A stretch of DNA of 64,000 bases from Nemertoderma westbladi (lineage: Eukaryota > Animalia > Xenacoelomorpha), in assembly GCA_032718475.1 (NCBI GenBank), contig JAUCBJ010003070.1, positions 124,001-188,000 on the forward strand, written 5' to 3'. The position numbers were made by a program, and so were the translations under genes. The notes beneath the pieces were generated by a model. The model was not told where the DNA came from. It worked only from the letters and a program-made list of their open reading frames with translations, and did not search any database. This document shows positions 1 through 64,000 of the stretch, one piece after another. Position 1 is the first letter of the stretch; the number at the start of each line of letters is the position of its first letter.

Positions 1-322
1 GACGGGTTATGCTGTAAATTATATGCTAAAGTGATTGAAGTGGTTCATTTTTTAGTTTCTTGCAGAATACAATTTTGTTTGGAAGAGTTTTAATATTTTG
101 ATTTAATGTATTCCATATTTGGGGACCGTTGTAACTTAGAGATTTTTGACCAATGTGGAGATTAAATCTCTCACCTCTCTCTGTGGCTTAGGGCGTGTGT
201 CGCCCCCCCGAGTTGGTTATGAGGCGAGATTATTTATTGGTAATCTCGCATCGCCAACTATATTGGTAAAATGCCACTGGTCCCATTTTCGGTGGGTGGT
301 GTAGGGATTTGAATCCGCTTAC

Positions 323-1695
323 ATATTGCAGCACCAAAATTACAAGTAGTGCACAATTTTCACAAAATTTGAAAGTTACATTTTTCAGCTAATTGTTTTT
401 CAATACAGGCTTTCTGGAGCGCAAAATACATTGGAAAATATTTAAAAATGATATGATTACTATAAATGGCTGTTTAGTCCTCTCTGCGTAGGCAAAAAAT
501 GAAAAAAAACAAGTAACCAGCACTTTTCAGTTAGAACACAAAATTTTTAAATCACTTATACGATGCTATAAATTCACATTTTCAGGTTTTCTAGAGCGCT
601 GATTCTAATGGAATACATTTCTAACATGCCAGATCATTGCTACTTGTATTTTTCGGCGTAATTTGGCAAATTTTGGTGCTAGGACCAAATTTCGTACCCA
701 TCACCAAAAAGTACAATTTTGCGATTTCCAGTGCTGATTTTATTGATTCCATCGGATTCAGGACCCTCATAAACCTGTATAACGCAAGAAACAAGGTGAT
801 ACTATCTACTGATTAACTTGCTTATTTTCCAAAATTTGGTGCTGGCACAACAATTTTCACCCACCGGCGAAAAATACAAGTTTGAAAACTCTTCTGAAAT
901 TTTTACTGATTCAATTGAATTCAGAACCCTCACAAACCCGTATAACGCAAGAAACAAGGTGACACAATCAATTGATATATATGATGGTTTTCAAAATTTG
1001 GTGATAGCACCACATTTTGCACCCACTTCCGAAAAATACAAGTTTGAGATGTCTAGTTCGATAATTATATATTCCATTGAATTTAGAACAGTCATAAACC
1101 TCTAAAATGCAAGAAATAAATTGTCACAAGCAATTTTATCTATTGAATGGATTTTCAAAATTTTGTGCTACCACCAAAATTTGCACACAGCACCGAAAAA
1201 TACAAGTCTGATACGCTTGGTGCAATTCTTATACATTCATCGAAACCAGAACCCCAAAAAACCCCAATTGCATAAAAAACAAGTTTCAAACAATCAATTT
1301 ACAAAATTTACATATTTCAAAATTTGGTGCTGGCACCAAAATTTGGCACCCACCGAAAAAAACAAGTTTTAAATTTTTAAATCAATTTATATGAATTCCA
1401 TCCAATTGCTAACACCAAGAAACCGGTGTAAATCAAAAAGAGAGATGTTACAATTCATATTTAATGAAATGTAATTTTCAAAAAAAGTCTCAAAAAAAGT
1501 GCCAAAAGTAGAGTTAAAAAATGGTGCTATAACTCGAAAACTACCAACTATTTTTGAAAACGGTTTTCACTACTAGGAAGACAATAGATTTTTATGAAGA
1601 TTCGTAAAATTTCAGATTCCCAACTGCGTTTGTTTCAGAATTATAATAAAAAAACCAGAGGGGCTTCATATTGACCCCCCACGGGTTTAATAGGG
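323..1695. mobile_element. Left-truncated copy of the piggyBac-like MITE at 34008-35574
   Basis: Colinear and highly similar to 34191-35574. Ends TTTAATAGGG. About five ~163-bp internal subrepeats (CAAAATTTGGTGCT...AAATACAAGTTTG). Confidence 0.85.
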
Positions 1696-1792
1696 ATAAA
1701 AGTTATATAACACACATCACCAATAAAAGTTTTAAATGAATTAAAATAAATAAAATTGTTTTGCGTATCAGTGCGGATGCTAGTAATCAGAG

Positions 1793-2400
1793 TTAATTAT
1801 TATTGTTGTTTATGGTAACTGGTGAGTCGTATTCGATACTAAAAAAGTGTGAACGGAGTTCCAACGGGAACGCGTTCCAGACTATAGGGGCGGACACAGA
1901 GAAAGCACGTTTATCATATAAGTTGAGGTTGAACCTAGGGACACTCAAGGGTTGAGAGCCGCTGTATCGAAGATTACGGCTTGGTGAATATTGAGTAATG
2001 AGTTCGCTTAGATATTCCCTCGCTAGGTCATTTAGGCATTTGAAAGTAAAAACAGCGATTTTATAGTCTATTCTTCTTCGGATAGGCAGCCAATGTAGGT
2101 TTTTAGTACAGGTGTCATGCGAGTACGGTCGGATTTCTTTATGTTGCACAACATCCTCGCAGCAGAATTCTGCACAAATTTCAGTTTCTTTATTTACTTC
2201 TGGGGAAGCCCGTTATATAAAGAGTTGTTTGAGTCAAGGTGCTTACTGGACACGTAGCCGTGAATGAGATTGTTTCTCAAGGGTGAGATTTGATTCCACC
2301 GTTACTCCAATATTTCTGGCGGAATCACTACAATACAGTGCACTGCCTCACTTCCAACTTGTATCGGATTAAGATTTAAATGTGTGCCGAAACGCGTCGC
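1793..2400 (-). pseudogene. L2/CR1-type LINE ORF2 3' fragment
   Basis: LHWLPIRRRIDYKIAVFTFKCLN...YSPSRNLR...RAFSVSAPIVWN is a typical L2/CR1 ORF2 C-terminus. Short AAT/AAC-type tail near 1795-1810. Confidence 0.75.
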
Positions 2401-2419
2401 AGATAAATACACCGCCTTC

Positions 2420-2640
2420 AATTCATATCCCTACAGATGATCTTGGGTTCAATCACTGCAGGCGAACTAGGGTAGTTTTCGTTTTGGCACAAATGCTATA
2501 AAGGGACTAGCCATGGTGCATCTCCACTTTGTACCTTAAATGTTAGTTAAATGAGTACCATTTATCTCTGGACAGTATAGTTCTGGGGGGTCTATACTGA
2601 AAGTGAGTCATGAGGCGTGCCTCCAACACCTGCGAACTCA
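2420..2640 (+). mobile_element. tRNA-derived SINE-like fragment
   Basis: B-box-like GGGTTCAATC followed by GTTTTCGTTTTGGCAC...TAAATGAGTACC...GTTCTGGGGGG. A related copy lies at ~27945-28170. Confidence 0.5.
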
Positions 2641-3394
2641 ATTTTCTATATTTGCTTAATTGCCTTTCCTTGATTTTTCGTTTCCGCGCTCATTGCCTCT
2701 AACATAAGGTTAATACAACTAAATCTGTGTAACTACAGTATGTGTCTAAATCTGTGTAAATTTATTTTTTTAATATGTAGCTACGATTTTACTTTAGTCA
2801 ATTTAATGAAATTACTGTAATAATATGGCTAACAACGAAAAGATCGTAATTGATCCAGCCTTCTATATGTAATGATGCAATAATGATGTAATGATGTAAT
2901 ATGAGTTATCTTCCTTTACTAATACTGGAGTAGAATTCAAAGTACCATACTGTAATTTTTATTTTTTTTTAACATCCCCCCCCCCCCCCCTTCGCGGGGC
3001 AGCTGGTGGAACCTTTATTGTTTAAACAAAAGGAATATGAATTTCTAATTACAGTACAAATCACTATAAAATATAAATATTATTCTGTCTATCTTATTAA
3101 GATGGTAATTTTCCTTAACGGCGATATATTTCCTTTATCCAGTTTCTGAGAAATGATTTGAGAATAGCTAGGCCTGTGAAAGAAACCGTAGCAAGTTTGG
3201 TATTATATGATGTGCCATAGGATAATAATACATTAAATGGTATGAATGTACTATAACATATTTTCTAGAATTCCGCATCAGAGTAATTTATAAGAAAATA
3301 GTATAATAGGGTTGGAGCGCGGAAAAATTGTACTAGAAATAATTTAATATGGAGTAGCAAGGTGCCCTGAATCGAGTGGCTGGGTTTGTTTTTT

Positions 3395-3780
3395 GCTGTG
3401 TCAAGTACAATGCGCACATCTCCAACCGCAATCAGACACTATATAACATTTATAACATTGGAGGTGTCTCTTGTTTCCCCCAATTTTGACACTAGAATTT
3501 GATTTGCATTTACATGGTTTTCGCCGTGAGGACCAGCCAGTGCACAATGTTGTGCTTTTGCAGCCCCATGAAGAAAACAAGCATGGTGGACAGCCCATGA
3601 CTTTCATGAGACGCCTCCCTAAGGCGCCTGACCTTGAAGATGCGCATAATCCCGCGAAAATTATGGAGGATAGGGAGTTGTGGCGGTGCAACTTTGTTGA
3701 TAACCCCATATATGTAGCATTCTTAATGCAAGCTGCATTGGGCTTGCAAATTGGGGATTGTATGCTGGTGACTTAATGTT
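3395..3780 (+). pseudogene. RTE-type LINE 3' fragment (same family as 29184-30397)
   Basis: Clear DNA and protein similarity to ~30035-30370 (FRREDQPVHN..L.QPH..NKHGGQPMTF). Frameshifted. Confidence 0.8.
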
Positions 3781-4230
3781 TTTGTTAAGCTGGCATAGAA
3801 ATGCAGCAGGCCGATTATAGTATAGTGTTTTTTGTAAAAACACTAGGAAACGCTCGAAATGGCGGGTTTAAGTAAGCGCGGGAAGCCAATTTTGAAAGTC
3901 GGCTTTGATTGGCTGCTACAGATTTGACGTCACTACAAAGTGCTCTGATATGTTTTCAGATTTCCATCATGTGTATTATTATTTACGGAGTTATACGACG
4001 AACGTGGCCACGATATTCGTAACCCAAATTAAAATTATTCGTTTAAAATAATTTAAAATAAACAAGTATTCCTAATAAGTGAGTATAAAGTGTAATACTG
4101 TAGTACAAAACTATAGGGCATAGTAAAATTCTGATTATTATAATCAGAAATTGGGGATTATTATCAGAAATTACACACTATCCATGGAATACTAAATATA
4201 CATTTATATATTTAGTATATTTAGTATTCC

Positions 4231-4570
4231 ATGCACTATCTAATGACGAAAGGAAAGCGTCCTAGAAGATCTACAGTAGGTCTGTCGGCCCTCCAAATAC
4301 TCCCACTTAACGTACCCAAATTTAACTTAAAAACATACGGTCAACGAGCATTCGCCTACGCAGCACCAGTAACTTTTAATAGTTTGCCTATAAAAAATTC
4401 GGACCTGTACAGAACTAAACGATTCCAAAACGAAGGCAAAAACTTTCCGCCGTAGTTTCCACCGTAACTCAATTCCGACTACGCGCCGTTTGAACTTTAT
4501 TAATAATTTTATTATTATTCGCAAGGCGCTTTTAATATTTGCTTTATTATTATTATTATAATTATATTTA
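4231..4570 (+). pseudogene. L2/CR1-type LINE 3' fragment with (TTA)n tail
   Basis: LNVPKFNLKTYGQRAFAYAAPVTFNSLP followed by TTA repeats at ~4543-4565. Confidence 0.6.
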
Positions 4571-4628
4571 ATTCAGATAAGGAATTATATAGGCCCACTG
4601 TTGTTTATAGTAGTTTATGAATGTAAAT

Positions 4629-7178
4629 TCACTGAACTCCAATCTTCATCTCTACTTTATCCATTGGTGCGTATCTGTAGCTGTGCGCAGGGTAAGAGAA
4701 TGTGCTCCAAAACGGTCCCTGTCCGTCCTCCCATCTCCCATAGACGCCATTCAGATTGGCGAAGGTACAGTCCCGATACCACCAGCCACCTTTAAGGAGG
4801 GCAGCCCAGTTAACGGAGGACCAATCGTCATTATCCTTATCGTGAGTCGAGAAAGGGGATTCATTGAGGTAGTCAATGCCGTAAAGTATCGAGTCACCAG
4901 CGGTGCCGCTGTAACCAGATATATGTAGCCTGTAATTCTCTGTAGAGTCACCAATGCTGAAGTTGTTATACTCGGCGTATTTATGTTGGCCTTGGAACCA
5001 CAGATCGACCCTCAATAAAACTCCATCTTTCGTAAAATTGTATATATTGTCCAGTCCGAGCCATAAATTATTTTCAACATCTCCAAATCCAGAAACGTAT
5101 TTCGTCCATCCTAAATAGAAATCCTCTGATCCATCTACCCGCCTCTGTATGACTAGCCAGGGTCCTCCAGGTACAGTATTGTCGCATCGAAGTGAACCAT
5201 TCAATTCATTTGGATGGCTGACGATGGAAATTGTATCCACTGGGGTATTTGTGCAATTGGATGCAGGAATCGTTGTAGGAACGGAATTAGGAACATAGAT
5301 AGGAACGGAAGTAGGAACGGAGGTAGGAACGGAGGTAGGAATGGTTGTAGGAACATAGGTAGGAATGGTTCTAGGAATAGAGGTAGGAATGGTTGTAGGA
5401 ACGGAGGTAGGAACAGAGGTAGGAATGGTTGTAGGAACAGAGGTAGTGATGGTTGTAGGAACGGAGGTGGGAACGGAAGTAGGAACGGTTGTAGGAACAG
5501 AGGTAGGAATGGTTGTAGGAACAGAGGTAGCGATGGTTGTAGGAACGGAGGTGGGAACGGAAGTAGGAACGGTTGTAGGAACATAGGTAGGAATGGTTGT
5601 AGGAACAGAGGTAGGAATGGTTGTAGGAACAGAGGTTGTGATGGTTGTAGGAACGGAGGTAGGAACAGAAGTAGGTACGGTTGTAGGAACATAGGTAGGA
5701 ATGGTTGTAGGAATAGAGGTAGGAATGGTTGTAGGAACGGAGGTAGGAACAGAGGTAGGAATGGTTGTAGGAACAGAGGTAGTGATGGTTGTAGGAACGG
5801 AGGTGGGAACGGAAGTAGGAACGGTTGTAGGAACAGAGGTAGGAATGGTTGTAGGAACAGAGGTAGCGATGGTTGTAGGAACGGAGGTGGGAACGGAAGT
5901 AGGAACGGTTGTAGGAACATAGGTAGGAATGGTTGTAGGAACAGAGGTAGGAATGGTTGTAGGAACAGAGGTTGTGATGGTTGTAGGAACGGAGGTGGGA
6001 ACGGAAGTAGGAACGGTTGTAGGAACATAGGTAGGAATGGTTGTAGGAACGGAGGTGGGAACGGAAGTAGGTACGATTGTAGGAACAGAGGTAGGAATGG
6101 TTGTAGGAACAGAGGTTGTGATGGTTGTAGGAACGGAGGTGGGAACGGAAGTAGGTACGGTTGTAGGAACATAGGTAGGAATGGTTGTAGGAATAGAGGT
6201 AGGAATGGTTGTAGGAACGGAGGTAGGAACAGAGGTAGGAATGGTTGTAGGAACGGAGGTTGGAATGGTTGTAAGAACGTAATTAGGAACAGAGGAAGGA
6301 ACGGAAGTAGGAACGGAAGTAGGAATGGTTGTAGAAAGGGAGGTTGGAATGGTTGTAAGAACGTAATTAGGAACAGAGGTAGGAACGGAAGTAGGAACGG
6401 AAGTAGGAATGGTTGTAGGAACGGAGGTTGGAATGGTTGTAGGAACGGAGGTTGGAATGGTTGTAGGAACGGAATTAGGAACAGAGGTAGGAACGGAAGT
6501 AGGAACGGAGGTAGGAATGGTTGTAGGAACGGAGGTTGGAATGGTTGTAGGAACGGATGTAGGAATGCTTGTAGGAACGGAATTAGGAACGGTTGAAGGA
6601 ACGGAATTAGGAACAGAGGTAGGAATAGTTGTAGGAACGGAAGTAGGAATAGTTGTAGGAACGGAAGTAGGAATAGTTGCAGGAACGGAGGTTGGAATGG
6701 TTGTAGGAACGGAATTAGGAACAGAGGTAGGAACGGAAATAGGAACAGAGGTAGGAATAGTTTTAGGAACGGAAGTAGGAATAGTTGTAGGAACGGAAGT
6801 ATGAACGGTTGTAGGAACATATGTATAATTCTTCTCTAATAACATATTCACTAACTCGTAATTATTTTCCATTATATCAGCCATAACTTCTTCTAATTCC
6901 CCAACACTTTCCAGAATATAATTATTTTGAAATTTAATCAGATTGACTTCTTCCTTTTTGTTTGAAATTATTACCAACAATATTCCTATCACCGCCCCCA
7001 GTAACAAGGCAACCACCATTCCACCCACAAGACCAGCCAACCATCTCCTTACTGAGACAATTCGGTGCTTAACTCCGTTAGTGCTATCTCGAAGACTGGC
7101 ATCAGAGACACCGGCCAGGGCCACTGGAAATTCCCCTATTTGAAGTTGTGTATCACTATGGACACAATGTTGTTCCAT
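4629..7178 (-). CDS. Type II transmembrane protein with mucin-like Pro/Thr/Ser stalk and C-terminal fibrinogen-related domain (FIBCD1/ficolin-like lectin architecture), 849 aa
   Basis: No signal peptide. One hydrophobic helix (WLAGLVGGMVVALLLGAVIGILLVIIS). About 520 aa of PT(T/S)(I/V) repeats. FReD motifs GGPWLVIQRRVDGSEDF..GW..Y..GFG, WLGLDNI, FSTHDKDND, GGWWY..C..ANLNG, EMKI. Uninterrupted ORF. Confidence 0.9.
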   Translation of the reverse strand: MEQHCVHSDTQLQIGEFPVALAGVSDASLRDSTNGVKHRIVSVRRWLAGLVGGMVVALLLGAVIGILLVIISNKKEEVNLIKFQNNYILESVGELEEVMADIMENNYELVNMLLEKNYTYVPTTVHTSVPTTIPTSVPKTIPTSVPISVPTSVPNSVPTTIPTSVPATIPTSVPTTIPTSVPTTIPTSVPNSVPSTVPNSVPTSIPTSVPTTIPTSVPTTIPTSVPTSVPTSVPNSVPTTIPTSVPTTIPTSVPTTIPTSVPTSVPTSVPNYVLTTIPTSLSTTIPTSVPTSVPSSVPNYVLTTIPTSVPTTIPTSVPTSVPTTIPTSIPTTIPTYVPTTVPTSVPTSVPTTITTSVPTTIPTSVPTIVPTSVPTSVPTTIPTYVPTTVPTSVPTSVPTTITTSVPTTIPTSVPTTIPTYVPTTVPTSVPTSVPTTIATSVPTTIPTSVPTTVPTSVPTSVPTTITTSVPTTIPTSVPTSVPTTIPTSIPTTIPTYVPTTVPTSVPTSVPTTITTSVPTTIPTSVPTTIPTYVPTTVPTSVPTSVPTTIATSVPTTIPTSVPTTVPTSVPTSVPTTITTSVPTTIPTSVPTSVPTTIPTSIPRTIPTYVPTTIPTSVPTSVPTSVPIYVPNSVPTTIPASNCTNTPVDTISIVSHPNELNGSLRCDNTVPGGPWLVIQRRVDGSEDFYLGWTKYVSGFGDVENNLWLGLDNIYNFTKDGVLLRVDLWFQGQHKYAEYNNFSIGDSTENYRLHISGYSGTAGDSILYGIDYLNESPFSTHDKDNDDWSSVNWAALLKGGWWYRDCTFANLNGVYGRWEDGQGPFWSTFSYPAHSYRYAPMDKVEMKIGVQ
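5270..6820. repeat. Coding 12-bp minisatellite (GTAGGAACGGAG / GTAGGAATGGTT variants) with higher-order blocks
   Basis: 12-nt period visible directly. A block of ~336 bp is duplicated (the ORF track gives near-identical peptides at 5365 and 5701). Confidence 0.95.
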
Positions 7179-7196
7179 GTTTATTGTATTAAGTTA

Positions 7197-7362
7197 CTAC
7201 AAAATTAATTATAATTTTTTGGGAGTAAAGTATATAGTAATAAATGCACCAATAAATTCCTTTTGACGTTTCTTTATAATATATAAATATAATAAGAATA
7301 ATCATAAATAATAAATTAATCAGAATAATAATAAAAATAAATCAATAAATAAACCACCTTAC
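7197..7362 (-). other. Putative 5'-UTR intron of the fibrinogen-domain gene
   Basis: Minus-strand GTAAGG donor at 7362, T-rich body, TTTTGTAG acceptor ending at 7197, 18 nt upstream of the ATG. Confidence 0.45.
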
Positions 7363-8339
7363 TGTAAAGGAATAATTGTTGGAATGTTACTTTGTGTCAC
7401 TATGACAAGATGGTAGTTGAGCTATTACGTGAATTATCTTATCTGTACAACGTTTTAAGGGTAATTTTGTGTCAGTGGGTTCCAAATCGCTCAGTAGTCA
7501 ATACAATATGCCTTTGACACATGTAGTTTCCCTGGAATTTCCCTCCTCACATACTCAAGTAAAATCCCCACCTTAATAAAGTTAGTATGAAAAACATAGA
7601 GGCTTACCATGTCGTGTGAGGTACTGTAGTAGGACAGTAGAGAGCCAAATTCCTTGCCCCAAATGTATTTCTAAATAAGGAATTATAAAAGCGCGCCAGG
7701 TTTGCTAGTCTACAGTAGTATCTATTAATACTATGGATTATAGATACTATCACAAGATACCTCACAAATTTAGTTTGGATTGTCAAGCTGCAGTTGATGA
7801 TGATGTGTATCATAAACATCAATTAATTTTCAATCTCTCAGAAGCAGAGGCGTACCGAGGTTTATGGCGCCTTGTGACAAGCTGATTCTACCCCCCCCCC
7901 CCCCCCCCCCCCACAAATACATAAAATTCCGATTTTATTACCGATTTTAAAATATTATTACATTTTTAAAATGTTGTTTATACTAAAGTTGGATTACAAT
8001 TAATACTTTCCTAGATTTTTTATCTGCAAATATATTTATTACATCGACCCAATCAATCAAATCAAACTTCGCGTTCTCGACTGTATTCTTAATACAGCCA
8101 AACTACTTAAACGATCTTGTAAATATAGTAAATAATAGCATTGTTGTTGCAATAAGCCCTAGGTGATTTAATAATGAAATGGTTTGTAAGTGGTTTATTC
8201 CGTTAATAATAAAATAATTAATATTTTTCTTTTTTTTTATATATATTTAGCTACACTTGACTGGTTATTATTTATTCAGTTTATTATATATTTAGGTTAT
8301 TATTCTTATTTATTGTTATTATTTGTTATTATTGTTATC

Positions 8340-11210
8340 GAGGTGGACAGCGATGATCCTTGGAGTTCGGTTCCTTCGAAGCGTCGACGCAAGCCTGCTT
8401 ATGTCGTGGCTACGGGTGCTCCCGGAACACGAGCTGAGGCTACAGGGAAGCTGAAAGCGGCTCCTCCTGAGATATTCGTATTTCGGTTACATAACTCTAC
8501 TCGCAAAGAGGATATCATCGAGTGCCTTGGTGGTAGCAATATTACGGTGAAACAGGAGGATATCGAAGGGAAACTACACGCTAAAGCCCGTACCCGTACC
8601 GCTAGCTTTAAGGTTGTCGTAAGCCATTCGGTCGGTTGCCATGGCAATCTAGAGAAGGCTCTGGATCCCTGGCTCTGGATATTTATAACATTACTTGTAA
8701 ATTTTGATCTTACAGAATTTATCCCGACTACGAAGCCTATAAGGCATAATTTCTCTACGGCAAATCAGTCGTCTAAACAGGAATTTCATAATAAATTAAA
8801 TAGTATTTTATCTTCTGTTAATTTAACAGAGTCCTGTGGTAATTGTAATGATATATTTTGCCAAAATGCTCTACACCGTGTCTCGTTAGAAAATTACTCT
8901 GTTCAGTTGTTAGATGCACTTGAAGAGGCTGCTGGTTGTCTTCCTCAGTCAGGAGGAAGTTCCGACAGACAAACAGATCATAATCATCCTATTCCTGGTT
9001 GGAATGAGTCAGTTCGACCTTTTAAAAATGAGGCTGTATTTTGGCATCAACTTTGGTGTTCGGCTGGGAGGCCCAACGCCAGTCAGAGTCATCTGTTTCA
9101 CCTTAGGCGTGTTTCCTGCTTGCAATATAAATATGCGGTACGCAGATTAAATAAAGTAACTGACGAAGTTAGACGGGATAAATTATTACAAGCTTCTTTG
9201 AATGGTTCATGTGATCTCTTTTCGGAAATCAAGAAGTTAAGAGGGGGCATTAATGTTTGTAGTTCCAGCATCGACGGTCTGACAGATAATGCCGATATTG
9301 CAAATAGGTTTTCTGAGGTCTACGCAGCCCTATTCAATCAAGGTTTATAATTCAAATCTTGAAGAGGTTCCTATATGAGGTAATCCGCAATAAATTGCTT
9401 TCAGGTCCTGATGTTAATCCTCTGCAACCGACTATTACTCCTGAGATTATCCATGATGCGCTGATGTCTGATGTTTCATATTCATTTGATAGTGGGGCCC
9501 TTATAAATGCTGGCAGACAATTTGAGGAGCACATTTCTATTTTGTTTAACTCATTCCTGGTGCACGGATTTGTTTCAAAAGTACTAACAGTTATGTCACT
9601 GGTTCCTATAATAAAGAATAAGTTAGGAAATATTTCTGAGATTGCAAATTACAGGGCTATCGCTATTGCTTCGCTACTGTTAAAAGTATTCGAATGGGTG
9701 TTGTTATTGACACAGGCAGACAACTTACAGTTAGATGAACTGCAATTCGGGTTTTGTCAAGGTTCCAGCACAACCATGTGTACTTGGACACCGTTAGAGG
9801 TTATTAACTACTATTCTAGAAATGCGACACCTGTATATTCCTGTTTCCTGGATCTGACGAAAGCGTTTGATTCGGTAGAATGGTCAAAGCTATTTCTCGA
9901 ATTACTTAAGAAAGGTGTCTCTCCACTATTTATTCGTTGTTTGATATGGATTTACGAAAGTCAGTCTTGTTTAGTACGATGGAACAACATGTCCTCCACT
10001 GCCTTTTCAATTTCTAATGGTGTAAGGCAAGGGTCGGTGGCTTCGCCCACTTGTTTCTGTATAATTATAAACCTACTGATTTTGAAATTGAGGGATGTAA
10101 AAGTTGGGTTCTATATAGATAATTATTATTTTGGTATGGTTGCTTATGCCGATGACCTTCTTTTACTATGCCAGTCAATTGCCGGTTTACAATTTATGGT
10201 GTCATTTATGCGAAAATTTTTGTAAAAGTTATAATTTACGTATCAGTACTGATATCAATCGAAGTAAATGCAAAACTAAGTGTATTCCTTTCTCTTTTAG
10301 TTGGAGCCCACCCAATAAGTGTATTCCTTTCTCTTTTAGTTGGAGCCCACCCAATTGTAATATTTTGGTTAATGGTATTAAGTTGTCTTGGATACCTGAG
10401 GCCGTACATCTAGGAAATACTTTACACCATAAGGGTCATATGCACTCTGATGTTAACCGTAAAAGGGCTTCCTTTATTGGTAAACTAGATAATTTACGCA
10501 TAGAATTTTATTTTGGTTTTCTGTACAATGTAACCAACTTGCAACGTGTTTTTTGTACGAGTTTTTATGGGAGCCCATTATGGGATCTTTTTTCGGCTCA
10601 TTGTAATCGTGTTTTCACTGCCTGGAATACTAATGTCCGCCTAGTTTGGTCATTACCTTACAACTCTCATAAATTTGTAGTGCAGGGAATTGTTTGTTTT
10701 ACTCACCCACGTATCATGTTATATAACAGGTTTTTAAAGTTTGTCCGTAATATTTTGGTTTCAGATAAACCCAGATAAACCCAGATAAACCCAGCATCCG
10801 ATTTCTTGCATATCTATTTTATAATGATTGTGAATCGATTACTGGTAGTAATTTAAGAAATATTGCAAACGAATGTTCGTGTTCGTTAAATGTTATGCTT
10901 TTTAGCAATATTTTCCGTAATATTACTTATGTACAATCAGAACAGTCTCATAAATGGCGTATCAATATGTGTAGCGAAATCTGTAATATTTTAAAAGATA
11001 ATGGAAATGTTTTAGTACCTGGTTTCTCAAATGATGAATTACGCGTTATTCTGGATTACATAACTACGTACTAGCAATAATTAGGAATTTACTTTAACAA
11101 TTTTTCTTTCGGTGTACTCAACTCTACTTAATATTTGTTCATTGTGCTACTTACTATTCTGTACTCATTATCTTTTACTAATGATGTATGACAATAATAA
11201 TAATAATAAT
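8340..11210 (+). mobile_element. Degenerate non-LTR retrotransposon (ORF1 C-terminus fused to ORF2 without endonuclease; frameshifted RT)
   Basis: ORF1-like IFVFRL...SFKVVVS...DPWLW, then IPGWNE. RT motifs NYRAIA, QFGF, FLDLTKAFD, GVRQGSVASP, YADDL. Frameshifts near 9350, 10200 and 10780. (TAA)n tail at ~11193-11210. Clade not assigned. Confidence 0.85.
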
Positions 11211-11254
11211 TTAATTGTTTTCTAATGTATTTATTAGGGGCCTATATAGGTGTC

Positions 11255-11650
11255 GTCGCGTTACGGCTAATTTTTTGAGAGATTAGCCGTAACGCGACTT
11301 TCAAAGTCGCGGTACGGCTACTCTAAAAGTCGCGTTACGGCTAATTTTTTGAGAGATTAGCCGTAACGCGACTTTCAAAGTCGCGGTACGGCTACTCTAA
11401 AAGTCGCGTTACGGCAAATTTTTTGAGAGATTAGCCGTAACGCGACTTTCAAAGTCGCGGTACGGCTACTCTAAAAGTCGCGTTACGGCTAATTTTTTGA
11501 GAGATTAGCCGTAACGCGACTTTCAAAGTCGCGGTACGGCTACTCTAAAAGTCGCGTTACGGCTAATTTTTTGCCGTAACGCGACTTTGAAAATCGCGGT
11601 ACGGCTACTCTAAAAGTCGCGTTCACGGCTAATTGTCGCGTTACGCCTAA
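11255..11650. repeat. 74-bp tandem repeat with internal palindrome (~5 units)
   Basis: Unit GTCGCGTTACGGCTAATTTTTTGAGAGATTAGCCGTAACGCGACTTTCAAAGTCGCGGTACGGCTACTCTAAAA starts at 11255, 11329, 11403 and onward. Confidence 0.95.
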
Positions 11651-11875
11651 TCTATTGTCTTGCTTTTACATAGGGAATCATTATCAATATTATTCAATGG
11701 TGTTTACGTAGATGAGGTCCGAAAAATGTAATGTAGTAATGTTTTACAGCATTAGAGTATCCGGGGGGGGGGGGGGGGGTGGGGGATTTTACCATCTTTC
11801 ATACTGTATGTTCTTCGACAACCTCACATTCAATATAAAATTGTGTAATTGTCAATAATAGCAGACAAATAAGCA

Positions 11876-12352
11876 ATGAATGGTTTTGTGGAACATATTC
11901 CACTACTTCATATAGATGTTGTTAACCAACAACGCCTGGCTCGCTACCGAGACCATATGGCGTTCTGTTTGGGGATTGACAAGCAGGCAATGGCCGTCCT
12001 TCCAGCCGCCGATCACCACGTTGAAAGTCCAGCTGCATTGGGAGGGGGTGGTGATCCCGACTGGCATGTTGGTGTAGTGAACAACCCCTTCGCGGCCGAA
12101 CCATTTCTTCCCACCCCACCACCGAACCACCACTTCGCGGCCGAACCATTCCAACCCACCCCACCAGCAAACCACCCCTTCGCGGCCGAACCATTCCAAC
12201 CCACGCCACCACCAAACCACCCCTTCGCGGCCGAACCATTCCAACCCACGCCACCACCAAACCACCCCTTCGCGGCCGAACCATTCCAACCCACGCCACC
12301 ACCGAACCAAATGCCATACGCGGGCGATGACAGGCTAATTCAAGAGCTTTAG
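11876..12352 (+). CDS. Hypothetical 158-aa protein with five 15-aa (N/H)PFAAEPFQPTPPPN repeats
   Basis: ATG-initiated, GC-richer ORF in the centre of the foldback. 45-bp in-frame repeats. No recognisable family. Confidence 0.4.
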   Translation: MNGFVEHIPLLHIDVVNQQRLARYRDHMAFCLGIDKQAMAVLPAADHHVESPAALGGGGDPDWHVGVVNNPFAAEPFLPTPPPNHHFAAEPFQPTPPANHPFAAEPFQPTPPPNHPFAAEPFQPTPPPNHPFAAEPFQPTPPPNQMPYAGDDRLIQEL

Positions 12353-13349
12353 TTTTAGATATTTTTGATTTGATTATTATAATGATAAAAGCAAAGTGCA
12401 ATATTTCGGCAAAATACTGATATACTTTCGACCAATACCTATGGTTATGTGTACTGTGGTACTTAATACAACAATAATAATACAATAATTATCAAATTTA
12501 GTTTTTTAAGTTAAATCACCCCCCCCCCCCCCCCCCCCCCCTGGATACTCCCATGCTGTAAAACATTATTACATTAAATTTTTCGAACCTTTCTCACCTG
12601 TACGTAACCACCATAGAATAATTTTGATAATGATTCCTTATGTAAAACCAAGACAATAGATTAGCCGTAACGCGACAATTAGCCTTAACGCGACTTTTTG
12701 AATAGCCGTATCGCGACTTTTAAAGTCGCGACTTTCAGTAACGCGACATTAGCCGTACCGCCACTGCGCCCCTACAAATCTACCATTATTGACTATATTA
12801 ATATGAGTTCTGGCTGTCTTTCTGCTGTCTGTTCTTTTGGATGTACATACAATACATCAATATTTTATCATGGCTTAGTTTCATTCAACAACATACTCAC
12901 ACTATGTGGATAATGGTTTCTTTACCAACGTATGACATTCTGGTCTTCTAGTCTGTAGGTCTGTACAACTTTATCTGTCTGTCCGACTGTCTGTCTGCTT
13001 GTCTGTCAATTAGAATTACAGTAATGCTTGTAAAATTCTATATAATTTTGGAAACAAACACAATATAATTTCAATAATTAGATATTATTGATTTATTCAT
13101 ATGAATTTTATGTTTGTTGATGAGTGTAGCATTTACCTTATATAATGAACAGACAGACAGACATACTGACAAAAAGACAGACTCACAATAAATTACAGAC
13201 AACACAGACTTCATAAAATGTCTGTAGAAACAATTGTGTGTTCTTATACTGCAATTTAGTAGATAAATGTACTTGACTAAAATGGACAGACCGACAATGT
13301 AACCGACAAACAGACAGACAGACAGACACACAGACAGACAGATAGAAAT

Positions 13350-13555
13350 TAATTTTCTGTCCACCACTTCTATTCTCACCATCCGGATACAACATCACAA
13401 GCTTGTGTACAGGTTGATCCTGCCGATGGAAACTGTGCCCAGCAAGCATTAGGCGGCGCCTCTGCAGGGTGATGCTGGGTTTTGGCAGTGGTATGTTACC
13501 ATAGTTGAATAGCACATCATTGCTTATTTGTGCCTCATATGTAACGTTGTGAAAT
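13350..13555 (-). pseudogene. RTE-type LINE 3' fragment among (CAGA)n microsatellites
   Basis: ISNDVLF...RRLMLAGHSFHRQDQPVHKLV resembles the C-terminus of 29283-30356. Confidence 0.6.
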
Positions 13556-15570
13556 TTATACAATTTATCCTTCAATAGTTTTGATTTACTTGTAAGAATT
13601 TTATATTTCTTTGATAGTTGTATCATACAACATAAAATAGGCAGAGAAACTGACAAACAGTCAGTCAAACTGACATACAGACAGGGTACATTTATTATGA
13701 TACTCAACTTGGATTGTCTTGTTTTACTGATATGAATTTTATATTTCATTGATAATTATTGTTAATATAATTTTAATAATAAATTTGCAAGTATTTAATT
13801 TACAAGGAAATTATCACAAAAATTCAGCAGCTCAAGTCTTCCCATTTTTTCACAGCACAAGCGCAAACACCAGGGGGGGATCGATTCGAACCACACCCCC
13901 CCCCCCCCCCCGCCCCCCGGCCCAAAAAATGGTTAAAGAAAGAATCCTGTTGGAAACAATTATGTTGCTATGGTAAGCCCCTGGCACAGTTCATAAAGAA
14001 ACAGGGTTTTCGAAAGATGCATTAATAATTAAATTTAAGAGTAAAAATGTTAAGCGTTTTAAAGCATTTAAAAATTTGTAGTTTGTTAAGTAACCATATC
14101 AATATCAAACCATATCATATGTCCACCATATCAATGCGTCTTTCCAAATATAATTTCATTTCACTATTTCACAAATTTACACTTTTCTAAATCTTACAAA
14201 ATTGAAATAGGTCAGAATCGAACCAGAGGCATTACCCGACGCGTTATCCACTACGCTAATTTGGTACTATAGGAAAGTGATTATAATTAACATGTCATGC
14301 TTCCCTGTTACAAGGTTGTTCTAGCAAGTTTAAATATTCATAATTAATACGAATAATTCACAGCCATCTATCTAAAGGTTTAGCACTAGGGATTTTCATG
14401 GTCGCAGAATCAATTTCGAGTGTTAGTTTTAACACATCATGACTTCAAAATTGGCTGTCGATTATATTTTGACGGACAGACTGACAGGCTTACCGTCAGG
14501 AACGACTACGCCATATTTGGATTCAGCATGATGATGGAAGATGCCTATTTATGACCAATTTATAGAAGCGACCTATTGTGTCATCAACACCATCAGACAC
14601 CGTCTGGATCCATTGACAAGCTCATGGCTTCTCTGTCTGACTGTAGGCACTACCTTTATGAGCCTTTACTAAACTTAATGACTACCAGTTCTCTATGGCA
14701 TAGATGGAAAGCGATGAAAAATAATAGAACAATAATAGAACAATAACAGTCCGACACTCGACACTCGACAAGATTTACGATCTTTAGCGGTAAGAAGGAT
14801 CTCTAAGGAACGACCTATCCCACTGATGGTGCAGCTGTGCTGTGTGCGGTGGATAAACTTAACAAGGCAGAGTTTATTCACTCTGCTTATTCAAACAAGG
14901 GATCAATCAAAATACGACAACGAAGGACTCAGATCCGATTAATATTAACTCTAAATAATCCGAATGAAAAGACATCATTTACTCAAAATTAATGTTTTTT
15001 TTCCATGTAACACGTAATTTTATTCATCAATTGGTACTTTTTTGTTGCGTAATTCTTGAATAAAAGATAGAACGAAATTGTGCTACGAAATGAATTGAAC
15101 TGCAGTATTTTACTATACAGTATTACATCTTTATATATGTAATTATTATTTTTTTGGAAGTTTCTCCCATATTTGTAGTTCTGTATTTTCCCTCAGTTGT
15201 ACACTTTTAATCCATTCATATATTTTAAGATATCACTGTGATAAAATTAATATAAATCTTTAATGATATTTAATTAATTTCACACAACACAAACTACCCA
15301 CAACAAAAAGTGTTAACGTTGATCCTATATCTTTTTTTAGACGTATTAGTTCCAATGCAGTGCAGCGTAAGCCTCTGGGTTTTCCTGGTACTCTAGGTAA
15401 TCCTTCAGTCGACAATATTTTTCCTCGTGACTGCAGTATGCGGCCAGACACCATCGCAGCATTGTAAGCTCCCGTTCGGATGAGTATCGTTTCGACATGT
15501 GATCCATATCGCCTAGAGATTATGATATCGGTTAATATTTAATATGTACATAATAGTATCAAGACAGCAG

Positions 15571-16799
15571 GTGACCTGCTACATAGAAAGGGGGCTTCGG
15601 GTCTGGATACTCGATTTTAGGATTTTGGCACTTTCTAATGGAAAATTGTTCGCTGAGTCCGATTCTGAAAACCGTTGAGTCATATCTTTTTTAGTTTTGG
15701 AGTTATCCTACTTTTGTGAACCTATGTCAGACAATGTTGATGCTAATTTTTCACAATTTATTTAAAAAAATTACAAGGCCTACTGTATACGTTTGGAAAA
15801 TTTTAGAACTAAAAAATAATAAAGATACCTTGTACTATTGCACATGAACATTATGGTTTATTTTAATATTTTTTGATTATTTAATCTATTAATTAGTCAT
15901 TTTAAGTAATTTAATTAATTAATTAAAAGATTAATTAAATAATTAATTTGTTTTTTTTTTTAATTTTTTTTCAGAATTTTAATAGGTTTGTTTAGTAAAC
16001 ATACCAGTAGACATAGTAAAAATACCGAAACTGAATTAGGAATTCAACATCAGTTTATTATTTGCTATTATCCTAAGATCATTAAACATAATCGTGATAT
16101 TTTTTACTATGACCAACAGCCTTGCAGACTGAACATTTTCGGCTCTCTTTTAGTTTCTTATTTGGTGGTCTCACTTCTACAGATGGCCCAGCAACATCTG
16201 GATGATTGTTAGAAACACATAACTGTTTGCTTCCTGCTTTTGTTGGTCGTGGTATATCACAGAAGACAGCTCTAGAGAGTTCAGAAAGACAATAAGGTCT
16301 AACCTGTTCATATAGGTACCACTGACGTTCTGGTGATAGGCCTTGTGGCACCTTAGCCACAGGCAAACCTTTCGGTAGTTCGACTAAGAGATCTGATCCC
16401 TTTTCAGTTGTTTTAGGGATAGAACATTGAATAACTTCACTAGAAATCAATTTCTTCAGTATTAATCGCATACAACACGTCTAAATCATCTAATTCTGAC
16501 TGGTACAGATCCATCATTCAATTACGTGATAACTAAATAACAATGCACACTGCACACTGTCAGACCGAATAAAATGTGTACAATAAACTGTAAACAGCTC
16601 TAAAAACGTTTTAAATTTCCCGCCAAATATATCTGTAAGGTAGACTGTAAACCACCTTTTAACATACAGTAGCAATTGTATATGAAATGAAACAGCGATT
16701 AATCCTAAATAAATTCAAAAAAATGTACACTAATTTTAATTGCGTTTTTCTCGGAATTGTATTTCAGACTGTAAGCCATCTTTCTATGTAGCAGGTCAC
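15571..16799 (-). mobile_element. Internally deleted DNA transposon, probably Sola-like
   Basis: Perfect 20-bp TIR GTGACCTGCTACATAGAAAG (15571-15590 / 16780-16799). Remnant ORF 16082-16471 has PQGLSPERQWYLYEQVRPYC...DIPRP and CSVCKAVGH, which I recall as a Sola-type transposase C-terminus. No TSD seen. Confidence 0.65.
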
Positions 16800-17343
16800 T
16801 AAAAAAAGTTGATCAGGTAATAACTAGGCTACCTGGAATACAGGCGATGCAGCCCAGATTTCACCTAAATTTGCATATTTAATTTTTTTTTTAATTTTAA
16901 TTTATTGAAATTTAGCCTCTTTAGGTATATCACATACGTTTTTCGCATTAACCTTAAGTACCGTTTTCGTCTGATTTTATTATTAATAACAATAATCAGT
17001 TTCTCGCATTGTATTTTATAGCCGATAGTGATGATGGTTAGGGTAGAAATAGAATGGGAGGTTTTGTAAAGAATCGAAAATTCACACATAACGCGCATAC
17101 ACGGCTGTAGGCCTACATTATTTATAATTTTCTCTATAAAGTCAATAAAAAATTTAATTGTTGTTTAAAAAAACATGTGCAACCCATTGAAAAATCGTAA
17201 CGAAACGGTAGGGCCTACTTTAGAAAAGTTGTTTTTAGAAAAATATTTTCTAGTCGACTATAGACAACAGGTAAAAAAAATATATCGTTAAAGTAAATTA
17301 TATAGATAGCAATTTGAATACTCTTGTTAGTCGTTTAGAGCAG

Positions 17344-18551
17344 TGTTCGCGCTTTTAAGACCTTTGGCAGTTTAACCCGCCAAATCTATATGTCTTCTAG
17401 GTTATAAATCTACTCCAGCCTATGACAAGTATTGAACACCTATAATAATTCTAACATTAGCCAAAGCCAGTCTGTGCGCGACCATTCACCCGCTGGATAT
17501 ACCCGGGAGACTGGATTTGGATGCTTTAATTTGATTGCGGTGCAGGCCTACCGTACTATTCGATTGATCGTTAATATATAATCTCTGACAAATATTATTC
17601 ACCTTTTGGGAAATATTAGCAGTTCCTTTAGGACGTGGCGCTCTATCTATTTAAACAGAGCTATGACTTACACTATACACAACGGTATGTCTTATAGATC
17701 ACCAAAGTGCATTCTTTAGGAAATGCTTTGTTACTCGGTCAAGCACACACAGACTATTGCACACAACTGCACACTGAATTGCCGATATTCACTGATTTTA
17801 ATCATATATAAAGAGAATAACAACCGACATTTGTAGGGCCTATTAAGTAGCATTGAACTCACTACAAACCACGATAATGTATGTCGCAAATTGTTATATG
17901 TAACCGGTCTCTCTAACCTTAGTGTATCAAGAAGATTGGGGTTTCGGATCGTTATCAATATTCTTCCCAATAATAATATGTAAACGAACGATACAATTAA
18001 CAACACAGTAAATAGCAGTAAATAATGCAAGTGTACTTAACCAAGTTGACCAAGGTGCAAAATCGAGGTGCTGTAGTCAGTACCGAGATAACAGTTTGAT
18101 GATCTTATAATTAAAGACGCTCTAATGTCAGAAACATTCCCCGGCCGGTGTTCAAGGCGTGGGGGAAACGTCAGCACTGAATCATGGGATTCTGCTGTAC
18201 AGTTTTTACACAAAGGGAAAATCTCTGATTGGTCGAACTGACGTGGACACAGCTGATAGATGTCGTCATTTGAGCTGAGCAGAACAAAGAACCAAGGCTC
18301 CGTGCAGAGGCTCCACGTGTACAGCTCAGCTATTAGCTGTCGTCTTAGTAACTACACTGTTCCAAGAGTATTTCGGCTTTTGCGTCATGGAATTGCGGAT
18401 TATGTCCGCTAAAGTACACATACAGAAGAAATTACTTTTATGTCCTCTAAAACACCAGTACAGTAAGGACACGGCCCTTTTATGCCTGGTAAACCAACTA
18501 CAGAGTACTTCACGGGGAAAATAACTGGCTAATTACGCAAAAGCCTTTACA
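17344..18551 (-). repeat. 3' LTR of element A (1208 bp)
   Basis: TGTTCGCGC...CTTTACA. Preceded on the minus strand by PPT-like TGGGAGCGG (18552-18560). Confidence 0.9.
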
Positions 18552-18629
18552 CCGCTCCCAGAAAATGGGATTTAAGTCTATAAAATATAACAAATCACAG
18601 TTTCTAAAATATAAAAATACTCTAAACAG

Positions 18630-19915
18630 TTAGTCTTTCTTACGCGGACGGCGTTTACGCAGCTTTTTGAGGCTAGCAAGAGTCCTTTTCTCTTTGGAGC
18701 GAGCCACTTTACTAGGAGGGCTATAACTCCTGAGTGAAGGGTGCAATACAATTGCATCAGAAGGTTTAGGGTTACGGTCAGTGTCTCGTCCATTTCGATC
18801 TGCTTCTCCTCGAGCTGATTTTCCTCCGCTTGTCGTTGGACACGCTCGTCCAAAACTCTCGTAGAGAATAGGGTTGTCTAAGCTCGATATCTTCTTAGAG
18901 ATTCAAGATTTCCCAATCGAACTGAGATAAAGCCAATTCGTTTACCGCTTGGACTTGCTGTTATAACTTACGTTTATCTGAACAAACGCAGGTTTCCTTT
19001 CTGATCTTTGTAGAATAGCGTTTAACTCGTTTCGTACGACGCTCTCCTTCACCTTGATGAAGGGTTGTATTGCGTTAAACTGGGACGACCATACGGTTGA
19101 ATGGTGATATTAGGTGTCCGCGTCCCAATACGGCTAGGTAAGATGGGCGGCTAGCTAGAGCTCGCTGCCGGAGTGTTACCGATTAATTGTTAGGGTAGCA
19201 CTAGATCTTTGAACAGTGAATACAGCTCGTGAGGATCCGGGATACCATCAGAATCGAAAGTCTGAGGTCTAATCAAGGAACGAGGTGGTCTGACCGAGTA
19301 TTCCGGAACTATGATCGTAGGTTTACTCAAGGATCGTCTGAGTAGAACGAGCGTAGGTGATATGTCGAACAAGTTTCGGTTTCCGTGGATGTTTATGTCT
19401 TTCCGTTTATTAGTTGGGTCTAGGGCATTTATCGTAATAATACCAAAGACGCACGTCTGGTAGGGGAAACGCGAATGATATTTATTTGTTGTTACAATGC
19501 TTCTATCAAGAATTCCAAATATACATTAGAGTTACCGCGTCCATTTGTCTCTCTAACGTCTTTTCTTTCAAATCGATTTCGAATAGAATTTTCGCATTCG
19601 AATTTCAGTTGATCGTTCCGACTGTGCTGGGTAGGATATATGTTCGACATAGTCCGTATCGTGTGAATCGATAGAATGGCCAATGGTTCAGAAGTCCATA
19701 TACGTACTATTACGATGCGTGTAGCGAGCGGTGAATTTTCCCTAGTCCAATTCACGCGTAAGTTGCTTCTAGGAAATCGTCGGTTCGATATAACGACCAT
19801 CGTCCTCCGTAGTAGTTGGACTAGCGTCGCCGCGTATCAAGCTATCAACAAACACTTGTAAAGGTAGAGTATATCGCTCCCCGATACCAAGACCATCTTC
19901 TATCAACTCTGTTAT
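18630..19915 (-). pseudogene. Deleted, frameshifted remnant of the accessory ORF of element A
   Basis: Matches the N-terminal third (FDISPT..PEYSVRPP..ELYSLFKDLVLP, QAEENQLEEK) and the extreme C-terminus of 43710-47963. Exonuclease and knuckle region is absent. Confidence 0.85.
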
Positions 19916-21563
19916 ATCTGCTATATATGAGTTTATTAATATTATAATGAGCTTATAATTAGGCTAGCGAGCGTCGCTGCCTACCCCAATCAGCCCCCGG
20001 ACAGTGTAAGAGCCTCAGCGCAAATGTATCGTCGCCGCTGTGTTTTCCGCCAACGTGTAGCTACACAACGACAACGACACTAGCACGAGTCACTCCACTG
20101 TCCGTCCCAAAGGCTTAGATACACTTCAGGTTCTTACTGGAGAGTTAGGGTTACTTTCACAATTGCGACTCGCTACTGTAAACACACCTTAGTAGTAACA
20201 TTCGCCTATAAACTCACAAATTCCACACATACAACTGTCACAAATTACACACACTCGGGCCATTTGTCCGTTAGTCAGTGCCTTCCAGAATGCCACGTTA
20301 TTATTATGTATCCTTGGATACTAGCAGTGCGCTATTTATTTCTTACTATGCAATGGGCAAGCTTTCTATTGTTCTTTTTAACTTGTTTCTAATTCTAGCG
20401 TGGGTGTTACTATGGTGACATTATGGAAAGCTAGCGGTAGAATTAGGGTAATTCCAATGCATACAGATCTGGGATGCTATTTAATAGTCATTCTTTAATG
20501 GTCCAATATCTCGTTTATATATGATTTTATAAATTTTATCGGCTATTGACTCATACATGGGAGATTCTCACACTCTAACACACTTAATAGGATGAATCTC
20601 CGCTCCCGTGATCTATTAATTAATGGGATTTTGGGAATGTTATAAATTGCACAGAATGACAATTTATTAAATTCATTAAAATATGAATTTAAATTTATTC
20701 GCTGAAATTTTATTATTTGATAGTACAATTGACACAATTTGATTCCAGAGCAGGTCTGGGGACATAGGATCCTTAATTCTATGAAAATTGTCCTTTAAGA
20801 GTATCGGTAAGTGCTACGATATCTTAATCGACTAGAATTGTTAAAGGATCTGAATTTTACAGATTTTGATTTATAGATTTGTAAATATTAAATAATTAAT
20901 ATTTGAGATGGGCACCAATTTATTCCAGAACTTGTCTGGGGACGTTAACCACTGATTCTAGAATTTGTCTTTCAAGTATATCGGTGGGTGCCGCGATATC
21001 TTAATCGACTAGAATTACAGATGGTCAAAAGGTTTAACAGATTTATTTGCGTTTCACGCTACTGTTAGAGGGACATCACGCTACTATATGTATTATTATA
21101 TATGGTATGAGAGCAATATCGCACGAAGCAATGTCAGTGTGAAGAGGCAAGTCGTTTCCAAGGTCTACCCAGAGCTTGGTTTAGCCGAGGCACGAGGATC
21201 TGAACTTTGCATTCCTAATACTCTACTTACCAATAATACTTAAATATAGTAGGAGCTTTATTGTACTTTAATAAGTACGGACATTTCATCTTACTGTAGT
21301 CACGTATTTATAATATGATACGGACAGTAAGGAAAGAGAAAAATAATTATTTCTCGCCGTCGCACTAAATATATATTATAAGTAATTACGTACGTAATAA
21401 ACACTAATATATTGCACTAATCTACTAAATAATCACTAAAATAACATTCTACTAAATAAAATTAAAGAAAACGATTATAATAAAATTACATAATAATACA
21501 TACATAAATATAAAATAAAAACAAATATAAAATGATATAGTCACACGCCCACTCCATATGTTA

Positions 21564-24500
21564 TTATGTTATGGAGTCCCTAGATATTTGTCGGATTAGG
21601 GAAGTGGTCATAGGAAGAGTATCTTGCCTTCCATAGTTTCCGGACAGTTTTCGGTCTCTTTCCAGTAAACATAAACGACCAGCTGGGCGATGGAGTTGTT
21701 GTGTTACTTTCTCCGCTCCCTTGGCCTGTCTAATCTCTGCCGTGGTAAGATGAGGAGGCCATTCTTCTTCTTCTTTACTTAAGAAGTCGGATCCACCTAA
21801 CCAGCCTGGAGTATCTATCAGTTCTTGAGGAGTTGCTCCTCTGGAAGCAATGTCGGCTGGATTAATCGTCCCGAGGCAATGTCTCCATTGATCTACATTG
21901 GAGTTAATATTGTCATTATCTGAGGAGTATGGTGTTCCCTCAGTTGGGTCGTCCACCTCACTGCTCTCCACTTCCCATTCCTTTACTTGGTATACCTGTT
22001 GTTGAGGTAATCTCTCTTTGAGAGTTCTACGGGAAGGGCCAGTGAAGTACCAACCTACTCTAGTTCTTACCGCATAGGTTTGTAGTGGCTGTGGTTGAGC
22101 AGGCCGTTTCTCCAATGTCTCTAGCGCCTCATGCGCGTTTTGGCCGATGTGTATTTGCACTCCAGGATAATCTGTGTGGAATCGAGGTATCTTAAACTGC
22201 TGGATGCTCTCATCCTCGTCCCAGTTATAAGGTTCTACTTGGGTAGTAGCGAAGTTCTTTATAGCCACCATTTTTACTGACCTTATACTTTGTTCTCCTA
22301 ATTTATCCTGGGGGGTGGACAACGCACCTACATAGTAATCTGCCGTTATGGTAGATTTCCAAACCTGCATAATTCCTGACATATCCAACTTAGTTCGGAA
22401 TTTGGGTTGTCCAGCAAAGATGTCTTCGGCTAGTTCTTGATCGATGAATGTTCCTGTGCTGCAGGAGTCAAGGAGGGCGTTCACTATGTAACTTTTGTTG
22501 GGACCGTGAACTCTTACCTGCACTACAGGAAATTCTCTGATTCCTACGTTGGAAGTTGGAGGTTTCCAAGATGGTTGTCTGTCAAAGGTAGTTGGGGGGA
22601 ACTCATTGTCGGTGTCCTTTTCATACGTAAGTGCTCGATACACTGCGGTATTTATTAGGTAACAGGATTCGATGGCGTCGGAGAATTCGTCCGTATAGAA
22701 TCCTTCCATCTCAGACTCTTGATCAGTGTCATTTACATCACTGAATTGGACATGTAGTTCGGGCTCACTTACCTGACTTGGGTTGTTTCGTTCGAATTCA
22801 CTGCGTAACAAGATGTGATGTTTCGCACCGCACTTTGCACACTTTACTTCGGAGTAACAGGTTCGCCGTTGGTGTCCTGGTCTGAGGCAATTATAGCATA
22901 ACCGCTTATCCCACATGACTTCACGTCTGTCTACCAGGGATTTCTTTAGGAATTCAGCACACACACTCAAACGGTGGGGCCCGTCGCACAGCGCACATTT
23001 TGGTTTGATGTTACTCACTTTACCTTGGGCAACGTTATGCACTCTCGTTCTTTCTTCGGGCTTTCTTCCGTGAATTCTCTTAGGAGACGTAGGAGGAGTT
23101 GTTGTTACCTGTTCTCTCCGGTCACTGGTTCGAGACTTATATTTACTTACGTCTTTATAGGTCTTGTTGTCATAGTAGGATTTTGCTGTGTCTTTCCCGC
23201 TGTCCTCTTCCTGAGAGACTTGGCTTTTGCCGTCGTCAGTATAACACACTGGTGTTACCCTTCTCCTAGAAACGGGTTTCTCACTTACCTTATTTTCCGA
23301 TGTTTTCTCTCTGGACTGCTTTATAAGTTGTAATTTTACTTCACTATCTAAGAAGGACATGAGATCAGCCATGGTAGGGTCTCGTTGTTGTTGTTCCATC
23401 ATATATAACACTTTCTTGTCCCAGCGTGTACCTACTCCACCCTTTGGTAAAGTAGATGCTAAGGCTCCTACAACCATAGAGTTCTGGTATTCATGAGACT
23501 TACCTAACCAATCTAGCTGTCTACAGATCTCCTGAATTTCATCGGAAAATTCTATAATCCCGCTGCTAAGAAACTTTCGGGGCGCCATTAATTTCGCATA
23601 TAAATACCTAGCTATGTTAGTCCTATTACCATACCTGATGTTTAATGTATCCCAAACTTGTCTTAATCCATCTGGATATCCAATAAACTTTAACGCCATT
23701 AACTTGGGAGGTCCTTCCAAGCACTTGATGAGGAATCTAAGTTTCTCTCCGTTAGATAGTACAGAGTTCTGTATGCTATCTTTGTAATATTCATTGAAAG
23801 ATAACCATTTCATCTCATCTCCATTGAATTTGACGATTTCTCCCACTTTGACCGCTTGGTGGGCTTCTGTTCTAGCCATCTGACGCGTAAAACTTTCTTG
23901 AGCCATCGTATTATTGAATATAGAATTATCGGTATATAAATTTCTCGGATTATGATCAGGTCTATATGGAATATTATTATCAACAGGTTTATAATTACCC
24001 TGAATAGGGTTTACTATAGGAGTTTCTACTTCACTAGCAGTATAGATGCGTGTAGGCTCCACACCTTGCGCATGAAATACTTCAGACCTAACGGGTTGAC
24101 ACATTGTTACAGGGGGTGGTGTTATACCCCTTTGTATGTTCACTAATTTATCGCGTTCTAACGCGATACTTTGCTGCACCTTTTGCAACTCTAACCTACT
24201 TTCCCTTACTGTTCCCTTGAGCTGCTGAACAGTCTCTTCCATTTCCCGGACCTGCTGAGAGGAGCACAAACAGTGTTCCCTCAGCTGCTCGAGCAGGAGA
24301 CCCATCTCCCATCGTCCCTCAGCTACCCACTCAACCGCCGAAGCGGGAGTCGCCAACGTAGTAGCGGGCGAGTGAGAGACGACGGACGATAAATTCTTGA
24401 TATCTCGCTCGGCGTCCAGGACGGGTTTGGACTCGGGAACAGTCCTACTGGGCACAGGTAGTTTAGTACTGTTCAAAGGGAATTTATAGGCAGGTTCTGG

Positions 24501-24761
24501 GAGTACAGGTGTCTCTATCTTTCTTTCCGCTTCTACTGTTGCCATTGCCTCTGCCGCCTTTCTTTCCGCTTCTGCTGTTGCCATTGTCTCTGCCACCTTT
24601 CTTTCCGCTTCTGCTGTTGCCATTGCCTCTGCCGCCTTTCTTTCCGCTTCTGCTGTTGCCATTGCCTCTGCCATCTTCCTTTCAAGACCCTGTCCAAGTC
24701 TAAGACTCATTCTAACACCTTCCAAAAGACTATCTGACAGTGCCCGTTTTGTGTCAGACAT
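21564..24761 (-). CDS. Gag-protease polyprotein of element A with in-frame deletions of RT/RNase H/integrase, 1065 aa
   Basis: BEL Gag core (FNGDEMKW...EKLRFLIKCLEG) and three Cys/His knuckles. Protease site altered to LLDSCS. Followed by short RNase H-end (QWRHCLGTINPADIASRG) and integrase-tail (RPAGRLCLLE) pieces. Confidence 0.88.
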   Translation of the reverse strand: MSDTKRALSDSLLEGVRMSLRLGQGLERKMAEAMATAEAERKAAEAMATAEAERKVAETMATAEAERKAAEAMATVEAERKIETPVLPEPAYKFPLNSTKLPVPSRTVPESKPVLDAERDIKNLSSVVSHSPATTLATPASAVEWVAEGRWEMGLLLEQLREHCLCSSQQVREMEETVQQLKGTVRESRLELQKVQQSIALERDKLVNIQRGITPPPVTMCQPVRSEVFHAQGVEPTRIYTASEVETPIVNPIQGNYKPVDNNIPYRPDHNPRNLYTDNSIFNNTMAQESFTRQMARTEAHQAVKVGEIVKFNGDEMKWLSFNEYYKDSIQNSVLSNGEKLRFLIKCLEGPPKLMALKFIGYPDGLRQVWDTLNIRYGNRTNIARYLYAKLMAPRKFLSSGIIEFSDEIQEICRQLDWLGKSHEYQNSMVVGALASTLPKGGVGTRWDKKVLYMMEQQQRDPTMADLMSFLDSEVKLQLIKQSREKTSENKVSEKPVSRRRVTPVCYTDDGKSQVSQEEDSGKDTAKSYYDNKTYKDVSKYKSRTSDRREQVTTTPPTSPKRIHGRKPEERTRVHNVAQGKVSNIKPKCALCDGPHRLSVCAEFLKKSLVDRREVMWDKRLCYNCLRPGHQRRTCYSEVKCAKCGAKHHILLRSEFERNNPSQVSEPELHVQFSDVNDTDQESEMEGFYTDEFSDAIESCYLINTAVYRALTYEKDTDNEFPPTTFDRQPSWKPPTSNVGIREFPVVQVRVHGPNKSYIVNALLDSCSTGTFIDQELAEDIFAGQPKFRTKLDMSGIMQVWKSTITADYYVGALSTPQDKLGEQSIRSVKMVAIKNFATTQVEPYNWDEDESIQQFKIPRFHTDYPGVQIHIGQNAHEALETLEKRPAQPQPLQTYAVRTRVGWYFTGPSRRTLKERLPQQQVYQVKEWEVESSEVDDPTEGTPYSSDNDNINSNVDQWRHCLGTINPADIASRGATPQELIDTPGWLGGSDFLSKEEEEWPPHLTTAEIRQAKGAEKVTQQLHRPAGRLCLLERDRKLSGNYGRQDTLPMTTSLIRQISRDSIT

Positions 24762-27030
24762 GTTTGTTTACACAGTTGAATGCCTACGGCTATAAATACA
24801 GCTAAAGTAAGTCTAGTAATTCAGTATCACTGTTAGCCTAATAATTAATTACCGATACTGCTGCTCAGTGTAGCGTGATATATATATAATATATTAGAAT
24901 ACCGGTATGCTTATAGTATATATATAAGTATTATTACAGACTAGATTTGTCACAGAGTACCGGTATATAATTTTAGCACAACTATATATAAATATATAAT
25001 AGGCGTATCGTGAATACCGTTATACAGCTGACACTTATAGTATATATAAGTATAATTATTACAGACTAGAATTAATTACAGAATACCGGTATGATTTCAG
25101 CCTAAATTTATAGAATAAATATAATAGGGGCCTAAGCCTATTGTAAATACCGGTATGTCAATTATTTTAAAAATAATTGAATTTCTGAATGTTAGGGGTT
25201 ACTTGGTTACTTTACTTACTCTATTACCGTTATTTGAGCAGCAGTCCAACTGATATTAAGACCTAAGTGTTGTATAACAGGCCTACTCTTTTATTAATAG
25301 ATTTAGTGGATTTATATGTACCCGTATGAGGGGTTTTGTTACAATATTGAAATAGATGTTATTATTTCTGGGAAGGAGTCACTGCACCGAAGCTGTACGC
25401 TCTCAGTGAAGTGCTACTTATTGGACACTAAAACAAATAATCCTACTTCCTAAGTTACTTATCTACGAATTACTTACGATACGGGTGAGATTAAATCTCT
25501 AATTAAACACAACAAAAAATATTACGTACGAAATTTTAGGGTAATTTTACAGGGAACTACAAACCAGTCTAACAAAGGGTTAGATTTTCTGGTTATTACA
25601 ACGGACAGGATACTACGGTATTTGAAAATAATAAGTAGTAGTAAATACACTGTGTTGTCCAGATAGGAAAATACCACCGTCTGACGACCTATAACCGTAT
25701 CGCTATAGGTACTACGTTATGTATCACGGAGTGTCCCTACCTAGAAGTTAATTACCGCGGTCTACCAGAACCAACGTGCCTATTAACCACTTTACAACAC
25801 AAATATACTGCCTACACACTAATTACCCTCGGAAAGCACTGTACACTAAACCCTAAATTAGGTACAAGTACTTATATAACAAATAATCGGTAGTTAAAAA
25901 TACTTGAACAGCTAAAAGAACCACGGTATCTGCTGGAGTGACCGGGGCACAAAATCACCAGTCTTTTCCTACGCCAAGCAGCCCGTGTAGTACCGGGGTT
26001 AATTTAACTATAACGGTATGTATAACAAGCACAATTACTGTAGGAATAAACTTGGGGACATGAATGTTGCGAATAATCGCATAAACTCTGAATAATAAAT
26101 ATTACGCTACCTGTACAGAATACTCAAACAAATATAAACCAAAACGCTGGCAGACTACCACCAAGCCTAAATAAACTACTGTATGTGCAGATTCCAAAAT
26201 GGTTAGTTAGTATGCGTTCTAACACGGTAGGACGACTTATTCTTTAAGAGGGGATTGACCTTACAGCTATGGCTGCCCCAACTTACTAACTGGCACTCTA
26301 TCGGACAAACTCTACACACGCAGCAATCTCTTCAGACCTAATAATAGCTAGACAACAATCCAGCCTACAAAATATCTGAGTAATAACTATTACGGTACCT
26401 GAACAGACCACACAAACAAACACAGGCCAAAACGCTGGCAGAATACTGTCAAGCCTAAATAAACTACAGTATGTGCAGATTCCAAAATGGTTAGTTAGTA
26501 TGCGTTCTAACACGGTAGTACGACTTATTCTTTAATAGGGGATTGACCTTACAGCTATGGCTGCCCCAACTTACTAACTGGCACTCTATCGGACAAACTC
26601 TACACACGCCGTAATCTCTCCAAACCCAACAACAATCCGACAACAGTCCGGCCTACAGTTATCTGAACAATCTGAGCAGACTTACACGTCTTCAGCTCAA
26701 TATTAACTTACTAGGAAATAAAACTGACAGAAATATACCTAAGTAAAATCCCAATAAAAACCAGGCGTCCCCGATTTAATATCGAGACCTACCGGTATAC
26801 AATAATCAAAATCGAATAATACTAATGTACTTATACTGGAAGTACCGGTTAGGACAGTTGGGCCTACGGACTTACAGAAGTGCCGGTTCTGGCAGTTGGA
26901 CCTACGGACCTAGAGCAGTACCGGTTCTGGCAGTTGGGCCTACTGACCTACAGAAGTACCGGTTCAGGTTTACCGGCCGACCGGTACTTTCAACTTTATT
27001 GCTTACTGCAATAAAGTCAATAACTGTTAT

Positions 27031-27887
27031 TATACGCGCTTTTGAAGACCTTTAGCAGTTTAACCTGCCAAAATTTATATGTCTTTTGGTTTATAAATAG
27101 ACTTTAGAAGATGACAAATATTTAATACCAATAAACACAACATTAGCAGAAGCCAGCCTAGTGCGCGTCCATTCACCCGCTGGATATACCCGGGAGACTG
27201 GATTCTGAGGGCTTAGATTATTATTGCAGTGTAAGCTTACTGTATTGTATTATTCGATTGATAGTTAATAATTAATTTCTGACTAATATTATTCACTTTC
27301 GGGAAATATTAACAGTTCCTTCAGGACGTGGCGCTCTATCTAGGTAAACAGAGATATGACTTATACTAATCACAACGGTAAGTCGGTAAGGCTTATGATT
27401 CAGGTGCTGTAGTCAGTACCGAGATAACAGTTTGATGATCTTATAATTAAAGACGCTCTAATGTCAGAAACATTCCCCGGCCGGTGTTCAAGGCGTGGGG
27501 GAAACGTCAGCACTGAATCATGGGATTCTGCTGTACAGTTTTTACACAAAGGGAAAATCTCTGATTGGTCGAACTGACGTGGACACAGCTGATAGATGTC
27601 GTCATTTGAGCTGAGCAGAACAAAGAACCAAGGCTCCGTGCAGAGGCTCCACGTGTACAGCTCAGCTATTAGCTGTCGTCTTAGTAACTACACTGTTCCA
27701 AGAGTATTTCGGCTTTTGCGTCATGGAATTGCGGATTATGTCCGCTAAAGTACACATACAGAAGAAATTACTTTTATGCCCTCTAAAACACCAGTACAGT
27801 AAGGACACGGCCCTTTTATGCCTGGTAAACCAACTACAGAGTACTTCACGGGGAAAATAACCGGCTAATTACGCAAAAGCCTTTACA
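27031..27887 (-). repeat. 5' LTR of element A (857 bp, chimeric relative to the 3' LTR)
   Basis: 27402-27887 matches 18066-18551 with two differences seen. 27031-27401 is clearly diverged from 17344-17700 and about 350 bp is missing. Confidence 0.88.
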
Positions 27888-27944
27888 AGCAGAAAGTTTG
27901 TTTCGAAATAAATAAATGAAATAAAAAAAACAGTAGCAATCCCC

Positions 27945-28170
27945 TAGTCCTCACATGGGCCAGGGCAGTTTTCGTTTCGGCACGAATGCTTTAAAGGGAC
28001 CAGCCAGGGCGCATCTCTGCCTTGCATCCTTAAGTGGTAGCCTTAAGTGGTAGCTAAATGAGTACTGGGGTTTCCTCTGGGGAGTAAAGTTCTGGGGGGA
28101 CCGCACTGGAAATAAGTCGTCAGACTTTGTGCGTAATCCCTGGCCTAGCGGCCGAAGAAAATTTACTTTA
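27945..28170 (+). mobile_element. SINE-like fragment (family of 2420-2640)
   Basis: GGGCAGTTTTCGTTTCGGCAC...TAAATGAGTAC...GTTCTGGGGGG shared with the 2.5-kb copy. Confidence 0.5.
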
Positions 28171-28649
28171 TATTTTTACTAATACTGTAGCAAGTTAAGG
28201 TTGATAACTCATCATTGCAATGTTCTTATACCTAGAAGGTACATTCATATACTGACGGATCAATAAATATAAAGACCGCGAATGCGCATACCACGATAAT
28301 GCAATAAACAGATTATGTTGATTATAAACTATGGAATTCTTTGGCGCATTTATAAGTTGTATTTGGCGGATTATAAAGTCCAATCTAGATGACCTTTGGA
28401 GTATCTAATTACCTCATTCATTGCACTATATCGTGTAAGTTTCTTACTAATTGATGAACATGGAATTTACAATAATTCAATATAGGATTCATAGGTGAAG
28501 CAAGAACATTCAAAATTTAAATTTAAATAAAGACTAAATGAAGGCACTGGACCTTGGCGCTCCTCACTACCACGAACTGCCACTGAGAATTATGGAAATC
28601 GGTACAAGAAGCTTCCGATATCGTCGAATTTAATAGTATCAAGTTGGCT

Positions 28650-28950
28650 AAATTGGTCCAGTTCGTTCGGTAGAGCAGAGCGAACTTCCGAATTTGCTCG
28701 AGTTGTTAAGCGTTTCTTTGGGTGAGGTGTTGGCACTATTGGTGTGGGGTGTGGCAACCGATAGGCCTACCGATGGCGGATCTATTGGGATTTCAAATCC
28801 TCCTTTAGTCTTTTTGTATTTCGCATCTGCTGCCCAGTAGTGGTTGGCACACACCCCCATATAATTGGTAACTTCCGTGATAATATTGGGTAGCACGGCC
28901 AACCACTTTGATCGTTCCTCCAGCTCACGCGGAAATCCATAAACTGTGAT
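28650..28950 (-). pseudogene. THAP zinc-finger domain remnant (DNA transposon-derived)
   Basis: Translates as TVYGFPRELEERSKWLAVLPN...MGVCANHYW...PIDPPSV, matching the THAP FP / W / C..H / P pattern. Confidence 0.6.
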
Positions 28951-29183
28951 ATTAGCATTTTCAATTGTTACAGTAACACCTTTCCTCTTCCTCTCATATC
29001 CAGTAGATAAATAAAATCGTGAGATATTCTCAAAACAGATTCACTTAAACAATTTATATTAATTATTGAATTTGTGAATTCTTTAGGCTCCTCACATGGA
29101 ACACTTCCACGTTTGAACAAGTTGGTCAATTACCGTAGTGATGAGAAATGGAACCAAACTTGGTACTCATGTAGTTCCTACTT

Positions 29184-30397
29184 AGAAGGATAATTGAAGA
29201 GTTATCAAAAAAGAAAGACAGGCATCTGGCTGTTATCTTTGTTGACTTCTTCAAGGCCTTTGATTCAGTCTCTCGCTCACGTATGTTCAGCATACTTTCA
29301 TTATATGGGATTCCTGATGAAATTATTGCAGCAACCAGATCAGTATACGATGGTTCGACAACATTTGTGTCTACTGTTGACGGTGACACAGAACCATTTG
29401 AAGTGTTATGGGGCGTCCTCCAAGGAGACACACTTGCACCATTCTTGTTCATTATTGTGGTTGACTATGTTCTACGTATGTCCTTAGATCATCATAATGA
29501 TGATGGGGTGATGATAACTCCACCTACTGGCTCCAGAAGTCGAGGAAATCCTGCCAAGTACCTAACTGATCTAGACTTTGCTGATGACTTAGGAGTACTC
29601 TCAGAATCATTAGAGGGAGCCCAACGGCTCCTCAGCTCATTAGAACATGCTGCTTCTAGTGTTGGTCTTTTTATTAACTCCAGAAAGACCAAAATTCTGA
29701 CCGTTAACTTTGAAAGTCCTCAGCAAGTCTCTGATCGGATGAGCATAAGCTCAAAGGATGGTATGCTTGAGCATGTGGACGACTTCTGTTACCTGGGATC
29801 ATGGATCCGGAAGTCAGGTGAGGACCTTCGAATACGTAAGGGAAAGGCATGGGCAGCCTCGAATAGGCTTTCCAGGATTTGGAAGTCACCGAGAATTAAT
29901 CGGAAACTTAAGGTCCGATTATTTAGAGCAGCAGTAGTTCCAGTACTCCTCTACGGGAGTCCATGCTGGGCTCTAACTGCTGAGGACACCAAATCTCTGG
30001 ATAGCACATTCACAAGAATGCTACGCCGGGTTCATTGTGTCAAGTACAATGCACACATCTCCAACCAGACACTATATAACATTGGAGGTGTCTCATTGGT
30101 TCCCCCAAGCTTGACACTAGAACAAAATCGCCTCCGCTTTGCAGGACATTGCTTTCGCCGTGAGGACCAGCCAGTGCATAATCTTGTACTTTGGCAGCCT
30201 CATGGAGTGAATAAGCATGGTGGACAGCCCATGACTTTCTTGAGACGCATCTTAAAGGACACTGGCCTTAAAGACGCGGATGATCTAGCAAATGTCATGG
30301 GTGATAGGGAGTTGTGGTGGTGCAATTTTGTTGACAAGCCGGCACAGCATTCTTAAAAATGCAGCTGCAATGCAGCATGCCGATCCTAGTAGTAGTA
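29184..30397 (+). mobile_element. 5'-truncated RTE-clade LINE with 44-bp TSD and (TAG)n tail
   Basis: Identical 44-mer at 29140-29183 and 30398-30441. TAGTAGTAG tail. RT motifs present. Confidence 0.9.
29283..30356 (+). CDS. RTE-type reverse transcriptase, C-terminal part (truncated)
   Basis: FVDFFKAFDS just upstream; GVLQGDTLAPFLF, LDFADDL, FCYLGS, RLRFAGHCFR. Confidence 0.85.
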   Translation: MFSILSLYGIPDEIIAATRSVYDGSTTFVSTVDGDTEPFEVLWGVLQGDTLAPFLFIIVVDYVLRMSLDHHNDDGVMITPPTGSRSRGNPAKYLTDLDFADDLGVLSESLEGAQRLLSSLEHAASSVGLFINSRKTKILTVNFESPQQVSDRMSISSKDGMLEHVDDFCYLGSWIRKSGEDLRIRKGKAWAASNRLSRIWKSPRINRKLKVRLFRAAVVPVLLYGSPCWALTAEDTKSLDSTFTRMLRRVHCVKYNAHISNQTLYNIGGVSLVPPSLTLEQNRLRFAGHCFRREDQPVHNLVLWQPHGVNKHGGQPMTFLRRILKDTGLKDADDLANVMGDRELWWCNFVDKPAQHS

Positions 30398-32530
30398 GAT
30401 GAGAAATGGAACCAAACTTGGTACTCATGTAGTTCCTACTTCTATAATTCCTATTTCGGCCACATGTGGGCGTAGGACTAGGTCCACTAATTACACCTCA
30501 ATGCAAAGGCTCATCTGCACATAAATGTACGCGATGCGATGTCCTAATTGCGTGAATGCATGTGTTGTGAACTGGGTTTAGAAATATTATGCACTTTCCC
30601 AGTGTGTTATACATGCACTGAGCTAGGAGTTAACGAATGTTGTACTTACGTGGAACGTAACTGTCCCTATCAGCTCCAATAAGGTCCACATATCCAAGAA
30701 CTAAGGCAACACAAATAGCTGAATCTCGGGTGATCTCTGCATCAACTCTTCTCTCACTAGAATAAATAAAATCATATAATTTCTAATAGAATCCGTTCAA
30801 ACTGCCAATCAAAAGAAACCCTTAGAAATTTATATATTATATATGTAAAATTAACTCTCAAGCTATAAAAAGCAGGTATTTTACATTATTACATAGATGG
30901 CCAAATAATTGATCTTGTCGGACTAATCTGATCTAGTATTATCTTCACTAGTCAGATAGAAGTTGTGTTACAGATCATATAGCAGGAGTTATTGTCGTCA
31001 AGTATGGAGGAAGTGTTAACAATATGATGAGGATAGAACTGATAGACCAATCTAATGAGGTTGAATAAGTGTTGCTAATCCCATTGGGATCATCATACCG
31101 AGGATGATGGTTTTTTGGGTTGTCGATCTTACAGGGCAGGGCAGGCCAGTGTGATAAGAGTCTATCTTACATGGTGATAATAGTCAATCTTACATGGTGA
31201 TAATAGGCGATCTTACATGGTGATAATAGGCGATCTAACAGCAGCGAGACAATGCAATGATGGAAATAATTTTGTAGATCATTATATTGTATATTACATC
31301 AAATACCAATTATGAGTACATATCCCAAGTTATGTTAGTTCACATGTGATCATCGACCACTGATTAAACCAAGCTTGTAGCTATGGCAAGCTTTGCGGTT
31401 TTTATCCATGATAATAGCCGAAACATAGTTACAATGACTTTATTGGTGTATTGGTGAGATACATAGGAAGACTAGTTGATATCAGAAACAATATAGATTG
31501 CAAGTGACACAACCATTCTTATTCATGACACTTCCTCTGGGGTCCATACATATCGCTCGACCGGTTTATCGGACAGCAGGTTCCCTGGCCGAACTCAGAG
31601 TGCAAGTGAGAGACGGGAGGTAGATATTCAACTAGAGATACACCCAGGAAACAGATTGGTGCGATCTCGTCTTCTCACCACTGACGAAATCTACTACCAA
31701 TCTTGCATTTGAGTTACAGATACTATCAATAAATTTTTCCGCAGATTTTCGGACAACAACATGGTAATGGTGATGATGAAGAAAAACGTGTTCTGGAATT
31801 TAGCTCCCTGATTGGCTAGGGCTACAATAACATACATATAGTCTTACTATACTACAATAATATACTATTAGTTGGCACACTGGGAATAAATAGCTATTCA
31901 GATGGCGGGATGATACATTACAAACTAACAGTTAAAATTTGATTACTTGTCTGGGATAGAGTGAGAGAGTAATAAACTTGGCAAGTAATATACTTCTCTT
32001 CAGTTTGGCCCTAACCATTCAATCAATAGTAGTAGCTTACTAGACCCTCATGAGCACCAGCAGCTGGTGTTTCTATCGTTGAGTTGATGGCAATTTTCGT
32101 GTTATGGGGCTATTTTTCGAAATAAAAAAAGACACTGTAATAATTTTTCCGAAACTTTTGTCCACATCCTGGGGTTGAGCTGCGTCGATTGATATAACTT
32201 TCATTGACGGACGAGCTATAGCTTTGGAAGATTTCACCCGGTATAAATACAGTACATAGTACATACATACATGGATAGATATATAGTGAATACTTTTACA
32301 GTAAGAAGTCAATAGCCTAATAGTCTTCTAATAATATAGTAAACTTATTGAAAGGTCAATAATTATGTGCCGGCTTCTGTTAGAGAACTCTTAGAGAACT
32401 GGAAACTCTTAGAGAACATAATAAAGGTCATTTATGTGATATACATTATTGATGTATATACATTATTTTAAGTGTAATTTGAACAAGAAGTGGACAGTTG
32501 AACAGTCGTTTGAAGCTAGAGAGCTTCTTT

Positions 32531-32556
32531 CGCGGTACGCAAGCACCGCCAGCTAG
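32531..32556 (+). mobile_element. Helitron-like 3' end
   Basis: GC-rich hairpin GCGGTAC-GCAA-GCACCGC followed by CTAG|T. 5' end not located. Confidence 0.45.
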
Positions 32557-32819
32557 TTGAATGTCAGTAAAAAGTTAATTAGTTAACTTACCGATATAAC
32601 GCACATTCAGCCACCAATGCTGATATTAGAAAAAGTGATATAAATGTTAAGCGAAATACATTTGTTTCAAAGATAAGAATTTTATAGATTCGCCCCATTA
32701 TATGGTTGATACCAGTCTGAATTACTGTAGTAATTAATACATTAATTAGCCTAATGGTGATACTCTTGTTAAAAAGTAGTAATAAATATTTATATAGTAT
32801 GAACTGCAACTACTAGGTA

Positions 32820-33200
32820 GAGCGAGCTCGGACAGTGTAAATGCGGTCCATCCAGGAATCCAGCCTTCTTAGCAGACCTCTCAACGTTGTTCATTTGAAG
32901 CTGTGCATCACTGCTAGCGTATTAGAGATCTGTTTGAATAACAGATCTTCTCCCCCTTTGTAAAATTATGAATAATAATGGTGCCAATGTGTCACCTTGC
33001 AGTACGCCAGCCAGGATTGCGAAGAAGTGTTTAACCATCTGAAGATAGTCATGAGCTTCCATGTCACAATATAACCATCCAATGCCAGCGACAATAACTT
33101 CTGGTATTCCATAATCTCTTAGTATTTCTAGCATTTTTCCTCTATGGATGGAGTCGAATGCTTTCGAGAAGTCCACAAATGTTAGAATCAGAACTACACG
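32820..33200 (-). pseudogene. RTE-type RT fragment
   Basis: FVDFSKAFDSIHRGKM...GVLQGDTLAPLLF, degenerate. Confidence 0.8.
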
Positions 33201-34007
33201 AAGGCTATTTAACTTCACTCCTTCCGTTCTGGGCTTGGAATTCCTATTCCCATAGATAGAGTCAGATTGTACAAAAATTCGAGCAAAGAGCAAATGCCAA
33301 ACATAATTATACAGTTGGCCTACCAGCCTACAGTATTTCCATAGTAGAAAAAAACGTGAGTGAAGCGAGCGGAATTTTGTAAACTGATGGAAAACGGATT
33401 CAGACCCACCATACACAGCTGGCATGCTGGATGCTGGCTGGTGTTTTGCACTTTTGAGCCTGTGTTCAGGTTTTAAAAAATTCGCCCCACATCCATGCTC
33501 GACTGGGGTTTCAAAAATTCGCATCCTGCATTCGTGGGTTTTCAAAAATTCGCGTTTTACACAGCTGCTGATGCGCGCCAGCATTATCAAATTCGCCCCA
33601 TACATTGTACGGTGCGTTCAGCTCAAATTCCAACTACCAACATTGTACTAGGCCTTGATAATGAGACTCACTGATTGCTAAACAATGTACTGTATTGGGC
33701 GGGTATATACTGTAGTATTAACTGCTATGCTTACTGTATTTACAATACCGGTTTTTCGTTACTTCCTTATTGTTTGTTATGTAGGTTTTGTTGACTAAAC
33801 TGGTATTATTGATATGTTGGGTTTCAATAATATCATGCCAAGCAACAATAGAAAAGCAGTGTTCTACCGAAATAGGTACAAGGAAAATGATGAGTTTCGG
33901 GTAGCAAAAAAGTTGGCAAAAGGAAGTTTGGGAACAACAAACTCAATAAGAATCCAAAGACTCAAAAAAATAGGTGGATGTTGGCCCGATTTAGAAAAGG
34001 TCGTTAA

Positions 34008-35574
34008 CCCTATTAGTACCGGGCTATAAAATGTTGTACAAATACCGGGGAGGGGGGGTCATATTGACCCCCCCCCCTCTAAAATCTACAAATATTTACG
34101 AAAACGTCTGATTTTTTGTTTGTACGTAGGTATCACTTGTCTGGATCCGACCGAAAAAAAAATTTTTCGAAAAAATGTACTGGGGTGGTTATATTGCAGC
34201 ACCAAAAATACAAGTAGTGCACAATTTTCCCAAAATTTGAAAGTTACATTTTTCGGCTAATTGCTTTTCAATACAGGTTTTCTGGGGTGCAAAATACATT
34301 GGAAAATATTAAAAAATGATATGATTACTATAAATGGCTGTTTAGTCCTCTCTGCATAGGAAAAAAATGAAAAAAAACAAGTAACCAGCACTTTTCAGTT
34401 AGAACACAAAATTTTTAATTCACTTATACGATGCTATAAATTCACATTTTCAGGTTTTCGAGGGCGCTGATTCTAATGGAATACATTTCTAATATGCCAG
34501 ATCATTGCTACTTGTATTTTTCGGCGTAATTTGGCAAATTTTGGTGCTAGCACCAAATTTCGTACCCATCACCAAAAAGTACAAGTTTGCGATGTCCAGT
34601 GCTGTTTTTATTGATTCCATCGGATTCAGGACCCTCATAAACCCGTATAACGCAAGAAACAAGGTGATACTATCTACTTATCAATTTGCATATTTTCCAA
34701 AATTTGGTGCTGGCACAACAATTTTCACCCACCGGCGAAAAATACAAGTTTGAGAACTCTTATGAAATTTTTACTGATTCCATTGAATTCAGAACCATCA
34801 CAAACCCGTATAACGCAAGAAACAAGGTGACACAATCAATTGATATATTTGATGGTTTTCAAAATTTGGTGCTAGCACCACATTTTGCACCCACATCCGA
34901 AAAATACAAGTTTGAGATGTCTAGTTCGATAATTATATTTTCCATTGAATTCAGAACAGCCATAAACCTCTAAAACGCAAGAAATAAATTGTCACAAGCA
35001 ATTTTATCTATTGAATGGATTTTCAAAATTTCGTGCTAGCACCAAAATTTGCACACAGCACCGAAAAATACAAGTTTGATACGTTTGGTGCAACTCGTAT
35101 ATATTTCATCGAATCCAGAAACCCAAAAAACCTCTATTTCGTAAAAAACAAGTTTCAAACGATCAATTTACAAAATTGACTTATTTCAAAATTTGGTGCT
35201 GGCACCAAAATTTGGCACCCACCGAAAAAAACAAGTTTGAAATTTCTAAATCAATTTATATGAATTCCATCAAATTTCTAACACCAAAAAACCGGTGCAA
35301 ATAAAAAATAGAGATGTTACAATTCATATTTAATGAAATGTAATTTTCAAAAAACGTCTCAAAAAAAGTGCCAAAAGTAGGGTTAAAAAATGGTGCTATA
35401 ACTCGAAAAGTACCCAATATTTTTGAAAACGGTTTTCACTACTAGGAAGACAATAGATTTTTAGGAAAAGTCATAAAATGTCAGATTCCCAACTGCGCTT
35501 GTTTCAGAATTATAATAAAAAAACCACGGGGGGGGTCATATTGACCCCCCCCCCCCCCCCCGGCTTTAATAGGG
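34008..35574. mobile_element. Complete non-autonomous piggyBac-like element (MITE, 1567 bp)
   Basis: TTAA at 34004-34007 and 35575-35578. Imperfect TIR CCCTATTA(GTA/AAG)CCGG. Subterminal palindrome GGGGGGTCATATTGACCCCCC at both ends. No transposase. Confidence 0.9.
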
Positions 35575-36161
35575 TTAATCAGTCTTCCTAATAATATACC
35601 CCTTCAAAGAAAAAGTGCTTTATAGCATTACTGGCTGAGCGAGCAGGGATAGGTTTGGTGAAACATATTGTTAAACAACAACTTCACTATGTAGGACATT
35701 ATGGCGATCATTATTATAACAGATGTTATCTGTTAACAGATGTTATCTTAACCTGTATAAGTCCAACCAGTTAAGAAGGGGCACTGAATTCCGGGGGTTG
35801 CAGACTCCATGGTATCTAGGATTGCGGCAGTATTGCGATAAAGATGGCAATGAGGATGTTCTGAAGAAACCGATGGTTCCACAGGTGAAGGTAATGTATG
35901 ACTTATTTTAATTGACTGCAGGATGTTTTTGTACCATATGTAGTTGTGGTATCATACTAACTAGTTTGATATTATGTGCTAAATGAACTACTAACTGTAT
36001 GTATCTGGTGGTGGTTATACTATAGGTTAACAGCTGTTAGATCCTATTCAAGAAGCGATTGATATACAGTATTCGGGTGATGGGGTTTGGCTTGTATTAT
36101 TATTTTTATCATTTAGAAGTTTATTGGATAACTAAAACATTTTCCAGTTCGTAATAATACA

Positions 36162-36172
36162 TGGCGCTGTGT
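36162..36172 (+). promoter_or_regulatory. Canonical tRNA primer-binding site of a Gypsy-like remnant
   Basis: ...AATACA|TGGCGCTGTG about 90 bp upstream of the gag ATG. The LTR lies upstream but its start is uncertain. Confidence 0.6.
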
Positions 36173-36250
36173 GCGAAAAAATTTATACAGTAATATTTCG
36201 TTTATTCTATCTGTTTTATTTCGGCAATCTATGTTACTGGTTAACACGTT

Positions 36251-36975
36251 ATGCCTACTAAAGCAGACCTAGAAGAAGAGGTCCGGTTGTTAAAACAACA
36301 ACTAGAGGAAGCGCAAGCGACTACTACCATGGAAGCCAGCGGTGTGAGCTCGGACTTTCTCAAGGGTATGGCCTTGCTTCTTAAACAATCAAACGATCGT
36401 GCAGCAGCTAATCAACAAGTGCTTCATGATATGATCTTCAGCAGTCGCCAACCTCCAGTAGGGGGCCCACTCCCTACTGCAGCTAGAGGGACCCGTCCAC
36501 TTCGTATGGAAATGCCAAAGTTAGGTTCACCAGAGTCAATGGCACTCACTATGTTAGAAGAATGGAAATGTCGCTGGGAGGACTACAAGGTGGGACTCCA
36601 CCTGACTGAGGAAACATTGCCAGAGCAGCGTGCAGCCCTTCGTAATTGCCTTCACGAGGAGTGGTTAAGGCTTTGGGCAGAGGGTATACTTGTTAAAGTA
36701 GATACTGAAGATGTGGATGGCATTACTGATGCTTTAACTCGTCGCATTCGGAAAAATAGACATCCATTACTAGACCATGGAGCATTTCACGCACAGACTC
36801 AGGGTCGTGGTGAGAAGTTCAATGACTTCTTTGTAGTCCTCCACGTTTTAGACCAAGCCTGTGCGTGGGAAAATTGTATCAATGCTTCGGCAAATCAAGA
36901 AGAGCGTTTGGTAGGCAAAATCGTTTCTGGGTTTGCGAATCCTTGCATTCGCCAGGAGATTCTTAAAACTCCCTT
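36251..36975 (+). pseudogene. Gypsy-like gag, N-terminal part, split by the TIR element
   Basis: WKCRWEDY...EQRAALRNCL...QGRGEKFNDF...L...C...IVSGF....IRQEILKTPL. Reading frame resumes at 62888. Confidence 0.75.
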
Positions 36976-38129
36976 AGTAGTAGAGGTTTGGCCGGCTTTC
37001 TGACAGTTGGACCACACTGACACCCATTGGGTGTCATATGACACCCTATTATCAACCTATGGGAGTCAATGGGTGTCATTGCGCTAAGACTGTCTGGGTG
37101 ACACCTCCTAATTACGCTAATTAGACCCTAATTTATAGGTGACATGAATTAATTAGTACAATTAAACCCTAATAGGTGTCTTATGACTCCTAATTAGGGT
37201 TTATTTGATTATCCTAATTAATCAGACCGATTAGCGCCCCGACATGCAATGGTCATCAGTGTTGTCCAACTGTCACAAAGCAGTCCAAAGGGTGTCATAA
37301 GTGACACCGCGGCTCTATTATTTATTAATACTTATTTATTTGTATTTAATTTTAATTTATTTATTTTAATTTGTTTTAGATTTACCAATAATTGGTTTTA
37401 TATATTTCTTTCTAAATGACCTCATTGACTTTCATCTCGTTATACTTACCCCTAGGGTATACAGTTTCCTTACTGATAACTAATTACTCTTATCTATATC
37501 CAGACAGCTTTATCGTTAACCTTTGACCCCTAATTAGCTTTATCCAAGTAACAGGTTTTTAATAATAGTTGGATCCAAGCGCCCAGCCCCCTCTCGTGAC
37601 ACCTCTGATTACTAATTACTCTTAGATATATCCAGTCATCTACAGTTCCATAGTCTGCCGCTAGAGGGTGTATTGTTTTATTACAACAAGCTATATCCTG
37701 TTAATCTTTATTACTATTAATATCTTTGTAATGAGGTTTTCGAGGGCGCTGTTTCCGATGGTCCTATTCTCAAAACGATCTAACCTACTGTATAATTAAT
37801 TACTTAAGACTGCGAGGTATGCGTAATTAACAAATCTCGTTTACAAGTTTTCCTTAAAAACTATGAAGCTATATCGCTTAAGAGTTCTGAGGGGCGAGCC
37901 ATGAGGCAAGATGTTTGAGACTTATTTAGATATGTTATTACTTAATTTTGACCCCTCCAATCATTATCTATTACAATATATGCTATATCTTTAGCGGAGT
38001 AACAGAGTAATCTGAAGTTCCCCAGTCTGCCGCTAGAGGGCGAAATGTCTCAAAGTGAAAACCATACAGTAGCTATGAATTGGTTACTAGGCAATAATAC
38101 TGCATTTTGTATAGTTAGGCCTATTGCTG

Positions 38130-38215
38130 ACCGAACGAAAACTGCCGTGGTCCATGCGGGGGATCGAACCCATGACCTATGGTAGATGTGAATTCAATGC
38201 AACCACTACACCAAG
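38130..38215 (-). other. tRNA-derived (SINE-head-like) segment in the left arm; mirror copy at ~62420-62505 (+)
   Basis: A-box GGTGTAGTGGT and B-box GGTTCGATCC, followed by GGCAGTTTTCGTT as in the SINE fragments. Confidence 0.55.
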
Positions 38216-38309
38216 GTGGAACAGTAACATTCGAATTTGTTCGTTGACGTTCGAATTTGTAAGACTCTGATTTAAGACCTGAGACACTCCTAAAGTCTCG
38301 AGTTTTAGG

Positions 38310-38820
38310 TCTGAGGCACAGACTATGCCTCACTGAGGCTCAGACTATGCCTCACTGAGGCATTGAGGCACAGACTATGCCTCACTGAGGCACATACTAT
38401 GCCTCACTGAGGCACAGACTATGCCTCACTGAGGCACATACTATGCCTCACTGAGGCACAGACTATGCCTCACTGAGGCATTTAGGCACAGACTATGCCT
38501 CACTGAGGCATTGAGGCACAGACTATGCCTCACTGAGCACAGACTATGCCTCACTGAGGCACCGACCATGCCTCACTGAGGCACAGACTATGCCTCACTG
38601 GGGCACTTAGGCACAGACTATGCCTCACTGAGGCACAGACTATGCCTCACTGAGGCACTTAGGCACAGACTATGCCTCACTGAGGCATAGACTATGCCTC
38701 ACTGAGGCACTGAGGCACAGACATTGCCTCACTGAGGCACAGGCTATGCCTGACTGAGGCACAGACTATGCCTCACTGAGGCACTGAGGCACAGACTATG
38801 CCTCTCTGAGGCAAAGACTA
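38310..38820. repeat. 22/30-bp palindromic minisatellite (GCACAGACTATGCCTCACTGAG)n
   Basis: Tandem array seen directly; core TGCCTCA-C-TGAGGCA. Confidence 0.95.
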
Positions 38821-39784
38821 AATAGCCGAATTATATTGCATTACATGAACAATAAATTACTATATTCTAAATCTATTAAAAATATTAAAAGTCTATTACT
38901 ATATACTAAAGCTCTATATATTTTGCACTGAAGTGGAATAATTTAGATGCTGGTGGAATCTGGTTTGCAAGGGATATTTGAATGGTGAGTATAACTATCC
39001 TTGGGAGTTAGTGTGACCTTATCTCTCTGTGGATCGGCATTACCACTGTACTTGCATCTGCTCTCTCATGGGCTGCCTAACTTTCCTCACTCGAGTCCTG
39101 ATTGGCTGCGTAACTCACCCTCGCGCCGGTCGTAATAGTCAGGTCAGGTATTCTAGGTCTTTATTCTTATTCTTGATCAAGAAAACTTGCCACCTCCATG
39201 CAGCATAAAGGAGGTGCCACCTGTAGCTGCATAGACCCTCTTACTAGGGCAAATCTGGTCCTGTAACTAGGACCCCGTTCGTTCTGGGATAAGGACGCCC
39301 TTGGTCCTGGATTAAGGACCCATATACTTGGCTGCAGGGGTATATGGCCTGACCAGGCAGATGGTGATCTACCAATGGCTGGTCAGAGCCAATGGCTGGA
39401 GAGTGTTCTCATGTCCACTCTGAGAGCACTTCACTGCGACCTGCACCTGGCAGCAAGGGTACAGGGCATGACCCAGCAGATGAGCTGCAACACCCAATGG
39501 TGGGTCATGTGCGCCAGAGTAGATATGGGTGATGGGCCTCATATCTGACTCCATTGCGACACCCACCCTGTGGAATGGCAAACCAGGGTGTGGTATTTGC
39601 CCCGAGAGCTGATTGGATAATCCATTCTAGCCTCCCTCTATAATAACCCCCGTTCACCGCATTCCCATTCATTCTCTAATTTTTATTTTTAAATGTTTTA
39701 TTTATTTTCATAAAAGTCTTATTTATTAAAAATTTTGTAAATCATTTAGCGATTTATTTGTATGTTTGAGTTCCTTTCATAATA

Positions 39785-39910
39785 GTATTAGGGCTATTTA
39801 TCCATAACAATTATATTAGTATTAGGGCTATTTATCCATAACAATTATATTAGTATTAGGGCTATTTATCCATAACAATTATATTAGTATTAGGAGTATT
39901 TATCCATAAT
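39785..39910. repeat. ~35-bp tandem repeat upstream of the Penelope-like ORF
   Basis: TAGTATTAGGGCTATTTATCCATAACAATTATAT three to four times. Degenerate similar sequence at ~42025-42090. Confidence 0.8.
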
Positions 39911-40000
39911 AATTATAAATGATATTGAAAAATATCTATATAGCGAGAAATATATATTAGCGATAGAACCTTCTCTGCAGTTGAACTTAAAGTTTTAAGC

Positions 40001-41764
40001 TTGGGGCTCAATTTTGAACCCACACCTAAGTCATTAGATGAAACAGCTTTTATTGTATCAATAGAGTTAGGTGCCAAGAAGTTAGGTGGAACCAAGGGAG
40101 CTTCGTTTAGACACGAAGCATTAGCATTAGTAGAAGGTAATAGAGGTAAACCAGTTGTATCAAATTTAACCCAATCTGAATGGGAGGCCATGGAGGACCT
40201 AAGAACAGACAGCACAATTATAATCCGCCCAGCAGACAAAGGAAATAAAACTGTAGTTATGAACAAAGCAGATTACAACGACAAAATGTTTTCAATATTA
40301 AATGACACAGCCCAGTTTGAATTACTATCTTCAAACCCTAACTCAAAATATCACAGAGCAGTAAATTCTACTCTTAAGTGTTTGGTTGACTCTGGTGCTA
40401 TTACCCATAAATTACGTACGCGACTAAACAGTCACCACTCGCAATTACCATACACCTATGGAAACCCAAAGATCCATAAAGAAGGGATCCCCCTACGGAA
40501 CATTGTAGCTTATTCTAACGCCCCTACTGGTAATGTAGCGTCATTTGTAGCGGGTATTTTATCCCACTACCTATCATTTGGGGACTCTTACATTAAAAAT
40601 TCCTCGGATTTCACGGATAAACTTCAGACAACTACAGTAGAACCCGATGACATACAAGTCAGTTTTGACATAGTAAATATGTTTGGGAACATCCCAAAAT
40701 GGGAAGCATTAGATGTAGTAATGGAAGTTATACGTGCTGACTGTGACTTTCAGGAAAGAACTAGTATCTCAAGTGACGCCTTTAAGTCACTATTGACCTT
40801 AGTCCTAGATCAGACGGCATTCCAATATAATGACTCATTTTATCGCCAAAGTAAAGGGTTACCTATGGGCAACCCAGTATCCCCAGTGTTAAGTTGCATG
40901 TTTATGTACAAATTAGAACACACTGCAAGACAAAAAGAATTATTGCCCTTAAATTGGTATAGATATGTAGATGACACTCGGTGCGTAGTAAATAGAAATA
41001 AGGTAGACACATTACTAAACAATCTAAATAATCTCCACACGAATATCACTTTTACGGTAGAAACCCAGAACTCGCAAGGATCATTGCCGTTTTTGGACGT
41101 ACTAGTAACACTGAATAATAAAAAATTTCTAACTTCTGTATATCATAAACCGACTCACTCAAACAGATATCTAAACTTTGCATCAAACCACCACCCTCGT
41201 ATAAAACAAGGTGTTTGTTCGGGTTTATTCTACCGAACAAATAGAATATGTTCCTCCACCCAAGCCCGAAATGACACACAGACGGAGTTAATGAAAACAT
41301 TGCGCCTCAATGGGTACCCACCCAGAGTTATCTACAACACAAAACGACGGGTCAATACGCGATTTGATAATCCGAGAACCCCACCGCCTAAGGACAGCTT
41401 TGACATAAAAATAGGTCTCCCTTATATCTCTGGTTTAACAAGTAGTCTAGAAAAAGTCTGCGCTCTTTATGGTATAGATACGTATTTCCTCACGGGACGA
41501 AAAATAGGATCTTATCTCTTAACAGGACACAAACCAAAAGCACTACCTAGGGGAGTTGTTTATTGCATACCTTGTGAATGTGACCGTGCATACATAGGCC
41601 AAACAGAATATACCCTAGACGATAGACTGGTTCAGCATGATGCAGACATCAGACACCAACGGGCCAAAGCAACAGACCTTGCAGAACACCACGTTGTAAC
41701 AGGACATGTACCCAGATTTGACCTAGCATCTGTAGTCGGTAAGGGCAGTATGGACAAAAATTAA
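40001..41764 (+). CDS. Penelope-like element RT plus GIY-YIG endonuclease (ends truncated)
   Basis: VLSLGLNFEPTP, IRPADKGNKTVVM, YGNPKIHK, SFDIVNMF, GLPMGNPVSP, YRYVDD, LPFLDV, VYHKPTH, GVVYCIPC...YIGQT...R..QH...LAEH. Confidence 0.92.
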   Translation: MGLNFEPTPKSLDETAFIVSIELGAKKLGGTKGASFRHEALALVEGNRGKPVVSNLTQSEWEAMEDLRTDSTIIIRPADKGNKTVVMNKADYNDKMFSILNDTAQFELLSSNPNSKYHRAVNSTLKCLVDSGAITHKLRTRLNSHHSQLPYTYGNPKIHKEGIPLRNIVAYSNAPTGNVASFVAGILSHYLSFGDSYIKNSSDFTDKLQTTTVEPDDIQVSFDIVNMFGNIPKWEALDVVMEVIRADCDFQERTSISSDAFKSLLTLVLDQTAFQYNDSFYRQSKGLPMGNPVSPVLSCMFMYKLEHTARQKELLPLNWYRYVDDTRCVVNRNKVDTLLNNLNNLHTNITFTVETQNSQGSLPFLDVLVTLNNKKFLTSVYHKPTHSNRYLNFASNHHPRIKQGVCSGLFYRTNRICSSTQARNDTQTELMKTLRLNGYPPRVIYNTKRRVNTRFDNPRTPPPKDSFDIKIGLPYISGLTSSLEKVCALYGIDTYFLTGRKIGSYLLTGHKPKALPRGVVYCIPCECDRAYIGQTEYTLDDRLVQHDADIRHQRAKATDLAEHHVVTGHVPRFDLASVVGKGSMDKN

Positions 41765-42286
41765 AATTCATGTTTGAAAATCTTGTACAGTTGTAGGCTA
41801 TAATTTCTTTATCCTTATATTATATACAACGTGTGCAATTCCTTACCGGTATTACAGTAGTACTTCAGTACTTACCATACCAATTCAGATTTTCTATTGA
41901 TAATGACGGGAATTACCCGCCGAAATATATATACCTTAATCTGTTAATATAATTAATTTATAATTTTATAAAAACTCCGATTTTTCAATATCATTTATAT
42001 TTCGACAGTCACAACGGTTATACATAATAATTATATTAGTATTATAAATGTATTTACCCACAATATTTATTACTATTAGGTCTATTTATTCGAGAAAATA
42101 TATGTTTTTTATAATATACTTTGGAAAATTAGTTGATTAAGTAATAATTTTTAAAACTTTAAATAAGGGTTGAGTTATTTTGTAAAGTTAAGAAGAGTGA
42201 ACCAATAGAGGCAACCTGAAGTCTAATCTATTGGCCTTTACTCATAAGACAGCGCATTAACTCCCAAGGTTGCATACTATCACTAT

Positions 42287-43631
42287 TGTTCGCGCTTTTG
42301 AAGACCTTTAGCAGTTTAACCTGCCAAAATTTATATGTCTTTTAGTTAATTAACACACCTTTAGCATACGACAATATTTTATGCTAATAAACAAAACATT
42401 AGCCGAAGCCAGCCCATGCGCGATCATTCACCCGATGGATACACCCGGGAGGCTGAATTCGGATGCTTAAATTTTATTATTGCAGTGTAAGGTTGCAGTG
42501 TAAACCTACTGTATTATTCGATTGATCGTTAATAATTAATTTCTGACAGATATTATTAGCTTTCGGGAAATATTAACAGTTCCTTTAGGACGTGGCGCTC
42601 TATCTATTTAAACAGAGCTAGGACTTATACTAAACGCAACGATAATGCTTATGATTAAAGTATAAGGCGCATTCTTTAGGAAATGCTTTGTTACCAATCA
42701 CAATCATGCACACGATTCTGCCGACCGTCAGTAAATTTGATCACACATAAAGAGAACAGCAATTGACTCATGTAGTGTCTGCTAAATAACATTAGATTCA
42801 ATACACACCACATTGATATAAATCGCAATTATTATGTATAGCCTGTCTCTCTAACCTGTAGTGTATCAAGAAAATTGGGAATTTTGGGTGATTTATCCGT
42901 ATTCTCCAAAGGGCAATATTTCATCAACAAATCGATACAATTAATAACTGACGGTAAATAACAGTACAAACAATATAATTAATAAGTAAAGTTCGGGAGA
43001 ATCATATGACTACCAGTGAGTTAGTTAGTTAGTGAGGTAACAGTTATACTTTCAATAATTTAAGCAGTTTTACTAGAGTTCTTCCCAAAAGCCGGTGTTA
43101 TGGCGAAAAATGGGAACACAACAACAGAATCATATGAAGAATCATATGACTACCAGTGAGTTAGTTAGTTAGTGAGGTAACAGTTATACTTTCAATAATT
43201 TAAGCAGTTTTACTAGAGTTCTTCCCAAAAGCCGGTGTTATGGCGAAAAATGGGAACACAACAACAGAATCATATGAAGAATCATATGACTACCACTCTA
43301 TACGAGGATACCAACTACCCTTATTCCCCGAAGCTCCCGTCCAACACAGAGGATGAGCATACAGATAGGAAATTCAGTTCAGTAGCTCTGGGATAGGTCG
43401 AAATCAACGCCAACTCAAATTCTATTGGCCGATACGGAACACAGGGCTGAGGCAACCTCCCTAAGCTGGTTGGCCGATCAAACAGAACCCAGATCCCTTC
43501 GCACAGCAAATCAGCCAATCAGCCGGTAGCTTGCACTATTCTAGCTAGATATCCCTTTTTAGAGTATTCAGCGACTGGGGGGAACTGGTTAGCAAAGCAA
43601 ACGAATCAGTTATCCCACAAAAGCTTTTACA
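42287..43631 (-). repeat. 3' LTR of element B
   Basis: Direct repeat of 59887-61231. Contains a 140-bp tandem duplication (~43000-43295). Confidence 0.97.
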
Positions 43632-43640
43632 CCGCTCCCA
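43632..43640 (-). promoter_or_regulatory. Polypurine tract
   Basis: Minus-strand TGGGAGCGG directly before the 3' LTR; identical in element A. Confidence 0.7.
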
Positions 43641-43709
43641 GAAAATGGGATTTAAGTCTATAAAATATACAAAATCACAGTTTCTAAAATATAAAAATAC
43701 TCTAAACAG

Positions 43710-46700
43710 TTAGTCTTTTTTGCGCGGACGGCGTTTACGCAGTTTTTTAAAGCTAGCAAGAGTCTTTTTCTCTTTGGGGCGAGCCACTTTACGAGGAGGG
43801 CTATAACTCCTGGGTGAAGGGTGCAATATGATTGCATCAGAAGGTATGGGATTACGATCGGTATATCCGCCGGTCGAAGTGCCGGGTTGGTCGACTTCCA
43901 CTTCGGTGGGGAGGGGTTTAACGACCTTTAGAGCGCGTTTTAAGACGGCTGCTCTTACGGGTCCTTTAAGAGTCGTCTGAACGAGAGCCGTGGGTGGGCC
44001 ATAGGCAGTCAGAAACTTCCTTGGTTTAATGGTTCTTTCCAACTCGCGTTCGCGGGCTCGGTACTCGTAAGGCCGTCGATATACTTCCTGTAATTCGGGG
44101 TGTGAGTTGACAAATAAGTCTCCATAGGCAGGGTCTTGACGGATAAAGTTTATTAAGTTGTAAGAATAGATGTCACTCGGATTAATGCTCCTGAGAAATT
44201 TGCGTACATATTTGGTTGAAATACATTCTCCAATGCGCTTCAGTAGTTCATAACTTGATAGGCGTGATTTCTGCTCGACGGAGGCAAACAAATAAGGATG
44301 GAACGCATAAACTCCTTCGTAAGCGCGTCCAGGGTAATAGCGATGGCGTGAATCACAATGTAAATCAGCGTTCGCTTCCCAAGCTCTGATATAACGTAGT
44401 ACAATCATTTCATCTACGCTCTCTAAATCATGATTAAAGGGACAATCAAAGCTGGCGTGTCCTTTTAATTGACAATGATGGCATTGAGTCATAAATTGGG
44501 GGCAGACAGCAAAAATGTGCAAATTATTAAGCCGACAATATGCACAATAGATTTCCATCGACGGTTGCTCGTGGAAATAGGAACAGAGATCGTTGGTGTC
44601 CATAGACGTAATATGGTCTCTCGATGCGCACAGCCGACAACGTTGTCGAGAAACATAATTGGCATGGCGATAATCATACGCAGTAAGACACTGTGGACCT
44701 TGATACCATTCCAATATGTAGTCGCTATCGCTACTCCGAGACGTGGGGGGCTGAATCTCTTCAGATTCTAAACATATGGGTTCGTCTTCCCCTTGTATAG
44801 TTGAGGTAGGCATGGCCGTCTCCTCAAGTGGACCTACCGTCTGAATTTCCACGACAGAATAACCTGTGGGGATTCGAGGTCTTTGGATAACAGAGGAGTG
44901 CAGGTTTATTATACAAATGTCTTTGAAAATAGCAAATCCAGCGCTATCTAACTTCTCCGCAGCCGAGTCTCTTAAGCTGAGCTTGGTCAAAGCGCGGTCT
45001 TTGAATTGGCTATCCACGTTGCGAAACGGGGTTAAAAATCGTCGGAAACATTCAAAGCGGATGAATTTATTATGTTCATCTAGCTTAGCGAGTTTGGTCC
45101 CAAGTATTAATGGATGGGCGCGTATAGTACGACTGCACACATCGGCTAGCCAACCGGAAAGTGCGGTGTTTTCGAAGATCGTGTAGATAGCTAAGGAGGG
45201 GCGGAGTGGAACACTCATGAAGCTATACACGGCGCCAGGTGCGGTCAACGGTCCGTCAAAGTATAATCGAGAATAATGGTCTCCGTATACTTGTTGATAG
45301 TTGATGGGATTTCCGACCTTGAAATTCCATCCGTATTCCTGAAAAGCAAGATGTCCGATGGAAGTTCGTTGCACCTTTGTAATGTTGCTAGACGCATTAG
45401 CATACATGGTGCGAAAGAAACCTCGGCCTTCGGCCCAAGGAGCTATCAGCTGAGTATCCACGAAAGGATAGGGGATATTTTCCATATTCCGAAAGTCGTT
45501 TTGGAGATCTCCGTAAACAGCTGAGCCGATTTTAATGATTCTTTCGTTGAATAACATCTCGAGAACGGGCTGGGGTAACATCGATCCATCGATACCCATG
45601 GCCGGTTTGCGTTCGGTGTCAATGACGTAACGCTGCGCGAGTTCGAATTGTCCATGTCGGAGATTCTTTTGCGTTTCGGTGAGAGTTTCAAAGGAATAAT
45701 CGATCACGTCGGAACACGCTCGCGTAAACACGTGAGTGGAACCAGCTAATCCGCGTATGTGTATCATGCGCGTAGTTCCTAATTCTCCGATTGGAACGCT
45801 ACCTTCGTTATCGTAAGTAACAACGCCATACATCTCAATGATATTAAGAGTTTCATTCCACTCTTTGGTGGCGTTCTCGAGGGTCATCCCTACTGGATGC
45901 CACAAGGTGGCGCATTGATTAGCGTCAGGGAGATCACTATACTTCATGTATCGAGTGGTATACGTCTCCACATTTCCATATCTTTGTATTTTCTCCTCCT
46001 CGAATAATACGTCTAGATTCCAATGGACTAATCGAGTTTTAATAAATCCATCGAGATTATAAGGAGGTTCTGTATCCTTCTCTATTCGAGAAACGTTATA
46101 TGGTTTTCGAAATGAGTTTACCTTTACTAACTGATCCAGATGTTTTTGCAATTGTTCGAGTTCGACAATGTCCAGAGGATTTATTAGTGGTAGAAACTTT
46201 AAATTATGCGTCGGATCTTCTGGTTTTACCATATAATATTGAGTCAGATTAACGTAATAAGGGTGGTCTTTAATTCCATAAAAAGAGTTCTGTAAAGGTC
46301 TAGCGCGTATGTTGACATCGTGTACCATACGACGGACAAGATCCGCTCGATTGTCCGGAGGTTCAACGAGTATACCGTCAACTCGAGCGGCCTCGATTGG
46401 CGGACGCTGTAACATAGGAGCGTCAGCGATAAGATTTTGCGATCTTATGCTGATATCAACCGGTTGGGGTTGTATCTTTGCAAAAAGTTTGTCTCCGAAA
46501 TGCGGAACCATCGAGGGATGACGGACGGTTTTAGAGTAGAGATCGGTTATGAGTATCTGAGCTTCGGGTTGGGCTAAAGCGGCTTCTTCTCTCTCATCCA
46601 TTTCCGTATGTTTCTCCTCTAGTTGATTTTCCTCCGCTTGTTTCTGTAAGCGTTCTTCTAGAAACTCCTGTAGAGAATACGTACGTCCAAGCTCGATGTC

Positions 46701-47963
46701 CTCTTCGAGGTTTTGGATTTCTCTATCAAACTGCGGCAAGGCTAACTCTTTCACCGATTGGACCTGCTGCTGTAATTTACGTTTCTCTAGAAAATCCTGT
46801 GTTCCCTTTCCGATTTTCTGTCGGATGGCGTCTAAAGCGTTTCTGATGACACTCTCCTCGACTTCCGTGGCAGGTTGTATCGGAGTTAATCCTGGCCGAT
46901 TGTAAGGATTAAATGGCGATGTTAGATGCCCGCGTCCCAATCCGGTTAAATAGGATGGTCGAATATCTAACGAACCTACCGCTGGAACACCACCGATTAA
47001 CTGCTCGGGTAACACCAAATCTTTGAACAGTGAGTATAACTCGGGAGGATCAGTGATACTGTTAGGATCAAGAGTTTGAGGTCTCACTGGGGAATGAGGA
47101 GGCCTGACCGAGTATTCCGGAACTCTGATCATGGGTTTATTTAGCGATCGTTTTAGACGGGCGATCGTAGGTGATACGTCGAACAGGTTTCGCTCGAAAC
47201 TCCCGTAAGTATAACGCGTAAAACTGTGTTTAGCACAACGTCTCCGCGGATGTTTATGTCTTTCCGTTTGCTGGTTAGGTCTAGGGCATGAGTCACAATA
47301 ATACCAAAGACGTACGTCCTGCAGAGGAAACGCGGGTGATCGTTCTCCAGTTTTGCAATACTCTTCCATTTGTTCAAAGCTGTCCGGGACAACAGGCAGT
47401 GGACGATCTGCGGTAAGATACATCATGGTGAAATAGAGTCGTTTGAGTTCTACCATGGGATCGTGATGTATACCTTGAGGATATCGAGTCTCTAGGTTCT
47501 GTTGACTGGCAATATTGAGATAGGTTTCTCTCAAAAATTCCAAGTAGTCGTTGAAGTTGATGCGCTTATCGGGTTCTTCAACGTTTTCTCTGTCGAGTAG
47601 GTTGCGAATAGAGTTCTCGTGTTCTATTCTCGGTTTATCATTACGATTCCGCTGGGCATGATATTTAAATAAAACCATTTCCCTTTCGGTGTCTACATCT
47701 TCCGTATCATGTAAATCGGTAGGATGGCCGGTAGTTAAGAAGTCCATATACGTACCATTACGATTCGTATAGCGAGCGGTGAATTTTCTATAGTCCAATT
47801 CACGCGTAAGTTGTTCCTGGGACATCGGCGGTTCGATATAACGACCATCGTCCTCCGTAATAGTCGGATCGGCTTCACCGCGTATCAAGCTATCCACAAA
47901 CGCTTGTAAAGGTAGAGTATATCGCTCTCTAATACCAAGGTCATCTTCTATCAATTCCGTCAT
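43710..47963 (-). CDS. Accessory protein of element B (1417 aa): DEDDy-like 3'-5' exonuclease domain, Cys/His zinc knuckles, basic NLS-like tail
   Basis: Intact ATG ORF. GVVTYDNEG (ExoI-like), LPQPVLEMLFNERIIKIGSAVYGD (ExoII-like), FVDTQ, SIGHLA...YG..FK. Knuckles CRLCASRDH, CAYCRLNNLH..VC, CHHCQLKGHASFDC. Tail KKLRKRRPRKK. No signal peptide or TM helix seen. Confidence 0.8.
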   Translation of the reverse strand: MTELIEDDLGIRERYTLPLQAFVDSLIRGEADPTITEDDGRYIEPPMSQEQLTRELDYRKFTARYTNRNGTYMDFLTTGHPTDLHDTEDVDTEREMVLFKYHAQRNRNDKPRIEHENSIRNLLDRENVEEPDKRINFNDYLEFLRETYLNIASQQNLETRYPQGIHHDPMVELKRLYFTMMYLTADRPLPVVPDSFEQMEEYCKTGERSPAFPLQDVRLWYYCDSCPRPNQQTERHKHPRRRCAKHSFTRYTYGSFERNLFDVSPTIARLKRSLNKPMIRVPEYSVRPPHSPVRPQTLDPNSITDPPELYSLFKDLVLPEQLIGGVPAVGSLDIRPSYLTGLGRGHLTSPFNPYNRPGLTPIQPATEVEESVIRNALDAIRQKIGKGTQDFLEKRKLQQQVQSVKELALPQFDREIQNLEEDIELGRTYSLQEFLEERLQKQAEENQLEEKHTEMDEREEAALAQPEAQILITDLYSKTVRHPSMVPHFGDKLFAKIQPQPVDISIRSQNLIADAPMLQRPPIEAARVDGILVEPPDNRADLVRRMVHDVNIRARPLQNSFYGIKDHPYYVNLTQYYMVKPEDPTHNLKFLPLINPLDIVELEQLQKHLDQLVKVNSFRKPYNVSRIEKDTEPPYNLDGFIKTRLVHWNLDVLFEEEKIQRYGNVETYTTRYMKYSDLPDANQCATLWHPVGMTLENATKEWNETLNIIEMYGVVTYDNEGSVPIGELGTTRMIHIRGLAGSTHVFTRACSDVIDYSFETLTETQKNLRHGQFELAQRYVIDTERKPAMGIDGSMLPQPVLEMLFNERIIKIGSAVYGDLQNDFRNMENIPYPFVDTQLIAPWAEGRGFFRTMYANASSNITKVQRTSIGHLAFQEYGWNFKVGNPINYQQVYGDHYSRLYFDGPLTAPGAVYSFMSVPLRPSLAIYTIFENTALSGWLADVCSRTIRAHPLILGTKLAKLDEHNKFIRFECFRRFLTPFRNVDSQFKDRALTKLSLRDSAAEKLDSAGFAIFKDICIINLHSSVIQRPRIPTGYSVVEIQTVGPLEETAMPTSTIQGEDEPICLESEEIQPPTSRSSDSDYILEWYQGPQCLTAYDYRHANYVSRQRCRLCASRDHITSMDTNDLCSYFHEQPSMEIYCAYCRLNNLHIFAVCPQFMTQCHHCQLKGHASFDCPFNHDLESVDEMIVLRYIRAWEANADLHCDSRHRYYPGRAYEGVYAFHPYLFASVEQKSRLSSYELLKRIGECISTKYVRKFLRSINPSDIYSYNLINFIRQDPAYGDLFVNSHPELQEVYRRPYEYRARERELERTIKPRKFLTAYGPPTALVQTTLKGPVRAAVLKRALKVVKPLPTEVEVDQPGTSTGGYTDRNPIPSDAIILHPSPRSYSPPRKVARPKEKKTLASFKKLRKRRPRKKD

Positions 47964-49585
47964 ATCTGCTATCTGAGTTTATTAATATCAGTATGAGTTA
48001 ATATTTAGGCAAGCGGGCGTCGCTGCCTACTAGTCTTTGCCCCCGGACAGTGGGTTTCTCAGCGCCGATGTACCGTCGTCGCGGTGTTTACGCCAACATG
48101 TAGCAACAGCACGACAACGATAACCGGCACAAGTCCCACCACTGTCCGTCCCAAAGGCTTGAATCCACTTGAGGTTATCTCGGTAGAGTTAGGGCTACTT
48201 TACAATTGCGATTAGCTACTGTAAACACACTTTAGTAGTAACATTCACCTATAAACGCCCAAATTCCATACAATTGGACAATTACTTACTGCATACATGC
48301 AGGCCATTTGTCCGTTAATCAGTGTCTTCCAGAATGTCACGTTATTACTATGTATCCTTGGATACTAATAGTGCGCTATGTATACTCTTATGCTACGCAA
48401 TGGGGCAAGCTTTTTATTGTTCCTTTAACTTGCTTCTAATTCTAGCGTGGGTGTTGCCATGGTGACATTATGGAAAACTAGCGGTAGAATTAGAGTAATT
48501 CTCATGCATACAGATCTGGGATGCTATTTAATAGTAATTCTTTAATTGTCAATATCCTCTTTATGCATGATTTTATAAATTTTATCGGCTATTGACTATA
48601 TGTTGGAGATTCTCGCACTCTAGTACACTCAATATGAATCTCCGCTCCCATGATCTATTAATTACTGGAATTTTGGGAATGTTATAAATTGCACAAAATG
48701 ACAATTTATGAAATTCATTTGAATATGAATTTAAATTTATTCCCGTGAATTTTATTATTTGATGTTAAATTGACACAAATTTCATTCCAGAGCATATCTG
48801 GGGACTTAGGATCCTTAATTCTATAAAATAGTCCTTCTAAGAATATCGGTAAATACTGCGATATCTTAATTGACTAGAAATTTTAAAGGATCGGGATTTT
48901 ACAGATTTTAATAAATATTAAATTAATATTTAGGATGAGCACCGATTTATTCCAGAACTTGTCTGGGGACGTTAACCACTGATTCTAGAATTTGTCTTTC
49001 AAGTATATCGGTGGGTGCTACGATATCTTAATCGACTAGAATTACAGATGGTCAAAAAGTTTAACAGATTTATTTGCGATTTACGCTACTGTTAGAGGGA
49101 CATCACGCTACTATATGTATTATTTGTTATAAGGTAGAAGAGCAATATCGCACGAAGCAATGTCAGTGTGAAGAGGCAAGTCGTTTCCAAGGTCTACCCA
49201 GAGCTTGGTTTAGCCGAGACACGAGGATCTGAACTTTGCATTCCTAATACTCTGCCTACCAATAATACTTAAATATAGTAGTGGCTTTATTGTACTTTAA
49301 TAAGTACTGACATGTCATCTTACTATAGTCTCGCATTTATAATATAATACGGACAGTAAGGAAAGAGAAAATAATTATTTCTTGCCGTCGCACTAAATAT
49401 ATTATAGGTAATTAAATACGTAATAAACACTAATATATTGCACTAATTTACTAAATATTCTAAAATAACATTTTACTAAATAAAATTAAATAAAAACGAT
49501 TATAATAACGTACATAATAACATTTACATATAAAATGTAATAAAAATAGATAAAATAATATAGACATACACCCACTCCAGACGTA

Positions 49586-50210
49586 CTACGTTGAAGAGCC
49601 CCTAGATGTTTGAGGTATTAGGGAGGTGGTCGTGGGAAGGGTTTCTTGCCTTCCATAGTTTCCGGAGAGTTCCCGGTCTCTTTCCAGCAAACATAAACGA
49701 CCAACCGGGCGATTGAGTTGTTGCGTCTCAAAGATTATGCCGGGTTTCTTGAAGTTACGTCGCATGACGACGAGTTCTACCGAGCGCACTAGACCATCCT
49801 CCGAGATGTGCGTCTCGATGATACGACCTATCTGCCACCGTCTACGTGGAAGGTCCGGATCTACAATAAGGACCATGTCTCCGGCGCTGACATTTTCCTG
49901 CTGCGCAAACCACTTAGTTCGAAGTTGTAGCGTGGGCAGATAATGTTTCTCAAAATGGTCAGCGAAACGACGGGATAGCAACTGCATAAGCTGCCAAGTT
50001 CGACGACAGTATTCATCTCCATCGGCAATCTCGGATTGTGGGAGCATGGCTACAGGTTTCTTAAGTAGGAAGTGCGCGGGTGTTAGCGCTTCCAGGGAGT
50101 CGAGACTCGATGAGACTGGCATAAGCGGTCTCTCGTTAAGATAGGCAGCGATTTCTTCCATTAACGTCCGCAGAAGTTCGTCGGTGAGATATGCACGGCA
50201 CGGCACTATA
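49586..50210 (-). CDS. Integrase C-terminal part (DUF5641-like), frameshifted from the main polyprotein
   Basis: LTDELLRTLMEEIAAYLNERPL, ALTPAHFL, YLPTLQLRTKW, GDMVLI, WQIGRI, DGLVRSV, RPVGRLCLL. Confidence 0.9.
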
Positions 50211-53200
50211 AAGCGGTCTTGACACTTCGAATTAATCTCTCCCAACTTCCTCCCCACCAAGGGGCGTCGGCGGCGTTAAAGGTCCAGCTAGACGCCGTTA
50301 TCCGTAGCTGGTCGTCCACCTGTCTTTGATTCCAGTCCTTTACGTAAGCCTGAATTTCGTTGTTGGCACCAATGAAGTTCGTTCCCTTATCGGATCTCAT
50401 CGTGTTGCTAGTTCCGAAACGAGCGATCTGTCGTCGTAAACATAAGACGAAGCTGTTAGTAGATAGATCGTTCACCATATCGAGATGGATAGCTCTACAA
50501 GTCATGCAGACAAAGATTACACACCATCTCTTGACTATAGTTCTAGCACGATACACTTCAATAGGGCCAAATAAATCCACACCAGTATTAGTAAAGGGTG
50601 GTTCATAAAAGCTTACTCGTTCCCTAGGTAATTCTGCCTCTCGCTGTGTTAAAGGCCTACTGAATGCTTTCCTACAAGGTATGCAGTTCCTAAGAACTTG
50701 ATTCAGAGCTCTACGTGGTCTATGAAAATAATAGCGAGTTCGAATTTCGCTAAGAACTCGTTCTCTACCAGCATGATACAGTTTACTGTGAACATCTACA
50801 ATCATCTTGATTTGTACTTCAAGATTACTAATGAGTATAGGGAATTTAGTATCAAAGGATAATGGTGCGTTGGTAAGTCTTCCTCCAACACGTATTAACC
50901 CATCTATCATTGTGCTAGAGAAGCGATCCCTTAAGCGCATCTGCGGATTTCTCAATAACAGAAAATACCTATCGGAATCCTCATAGCATTGCAGGAGTCT
51001 CAGTAGCTGCTTATTAGTTTCTTCATGCTCCTGGTAACTGATCTTCTCCTTTAGAAACCGGTCTGATATCTTGTACTTAGGTAGATCTTTAATAACATGA
51101 ACTTGCGCAGATGTCACTGGAGCAGGATCACTAGTGGTCTGCGTCCTGGAGTAGTGATGGTGAAAACATCTCTTTAAGTATGTGACGGCTTTACAGAGAC
51201 GATTCCAGGAACTGTAATGATGCAGTGCTCTCTGCAGCAGGGGTGAGATTCCTTGCGAGACGTCTGGTATCCCAGATTTCCAATCTCTGTCTCTAATTTC
51301 CACAACAGACTTGTTTGTGGCGAGGGATTGTGGATCCAAAGTATCGTTTTCGGCAGTATGTAATACAGATAGATCGATTGTTGGTTTAAATAACTTCGAT
51401 TTACTTGTCCGAGTTTTGGGTTTGACTTTCTCCGCTCCCTTGGCTTGTCTAATCTCAGCCGTAGTAAGGTGAGGAGGCCATTCATCCTCTTCCTTGCTCA
51501 GGAAGTCGGGTCCACCCAACCAGTCAGGAGTATCTATCAGTTCCTGTGGAGTTGCTCCTCTGGAGGCGATGTCAGCTGGGTTAATCGTACCAGGGCAATG
51601 TCTCCATTGATCTATCGTTGTGCGACTAAGAATAATGGCCACTCTGTTAGTAACAAAGACGCTGAACTGACAGACTTCATTCGTTATATATTCCAACACA
51701 AGTAAAGCGTCGGTCCAATAAACAGTTTTCTCCAGTGGATAATCGATCTGTTCTGTTACATTCCGTCCGATAGCTGTAGCGTATAAAGCTGCTTTTAACT
51801 CTGCCCGAGGAACCTTCAGCTTGTTGTTAATCAATGCCTTAGAGGTAACCAAGGCAACTTTGATTCCATCCGGAGTTTCGACTCGCAGGTATGCTACTAT
51901 ACCTATTCCCATATCGCTGGCATCTCCGAATACATGGAGTTGATAGGAATATGTAGGGAGAACATGACCAAAATATGAACGGGAAATTATAAAGTTCTCG
52001 ATGGCAGGTAGCGAGTCCTCCCATTTCATCCATTTCTTTAATAGTTCTCCCTTGAGTGGATCGTCCCACGAGTGGTTTTCAAGCCACATTTGTTGTACTA
52101 AACTCCGAGCAATCAATATAACTGGGCTAATAAATCCCAAGGGATCGAAATAAGTGCTCAGAATACTTAAACAAATCCGTTTGGTCCGAACTGGATTATC
52201 TCGCTGTTTTAGCTGAAAAAACAGGATATCTCTTTCTGTGTCCCACTTCAAGCCAAGCGTCTTGGTTTCCGGAAGATCGTCATGTATTAAGTCGAGGTCT
52301 TTTGATCCCCGGTCTTCTACAGATATTGCTTCCAGAAACTCACGGGAGTTGCTGGTGAACTTCGTCAATCGAAATCCACCTCTTTTCAAACACTCAACCG
52401 TTCCTTTCGCGACATCAATGGCTTCTTTTACTGATGGAAGGGACTTTAAATTGTCGTCCATGTATATGTCTCGTTTGATGTTATCTATCACCTCTTTGGA
52501 GAAGGCGTCCCGGTTGTCATCCGCAGTGGTACGAACCACTGAGCAGGCGTTTGAAGGGCTTGATATAATCCCAAAAGCCTGGATGGTCATCCAGTACTCT
52601 ACCGGTTTCTGGTTGAGATCTCCTTCAGGCCACCACAGGAATCTTAGGCTGTCTCTATCACGATCCAACGCCTTGACTTCTAAGAACATTCCTTCTATAT
52701 CGGAGGCGAACGCGATGGAATATTGTCTTAATCTTAAAAGTATTCCCAATAAAGATTGGAGCAAGTTGGGTCCTGGTAACAACTCGGAATTGAGGGATTG
52801 GCCCATATATAGGGCGGAGCCATCAAATACGACCCGTACTTCATGGGGTTTACCGGGTTTGGGAACGTAATGATGTGTTAGATAATAAGTTCTTTCAGTT
52901 ATTGGAGTTCCTTCCGGTACTCGCTCCGCATATCCCTTTGTGATAAATTTCTTCAACTGAGTTTGGTACATTTCCTTAGCTGAAGCATTTGCCGTAAGAC
53001 GTCGATGTAATTGATTGATTCTTTTCTCAGCCAAAGGTCTGTTATTTATAAATCTAGGTTCCCGTTTTCGAAATGGTAGTCCGATTTCATATCTACCTTG
53101 ATCTTTTAAAAAACGTGTGGTTGTTTCCTGGATTTGCTTGGCTCTTTCTTCTTCTATCGACAGGGCTTTGTCGTATGAATTGGGTTCTACTAATTCTTGG

Positions 53201-56200
53201 GTAAAGAATCGTATGGCGAGTTCGTCCCGAGTTCTAGCGTTGTAGCGCTCTACCTCGTCATTAAGTTCGTCATTATAAATCATGGATTCCGTTGGGCGAA
53301 TCAGTTGACATAGGTTCGCTTGGTTTTTCCAAGTATGATTCTCTGTAAGTAGGTCAATTGTGTTCTCTTCTTCGAAGAGTTGGTAGATGTTGTCATTATC
53401 TGAGGAGTATGGTGTTCCCTCAGTTAGTTCGTCCACTTCACTGCTTTCCACTTCCCAATCGTTTACTTGATATATTTGTTCGTGTGGCATTCTCTCTTCG
53501 AGAGTTCTACGGGAAGGGCCAGTAAAGTACCAACCTACTCTAGTTCTTACCGCATAGGTTTGCAGTGGCTGTGGTTGAGCAGGCCGTTTCTCTAATGTTT
53601 CGAGCGCCTCGTGCGCGTTTTGGCCGATGAGTATTTGCACTCCAGGATAATCTGTCTGGAATCGAGGTATCTTAAGATGTTGGATGCTCTCATCTTCGTC
53701 CCAATTATAAAGGTCTGCTTGAGTAGTAGCAAAGTTCTTTATAGCCACCATTTTTACTGACCTTATACCTTGTGTTCCTAACTTATCCTGGGGGGTGGAC
53801 AACACACCTACATAGTAATCTGCCGTTAGGGTAGATTTCCAAACCTGCATAATTCCTGACATATTCAATTTAGTCCGGAACTTGGGTTGTCCAGCAAAGA
53901 TATCTTCGGCTAGTTCTTGATCGATGAATGTTCCTGTGCTGCCGGAGTCAAGGAGGGCGTTCACTATGTAGCTTTTGTTAAGACCGTGAACTCTTACTTG
54001 AACTACAGGAAATTCTCTGATTCCTACGTTGGAAGCTGGAGCTTTCCAAGATGGTTGTTTGGTGAAAGTAGTTGGGGGAAACTCATCGTTGATGTCCTTT
54101 TCGTAAGTAAGTGCTCGATACACTGCGGTATTTATTAGATAACAGGATTCATTGGCATCGGAGAATTCGTCAGTATAGAATCCTTCCATCTCAGACTCTT
54201 GATCAGTGTCGTTTACGTCACTGAATTGGACATGTAGTTCGGGCTCACTTACCTGACTCTGTCTGTCTCGTTCGAACTCACTGTGTAACAAGATGTTATG
54301 TTTCGCGCCACACTTTGCACACTTTATGTCGGAGTAACAGGTTCGCCGTTGATGTCCTGGTCTGAGGCAATTATAGCATAACCGCTTGTCCCATACGACT
54401 GTACATCTGTCTACAAGGGATTTCTTTAGAAATTCAGCACACGCACTCAAACAGTGGGTCCCGTCGCACAGCGCACAGTTAGGTTTTATGTTACTCACTT
54501 TACCTTGGGTAACTTGATGCACTCTCGTTTTTTCTTCGGGTTTTCTTCGGTGCATTCTGTTAGGAGACTGAGGAGGGGTCTTGGCAACCTGTTCTTTCCT
54601 ATCGTTGTTTCGAGCCTTGTATTTACTTACGTCCTTTGAGGTTTTGTCAACATAGTAAGATCGGTCTGTGTCTTTCCCACTGTCCTCTTCTTGGGAAGCT
54701 TGGCTTTCGCCGTCGTCAGTGTAACACACCGGTGTTACTCTTCTCCTAGAAGTGGGTTTCTCACTTACCTTATTTTCCGATGTTTTCTCTCTGGACTGCT
54801 TGATGAGTTGTAGTTTTACTTCACCATCTAAGAAAGACATGAGATCAGCCATGGTAGGACTTCGTCGTTGTTGTTCATTCATGTACATCACTTTCTTGTC
54901 CCAGCGTGTACATACTCCACCCTTTGGTAAAGTAGAGACTACGGCTCCAATAACCATGGAACTCTGATATTCATGCGACTTACCTAACCAGTCCAGTTGT
55001 CTACAGATCTCTTGAATCTCATCGGAAAACTCTATAATCCCGCTACTAAGGAAGTGTCGGGGGGCTACTAATTTTGCATACAAATACTTAGCTATGTTAT
55101 CCTTGTTACCATACCTGATGTTTAATGTATCCCAAACTTGTCTTAATCCTTCTGGATGTCCAATAAACTTTAACGCCATTAACTTGGGAGGTCCTTCCAA
55201 GCACTTGATGAGGAATCTAAGTTTCTCTCCGTTAGATAGTACAGAGTTCTGTATGCTATCTTTGTAATATTCGTTGAAAGGTAACCATTTCATCTCATCT
55301 CCATTGAATTTGACGATCTCTCCCACTTTGACCGCTTGGCGGGCTTCTGTTCTAGCCATCTGACGCGTAAAGCTTTCTTGGGCCATCGTGTTATTTAATA
55401 TCGAATTATCGGTATATAAATTTCTCGGATTATTATCAGGTCTATAGGGAATATTATTAGCAACAGGCGTATAATCACCCTTAATAGGGTTTGCTATAGG
55501 AGTTTCTACTTCACTAGCAGTATAGATGCGTGTAGGCTCCACACCTTGCGCATGTAGTACTTCAGACCTAACAGGTTGACACAATGTTACAGGGGGTATT
55601 GGTATGCCCTTTTGGATATTGACTAATTTGTCGCGTTCTAGTGCGATACTTTGCTGCACTTCTTGCAACTCTGCTCTACCTTCCCTCACTGTTCCCTTAA
55701 GTTGGTGGACAGTCTCCTGCATCTGTCCTAGCAGGAGATTCATCCCCCGCCGTCCCTCTTCTACCCACTCAACCGCCGAAGCGGGAGTCGCCAACATAGT
55801 AGCGGGCTGACGCGGGACGACGGGAGACAAATCTTTGATTTCTCTCTCTGCTATCCGGACAGGGATATTCTCTTGGACTGTTCCACCGGGTACAGGCAGT
55901 GTAGTACTATGTAAAGGGAATTTAGAGTTAAGCTCTGGAAGTATAGGGGTCTCTAACACAGAAGTGACTTTGGGAACGACAGGCCTAATTATTTCAGGCT
56001 CATCAACTATTGTAGGGAGTCTTTTGACCTTAATAATTTGGGCTGTAGGTTCTATACTACTCAAGTCTGTGCTAGCTAGCTGTCTTCTAACAGCTGGGGG
56101 CAAATCAGGCAATTTGCGACGGTAAGATGTTTTTCTACGCCTACTTAGATGAGATCTATTTCCTCCGCCTTCAGGATCGGTGGTCTCGCCTTCCTCCGAG

Positions 56201-57627
56201 GATGTGTATCCCTGGCGCTTGGGAGTAGATTTTCTCATCATCTGCATTTGATTAGCAGTAAACTGTTTATTTAGACTGTCTTGCGTCTCTTGCAGATTTT
56301 CCAACTCCAGTTGGATAGTCTCCTCAGAAGCTCTCCGTTCTGCTTCTGCCACTGCTGCTTTTCTTTCTGCTTCTGCTTCTGCCGCCTTTCTTTCGGCTTC
56401 TGCTTCTGCCGCTTTTCTTTCGGCTTCTGCTTCGGCCGCCGCTGCTGCTGCCACCTTTCTTTTCTCTATCCGTTCTTTCTTTACTTGTTCTTCTCGGACT
56501 CTAGTGAGGCGGAGTTTTTCATCAAATTCAGCTTGGTTTGCAGCTAACATTTCGGCATCGATTGAGTCCAACACAAGCTTGGTTCCTTCACTATTAGGGG
56601 AAAGTCCAGACAGCCGTCTCCTCAACTCTTCGTCTCCTAGGAATCGCTGATAGTCGGACAGATAAATGTCGATAGCGTCTCTAGTTCGCGGTTTCTCGGC
56701 GGTCTCTTCGCTTTCCACTTGAGAAAGGGTGACATCAGTTTGTTCTTCATAGGTTGATCTTTCAGCCAGCTGGGATTTCCACTGGGCCGTTTCCTGTACT
56801 TTGAGACCTACCCGATGTAACCAAGTTTTGACAGCAACCTGCAGCGACGTATCCTGTCTTCTTTTGGAAGTTTCTTCAAAGGCTGAGAGGATTAGTCGAA
56901 TGCGTAGGGTTCTTTCGCGTACTTGGTATAGCAGCTCTTCCTGCTCTTGAGGTCCTTGGGGTTGTCGAAACAGTTGTTCTTCCAATCGCTCCAAGGAGCC
57001 GAAGAATCCCTGCACATATCCTGCTGCCGACCTCTTCCAAACAGCTGGATCCATTGTATCTTTAGCCACTCCCATCCTGTGTATATCTTCCCAAGTAGCC
57101 TCGGACAGATCCAACGGGAGTCCGAGTCCGGGAAAGTTCCATTTTGACTCGACAATAGACATCAATTCTTCCCTGGCGTATCCCGCATAATTATCTTGGG
57201 TCGCTCGCTTATTTCTCGCCCAGTCGGCTTGATGTTCCTCCACCGCAATGAATATAGTAGTTAGCACTGCAGCAGGAAGGGTGAGAAGGGGGTCCGAGTA
57301 GACTGTAGCAGCCATCTGCACTCCGCGTTCGGGGGTCAGCTCTACAGTATCCGAACTACTGGAGCTATCGGGTCACTGGGAAGTAGGTTCTTGACCAAGA
57401 TGTTGCTGCGATAGGACAACTGCCTCTTGGTTCCGTTTGACCTGTGCTCGAGTGCCTATGATGGACCTATGGTGGACTAGCCTAGGGTCTGATACTACTG
57501 GAGGGATGACCTTTCTTGCAGTAGGAGGTGAGCTGAACTCCTTTCTTAATCGCTCCACACTCCTATCTGTGTCACAGATGGTTGTATCGATCAGACTGTC
57601 TGACAGGTTTTGCTGAGTGTCAGACAT
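50206..57627 (-). CDS. BEL/Pao Gag-Pol polyprotein (start MSDT at 57627; one in-frame TGA at 57373-57375; frameshift near 50210)
   Basis: Gag core and three knuckles. PR LLDSGS. RT RVVFDGS, DIEGMF, YMDD. RNase H LHVFGDAS, PRAELKAA, WTDA. IN H-H-C-C, GVDLFGP, SDKGTNF, WERLIRSVK. The 84-aa ORF 57373-57627 is in frame with 50206-57321. Confidence 0.93.
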
Positions 57628-59886
57628 GTTTATCTATACAGTTGAATGTCTACTACTATAGTTTCAGTTAAAGCAAGTCTAGTAATTCAGTATGACCGCA
57701 AGCCTAGCGATTTATTACCGATACCGTTACTCGGTGTAATGTGATATATATACAATATATTAGAATACCGGTATGCTTATAGTATATATATAAGTATTAT
57801 TACAGACTAGCTTTGTCACACAGTACCGGTATATAATTTTAGCACAAATATATATAAATATATAATAGGCCTATCGTGAATACCGGTATACAGCTTACAC
57901 TTATAGTATATATAAGTATAATTATGAACTAGAATTAATTACAGAATACCGGTATGATTTCAGCTCAAATTTATAGAAATAAATATAATAAGCCTATGGT
58001 AAATACCGGTATGTCAATTATTTTTAGAATAATTGAATTTCTGAATATTTTAGGGTTACTTGGTTACTTTAACTTACTTTATTACCGTTATTTAAGCAGT
58101 AGTCCAACTGATATTGAGACCTAGTTGTTGTATGGCAGGCCTACTATTTATAAATCGTTTGAGTTGATTTATAATATATATATACCCGTTTAAAATGGGT
58201 TTTGTCTATATTTGAAATAAATGTTATTATTCCTGGGGTTCACTACACAGAAGCTGTGCGCTCTCAGTGAAGTGCTATTTATGGGACACTAAAACAGATA
58301 ATTCTAATTTACCTAAGTTACTTAATACTACAAATTACTTACGATACGGGTGAGATTAATTTCTCTAATTAAAATACAACAAAAATATTACGTACGAAAT
58401 TTTTTAGGGTAATTTTACAGGAAGTCTACAAACCAGCCTAACAAAGGGTTAGATTTCTGGTTATTACAACGGACAGGGTACTACGGTATTTGAAATAATA
58501 AGTAGCAGTAAATATATTGCACTGTCCAGATAGGAAAATACCACCGCCTGACGACCTATAACCGTATCGCTATAGGTACTACGTTATGTATCACGGAGTG
58601 TTCCTACCCAGAAGTTAATAGAGCTAACGAATGTGCCTATCAACCACTTTACAACACAAATATACTGCCTACACACTAATTACTTCGGAAAGCACTGTAC
58701 ACTAAACCCTAAATTAGGTACAAGTACCGGTACAACAAATAATCAGTAGTTAAATATACTTGAACAGTTAAAAGAACCACGGCATCTGCTGGAGTGACCA
58801 GAGCACAAAGTCACCAGTCTTGTCCTACGCCAAGCAGCCCGTGTAGTACCGGGGTTAATTTAACTATAACGGTATGTATAACAAGCACAATTACTGTAGG
58901 AATAAACTTGGGGACATGAATGTTGCGAATAATCGCATAAACTCTGAATAATAAATATTACGCTACCCGTACAGAATACTCAAACAAAATACAAACCAAA
59001 CGCTGGCAGACTACCACCAAGCCTAAATAAACTACCGTACGTGTAGATTCTGAAATGGTTAGTTAGTATGCGTTCTAACACGGTAGTACGACTTATTCTT
59101 TAAGAGGGGATTGACCTTACAGCATATGGCTGCCCCAACTTACTAACGGCACTTTATCAGACAAACTCCACACACACAGCAATCTCTTCAGACCTAATAA
59201 TAGCTAGACAACAATCCAGCCTACAAAATATCTGAGTAATAACTATTACGGTACCTGAACAGACCACACAAACAAACACAGGCTAAAACGCTGGCAGACT
59301 ACGATCAAGCCTAAATAAACTACAGTATATGCAGATTCTGAAATAGTTAGTTAGTATGCGTTCTAACACGGTAGTACGACTTATTCTTTAAGAGGGGATT
59401 GACCTTACAGCATATGGCTGCCCCAACTTACTAACGGCACTTTATCAGACAAACTCTACACACGCCGTAATCTCTCCAAACCCAACAACAGTCAGACAGC
59501 AGCTCAGCCTACAATTATCTGAACAATCTGAGCAGACTTACACGTCTTCAGCTCAATATTAACTTACTAGGAAATAAAACCGACAGAAATAAGTAAAATC
59601 TCAATAAAAACCAGGGCTGCAGTCCCTGATTAAATACTAAGACCTACCGGTATACAATAATCAAATTCGAATAATACTAATGTACTTATACAGCAGTACC
59701 GGTTAGGACAGTTGGGCCTACAGACCTACAGAAGTACCGGTTCCGGCAGTTGGACCTACGGACCTACAGCAGTACCGGTTCTGGCAGTTGGGCCTACTGA
59801 CCTACAGAAGTACCGTTTCAGGTTTACCGGTCACTACGGTATTTTGCAACCTTATTGCTTACTGCAATAAGATCTATAACTGTTAC
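57628..59886 (-). other. ~2.26-kb non-coding 5' leader with ~290-bp and ~40-bp tandem duplications
   Basis: Duplications at ~58995-59520 and 59690-59830. Conserved in element A (24762-27030). Confidence 0.8.
59875..59886 (-). promoter_or_regulatory. Non-canonical primer-binding position (GTAACAGTTATA), complementary to LTR sites at 60637-60648 and 60777-60788
   Basis: No TGG after the 5' LTR. Perfect 12-bp inverted match inside the LTR. Confidence 0.6.
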
Positions 59887-61231
59887 TGTTCGCGCTTTTG
59901 AAGACCTTTAGCAGTTTAACCTGCCAAAATTTATATGTCTTTTAGTTAATTAACACACCTTTAGCATACGACAATATTTTATGCTAATAAACAAAACATT
60001 AGCCGAAGCCAGCCCATGCGCGATCATTCACCCGATGGATACACCCGGGAGGCTGAATTCGGATGCTTAAATTTTATTATTGCAGTGTAAGGTTGCAGTG
60101 TAAACCTACTGTATTATTCGATTGATCGTTAATAATTAATTTCTGACAGATATTATTAGCTTTCGGGAAATATTAACAGTTCCTTTAGGACGTGGCGCTC
60201 TATCTATTTAAACAGAGCTAGGACTTATACTAAACGCAACGATAATGCTTATGATTAAAGTATAAGGCGCATTCTTTAGGAAATGCTTTGTTACCAATCA
60301 CAATCATGCACACGATTCTGCCGACCGTCAGTAAATTTGATCACACATAAAGAGAACAGCAATTGACTCATGTAGTGTCTGCTAAATAACATTAGATTCA
60401 ATACACACCACATTGATATAAATCGCAATTGTTATGTATAGCCTGTCTCTCTAACCTGTAGTGTATCAAGAAAATTGGGAATTTTGGGTGATTTATCCGT
60501 ATTCTCCAAAGGGCAATATTTCATCAACAAATCGATACAATTAGTAACTGACGGTAAATAACAGTACAAACAATATAATTAATAAGTAAAGTTCGGGAGA
60601 ATCATATGACTACCAGTGAGTTAGTTAGTTAGTGAGGTAACAGTTATACTTTCAATAATTTAAGCAGTTTTACTAGAGTTCTTCCCAAAAGCCGGTGTTA
60701 TGGCGAAAAATGGGAACACAACAACAGAATCATATGAAGAATCATATGACTACCAGTGAGTTAGTTAGTTAGTGAGGTAACAGTTATACTTTCAATAATT
60801 TAAGCAGTTTTACTAGAGTTCTTCCCAAAAGCCGGTGTTATGGCGAAAAATGGGAACACAACAACAGAATCATATGAAGAATCATATGACTACCACTCTA
60901 TACGAGGATACCAACTACCCTTATTCCCCGAAGCTCCTGTCCAACACAGAGGATGAGCATACAGATAGGAAATTCAGTTCAGTAGCTCTGGGATAGGTCG
61001 AAATCAACGCCAACTCAAATTCTATTGGCCGATACGGAACACAGGGCTGAGGCAACCTCCCTAAGCTGGTTGGCCGATCGAACAGAACCCAGATCCCTTC
61101 GCACAGCAAATCAGCCAATCAGCCGGTAGCTTGCACTATTCTAGCTAGATATCCCTTTTTAGAGTATTCAGCGACTGGGGGGAACTGGTTAGCAAAGCAA
61201 ACGAATCAGTTATCCCACAAAAGCTTTTACA
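59887..61231 (-). repeat. 5' LTR of element B
   Basis: Direct repeat of 42287-43631. Confidence 0.97.
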
Positions 61232-61647
61232 ACTATAACTGGGAGAGTCAAAGCTAGTGTACACTAGAGTCAGTCAAGAGCTAGGAAAAATAATAATGCT
61301 CATCTAGGGTTCGAACTCACGACCTTCTAATTAGAAAACTAAGCAAATGATCCAGCTTGAATGCTTTAGACCCTTACTCTTAGGCATCGAGCAGCCAATG
61401 AGAGAGCAGATGCAAGTACAGTGGTAAAGCCCATCCATGGAGAGATATGTTCACACTAACTCCCAAGGATAGTTATACTCACCATTCAAATATCCCTTTC
61501 AAACCAAATTCCCCCAGCATCTAAAGTATTCCACTTCAGTGCAAAATATATAGAGATTTAGTTGGATTTTAACTTGTGCTTGCAAACTCTTTTGTGCTCG
61601 TATATTATAATTTATTGTTCATGTAACGCAATATAACTCGGCTATTT

Positions 61648-62320
61648 AGTCTGTGCCTCAGTGAGGCATAGTCTATGCCTCATTGCCTCAGTGAGGCATA
61701 GTCTGTGCCTCAGTGCCTCAGTGAGACATAGTGTGTGCCTCAGTGAGGCATAGTCTGTGCCTCAGTGAGGCATAGTCTGTGCCTCAGTGAGGCATAGTCT
61801 GTGCCTCAGTGCCTCAGTAAAACATAGTCTGTGCCTCAGTGAGGCATAGTCTGTACCTCAGTGAGGCATAGTCTGTGCCTCAGTGCCTCAGTGAGGCATA
61901 GTCTGTGCCCCAGTGCCTCAGTGAGGCATAGTCTGTGCCTCAGTGCCTCAGTGAGGCATAGTCTGTGCCTCAGTGAGGCATAGTCTGTGCCTCAGTGCCT
62001 CAGTGAGGCATAGCCTGTGCCTCAGTGAGGCAAGTCAGTGCCTCAGTGAGGCATAGTCTGTGCCTCAGTGAGGCATAGTCTGTGCCTCAATGCCTCAGTG
62101 AGGCATAGTCTGTGCCTCAATGCCTCAGTGAGGCATAGTCTGAGCCTCAGTGAGGCATAGTCTGTGCCTCAGTGAGGCATAGTCTGTGCCTCAGATAGGC
62201 ATAGTCTGTGCCTCAGTGCCTCAGTGAGGCATAGTCTGTGCCTCAGTGCCTCAGTGAGGCATAGTCTGTGCCTCAGTGAGGCATAGTCTGCGCCTCAGTG
62301 AGGCATATAGTCTGTGTCTC
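61648..62320. repeat. 22/30-bp palindromic minisatellite, inverted counterpart of 38310-38820
   Basis: (TGCCTCAGTGAGGCATAGTCTG)n. Confidence 0.95.
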
Positions 62321-62887
62321 AGACCTAAAACTCGAGACTTTAGGAGTGTCTCAGGTCTTAAATCAGAGTCTTACAAATTCGAACGTCAACGAACAAATTC
62401 GAACGTTACTGTTCCACCTTGGTGTAGTGGTTGTATTGAATTCACATCTCCCATATGTCATGGGTTCGATCCCCCGCATGGACCAGGGCAGTTTTCGTTC
62501 GGTCAGCAATAGGCCTAACTATACAAAATGGAGTATTATTGCCTAGTAACCAATTTATAGCTACTATATCATAGCAACTTTTCGACAGTTGGACAACACT
62601 ATTGACCATTGCATGTCGGGGCGCTAATCGGTCTGATTAATTAGGATAATCAAATAAACCCTAATTAGGAGTCATAAGACACCTATTAGGGTTTAATTGT
62701 ACTAATTAATTGATGACACCTATCAATTAGGGTCTAATTAGCCTAATTAGGAGGTGTCACCCAGACAGTCTGGCGCCAATGACACCCAATGACACCCATA
62801 GGGTGATAATAGGGTGTCATATGACACGCAATCGGTGTCAGTGTGGTCCAATGTCACAAAGCCGGCCAAACTTCTACTTCTTCCCTT

Positions 62888-63089
62888 AGAAGACCTAAAG
62901 TTGGATGGTGTACTTCAGACGTGCCATACAATGGAGTCCAGCATTGAAGTGGATGGAAAACGTAACTTCCAAGGAACACTACAGTACCAGTCACCATGGT
63001 TCATCAACGAGATAATAATGAAAGCGATGGTGAGTTATGGTGCGATGATAGAGCAGTTAGAGCACTTTCACACTCAAGTTATAAGATAG
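62888..63089 (+). pseudogene. Continuation of the Gypsy-like gag
   Basis: Removing the insertion and one TSD restores ...QEILKTPLEDLKLDGVLQTCHTMESS. Confidence 0.7.
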
Positions 63090-63129
63090 GAAAAAGCGCG
63101 TGGGACACAAGCGTTAAACTTCCTTAGTT

Positions 63130-63430
63130 GATTATTATCAATTGTTGTTAAGTTTCCATCAACATTAAAAGTTATGAATTCGGTCTTGGTAGCATTCATA
63201 TGCAATTCCCTGAGCAGCCCTATCTACTTTATTCAGTAGAAGCTGTGCATCTGCTGCTAGCGTATTAGAGAGGTCATCTGGCTGTTTTCCATACCTCTGA
63301 AGGGATTTCATCTAATCCAATAGCTTTATGATTGGACATGCTTTTAATGCTTCTTTGGGGTTCGACAGGTGTGAAGTCCCCTGTTTCTGTAGGTAGTGTC
63401 TTGTTGAAAACAATTGGTTTTAAATTTACC
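63130..63430 (-). pseudogene. Degenerate RTE-type LINE fragment
   Basis: AAGCTGTGCATC..CTGCTAGCGTATTAGAGA shared with 32899-32928. Confidence 0.5.
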
Positions 63431-64000
63431 ATTGGTCCGACTGCTTAACGTTAACTTAACTATTTAAAAAAATTCTGACCCGGGGCTGTGAACTCGTACA
63501 TAAAGATTAAGAATATTATATTTTTATGGGTTATATGTATGGAAGGGAGGACCAAGAATCTTTTTTTATTGCTCGTAGTAATTAGCAAGTGTCATATATT
63601 TGTATACAGTAGTAAGAGCCTGAATTCAGCTGTCCAGAGCTTTTTCGTGAAGTCATTAAGATCTTAATTCAAGAACCCAAGTCATATACACCTGCAATGA
63701 GATACTTACTGTACAGAGTATATCATACTGTATTTTTTGATTATTTTTTCGTTAATATTTATTTTCTTGATAAATAATATCTATAAATAGAGATAAATAG
63801 ATAGATATATATAGATAGATAAATATATAAATAGAAAGGGTTGGATTGTTCGAAACAGTCACCCATGGGAGTTAGTGCCTTAAAAGTAACTGGATCACTA
63901 GATGAGTTGATAGATAGCCGTCAGGTTTCCTCTGGTGTTTCGTATTTCACACCTTCACTGATAACATTAACTAATGTATGTTATATATAACATACAGTTT

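Follow-up and report, generated by a model that had tools for sequence, protein, structure and literature searches.

The closest described counterparts of the gene reported here come from bdelloid rotifers, where Juno, Vesta and Terminon retroelements carry a separate, membrane-free, RNase D-like ORF3 after pol, with its catalytic residues kept, as presented in the main text of PMC5408684. According to the same text, the rotifer DEDDy proteins have the acidic set DEED and lack coiled-coil domains, and two families contain a Cys-His-Cys motif (PMC5408684). Trypanosome RND is a cellular mitochondrial enzyme of ~375 aa in which an RNase D exonuclease is followed, after a 28-aa linker, by four CCHC knuckles that replace the HRDC domain; it trims the U-tails of guide RNAs, and its overexpression depletes these RNAs (PMC7797062). 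BEL/Pao elements themselves can carry an additional env-like ORF3, as in the F-like protein of Roo and the Chuviridae-like glycoprotein of mosquito elements, both of which are membrane fusogens (PMC13524379).

The repeated capture of RNase D-like nucleases by retroelements has been a puzzle since the rotifer report. The ORF3 family described here makes the question testable: the gene is intact, strongly selected and present in very many copies, and the structure of an architectural analogue of its defined nuclease-plus-knuckle module has been solved. It was found in a 64,000-nucleotide stretch of Nemertoderma westbladi DNA (the window). Compared by description, it differs from the rotifer genes in its BEL/Pao host, its length of 1,417 aa, its three knuckles, a coiled-coil-like part and a basic tail; its acidic set is D-E-D-E, so that it lacks the DEED feature of the rotifer retroelement clade. 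The original prediction mentioned such cargo in some rotifer and nematode retroelements. The rotifer precedent holds; the word nematode is absent from the main text of PMC5408684, and we found no nematode case in the literature. A literature report of a DEDDy ORF3 in BEL/Pao was likewise not found. Whatever its function, the gene adds one more LTR superfamily to those with nuclease cargo and shows that the ORF3 of a BEL/Pao element can be something other than env.

The BEL/Pao element and its third gene

The element and its surroundings comprise the following features.

42287-61231, minus strand: BEL/Pao LTR retrotransposon, 18,945 bp (self-blast, end inspection, Pfam)
42282-42286 and 61232-61236: 5-bp target duplication ACTAT (end inspection)
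59887-61231, minus strand: 5' LTR, 1,345 bp, with a 140-bp tandem duplication and an AATAAA-type signal at 60078
57316-59886, minus strand: leader, 2.57 kb, with internal direct repeats
50206-57315, minus strand: gag-pol ORF, 2,369 aa (gag, protease, RT with YMDD, RNase H, N-terminal part of integrase)
49586-50275, minus strand: C-terminal part of integrase with DUF5641, in a frame separate from gag-pol
47964-49585, minus strand: AT-rich spacer, 1.62 kb, with a possible splice acceptor just 5' of the ORF3 ATG, as judged from sequence
43710-47963, minus strand: ORF3, 1,417 aa, open, without a membrane segment (ORF list, hydropathy scan)
47226-47297, minus strand: N-terminal Cys/His cluster of ORF3, aa 223-246
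46554-46856, minus strand: coiled-coil-like stretch of ORF3, aa ~370-470, charged and proline-poor (pattern only)
43713-43796, minus strand: basic, NLS-like tail of ORF3 (sequence)
43632-43639, minus strand: short purine-rich tract adjoining the 3' LTR; the second element has the same sequence
42287-43631, minus strand: 3' LTR (self-blast, end inspection)
17344-27887, minus strand: second element, a deleted member of the family, with target duplication CTGCT

The pol region matches Peptidase_A17 (E 4e-36), DUF1759 (E 7e-12), DUF5641 (E 5e-21) and Integrase_H2C2 in Pfam, and its order of protease, RT, RNase H and integrase is Pao-type by motif order. The gag portion contains three Cys/His motifs, at aa 947, 980 and 999, the final one ending in His, as in BEL/Pao gag proteins. 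Together with LTRs bounded by TG...CA and a short target duplication, these features place the element in BEL/Pao. Its two LTRs differ at 4 positions in 1,345 bp; the insertion is recent and the element young. A scan of viral contigs found no relative. The description of the element as giant holds in so far as 18.9 kb is 2.6 times the BEL/Pao median of 7.4 kb, but automated maxima reach 16-23 kb (PMC3118150, additional file 9), a range that includes this length. ORF3 is open, as had been stated, but this copy of the element is not fully intact: its pol frame is interrupted within integrase, near 50206-50275.

ORF3 lies on the same strand as gag-pol and is separated from the integrase tail by 1,622 bases and from the 3' LTR by 78, in agreement with the predicted 4.25-kb ORF between pol and the LTR. 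A simple hydropathy scan revealed neither a membrane segment nor a hydrophobic N-terminus (highest 19-residue Kyte-Doolittle mean 1.37), and the N-terminus is charged. An envelope protein, with signal peptide and membrane anchor, was therefore rejected, as had been foreseen; in contrast to the Roo and mosquito fusogens, ORF3 has a predicted enzyme fold. The N-terminal Cys/His cluster and the coiled coil are present as sequence patterns, and each motif quoted in the original prediction occurs in ORF3 where it had been placed. The tail (aa 1290-1417) is 25% K/R. The only run labelled as RNA, a label that is itself a guess, covers non-coding parts of the element as well.

The second element retains an open gag-protease ORF (24767-21564) and has lost most of pol. 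Its ORF3 is decayed and lacks aa ~464-1364, and the last 53 aa of the tail are kept at 83% identity.

Nuclease and knuckle regions of ORF3

A homologue search of 1.84 billion proteins returned two matches, both distant metagenome proteins (P0001 and P0002), each of which was picked up via a different domain. Both nevertheless contain the nuclease and the three knuckles in the order seen in ORF3, and neither contains the N-terminal Cys/His cluster. The relevant parts of ORF3 are as follows.

45129-45866, minus strand: predicted DEDDy (RNase D-like) 3'-5' exonuclease domain, aa ~700-945 (profile alignment)
45810-45812, minus strand: D718, ExoI catalytic position
45804-45806, minus strand: E720, ExoI catalytic position
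45507-45509, minus strand: D819, ExoII catalytic position
45183-45185, minus strand: Y927, candidate ExoIII catalytic position
45171-45173, minus strand: E931, candidate ExoIII catalytic position
44442-44639, minus strand: three Cys/His zinc knuckles, aa 1109-1174, common to P0001 and P0002

Aligned with hhalign against 96 RNase D domains, the family gave a probability of 96.2% (E 2.6e-9) with ExoI, ExoII and ExoIII all aligned; the reversed control reached 0.3% and 100 column shuffles at most 3.9%. ORF3 alone scored 69%. Its exonuclease stretch alone matches the NCBIfam RNase D profile (E 0.0019) and, against an RNase D profile built for this analysis, exceeds 1,000 of 1,000 shuffles (12.1 bits versus at most 3.7). 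The ExoI D-x-E and ExoII D (D718, E720 and D819) align with the RNase D motifs in the right order and context and are invariant in all seven alignment rows. The ExoIII element, Y927-x3-E931, is aligned with RNase D by both hhalign and BLAST, with E in place of the canonical D, while one MAFFT alignment placed an upstream segment without the acid at this position. Profile alignment thus recovers all three motif assignments of the original prediction, including the divergent ExoIII, and supports a predicted RNase D/WRN/EXD-type DEDDy domain at aa ~700-945.

The assignment of the fold rests on profiles because two AlphaFold models had pLDDT values of 29 and 30, too low for a meaningful fold search; of the two checks proposed for a DnaQ/RNase H-like fold, the profile search was positive and the structure search uninformative. 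ORF3 itself had no match in Pfam or PDB sequence searches. Motif order and spacing resemble those of WRN, EXD1, EXD2, Mut-7 and Egalitarian (PF01612), but the family reaches no curated cut-off (best Pfam match PF01612, E 0.2, for P0001) and was assigned to no subfamily, and against solved structures its profile gave best matches that are not significant (Egalitarian, E 0.68; EXD2, E 0.96). In the Atlas, both homologues lie next to PF01612 clusters: P0002 is grouped with PF01612 (0.94, 28 of 30 matches), and P0001 has as its top match a trypanosome-RND-type cluster (0.86, a lead only) and as its second an EXD1-like cluster (0.77). RNase D or Rrp6 proper, in which an HRDC domain follows the nuclease, was rejected, since hhalign against 86 bacterial HRDC sequences gave 0.08-0.26% for ORF3, P0001 and P0002.

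At ~25% overall identity, ORF3, P0001 (D-E-D-Y-E) and P0002 (D-E-D-Y-D) all retain the four acids and the tyrosine, the last residue being E in ORF3 and P0001 and the canonical D in P0002. From the acidic residues kept in all three distinct family members we infer that ORF3 is catalytically active. The three predicted knuckles are present, with canonical CX2CX4HX4C spacing in the third only. As in trypanosome RND, HRDC is absent and knuckles follow the nuclease, but here there are three, ~160 aa past the nuclease, in a mobile element. RND is an architectural analogue only, because PDB searches gave no direct sequence match to it.

The ORF3 nuclease is under purifying selection. Among the best-supported 40 of 157 nuclease variants across the very many copies of the family, 34 are synonymous (pN/pS 0.05-0.07); all 40 leave the catalytic residues unchanged, and none is an indel. 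Of the best-supported 40 of 1,839 variants in a second list, 25 lie inside ORF3 as a whole, and 14 of these are synonymous (pN/pS 0.22-0.31). In the N-terminal half, differences from the second element affect 35% of third positions and 18% and 16% of first and second positions. Two outcomes that the original prediction had named as refuting it, a dN/dS near 1 and an ORF missing from other family members, were not observed; ORF3 is found in others.

Small RNAs as possible targets

The explanation that we favour, while rating it somewhat short of an even chance, is that ORF3 serves the element as an accessory gene under selection, distinct from env, and encodes a knuckle-guided RNase D-type 3'-5' exoribonuclease that would destroy or trim the small RNAs with which the host silences the family. 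The predicted enzyme would use two metals, and its three knuckles would grip single-stranded RNA tails; the knuckles and the trypanosome RND precedent suggest RNA as the substrate. Its targets would be piRNA or siRNA and their precursors, the target class being the weakest step of the proposal. The protein would be made from a separate message, probably spliced, as suggested by the 1.6-kb spacer and its acceptor-like end, and the 700-aa N-terminal half and the basic tail may act as a scaffold or in localisation. If this is correct, an animal retrotransposon would encode an enzyme that counters silencing.

DEDDy cargo occurs in LTR elements and in Penelope-like Terminons, which have unlike replication modes (main text of PMC5408684), and this recurrence would therefore fit a general counter-defence better than a single replication step. 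Two facts from the same text count against anti-silencing: the rotifer ORF3s show no clear tracking of copy number, and their transcripts are still covered by small RNAs (PMC5408684). A candidate self-primer inside the element also counts against small RNAs as targets, as it provides a competing substrate.

Possible self-priming and alternative roles

A primer-binding site complementary to the element's own LTR, rather than to a tRNA, is known from Tf1, Tj1, the Tf1/sushi group and plant Tcn1 and TAR (PMC4600332, PMC6317226). Those elements are Ty3/gypsy or Ty1/copia, whereas the present one is BEL/Pao, and its R-U5 loop from candidate primer to site would span ~750 bases.

59875-59886, minus strand: candidate non-tRNA primer-binding site, adjoining the 5' LTR
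60637-60648, minus strand: 12-mer of the 5' LTR that can pair with the primer site, a candidate self-primer
60777-60788, and 43037-43048 and 43177-43188 in the 3' LTR: further copies of the 12-mer
27424-27432 and 18088-18096, minus strand: primer-site complement of the second element

The first 12 bases past the 5' LTR are the exact complement of the 12-mer, and the match stops at the LTR edge; a TGG-type tRNA site is absent within 60 bases of the 5' LTR in both elements. A 12-base match was reached by 4 of 20,000 Markov-shuffled LTRs and at 1 of 2,541 leader offsets, and in a 793-nt fold the 12-bp helix has a pairing probability of 0.88-1.0 (z -2.64). In the second element, whose U3 fails to align with that of the first, a 9-base stretch is complementary to that element's primer site. 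This complement lies 67 bases upstream of a shared conserved block, versus 70 in the first element, and its terminal pair is altered on both sides, a compensatory change (null 48/5,000). The element thus appears to lack a tRNA primer site and bears a Tf1-like self-priming signature, newly recognised here, in which the site is complementary to its own LTR and flush with the LTR end. TATAA occurs at or just 5' of the complement motif in both elements, so transcription may begin downstream of the motif, in which case the primer would have to be excised from the 3' LTR copy.

These observations favour the main rival to an attack on small RNAs, namely that ORF3 trims the self-primer strand 3'-5' as far as the 12-bp duplex, so that the resulting 3' end coincides with the LTR edge; a primer cut from the 3' LTR copy would gain from such a nuclease. 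We nonetheless consider this role unlikely. Somewhat less probable is the fuller proposal of a BEL/Pao lineage that does without tRNA priming and encodes its own primer-maker, an exonuclease that would chew element RNA down to the duplex to create the 3' end for RT, unlike both tRNA priming and the RNase H cut reported for Tf1; this would be a novel start of reverse transcription. In Tf1, the primer is reportedly made by the RNase H of its own RT (Levin 1996, cited in PMC4600332), and in the damaged 5' LTR of the second element the helix is not favoured (probability 0.01-0.04). In addition, pairing does not protect U-tails against trypanosome RND (PMC7797062).

A further reading, improbable in our estimate, is that a weak or dead exonuclease fold combines with the knuckles and coiled coil in an RNA-binding adaptor that transports or shields element RNA or decoys piRNA factors. 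The glutamate in ExoIII, the non-significant Egalitarian and EXD2 matches and the four-fifths of ORF3 outside the nuclease are consistent with this, as are EXD1, Egalitarian and Maelstrom as precedents for a weak or dead fold; EXD1 and Maelstrom, both derived from DEDD nucleases, are inactive but still bind RNA (main text of PMC5408684). The four acids and the tyrosine kept in all three proteins, and their invariance across the 40 listed variants, argue for catalysis instead. More doubtful still is a role, separate from priming and silencing, in the turnover of RNase H fragments or of long RNAs made by the element, or in the processing of their 3' ends, as the main text of PMC5408684 suggests for the rotifer genes; trimming of structured RNA ends is an activity of RNase D and Rrp6 (PMC7797062), and the element includes long stretches of non-coding sequence. 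For this role no particular substrate stands out, and the host exosome already handles such tasks for ordinary BEL/Pao elements.

The suggestion that ORF3 is a fidelity factor allowing RT to copy a 19-kb genome, as nidovirus ExoN does, fared poorly, and we regard it as very improbable. DEDDy is the proofreading fold, the element is long, and there is a weak alignment of the family with the exonuclease domains of DNA polymerase I (47.6%, from three template sequences only). However, section 7 of PMC6431247 describes Burro (>30 kb) and Ogre (16-25 kb) without an exonuclease, automated BEL/Pao maxima already reach 16-23 kb (PMC3118150), ~7 kb of the element is LTRs and non-coding DNA and 4.25 kb is ORF3 itself, and the predicted enzyme is separate from RT, with knuckles of the RNA type. 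That the nuclease match is spurious or ORF3 a neutral passenger, as the missing Pfam and PDB matches, the low pLDDT values and the decayed second copy might suggest, is scarcely credible given the controlled profile evidence, the independent Atlas assignment of P0002 and the strong synonymous bias.

The BEL/Pao element and ORF3

The full element spans 18,945 bp on the minus strand and was inserted recently, as judged from its paired long terminal repeats (LTRs), which differ at only 4 positions. Self-comparison and inspection of the ends identified these repeats, their TG...CA termini and a target duplication of 5 bp. Its gag-pol frame of 2,369 aa contains DUF1759, three gag Cys/His motifs, a protease, a reverse transcriptase (RT), a Pao peptidase/RNase H region and an integrase zinc finger, a predicted domain set that marks it as BEL/Pao. 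The DUF5641-bearing integrase tail lies in a different frame, which means that integrase is disrupted in this copy. The frame break falls at 50206-50275 in this young copy, and contigs of other copies differ there. The element had been called giant; it is large, but lies inside the range of automated surveys, which reach maxima of 16-23 kb against a usual 4.2-10 kb and a median of 7.4 kb in the available text of PMC3118150.

Features of the two elements
42287-43631 and 59887-61231, minus strand: LTRs of the full element (self-comparison; 1,345-bp direct repeats, 4 mismatches)
47963-43710, minus strand: ORF3, open for 1,417 codons
59875-59886 with 60637-60648 and 60777-60788, minus strand: candidate self-primer site with its two LTR complements, exact over 12 bases and flush with the LTR end
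17344-27887, minus strand: second, deleted element of the same family, with a decayed ORF3

ORF3 lies 1,622 bases downstream of the integrase tail and 78 bases upstream of the 3′ LTR. An envelope role was rejected, the hydropathy scan of ORF3 finding no hydrophobic segment (top 19-residue mean 1.37). At 43632-43650, just upstream of the 3′ LTR, a purine tract of just 8 bases sits within a short inverted repeat, with identical sequence in both elements. Ahead of the capsid region, the N-terminal part of gag (56300-56460) has a charged helical stretch that holds a short tandem repeat of AAEAEAERK-like peptides; the second element has a different number of repeats.

ORF3 has long been a functional gene in this family, as indicated by the synonymous bias of its variants, the scarcity of coding indels and an excess of third-position differences in the second element. 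Six public runs, none of them listed as RNA, contain the window or part of it; ORF3 and the pol tail are covered in 30 of 30 bins by contigs from four runs. In one run, 46,347 contigs align to this region, and the family consists of very many diverged copies; contig depth is no measure of copy number, and summed depth was left out as an estimate. Among the best-supported 40 of 157 nuclease variants, 34 are synonymous (pN/pS 0.05-0.07, p <1e-13), none hits a catalytic codon and none is an indel; over the whole of ORF3 the count is 14 of 25 (pN/pS 0.22-0.31; the ORF3 variants in the best-supported 40 of 1,839), all of these figures being variant tallies as opposed to codon-model estimates. The best-supported 12 of 120 indels comprise 10 in non-coding DNA, one in ORF3 and one in pol. 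The N-terminal half of the decayed ORF3 in the second element differs by 35% at third positions versus 18% and 16% at the others; for gag the corresponding values are 20% versus 8% and 7%. The reading of ORF3 as a chance open frame was rejected: it is real and selected.

A predicted RNase D-like domain joined to three knuckles

All motifs quoted in the original prediction occur in ORF3 where it placed them. With ORF3 as the query, sequence searches of Pfam, PHROGs and the PDB yielded no significant match, and phage tblastn yielded none. A phmmer search with residues 480-1300 against 1.84 billion protein representatives matched two distant metagenome proteins: the nuclease region retrieved P0001 (648 aa, E 1e-6) and the knuckles retrieved P0002 (575 aa, E 4e-4). 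Both proteins also match ORF3 in the region that had not retrieved them, and the two match one another in both regions. All three proteins share a layout of nuclease-like domain, variable linker and three Cys/His knuckles. The predicted nuclease-plus-three-knuckle module is an old, conserved unit, since both regions occur in all three proteins with cross-matches; ORF3 extends it by some 700 residues at the N terminus and by a basic tail. The stretch after the knuckles looks alike by eye in the family and is without significance when compared alone.

Metagenome contigs scanned with the family alignment (ORF3, P0001 and P0002) gave one locus, a bacterial RNase D gene, and 301 bacterial genomes gave five weak matches to the family profile, four RNase D and one spurious. 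A first genome-contig scan had no match, and scans of viral contigs with the family, P0002, P0001 and RT as queries found no relative (4 of 4). Word-index protein searches came back empty (3 of 3) and carry little weight, as the last also missed P0001 and P0002. That P0001 and P0002 reside in mobile elements is a guess. P0002-P0006 are five near-identical proteins of one cluster, carried on at least 8 contigs of 3-12 kb, a spread that fits expectation for a multi-copy element.

The nuclease fold is very probably of RNase D type. The ORF3 stretch of the window matches NCBIfam RNase D (E 0.0019) and scores 12.1 bits against a profile built from 96 RNase D domains, exceeding 1,000 of 1,000 shuffles (best 3.7); P0001 scores 6.8 bits and P0002 1.4 bits, the latter inside the shuffle range. 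When the three family members together are aligned with RNase D, profile to profile, the match probability is 96.2% (E 2.6e-9); ORF3 alone reaches 69% and the two homologues alone 95%. The reversed control gives 0.3% and 100 column shuffles at most 3.9%; ORF3 windows without the ExoII region (8 of 10) fall below 1%. The protein-cluster Atlas groups the P0002 domain with PF01612 (0.94). Short RNase D-like proteins that stand alone give no match to the family (1.6%, four templates). AlphaFold (ORF3 alone, or with 7 rows), Foldseek and VIA-align gave no usable fold result, so the assignment rests on sequence profiles.

The profile-to-profile alignment bears out the DEDDy motifs of the original prediction, pairing D718-x-E720 with ExoI, D819 with ExoII and Y927-x3-E931 with ExoIII. 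ExoIII appears the least certain, because E replaces D and one alignment chose an upstream segment. No HRDC domain was found after the nuclease, and an HRDC-bearing RNase D/Rrp6 layout was rejected. The predicted nuclease is probably catalytically active.

ORF3 cargo of this kind is already known. The rotifer precedent named in the original prediction is indeed published: DEDDy ORF3s are described, with function untested, in Juno and Vesta elements and Terminons in the accessible part of PMC5408684, an account repeated in those of two reviews (PMC5718144, PMC6338049). The rotifer acidic set is DEED, whereas here it is D-E-D-E, in BEL/Pao. We found no published report of a DEDDy ORF3 in BEL/Pao, for which Repbase, Dfam, GyDB, subscription papers and the Terminon paper may contain precedents; the word 'exonuclease' does not occur in PMC5348765, PMC8556966 or PMC13524379. 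New here are an RNase D-like cargo in a BEL/Pao element that appears self-priming, and a distinct D-E-D-E nuclease-plus-triple-knuckle module inside a very large protein.

Priming and the possible target of the nuclease

The full element appears to prime itself, without a tRNA-type primer site. TGG is absent within 60 bases of the 5′ LTR in both elements. The 12 bases after the LTR exactly complement an LTR 12-mer, present twice through a 140-bp tandem duplication; the match ends at the LTR boundary, as a primer would require. A match this good arose in 4 of 20,000 resampled LTRs and at 1 of 2,541 leader offsets. In the full element, the helix that closes the predicted 793-nt fold has a probability of 0.88-1.0. 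The U3 regions of the two elements do not align, yet the second element complements its own site over 9 bases, at a near-equal distance from a shared block and with the terminal pair altered on both sides (chance level 48 of 5,000). Against self-priming, folding of the damaged 5′ LTR of the second element does not favour the helix. The available portions of PMC4600332 and PMC6317226 describe Tf1, Tj1 and related elements as self-priming and predict the same for plant Tcn1 and TAR; the signature here is similar and known from sequence. The accessible text of PMC3601003 holds nothing on BEL/Pao priming. We found no published report of self-priming in BEL/Pao; Repbase, Dfam, GyDB and subscription papers may contain precedents.

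ORF3 would be an active two-metal 3′-5′ ribonuclease whose target would be host small RNAs, a tentative reading that we place first because the cargo recurs in elements that replicate differently and because small RNAs are what its nearest cellular relatives act on. Trypanosome RND, in which tail-binding knuckles lie beside an RNase D nuclease, trims guide-RNA U-tails, and its overexpression depletes guide RNAs (PMC7797062, as far as accessible); by analogy, we infer that the three ORF3 knuckles would bind single-stranded tails. Second in rank, and unlikely, is maturation of the self-primer for reverse transcription; a self-primed BEL/Pao element whose nuclease makes its own primer is somewhat less likely still. 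An RNA-binding adaptor is doubtful, and general RNA processing slightly more so. Less probable again is proofreading, proposed as a fidelity factor for a large genome: in the available text of PMC6431247 no exonuclease is described for Burro and Ogre, which are 16 to over 30 kb long, so a need for it in a 19-kb element was rejected.

The second element and neighbouring repeats

Despite loss of most of pol and a decayed ORF3, the second element retains an open gag-protease frame of 1,067 aa. Its U3 is 486 bp long and 99.6% identical between its own two LTRs, and its R-U5 is 74% like that of the first element. Its 5′ LTR is missing ~350 bp, and the R-U5 parts of its two LTRs are no more than 82% alike, a pattern suggestive of recombination between subfamilies.

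The 11 ORFs scanned in the window included no recognisable host gene, and no tRNA gene was found there. A Penelope-like element with RT and GIY-YIG domains (39944-41764, plus strand) lies ~520 bases from the 3′ LTR of the full element. The region is flanked by two copies, in inverted orientation and ~23 kb apart, of a repeat that contains tandem units (36976-39076 and 61391-62881). RT gene fragments of non-LTR retrotransposons occur at 8190-10778, 29175-30356 and 32922-33617, and a minisatellite of 12-bp units with strong GC skew at 5150-6900 opens long frames on both strands.

Follow-up and report, generated by a model that had tools for sequence, protein, structure and literature searches.

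Two BEL/Pao Elements in the Window

The window, the whole 64,000-nucleotide stretch of Nemertoderma westbladi DNA analyzed here, carries two BEL/Pao elements, A and B, both read on the minus strand. Element B is a young retrotransposon of 18,945 bp, with 4 differences between its 5' and 3' LTRs over their 1345 nt. These LTRs (59887..61231, minus strand, 1345 bp with TG..CA ends, and 42287..43631, minus strand) are bounded by a 5-bp target duplication, ATAGT (61232-61236 and 42282-42286), and the 3' LTR is preceded by a short polypurine tract that is identical in A (43632..43639, minus strand). The gag-pol frame (50206..57372, minus strand, 2388 aa) comprises DUF1759, CCHC motifs, protease, reverse transcriptase (RT) with YMDD, the acidic motifs of RNase H, Peptidase_A17, and an integrase zinc finger. 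It terminates within the integrase core, and the rest of the integrase region (DUF5641) is encoded in a different frame (49586..50275, minus strand). On inspection, the motifs of both RT and RNase H are intact.

The families PF03564, PF05380, PF17921, and PF18701 score above cut-off in B, the domain order is the PR-RT-RH-IN of BEL/Pao, and all of the 120 best among 1026 homologues carry PF05380. The end features agree with this assignment (TG..CA LTRs, a short target duplication, and a polypurine tract), the exception being the 5' LTR of A, which ends in TATA. B shares its gag-pol order, LTRs, and polypurine tract with Belpaoviridae, including Tas and other members of Semotivirus (PMC8742986). 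For this family the ICTV profile gives an 18-nt primer binding site (PBS) for tRNA-Arg or tRNA-Gly, LTRs of 0.2-1.2 kb, and genomes of 4.2-10 kb, and it calls BEL/Pao replication poorly understood (PMC8742986). B differs in having no tRNA PBS, an LTR of 1.35 kb, a length of 18.9 kb, and an exonuclease-like cargo in the place that env may occupy.

The sole AATAAA of the B LTR (60073..60078, minus strand) is the likely polyadenylation signal, from which a U5 of about 170 nt may be deduced. A 140-bp tandem duplication (60598-60895) is also found in this LTR. Contig cover drops sharply at 60588-60651, with 8,856 in run X1 vs 286,640 in the preceding bin and none in X5 or in X4, which may be an RNA run; cover is mostly lower across U3 and was not counted as evidence. 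An LTR DNA pattern found no match in metagenome contigs, and no relatives were found in the viral contigs searched.

In the cargo ORF of B (43710..47978, minus strand, 1422 aa), the stretch from about aa 715 to 925 (45204-45836) makes up an RNase D/PF01612-like exonuclease domain, and two CCHC knuckles follow at aa 1145-1179. Its match to TIGR01388 (E 0.0016) is far below cut-off, the ORF has no Pfam exonuclease match, and its relatives P0121 and P0122 lean to PF01612. D723, E725, and D824 are present as what we take to be catalytic acids, with Ser922 at the position presumably expected for the Exo III Asp. Two indexed protein searches gave no match for the ORF, PDB sequence searches found no exonuclease, and a single-sequence structure model (pLDDT 31.6) was unusable. 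Judged by these motifs, the product may be called exonuclease-like.

Element A is non-autonomous, having lost RT, integrase, most of RNase H, and the part of the cargo that corresponds to the exonuclease; a gag-protease frame remains (21564..24767, minus strand). The 3' LTR (17344..18551, minus strand) goes with a 5-bp target duplication, CTGCT. The 5' LTR (27031..27887, minus strand) is 99.6% identical to it down to 27402, beyond which it is about 350 nt shorter and 84.5% identical. By this comparison the 5' LTR is recombinant. As a possible marker for the start of R, this breakpoint at 27402 was rejected, since it falls on a short microhomology and is not a GT..AG joint.

A Primer Binding Site Complementary to the LTR

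Directly after the 5' LTR of B, at offset 0, lies a 12-nt PBS without TGG (59875..59886, minus strand). It is complementary to one LTR site only, present in two copies, a downstream candidate self-primer at 60637..60648 and an upstream one at 60777..60788, within the tandem duplication (both minus strand). Each copy is an exact complement, and their 3' LTR counterparts end at 43037 and 43177. The helix ends at the LTR boundary, where the next pair (C of the site vs A of the LTR) is mismatched, and about 750 nt of loop separate primer site and PBS. No other PBS complement longer than 7 nt occurs within the 18.9-kb element. The original prediction had proposed tRNA-independent self-priming from this match; its coordinates and letters are all correct, as is the lack of TGG in both elements, and the perfect 12-nt complement stopping at the LTR end was re-derived exactly.

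The CCA end of a tRNA requires TGG in the PBS, and B is therefore not filed as a tRNA-primed type. There is likewise no sign of an element-encoded tRNA primer, which was searched for and not found, since neither the window nor 79 related loci hold a tRNA gene and B has no Rfam match. Nematode Cer7-type BEL elements carry an RNase D-like exonuclease downstream of pol, an encoded tRNA-like primer, and env. B resembles them in its cargo, putatively an extra RNase D-like exonuclease, and its putatively element-supplied primer, and differs in having neither a tRNA-like sequence nor an env family match.

In A the corresponding PBS (27022..27030, minus strand) has 9 paired nt, matching a candidate self-primer at 27424..27432 (minus strand) with a second copy at 18088-18096. 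Predicted self-primers have been defined by at least 10 bp of pairing starting 0-5 bp after the LTR, in the wording available from a plant survey (PMC6317226). With 12 bp at offset 0, B falls under this definition; A, with 9 bp, stays below the threshold.

Might these matches be chance, or left over from a local inverted duplication and devoid of function? The sequence here is AT-rich, a scan of many LTR elements will yield some matches, and for A a 9-nt match is expected by chance about 1% of the time (0.007 from base composition; 31/4000 and 53/4000 simulations). For B the expectation from base composition is 2.1e-4, Markov-simulated LTRs matched as well in 1/4000 and 5/4000 cases, and mock PBSs taken from internal positions of B reached 12 nt in 2 of 16,230. 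The overall chance of the B match is 2e-4 to 1e-3, which speaks against coincidence, as do the place of the A match and the relatives described below; we regard an accidental origin as very improbable.

Comparison of A and B

The original prediction also held that PBS and LTR site covary between the two copies. At PBS position 1 the G-C pair of B has indeed become A-T in A, and a G-U bridge is available for this pair. Across the 12-bp helix, one compensated difference stands against three uncompensated ones, positions 10-12 being unpaired in A, and the PBS of A pairs better with the B site (10 nt) than with its own. The covariation is therefore thin: one terminal pair is compensated vs three broken, A pairs over only 9 nt, and its 5' LTR is chimeric. 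Nor is the surrounding LTR as uniformly diverged as had been stated. The 47 nt downstream of the site are indeed at shuffle level (49% identity, z 1.1), but the upstream 48 nt are still weakly homologous (56%, z 3.0). The site window itself forms a conserved island (75%, z 5.0), within which the A match falls at the homologous place. Not until about 70 nt downstream of the site does homology between the two LTRs become clear.

Predicted RNA Folding and the Position of the Site

Folding depends on the assumed RNA start. For the downstream copy in B the primer helix has a predicted pairing probability of 0.98 with starts at 60650 and 60660; for the upstream copy the values are 0.92 (start 60790) and 0.64 (60875), and starts at 60700 and 60950 give 0.0. 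The primer helix of A reaches 0.93-0.94 for starts at 27436 and 27450, 0.52 for 27515, and 0.26 for 27600. A 10-bp leader hairpin (-10.1 kcal/mol) is predicted to adjoin the B PBS (59849..59873, minus strand), and its predicted counterpart in A (26993-27017) is kept despite changes on both arms. Two other pairings were set aside. An 8-nt site near 60558-60565 is weaker (-7.7), and a longer pairing of the A site with PBS positions 13-20 (best with the B PBS, -16.4 kcal/mol) is absent from the folded models and disfavored because it competes with the conserved leader hairpin.

The site could alternatively belong to U3, upstream of the start and perhaps in the promoter, and pair only from its 3' LTR copy, circularizing the RNA or aiding strand transfer, with the true primer elsewhere. 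The B site opens with what we take to be a TATA-like word, and an initiator-like TCA follows 31 nt downstream, at 60617, an arrangement that would leave the site outside the transcript. In A, too, a TATA-like word presumably lies just ahead of the site, and the late onset of clear A/B homology points the same way. However, both elements have further promoter-like words, some 111-114 nt upstream of the site. In A, words that we take for CCAAT (27568), a TATA-like box (27546), and initiator-like TCAGT (27516) occupy 27512..27568 on the minus strand and would give a start some 80 nt upstream of the primer site. Moreover, a location in U3 leaves the element without any primer, and a pairing that ends exactly at the LTR boundary has the geometry of a primer. 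In relatives the equivalent complement has to be transcribed, since it becomes whole only once a predicted intron is spliced out. A site confined to U3 thus seems unlikely to us.

Related Elements and Predicted Splice Junctions

Much the stronger support for self-priming comes from relatives, which are distant (about 40% RT/RNase H identity to B) and go far beyond the A/B pair. Among the 79 related loci, 13 were inspected for LTR ends and 9 kept; the excluded loci were L023 and L041, whose repeats are no LTRs, L014, whose end is not fixed by a repeat (an 11-nt match was seen by eye), and L043, whose 3' LTR is cut off. All eight relatives with both LTR ends fixed repeat the PBS-LTR relation of B in other letters: none has TGG, each pairs over 10-15 nt with its own LTR, and six different PBS sequences are represented. 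In these eight the pairing spans a predicted GTAAG..AG splice junction, and one further relative, with an inferred LTR end, pairs directly as B does. All seven relatives with inferred ends likewise lack TGG and pair over 10-15 nt, the match itself having helped to place the LTR end.

In none of these 15 relatives, nor in A or B, do the first 8 nt beyond the LTR contain TGG. The PBS starts with GT in 13 of the 15 and in B, with AT in one and in A, and with AG in one. When every PBS was compared with every LTR of these elements (L049, L010, L031, and L043 being left out as near-copies), own-LTR matches spanned 9-15 nt. Foreign pairs reached 10 nt in 14 of 272 cases, twelve of them among four loci sharing one PBS core and one being A vs B. 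A blind junction scan gave matches in 11/29 sense regions vs 1/29 antisense controls. The introns in the relatives' LTRs are predicted from motifs. Their junctions fall 156-322 nt into the LTR, with TATA-like words 93-165 nt upstream of the donor in 5/8. Contrary to the original prediction, the start may well be more than a few nt away from the site, since the complement in relatives straddles such a junction.

In B itself no GTRAG donor was found in the LTR, that is, the splice-junction type of primer is not present there, and a splice-built primer was rejected for both window elements: junctions with any GT donor give 11 nt in B and 8-9 nt in A, no better than the direct match. A quick tree of 48 rows, built without named reference elements, puts B on a long branch in an open fork. 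Given this long branch, it is by inference that we transfer the mechanism from relatives to B.

A suggested link between priming and the cargo nuclease fared poorly. None of the 79 loci matches the cargo, including elements complete from LTR to LTR that bear the priming signature, so the cargo is unlikely to be needed for priming; that its exonuclease-like domain trims the primer is doubtful.

The relatives also bear on the notion that a host RNA primes, such as a tRNA cleaved within the anticodon loop, a type of primer used in some Ty1/copia groups, with the LTR match a by-product or a regulatory mask. In the contigs of four runs no substitution is listed at PBS positions 2-9, and position 1 is G/A polymorphic family-wide (n = 33 contigs in X1, 14 in X3, 3 in X4, and 0 in X5); a fixed primer ending in U could fit both letters. 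None of the contig pieces listed reached from the LTR site to the PBS. The anticodon loop of tRNA-Asn could, we presume, pair over about 6 bp with PBS positions 2-7. Half-tRNA primers are known, but as reported in the plant survey they are confined to Ty1/copia (PMC6317226). The PBS of the relatives comes in at least six versions, and in each case the match is supplied by the element's own LTR, which a single host RNA cannot explain. Priming by a host RNA is accordingly held to be improbable.

Self-Priming in Known Systems and Its Probable Counterpart in Element B

In Tf1 the RNA's initial 11 bases pair with the PBS, and cleavage by RNase H falls between bases 11 and 12, as described in the Tf1 literature cited (PMC7175516). 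Self-priming has also been proposed for Tj1 of S. japonicus (PMC4600332). B resembles Tf1/Tf2 of Schizosaccharomyces pombe, Tj1, Tf1/sushi elements, and Tcn1, as these are presented there, in an LTR-adjoining PBS without tRNA complement and a perfect 11-12-nt match to its own LTR. The Tf1 group, however, is Ty3/gypsy; B belongs to BEL/Pao and would resemble Tf1 in mechanism without being a Tf1/sushi member. Whereas the paired bases of Tf1 are the first 11 of the RNA, the candidate site of B may lie inside the RNA, and a complement built across an intron, as predicted in the relatives, is not described for Tf1 in the sources cited. Among plant Ty1/copia elements, the survey predicts self-priming for the TAR lineage, with Houba and Osr-1, from the same kind of LTR-PBS complementarity (PMC6317226).

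Tf1-like self-priming in an intron-less form is probably the correct reading of B. Minus-strand DNA synthesis would be primed by a 9-12-nt LTR-derived stretch of the element's own RNA, in a helix predicted to form beside the leader hairpin. By analogy with Tf1, a cut in the RNA would fall immediately 3' of the helix and would probably be made by the element's RNase H. Synthesis would then run from the new 3' OH through U5 and R, and the R downstream of the cut would serve for strand transfer. Judging from the relatives, the B primer would be the intron-less form of one that most of those sampled build across an LTR splice junction, and it may be internal, some tens of nt from the cap, rather than the first 11 nt.

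Implications for the Family

No description of self-priming in BEL/Pao was found in the literature searched. Self-priming has been shown for Tf1, and in the accounts cited above related groups within Ty3/gypsy and a single lineage of plant Ty1/copia are predicted to use it; if the present reading is true, tRNA-free lineages would exist in all three LTR superfamilies. The evidence tips slightly toward a broad animal BEL/Pao lineage without tRNA priming, mostly splicing an LTR intron to build the primer, with the 19-kb family as an intron-less form whose primer would be cut from inside the 5' RNA. The self-priming prediction is exact to the nucleotide, and annotation that demands a TGG PBS would miss such elements. 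In splice-built relatives replication would be tied to host splicing, and with both direct and splice-built primers represented in the group, gain or loss of the intron could be traced. Self-priming has been suggested to be ancestral, in the source as available (PMC3601003), and the finding, if true, bears on whether it is so or has evolved repeatedly.

Anatomy of the A/B Family

Judged by its proteins, the family to which elements A and B belong is a BEL/Pao element. Element B (61231-42287, minus strand, 18,945 bp) is bounded by LTRs of 1345 bp each, which have TG..CA ends and differ from one another at 4 positions, and it has a 5-bp target duplication and a short PPT. Its gag-pol frame of 2388 aa, also on the minus strand, includes DUF1759, protease, RT (YMDD), RNase H motifs, Peptidase_A17, and an integrase zinc finger; the frame stops within the integrase core, the DUF5641 part lies in a different frame, and a cargo frame of 1422 aa is found downstream of pol. 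Element A (27887-17344, minus strand) has its own target duplication, but RT, integrase, and the greater part of the cargo are missing from it. In both elements the long 5' leader contains a 288-bp tandem duplication (58943-59522 in B, 26087-26666 in A). Among the matches listed, the closest database relatives share at most 45% identity over RT/RNase H; the named ones come chiefly from echinoderms and cnidarians, and a fish, a clam, and a pseudoscorpion are also represented. B forms a long branch at an open fork of a quick tree, so it receives no clade name within BEL/Pao. LTR ends vary within the family between AACA and TACA (59890; 39, 20, 2, and 1 contigs), and the 5' LTR of A has a terminal TATA (27031-27034). 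TATA occurs at both LTR ends of the related locus L033 (L033:7390-7393), whose 5-bp duplication is intact.

Elsewhere in the window, a frame in which a fibrinogen C-terminal domain (PF00147, E 2e-42) comes after a long 12-bp tandem repeat (4629-7193, minus strand) is probably a host gene exon. Four further RT-encoding fragments (8190-10778, 29175-30356, 32922-33617, and 39944-41764; PF00078 in four frames) are likely of non-LTR types. An array of palindromic units of ~74 bp matches itself on both strands (11255-11634), and there are two pairs of dispersed repeats containing internal tandem subunits, one inverted (37007-39076 and 61391-62851, 92-97% alike) and one direct (323-1680 and 34191-35550, 94.6% alike).

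Complementarity between the PBS and the LTR

As first noted, the 12 nt directly after the 5' LTR of B (the PBS, 59886-59875) are the exact complement of an LTR-internal site at 60648-60637 and of its duplicate at 60788-60777, with pairing that ends at the LTR boundary. A search of the whole of B found no further complement of more than 7 nt outside the LTR copies. The complementarity is real and exceeds chance: 2.1e-4 such matches are expected from composition, Markov simulations gave 1/4000 and 5/4000, and a 12-nt match was equalled at 2 of 16,230 mock PBS positions in B. Element A (PBS 27030-27022) has a 9-nt match at the place homologous to the B site, with a probability of ~1% by chance. 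The site lies in a conserved island where A and B are 75% identical (z 5.0), compared with 56% on its upstream side and 49% on its downstream side. Contigs from four runs, of DNA type or uncertain and with depth not equal to copy number, show a common G/A variant at PBS position 1 (33, 14, 3, and 0 contigs); the same contigs list no substitution at positions 2-9 and have indels at positions 10-13.

The two copies had also been proposed to covary, which holds for one compensated pair of the 12-bp helix, for which G-U could serve as a bridge, but not for three other pairs, which are broken. The PBS of A matches the B site over 10 nt versus 9 nt for its own. A hairpin is predicted directly 3' of the PBS in both elements, preserved by changes in each of its arms; in A it would occupy PBS positions 11-13, leaving a primer helix of 9 bp, so that folding may partially account for the shorter helix and broken pairs. 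The 5' LTR of A is recombinant, being near-identical to the 3' LTR as far as 27402 and beyond this ~350 nt shorter, with 84.5% identity. At 27031-27402 an A-type U3 is joined to a shortened U5 with higher identity to B (87.9%) than to the 3' LTR of A itself (84.5%), an arrangement consistent with two co-packaged RNAs having served as templates, or with conversion at a later time.

Predicted Splice-Junction Complements in Related Loci

A single scan yielded 79 related loci (36-45% identity), and both LTR ends could be fixed in nine, or eight once one near-copy was removed. None of these eight (L003, L008, L029, L030, L033, L034, L036, and L039) has TGG at the PBS. All eight contain a motif-predicted, intron-like GTAAG..YAG stretch within the LTR (71-164 nt, T-rich) whose junction completes a PBS complement of 10-15 nt; unspliced matches to the own LTR are 6-7 nt in seven and 11 nt in L030. 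Six different PBS sequences occur among the eight. A 10-15-nt match is also present in all seven further loci whose ends are inferred, via a predicted junction in six and directly in L012; as the match itself contributed to setting the LTR end, these loci are less independent. Foreign PBS-LTR pairs reach at least 10 nt in 14 of 272 cases, 12 of them among four loci with a common PBS core, and a blind junction scan was positive in 11/29 sense regions versus 1/29 antisense controls.

The LTR of B has neither a GTRAG donor nor a junction that improves on the direct match, and B thus appears to be an intron-less form, which could arise simply if a spliced 3' LTR were copied and the intron lost. 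L012, the sole relative with a direct complement, has an intron-less 10-nt complement (L012:806-815 and 1003-1012; offset 0, as in B; LTR end inferred) and an initiator-like word immediately 5' of the site. Directly after the primer site lie CTAAC repeats in B (60615-60636, minus strand) and CTGAC in A (27410-27420, minus strand), words that resemble branch points; no good acceptor or donor accompanies them.

The Cargo Protein

By sequence comparison the cargo (43710-47978, minus strand) has an exonuclease-like domain, which matches RNase D weakly (E 0.0016), and CCHC knuckles. Only two homologs were found in a search of 1.84 billion representatives; they have the same exonuclease and CCHC layout and lean to PF01612. 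Acidic residues occupy three positions, and the fourth, where the Exo III Asp is expected, holds Ser; with this Asp replaced, the cargo may bind RNA rather than cleave it. The suggested tie between this nuclease and priming finds no support, as none of the 79 related loci matches the cargo, indicating that the priming signature is independent of it.

Probable Self-Priming in the A/B Family

The ICTV profile describes BEL/Pao elements as primed by tRNA-Arg or tRNA-Gly, with replication called poorly understood (PMC8742986). Self-priming has been described for Tf1/sushi and Tcn1, and TAR/Houba/Osr-1 are predicted to use it (PMC6317226, PMC4600332, PMC7175516). The main texts of four BEL/Pao surveys, whose supplements may bear on priming, do not match the primer-site or tRNA terms searched (PMC3118150, PMC554778, PMC6238403, PMC8556966), and the consulted parts of seven other papers do not link BEL/Pao to self-priming (PMC3601003, PMC5443660, PMC5445492, PMC8220671, PMC3286476, PMC9094657, PMC13524379). 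Within the literature searched, a scope outside which most subscription papers and Repbase reports fall, no paper on BEL/Pao self-priming and none on a primer built across a splice junction was found.

In Tf1, the PBS pairs with the RNA's first 11 bases and RNase H cleaves it between bases 11 and 12 (PMC7175516). By extension from Tf1, the RNA of the A/B family would be cut 3' of the paired stretch, the primer would be extended through U5 and R, and strand transfer would use R downstream of the cut. Start-site motifs give evidence in both directions. In A, CCAAT, TATA-like, and initiator-like words would place the RNA start ~80 nt upstream of the site. In B, a TATA-like word precedes the first site by 114 nt, but the site may itself serve as such a word and give a start at 60617. 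The donor in five of the eight relatives is preceded by TATA-like words at a distance of 93-165 nt, so their primer is likely internal, and self-priming is thereby compatible with a start upstream of the site. The primer helix is itself a predicted fold: its modeled probability is 0.92-0.98 for RNA starts up to ~20 nt from the site, 0.52-0.64 when the start is set 80-90 nt upstream, and 0-0.26 at three further assumed starts.

The geometry, the complementarity, the absence of a TGG site, and the recurrence with different letters are directly observed, and self-priming is probably the function of the PBS/LTR match in B, the likeliest of those it might have. The A/B family would then resemble Tf1 in mechanism while not being a member of the Tf1 group, and it departs from the tRNA-primed description of BEL/Pao elements.
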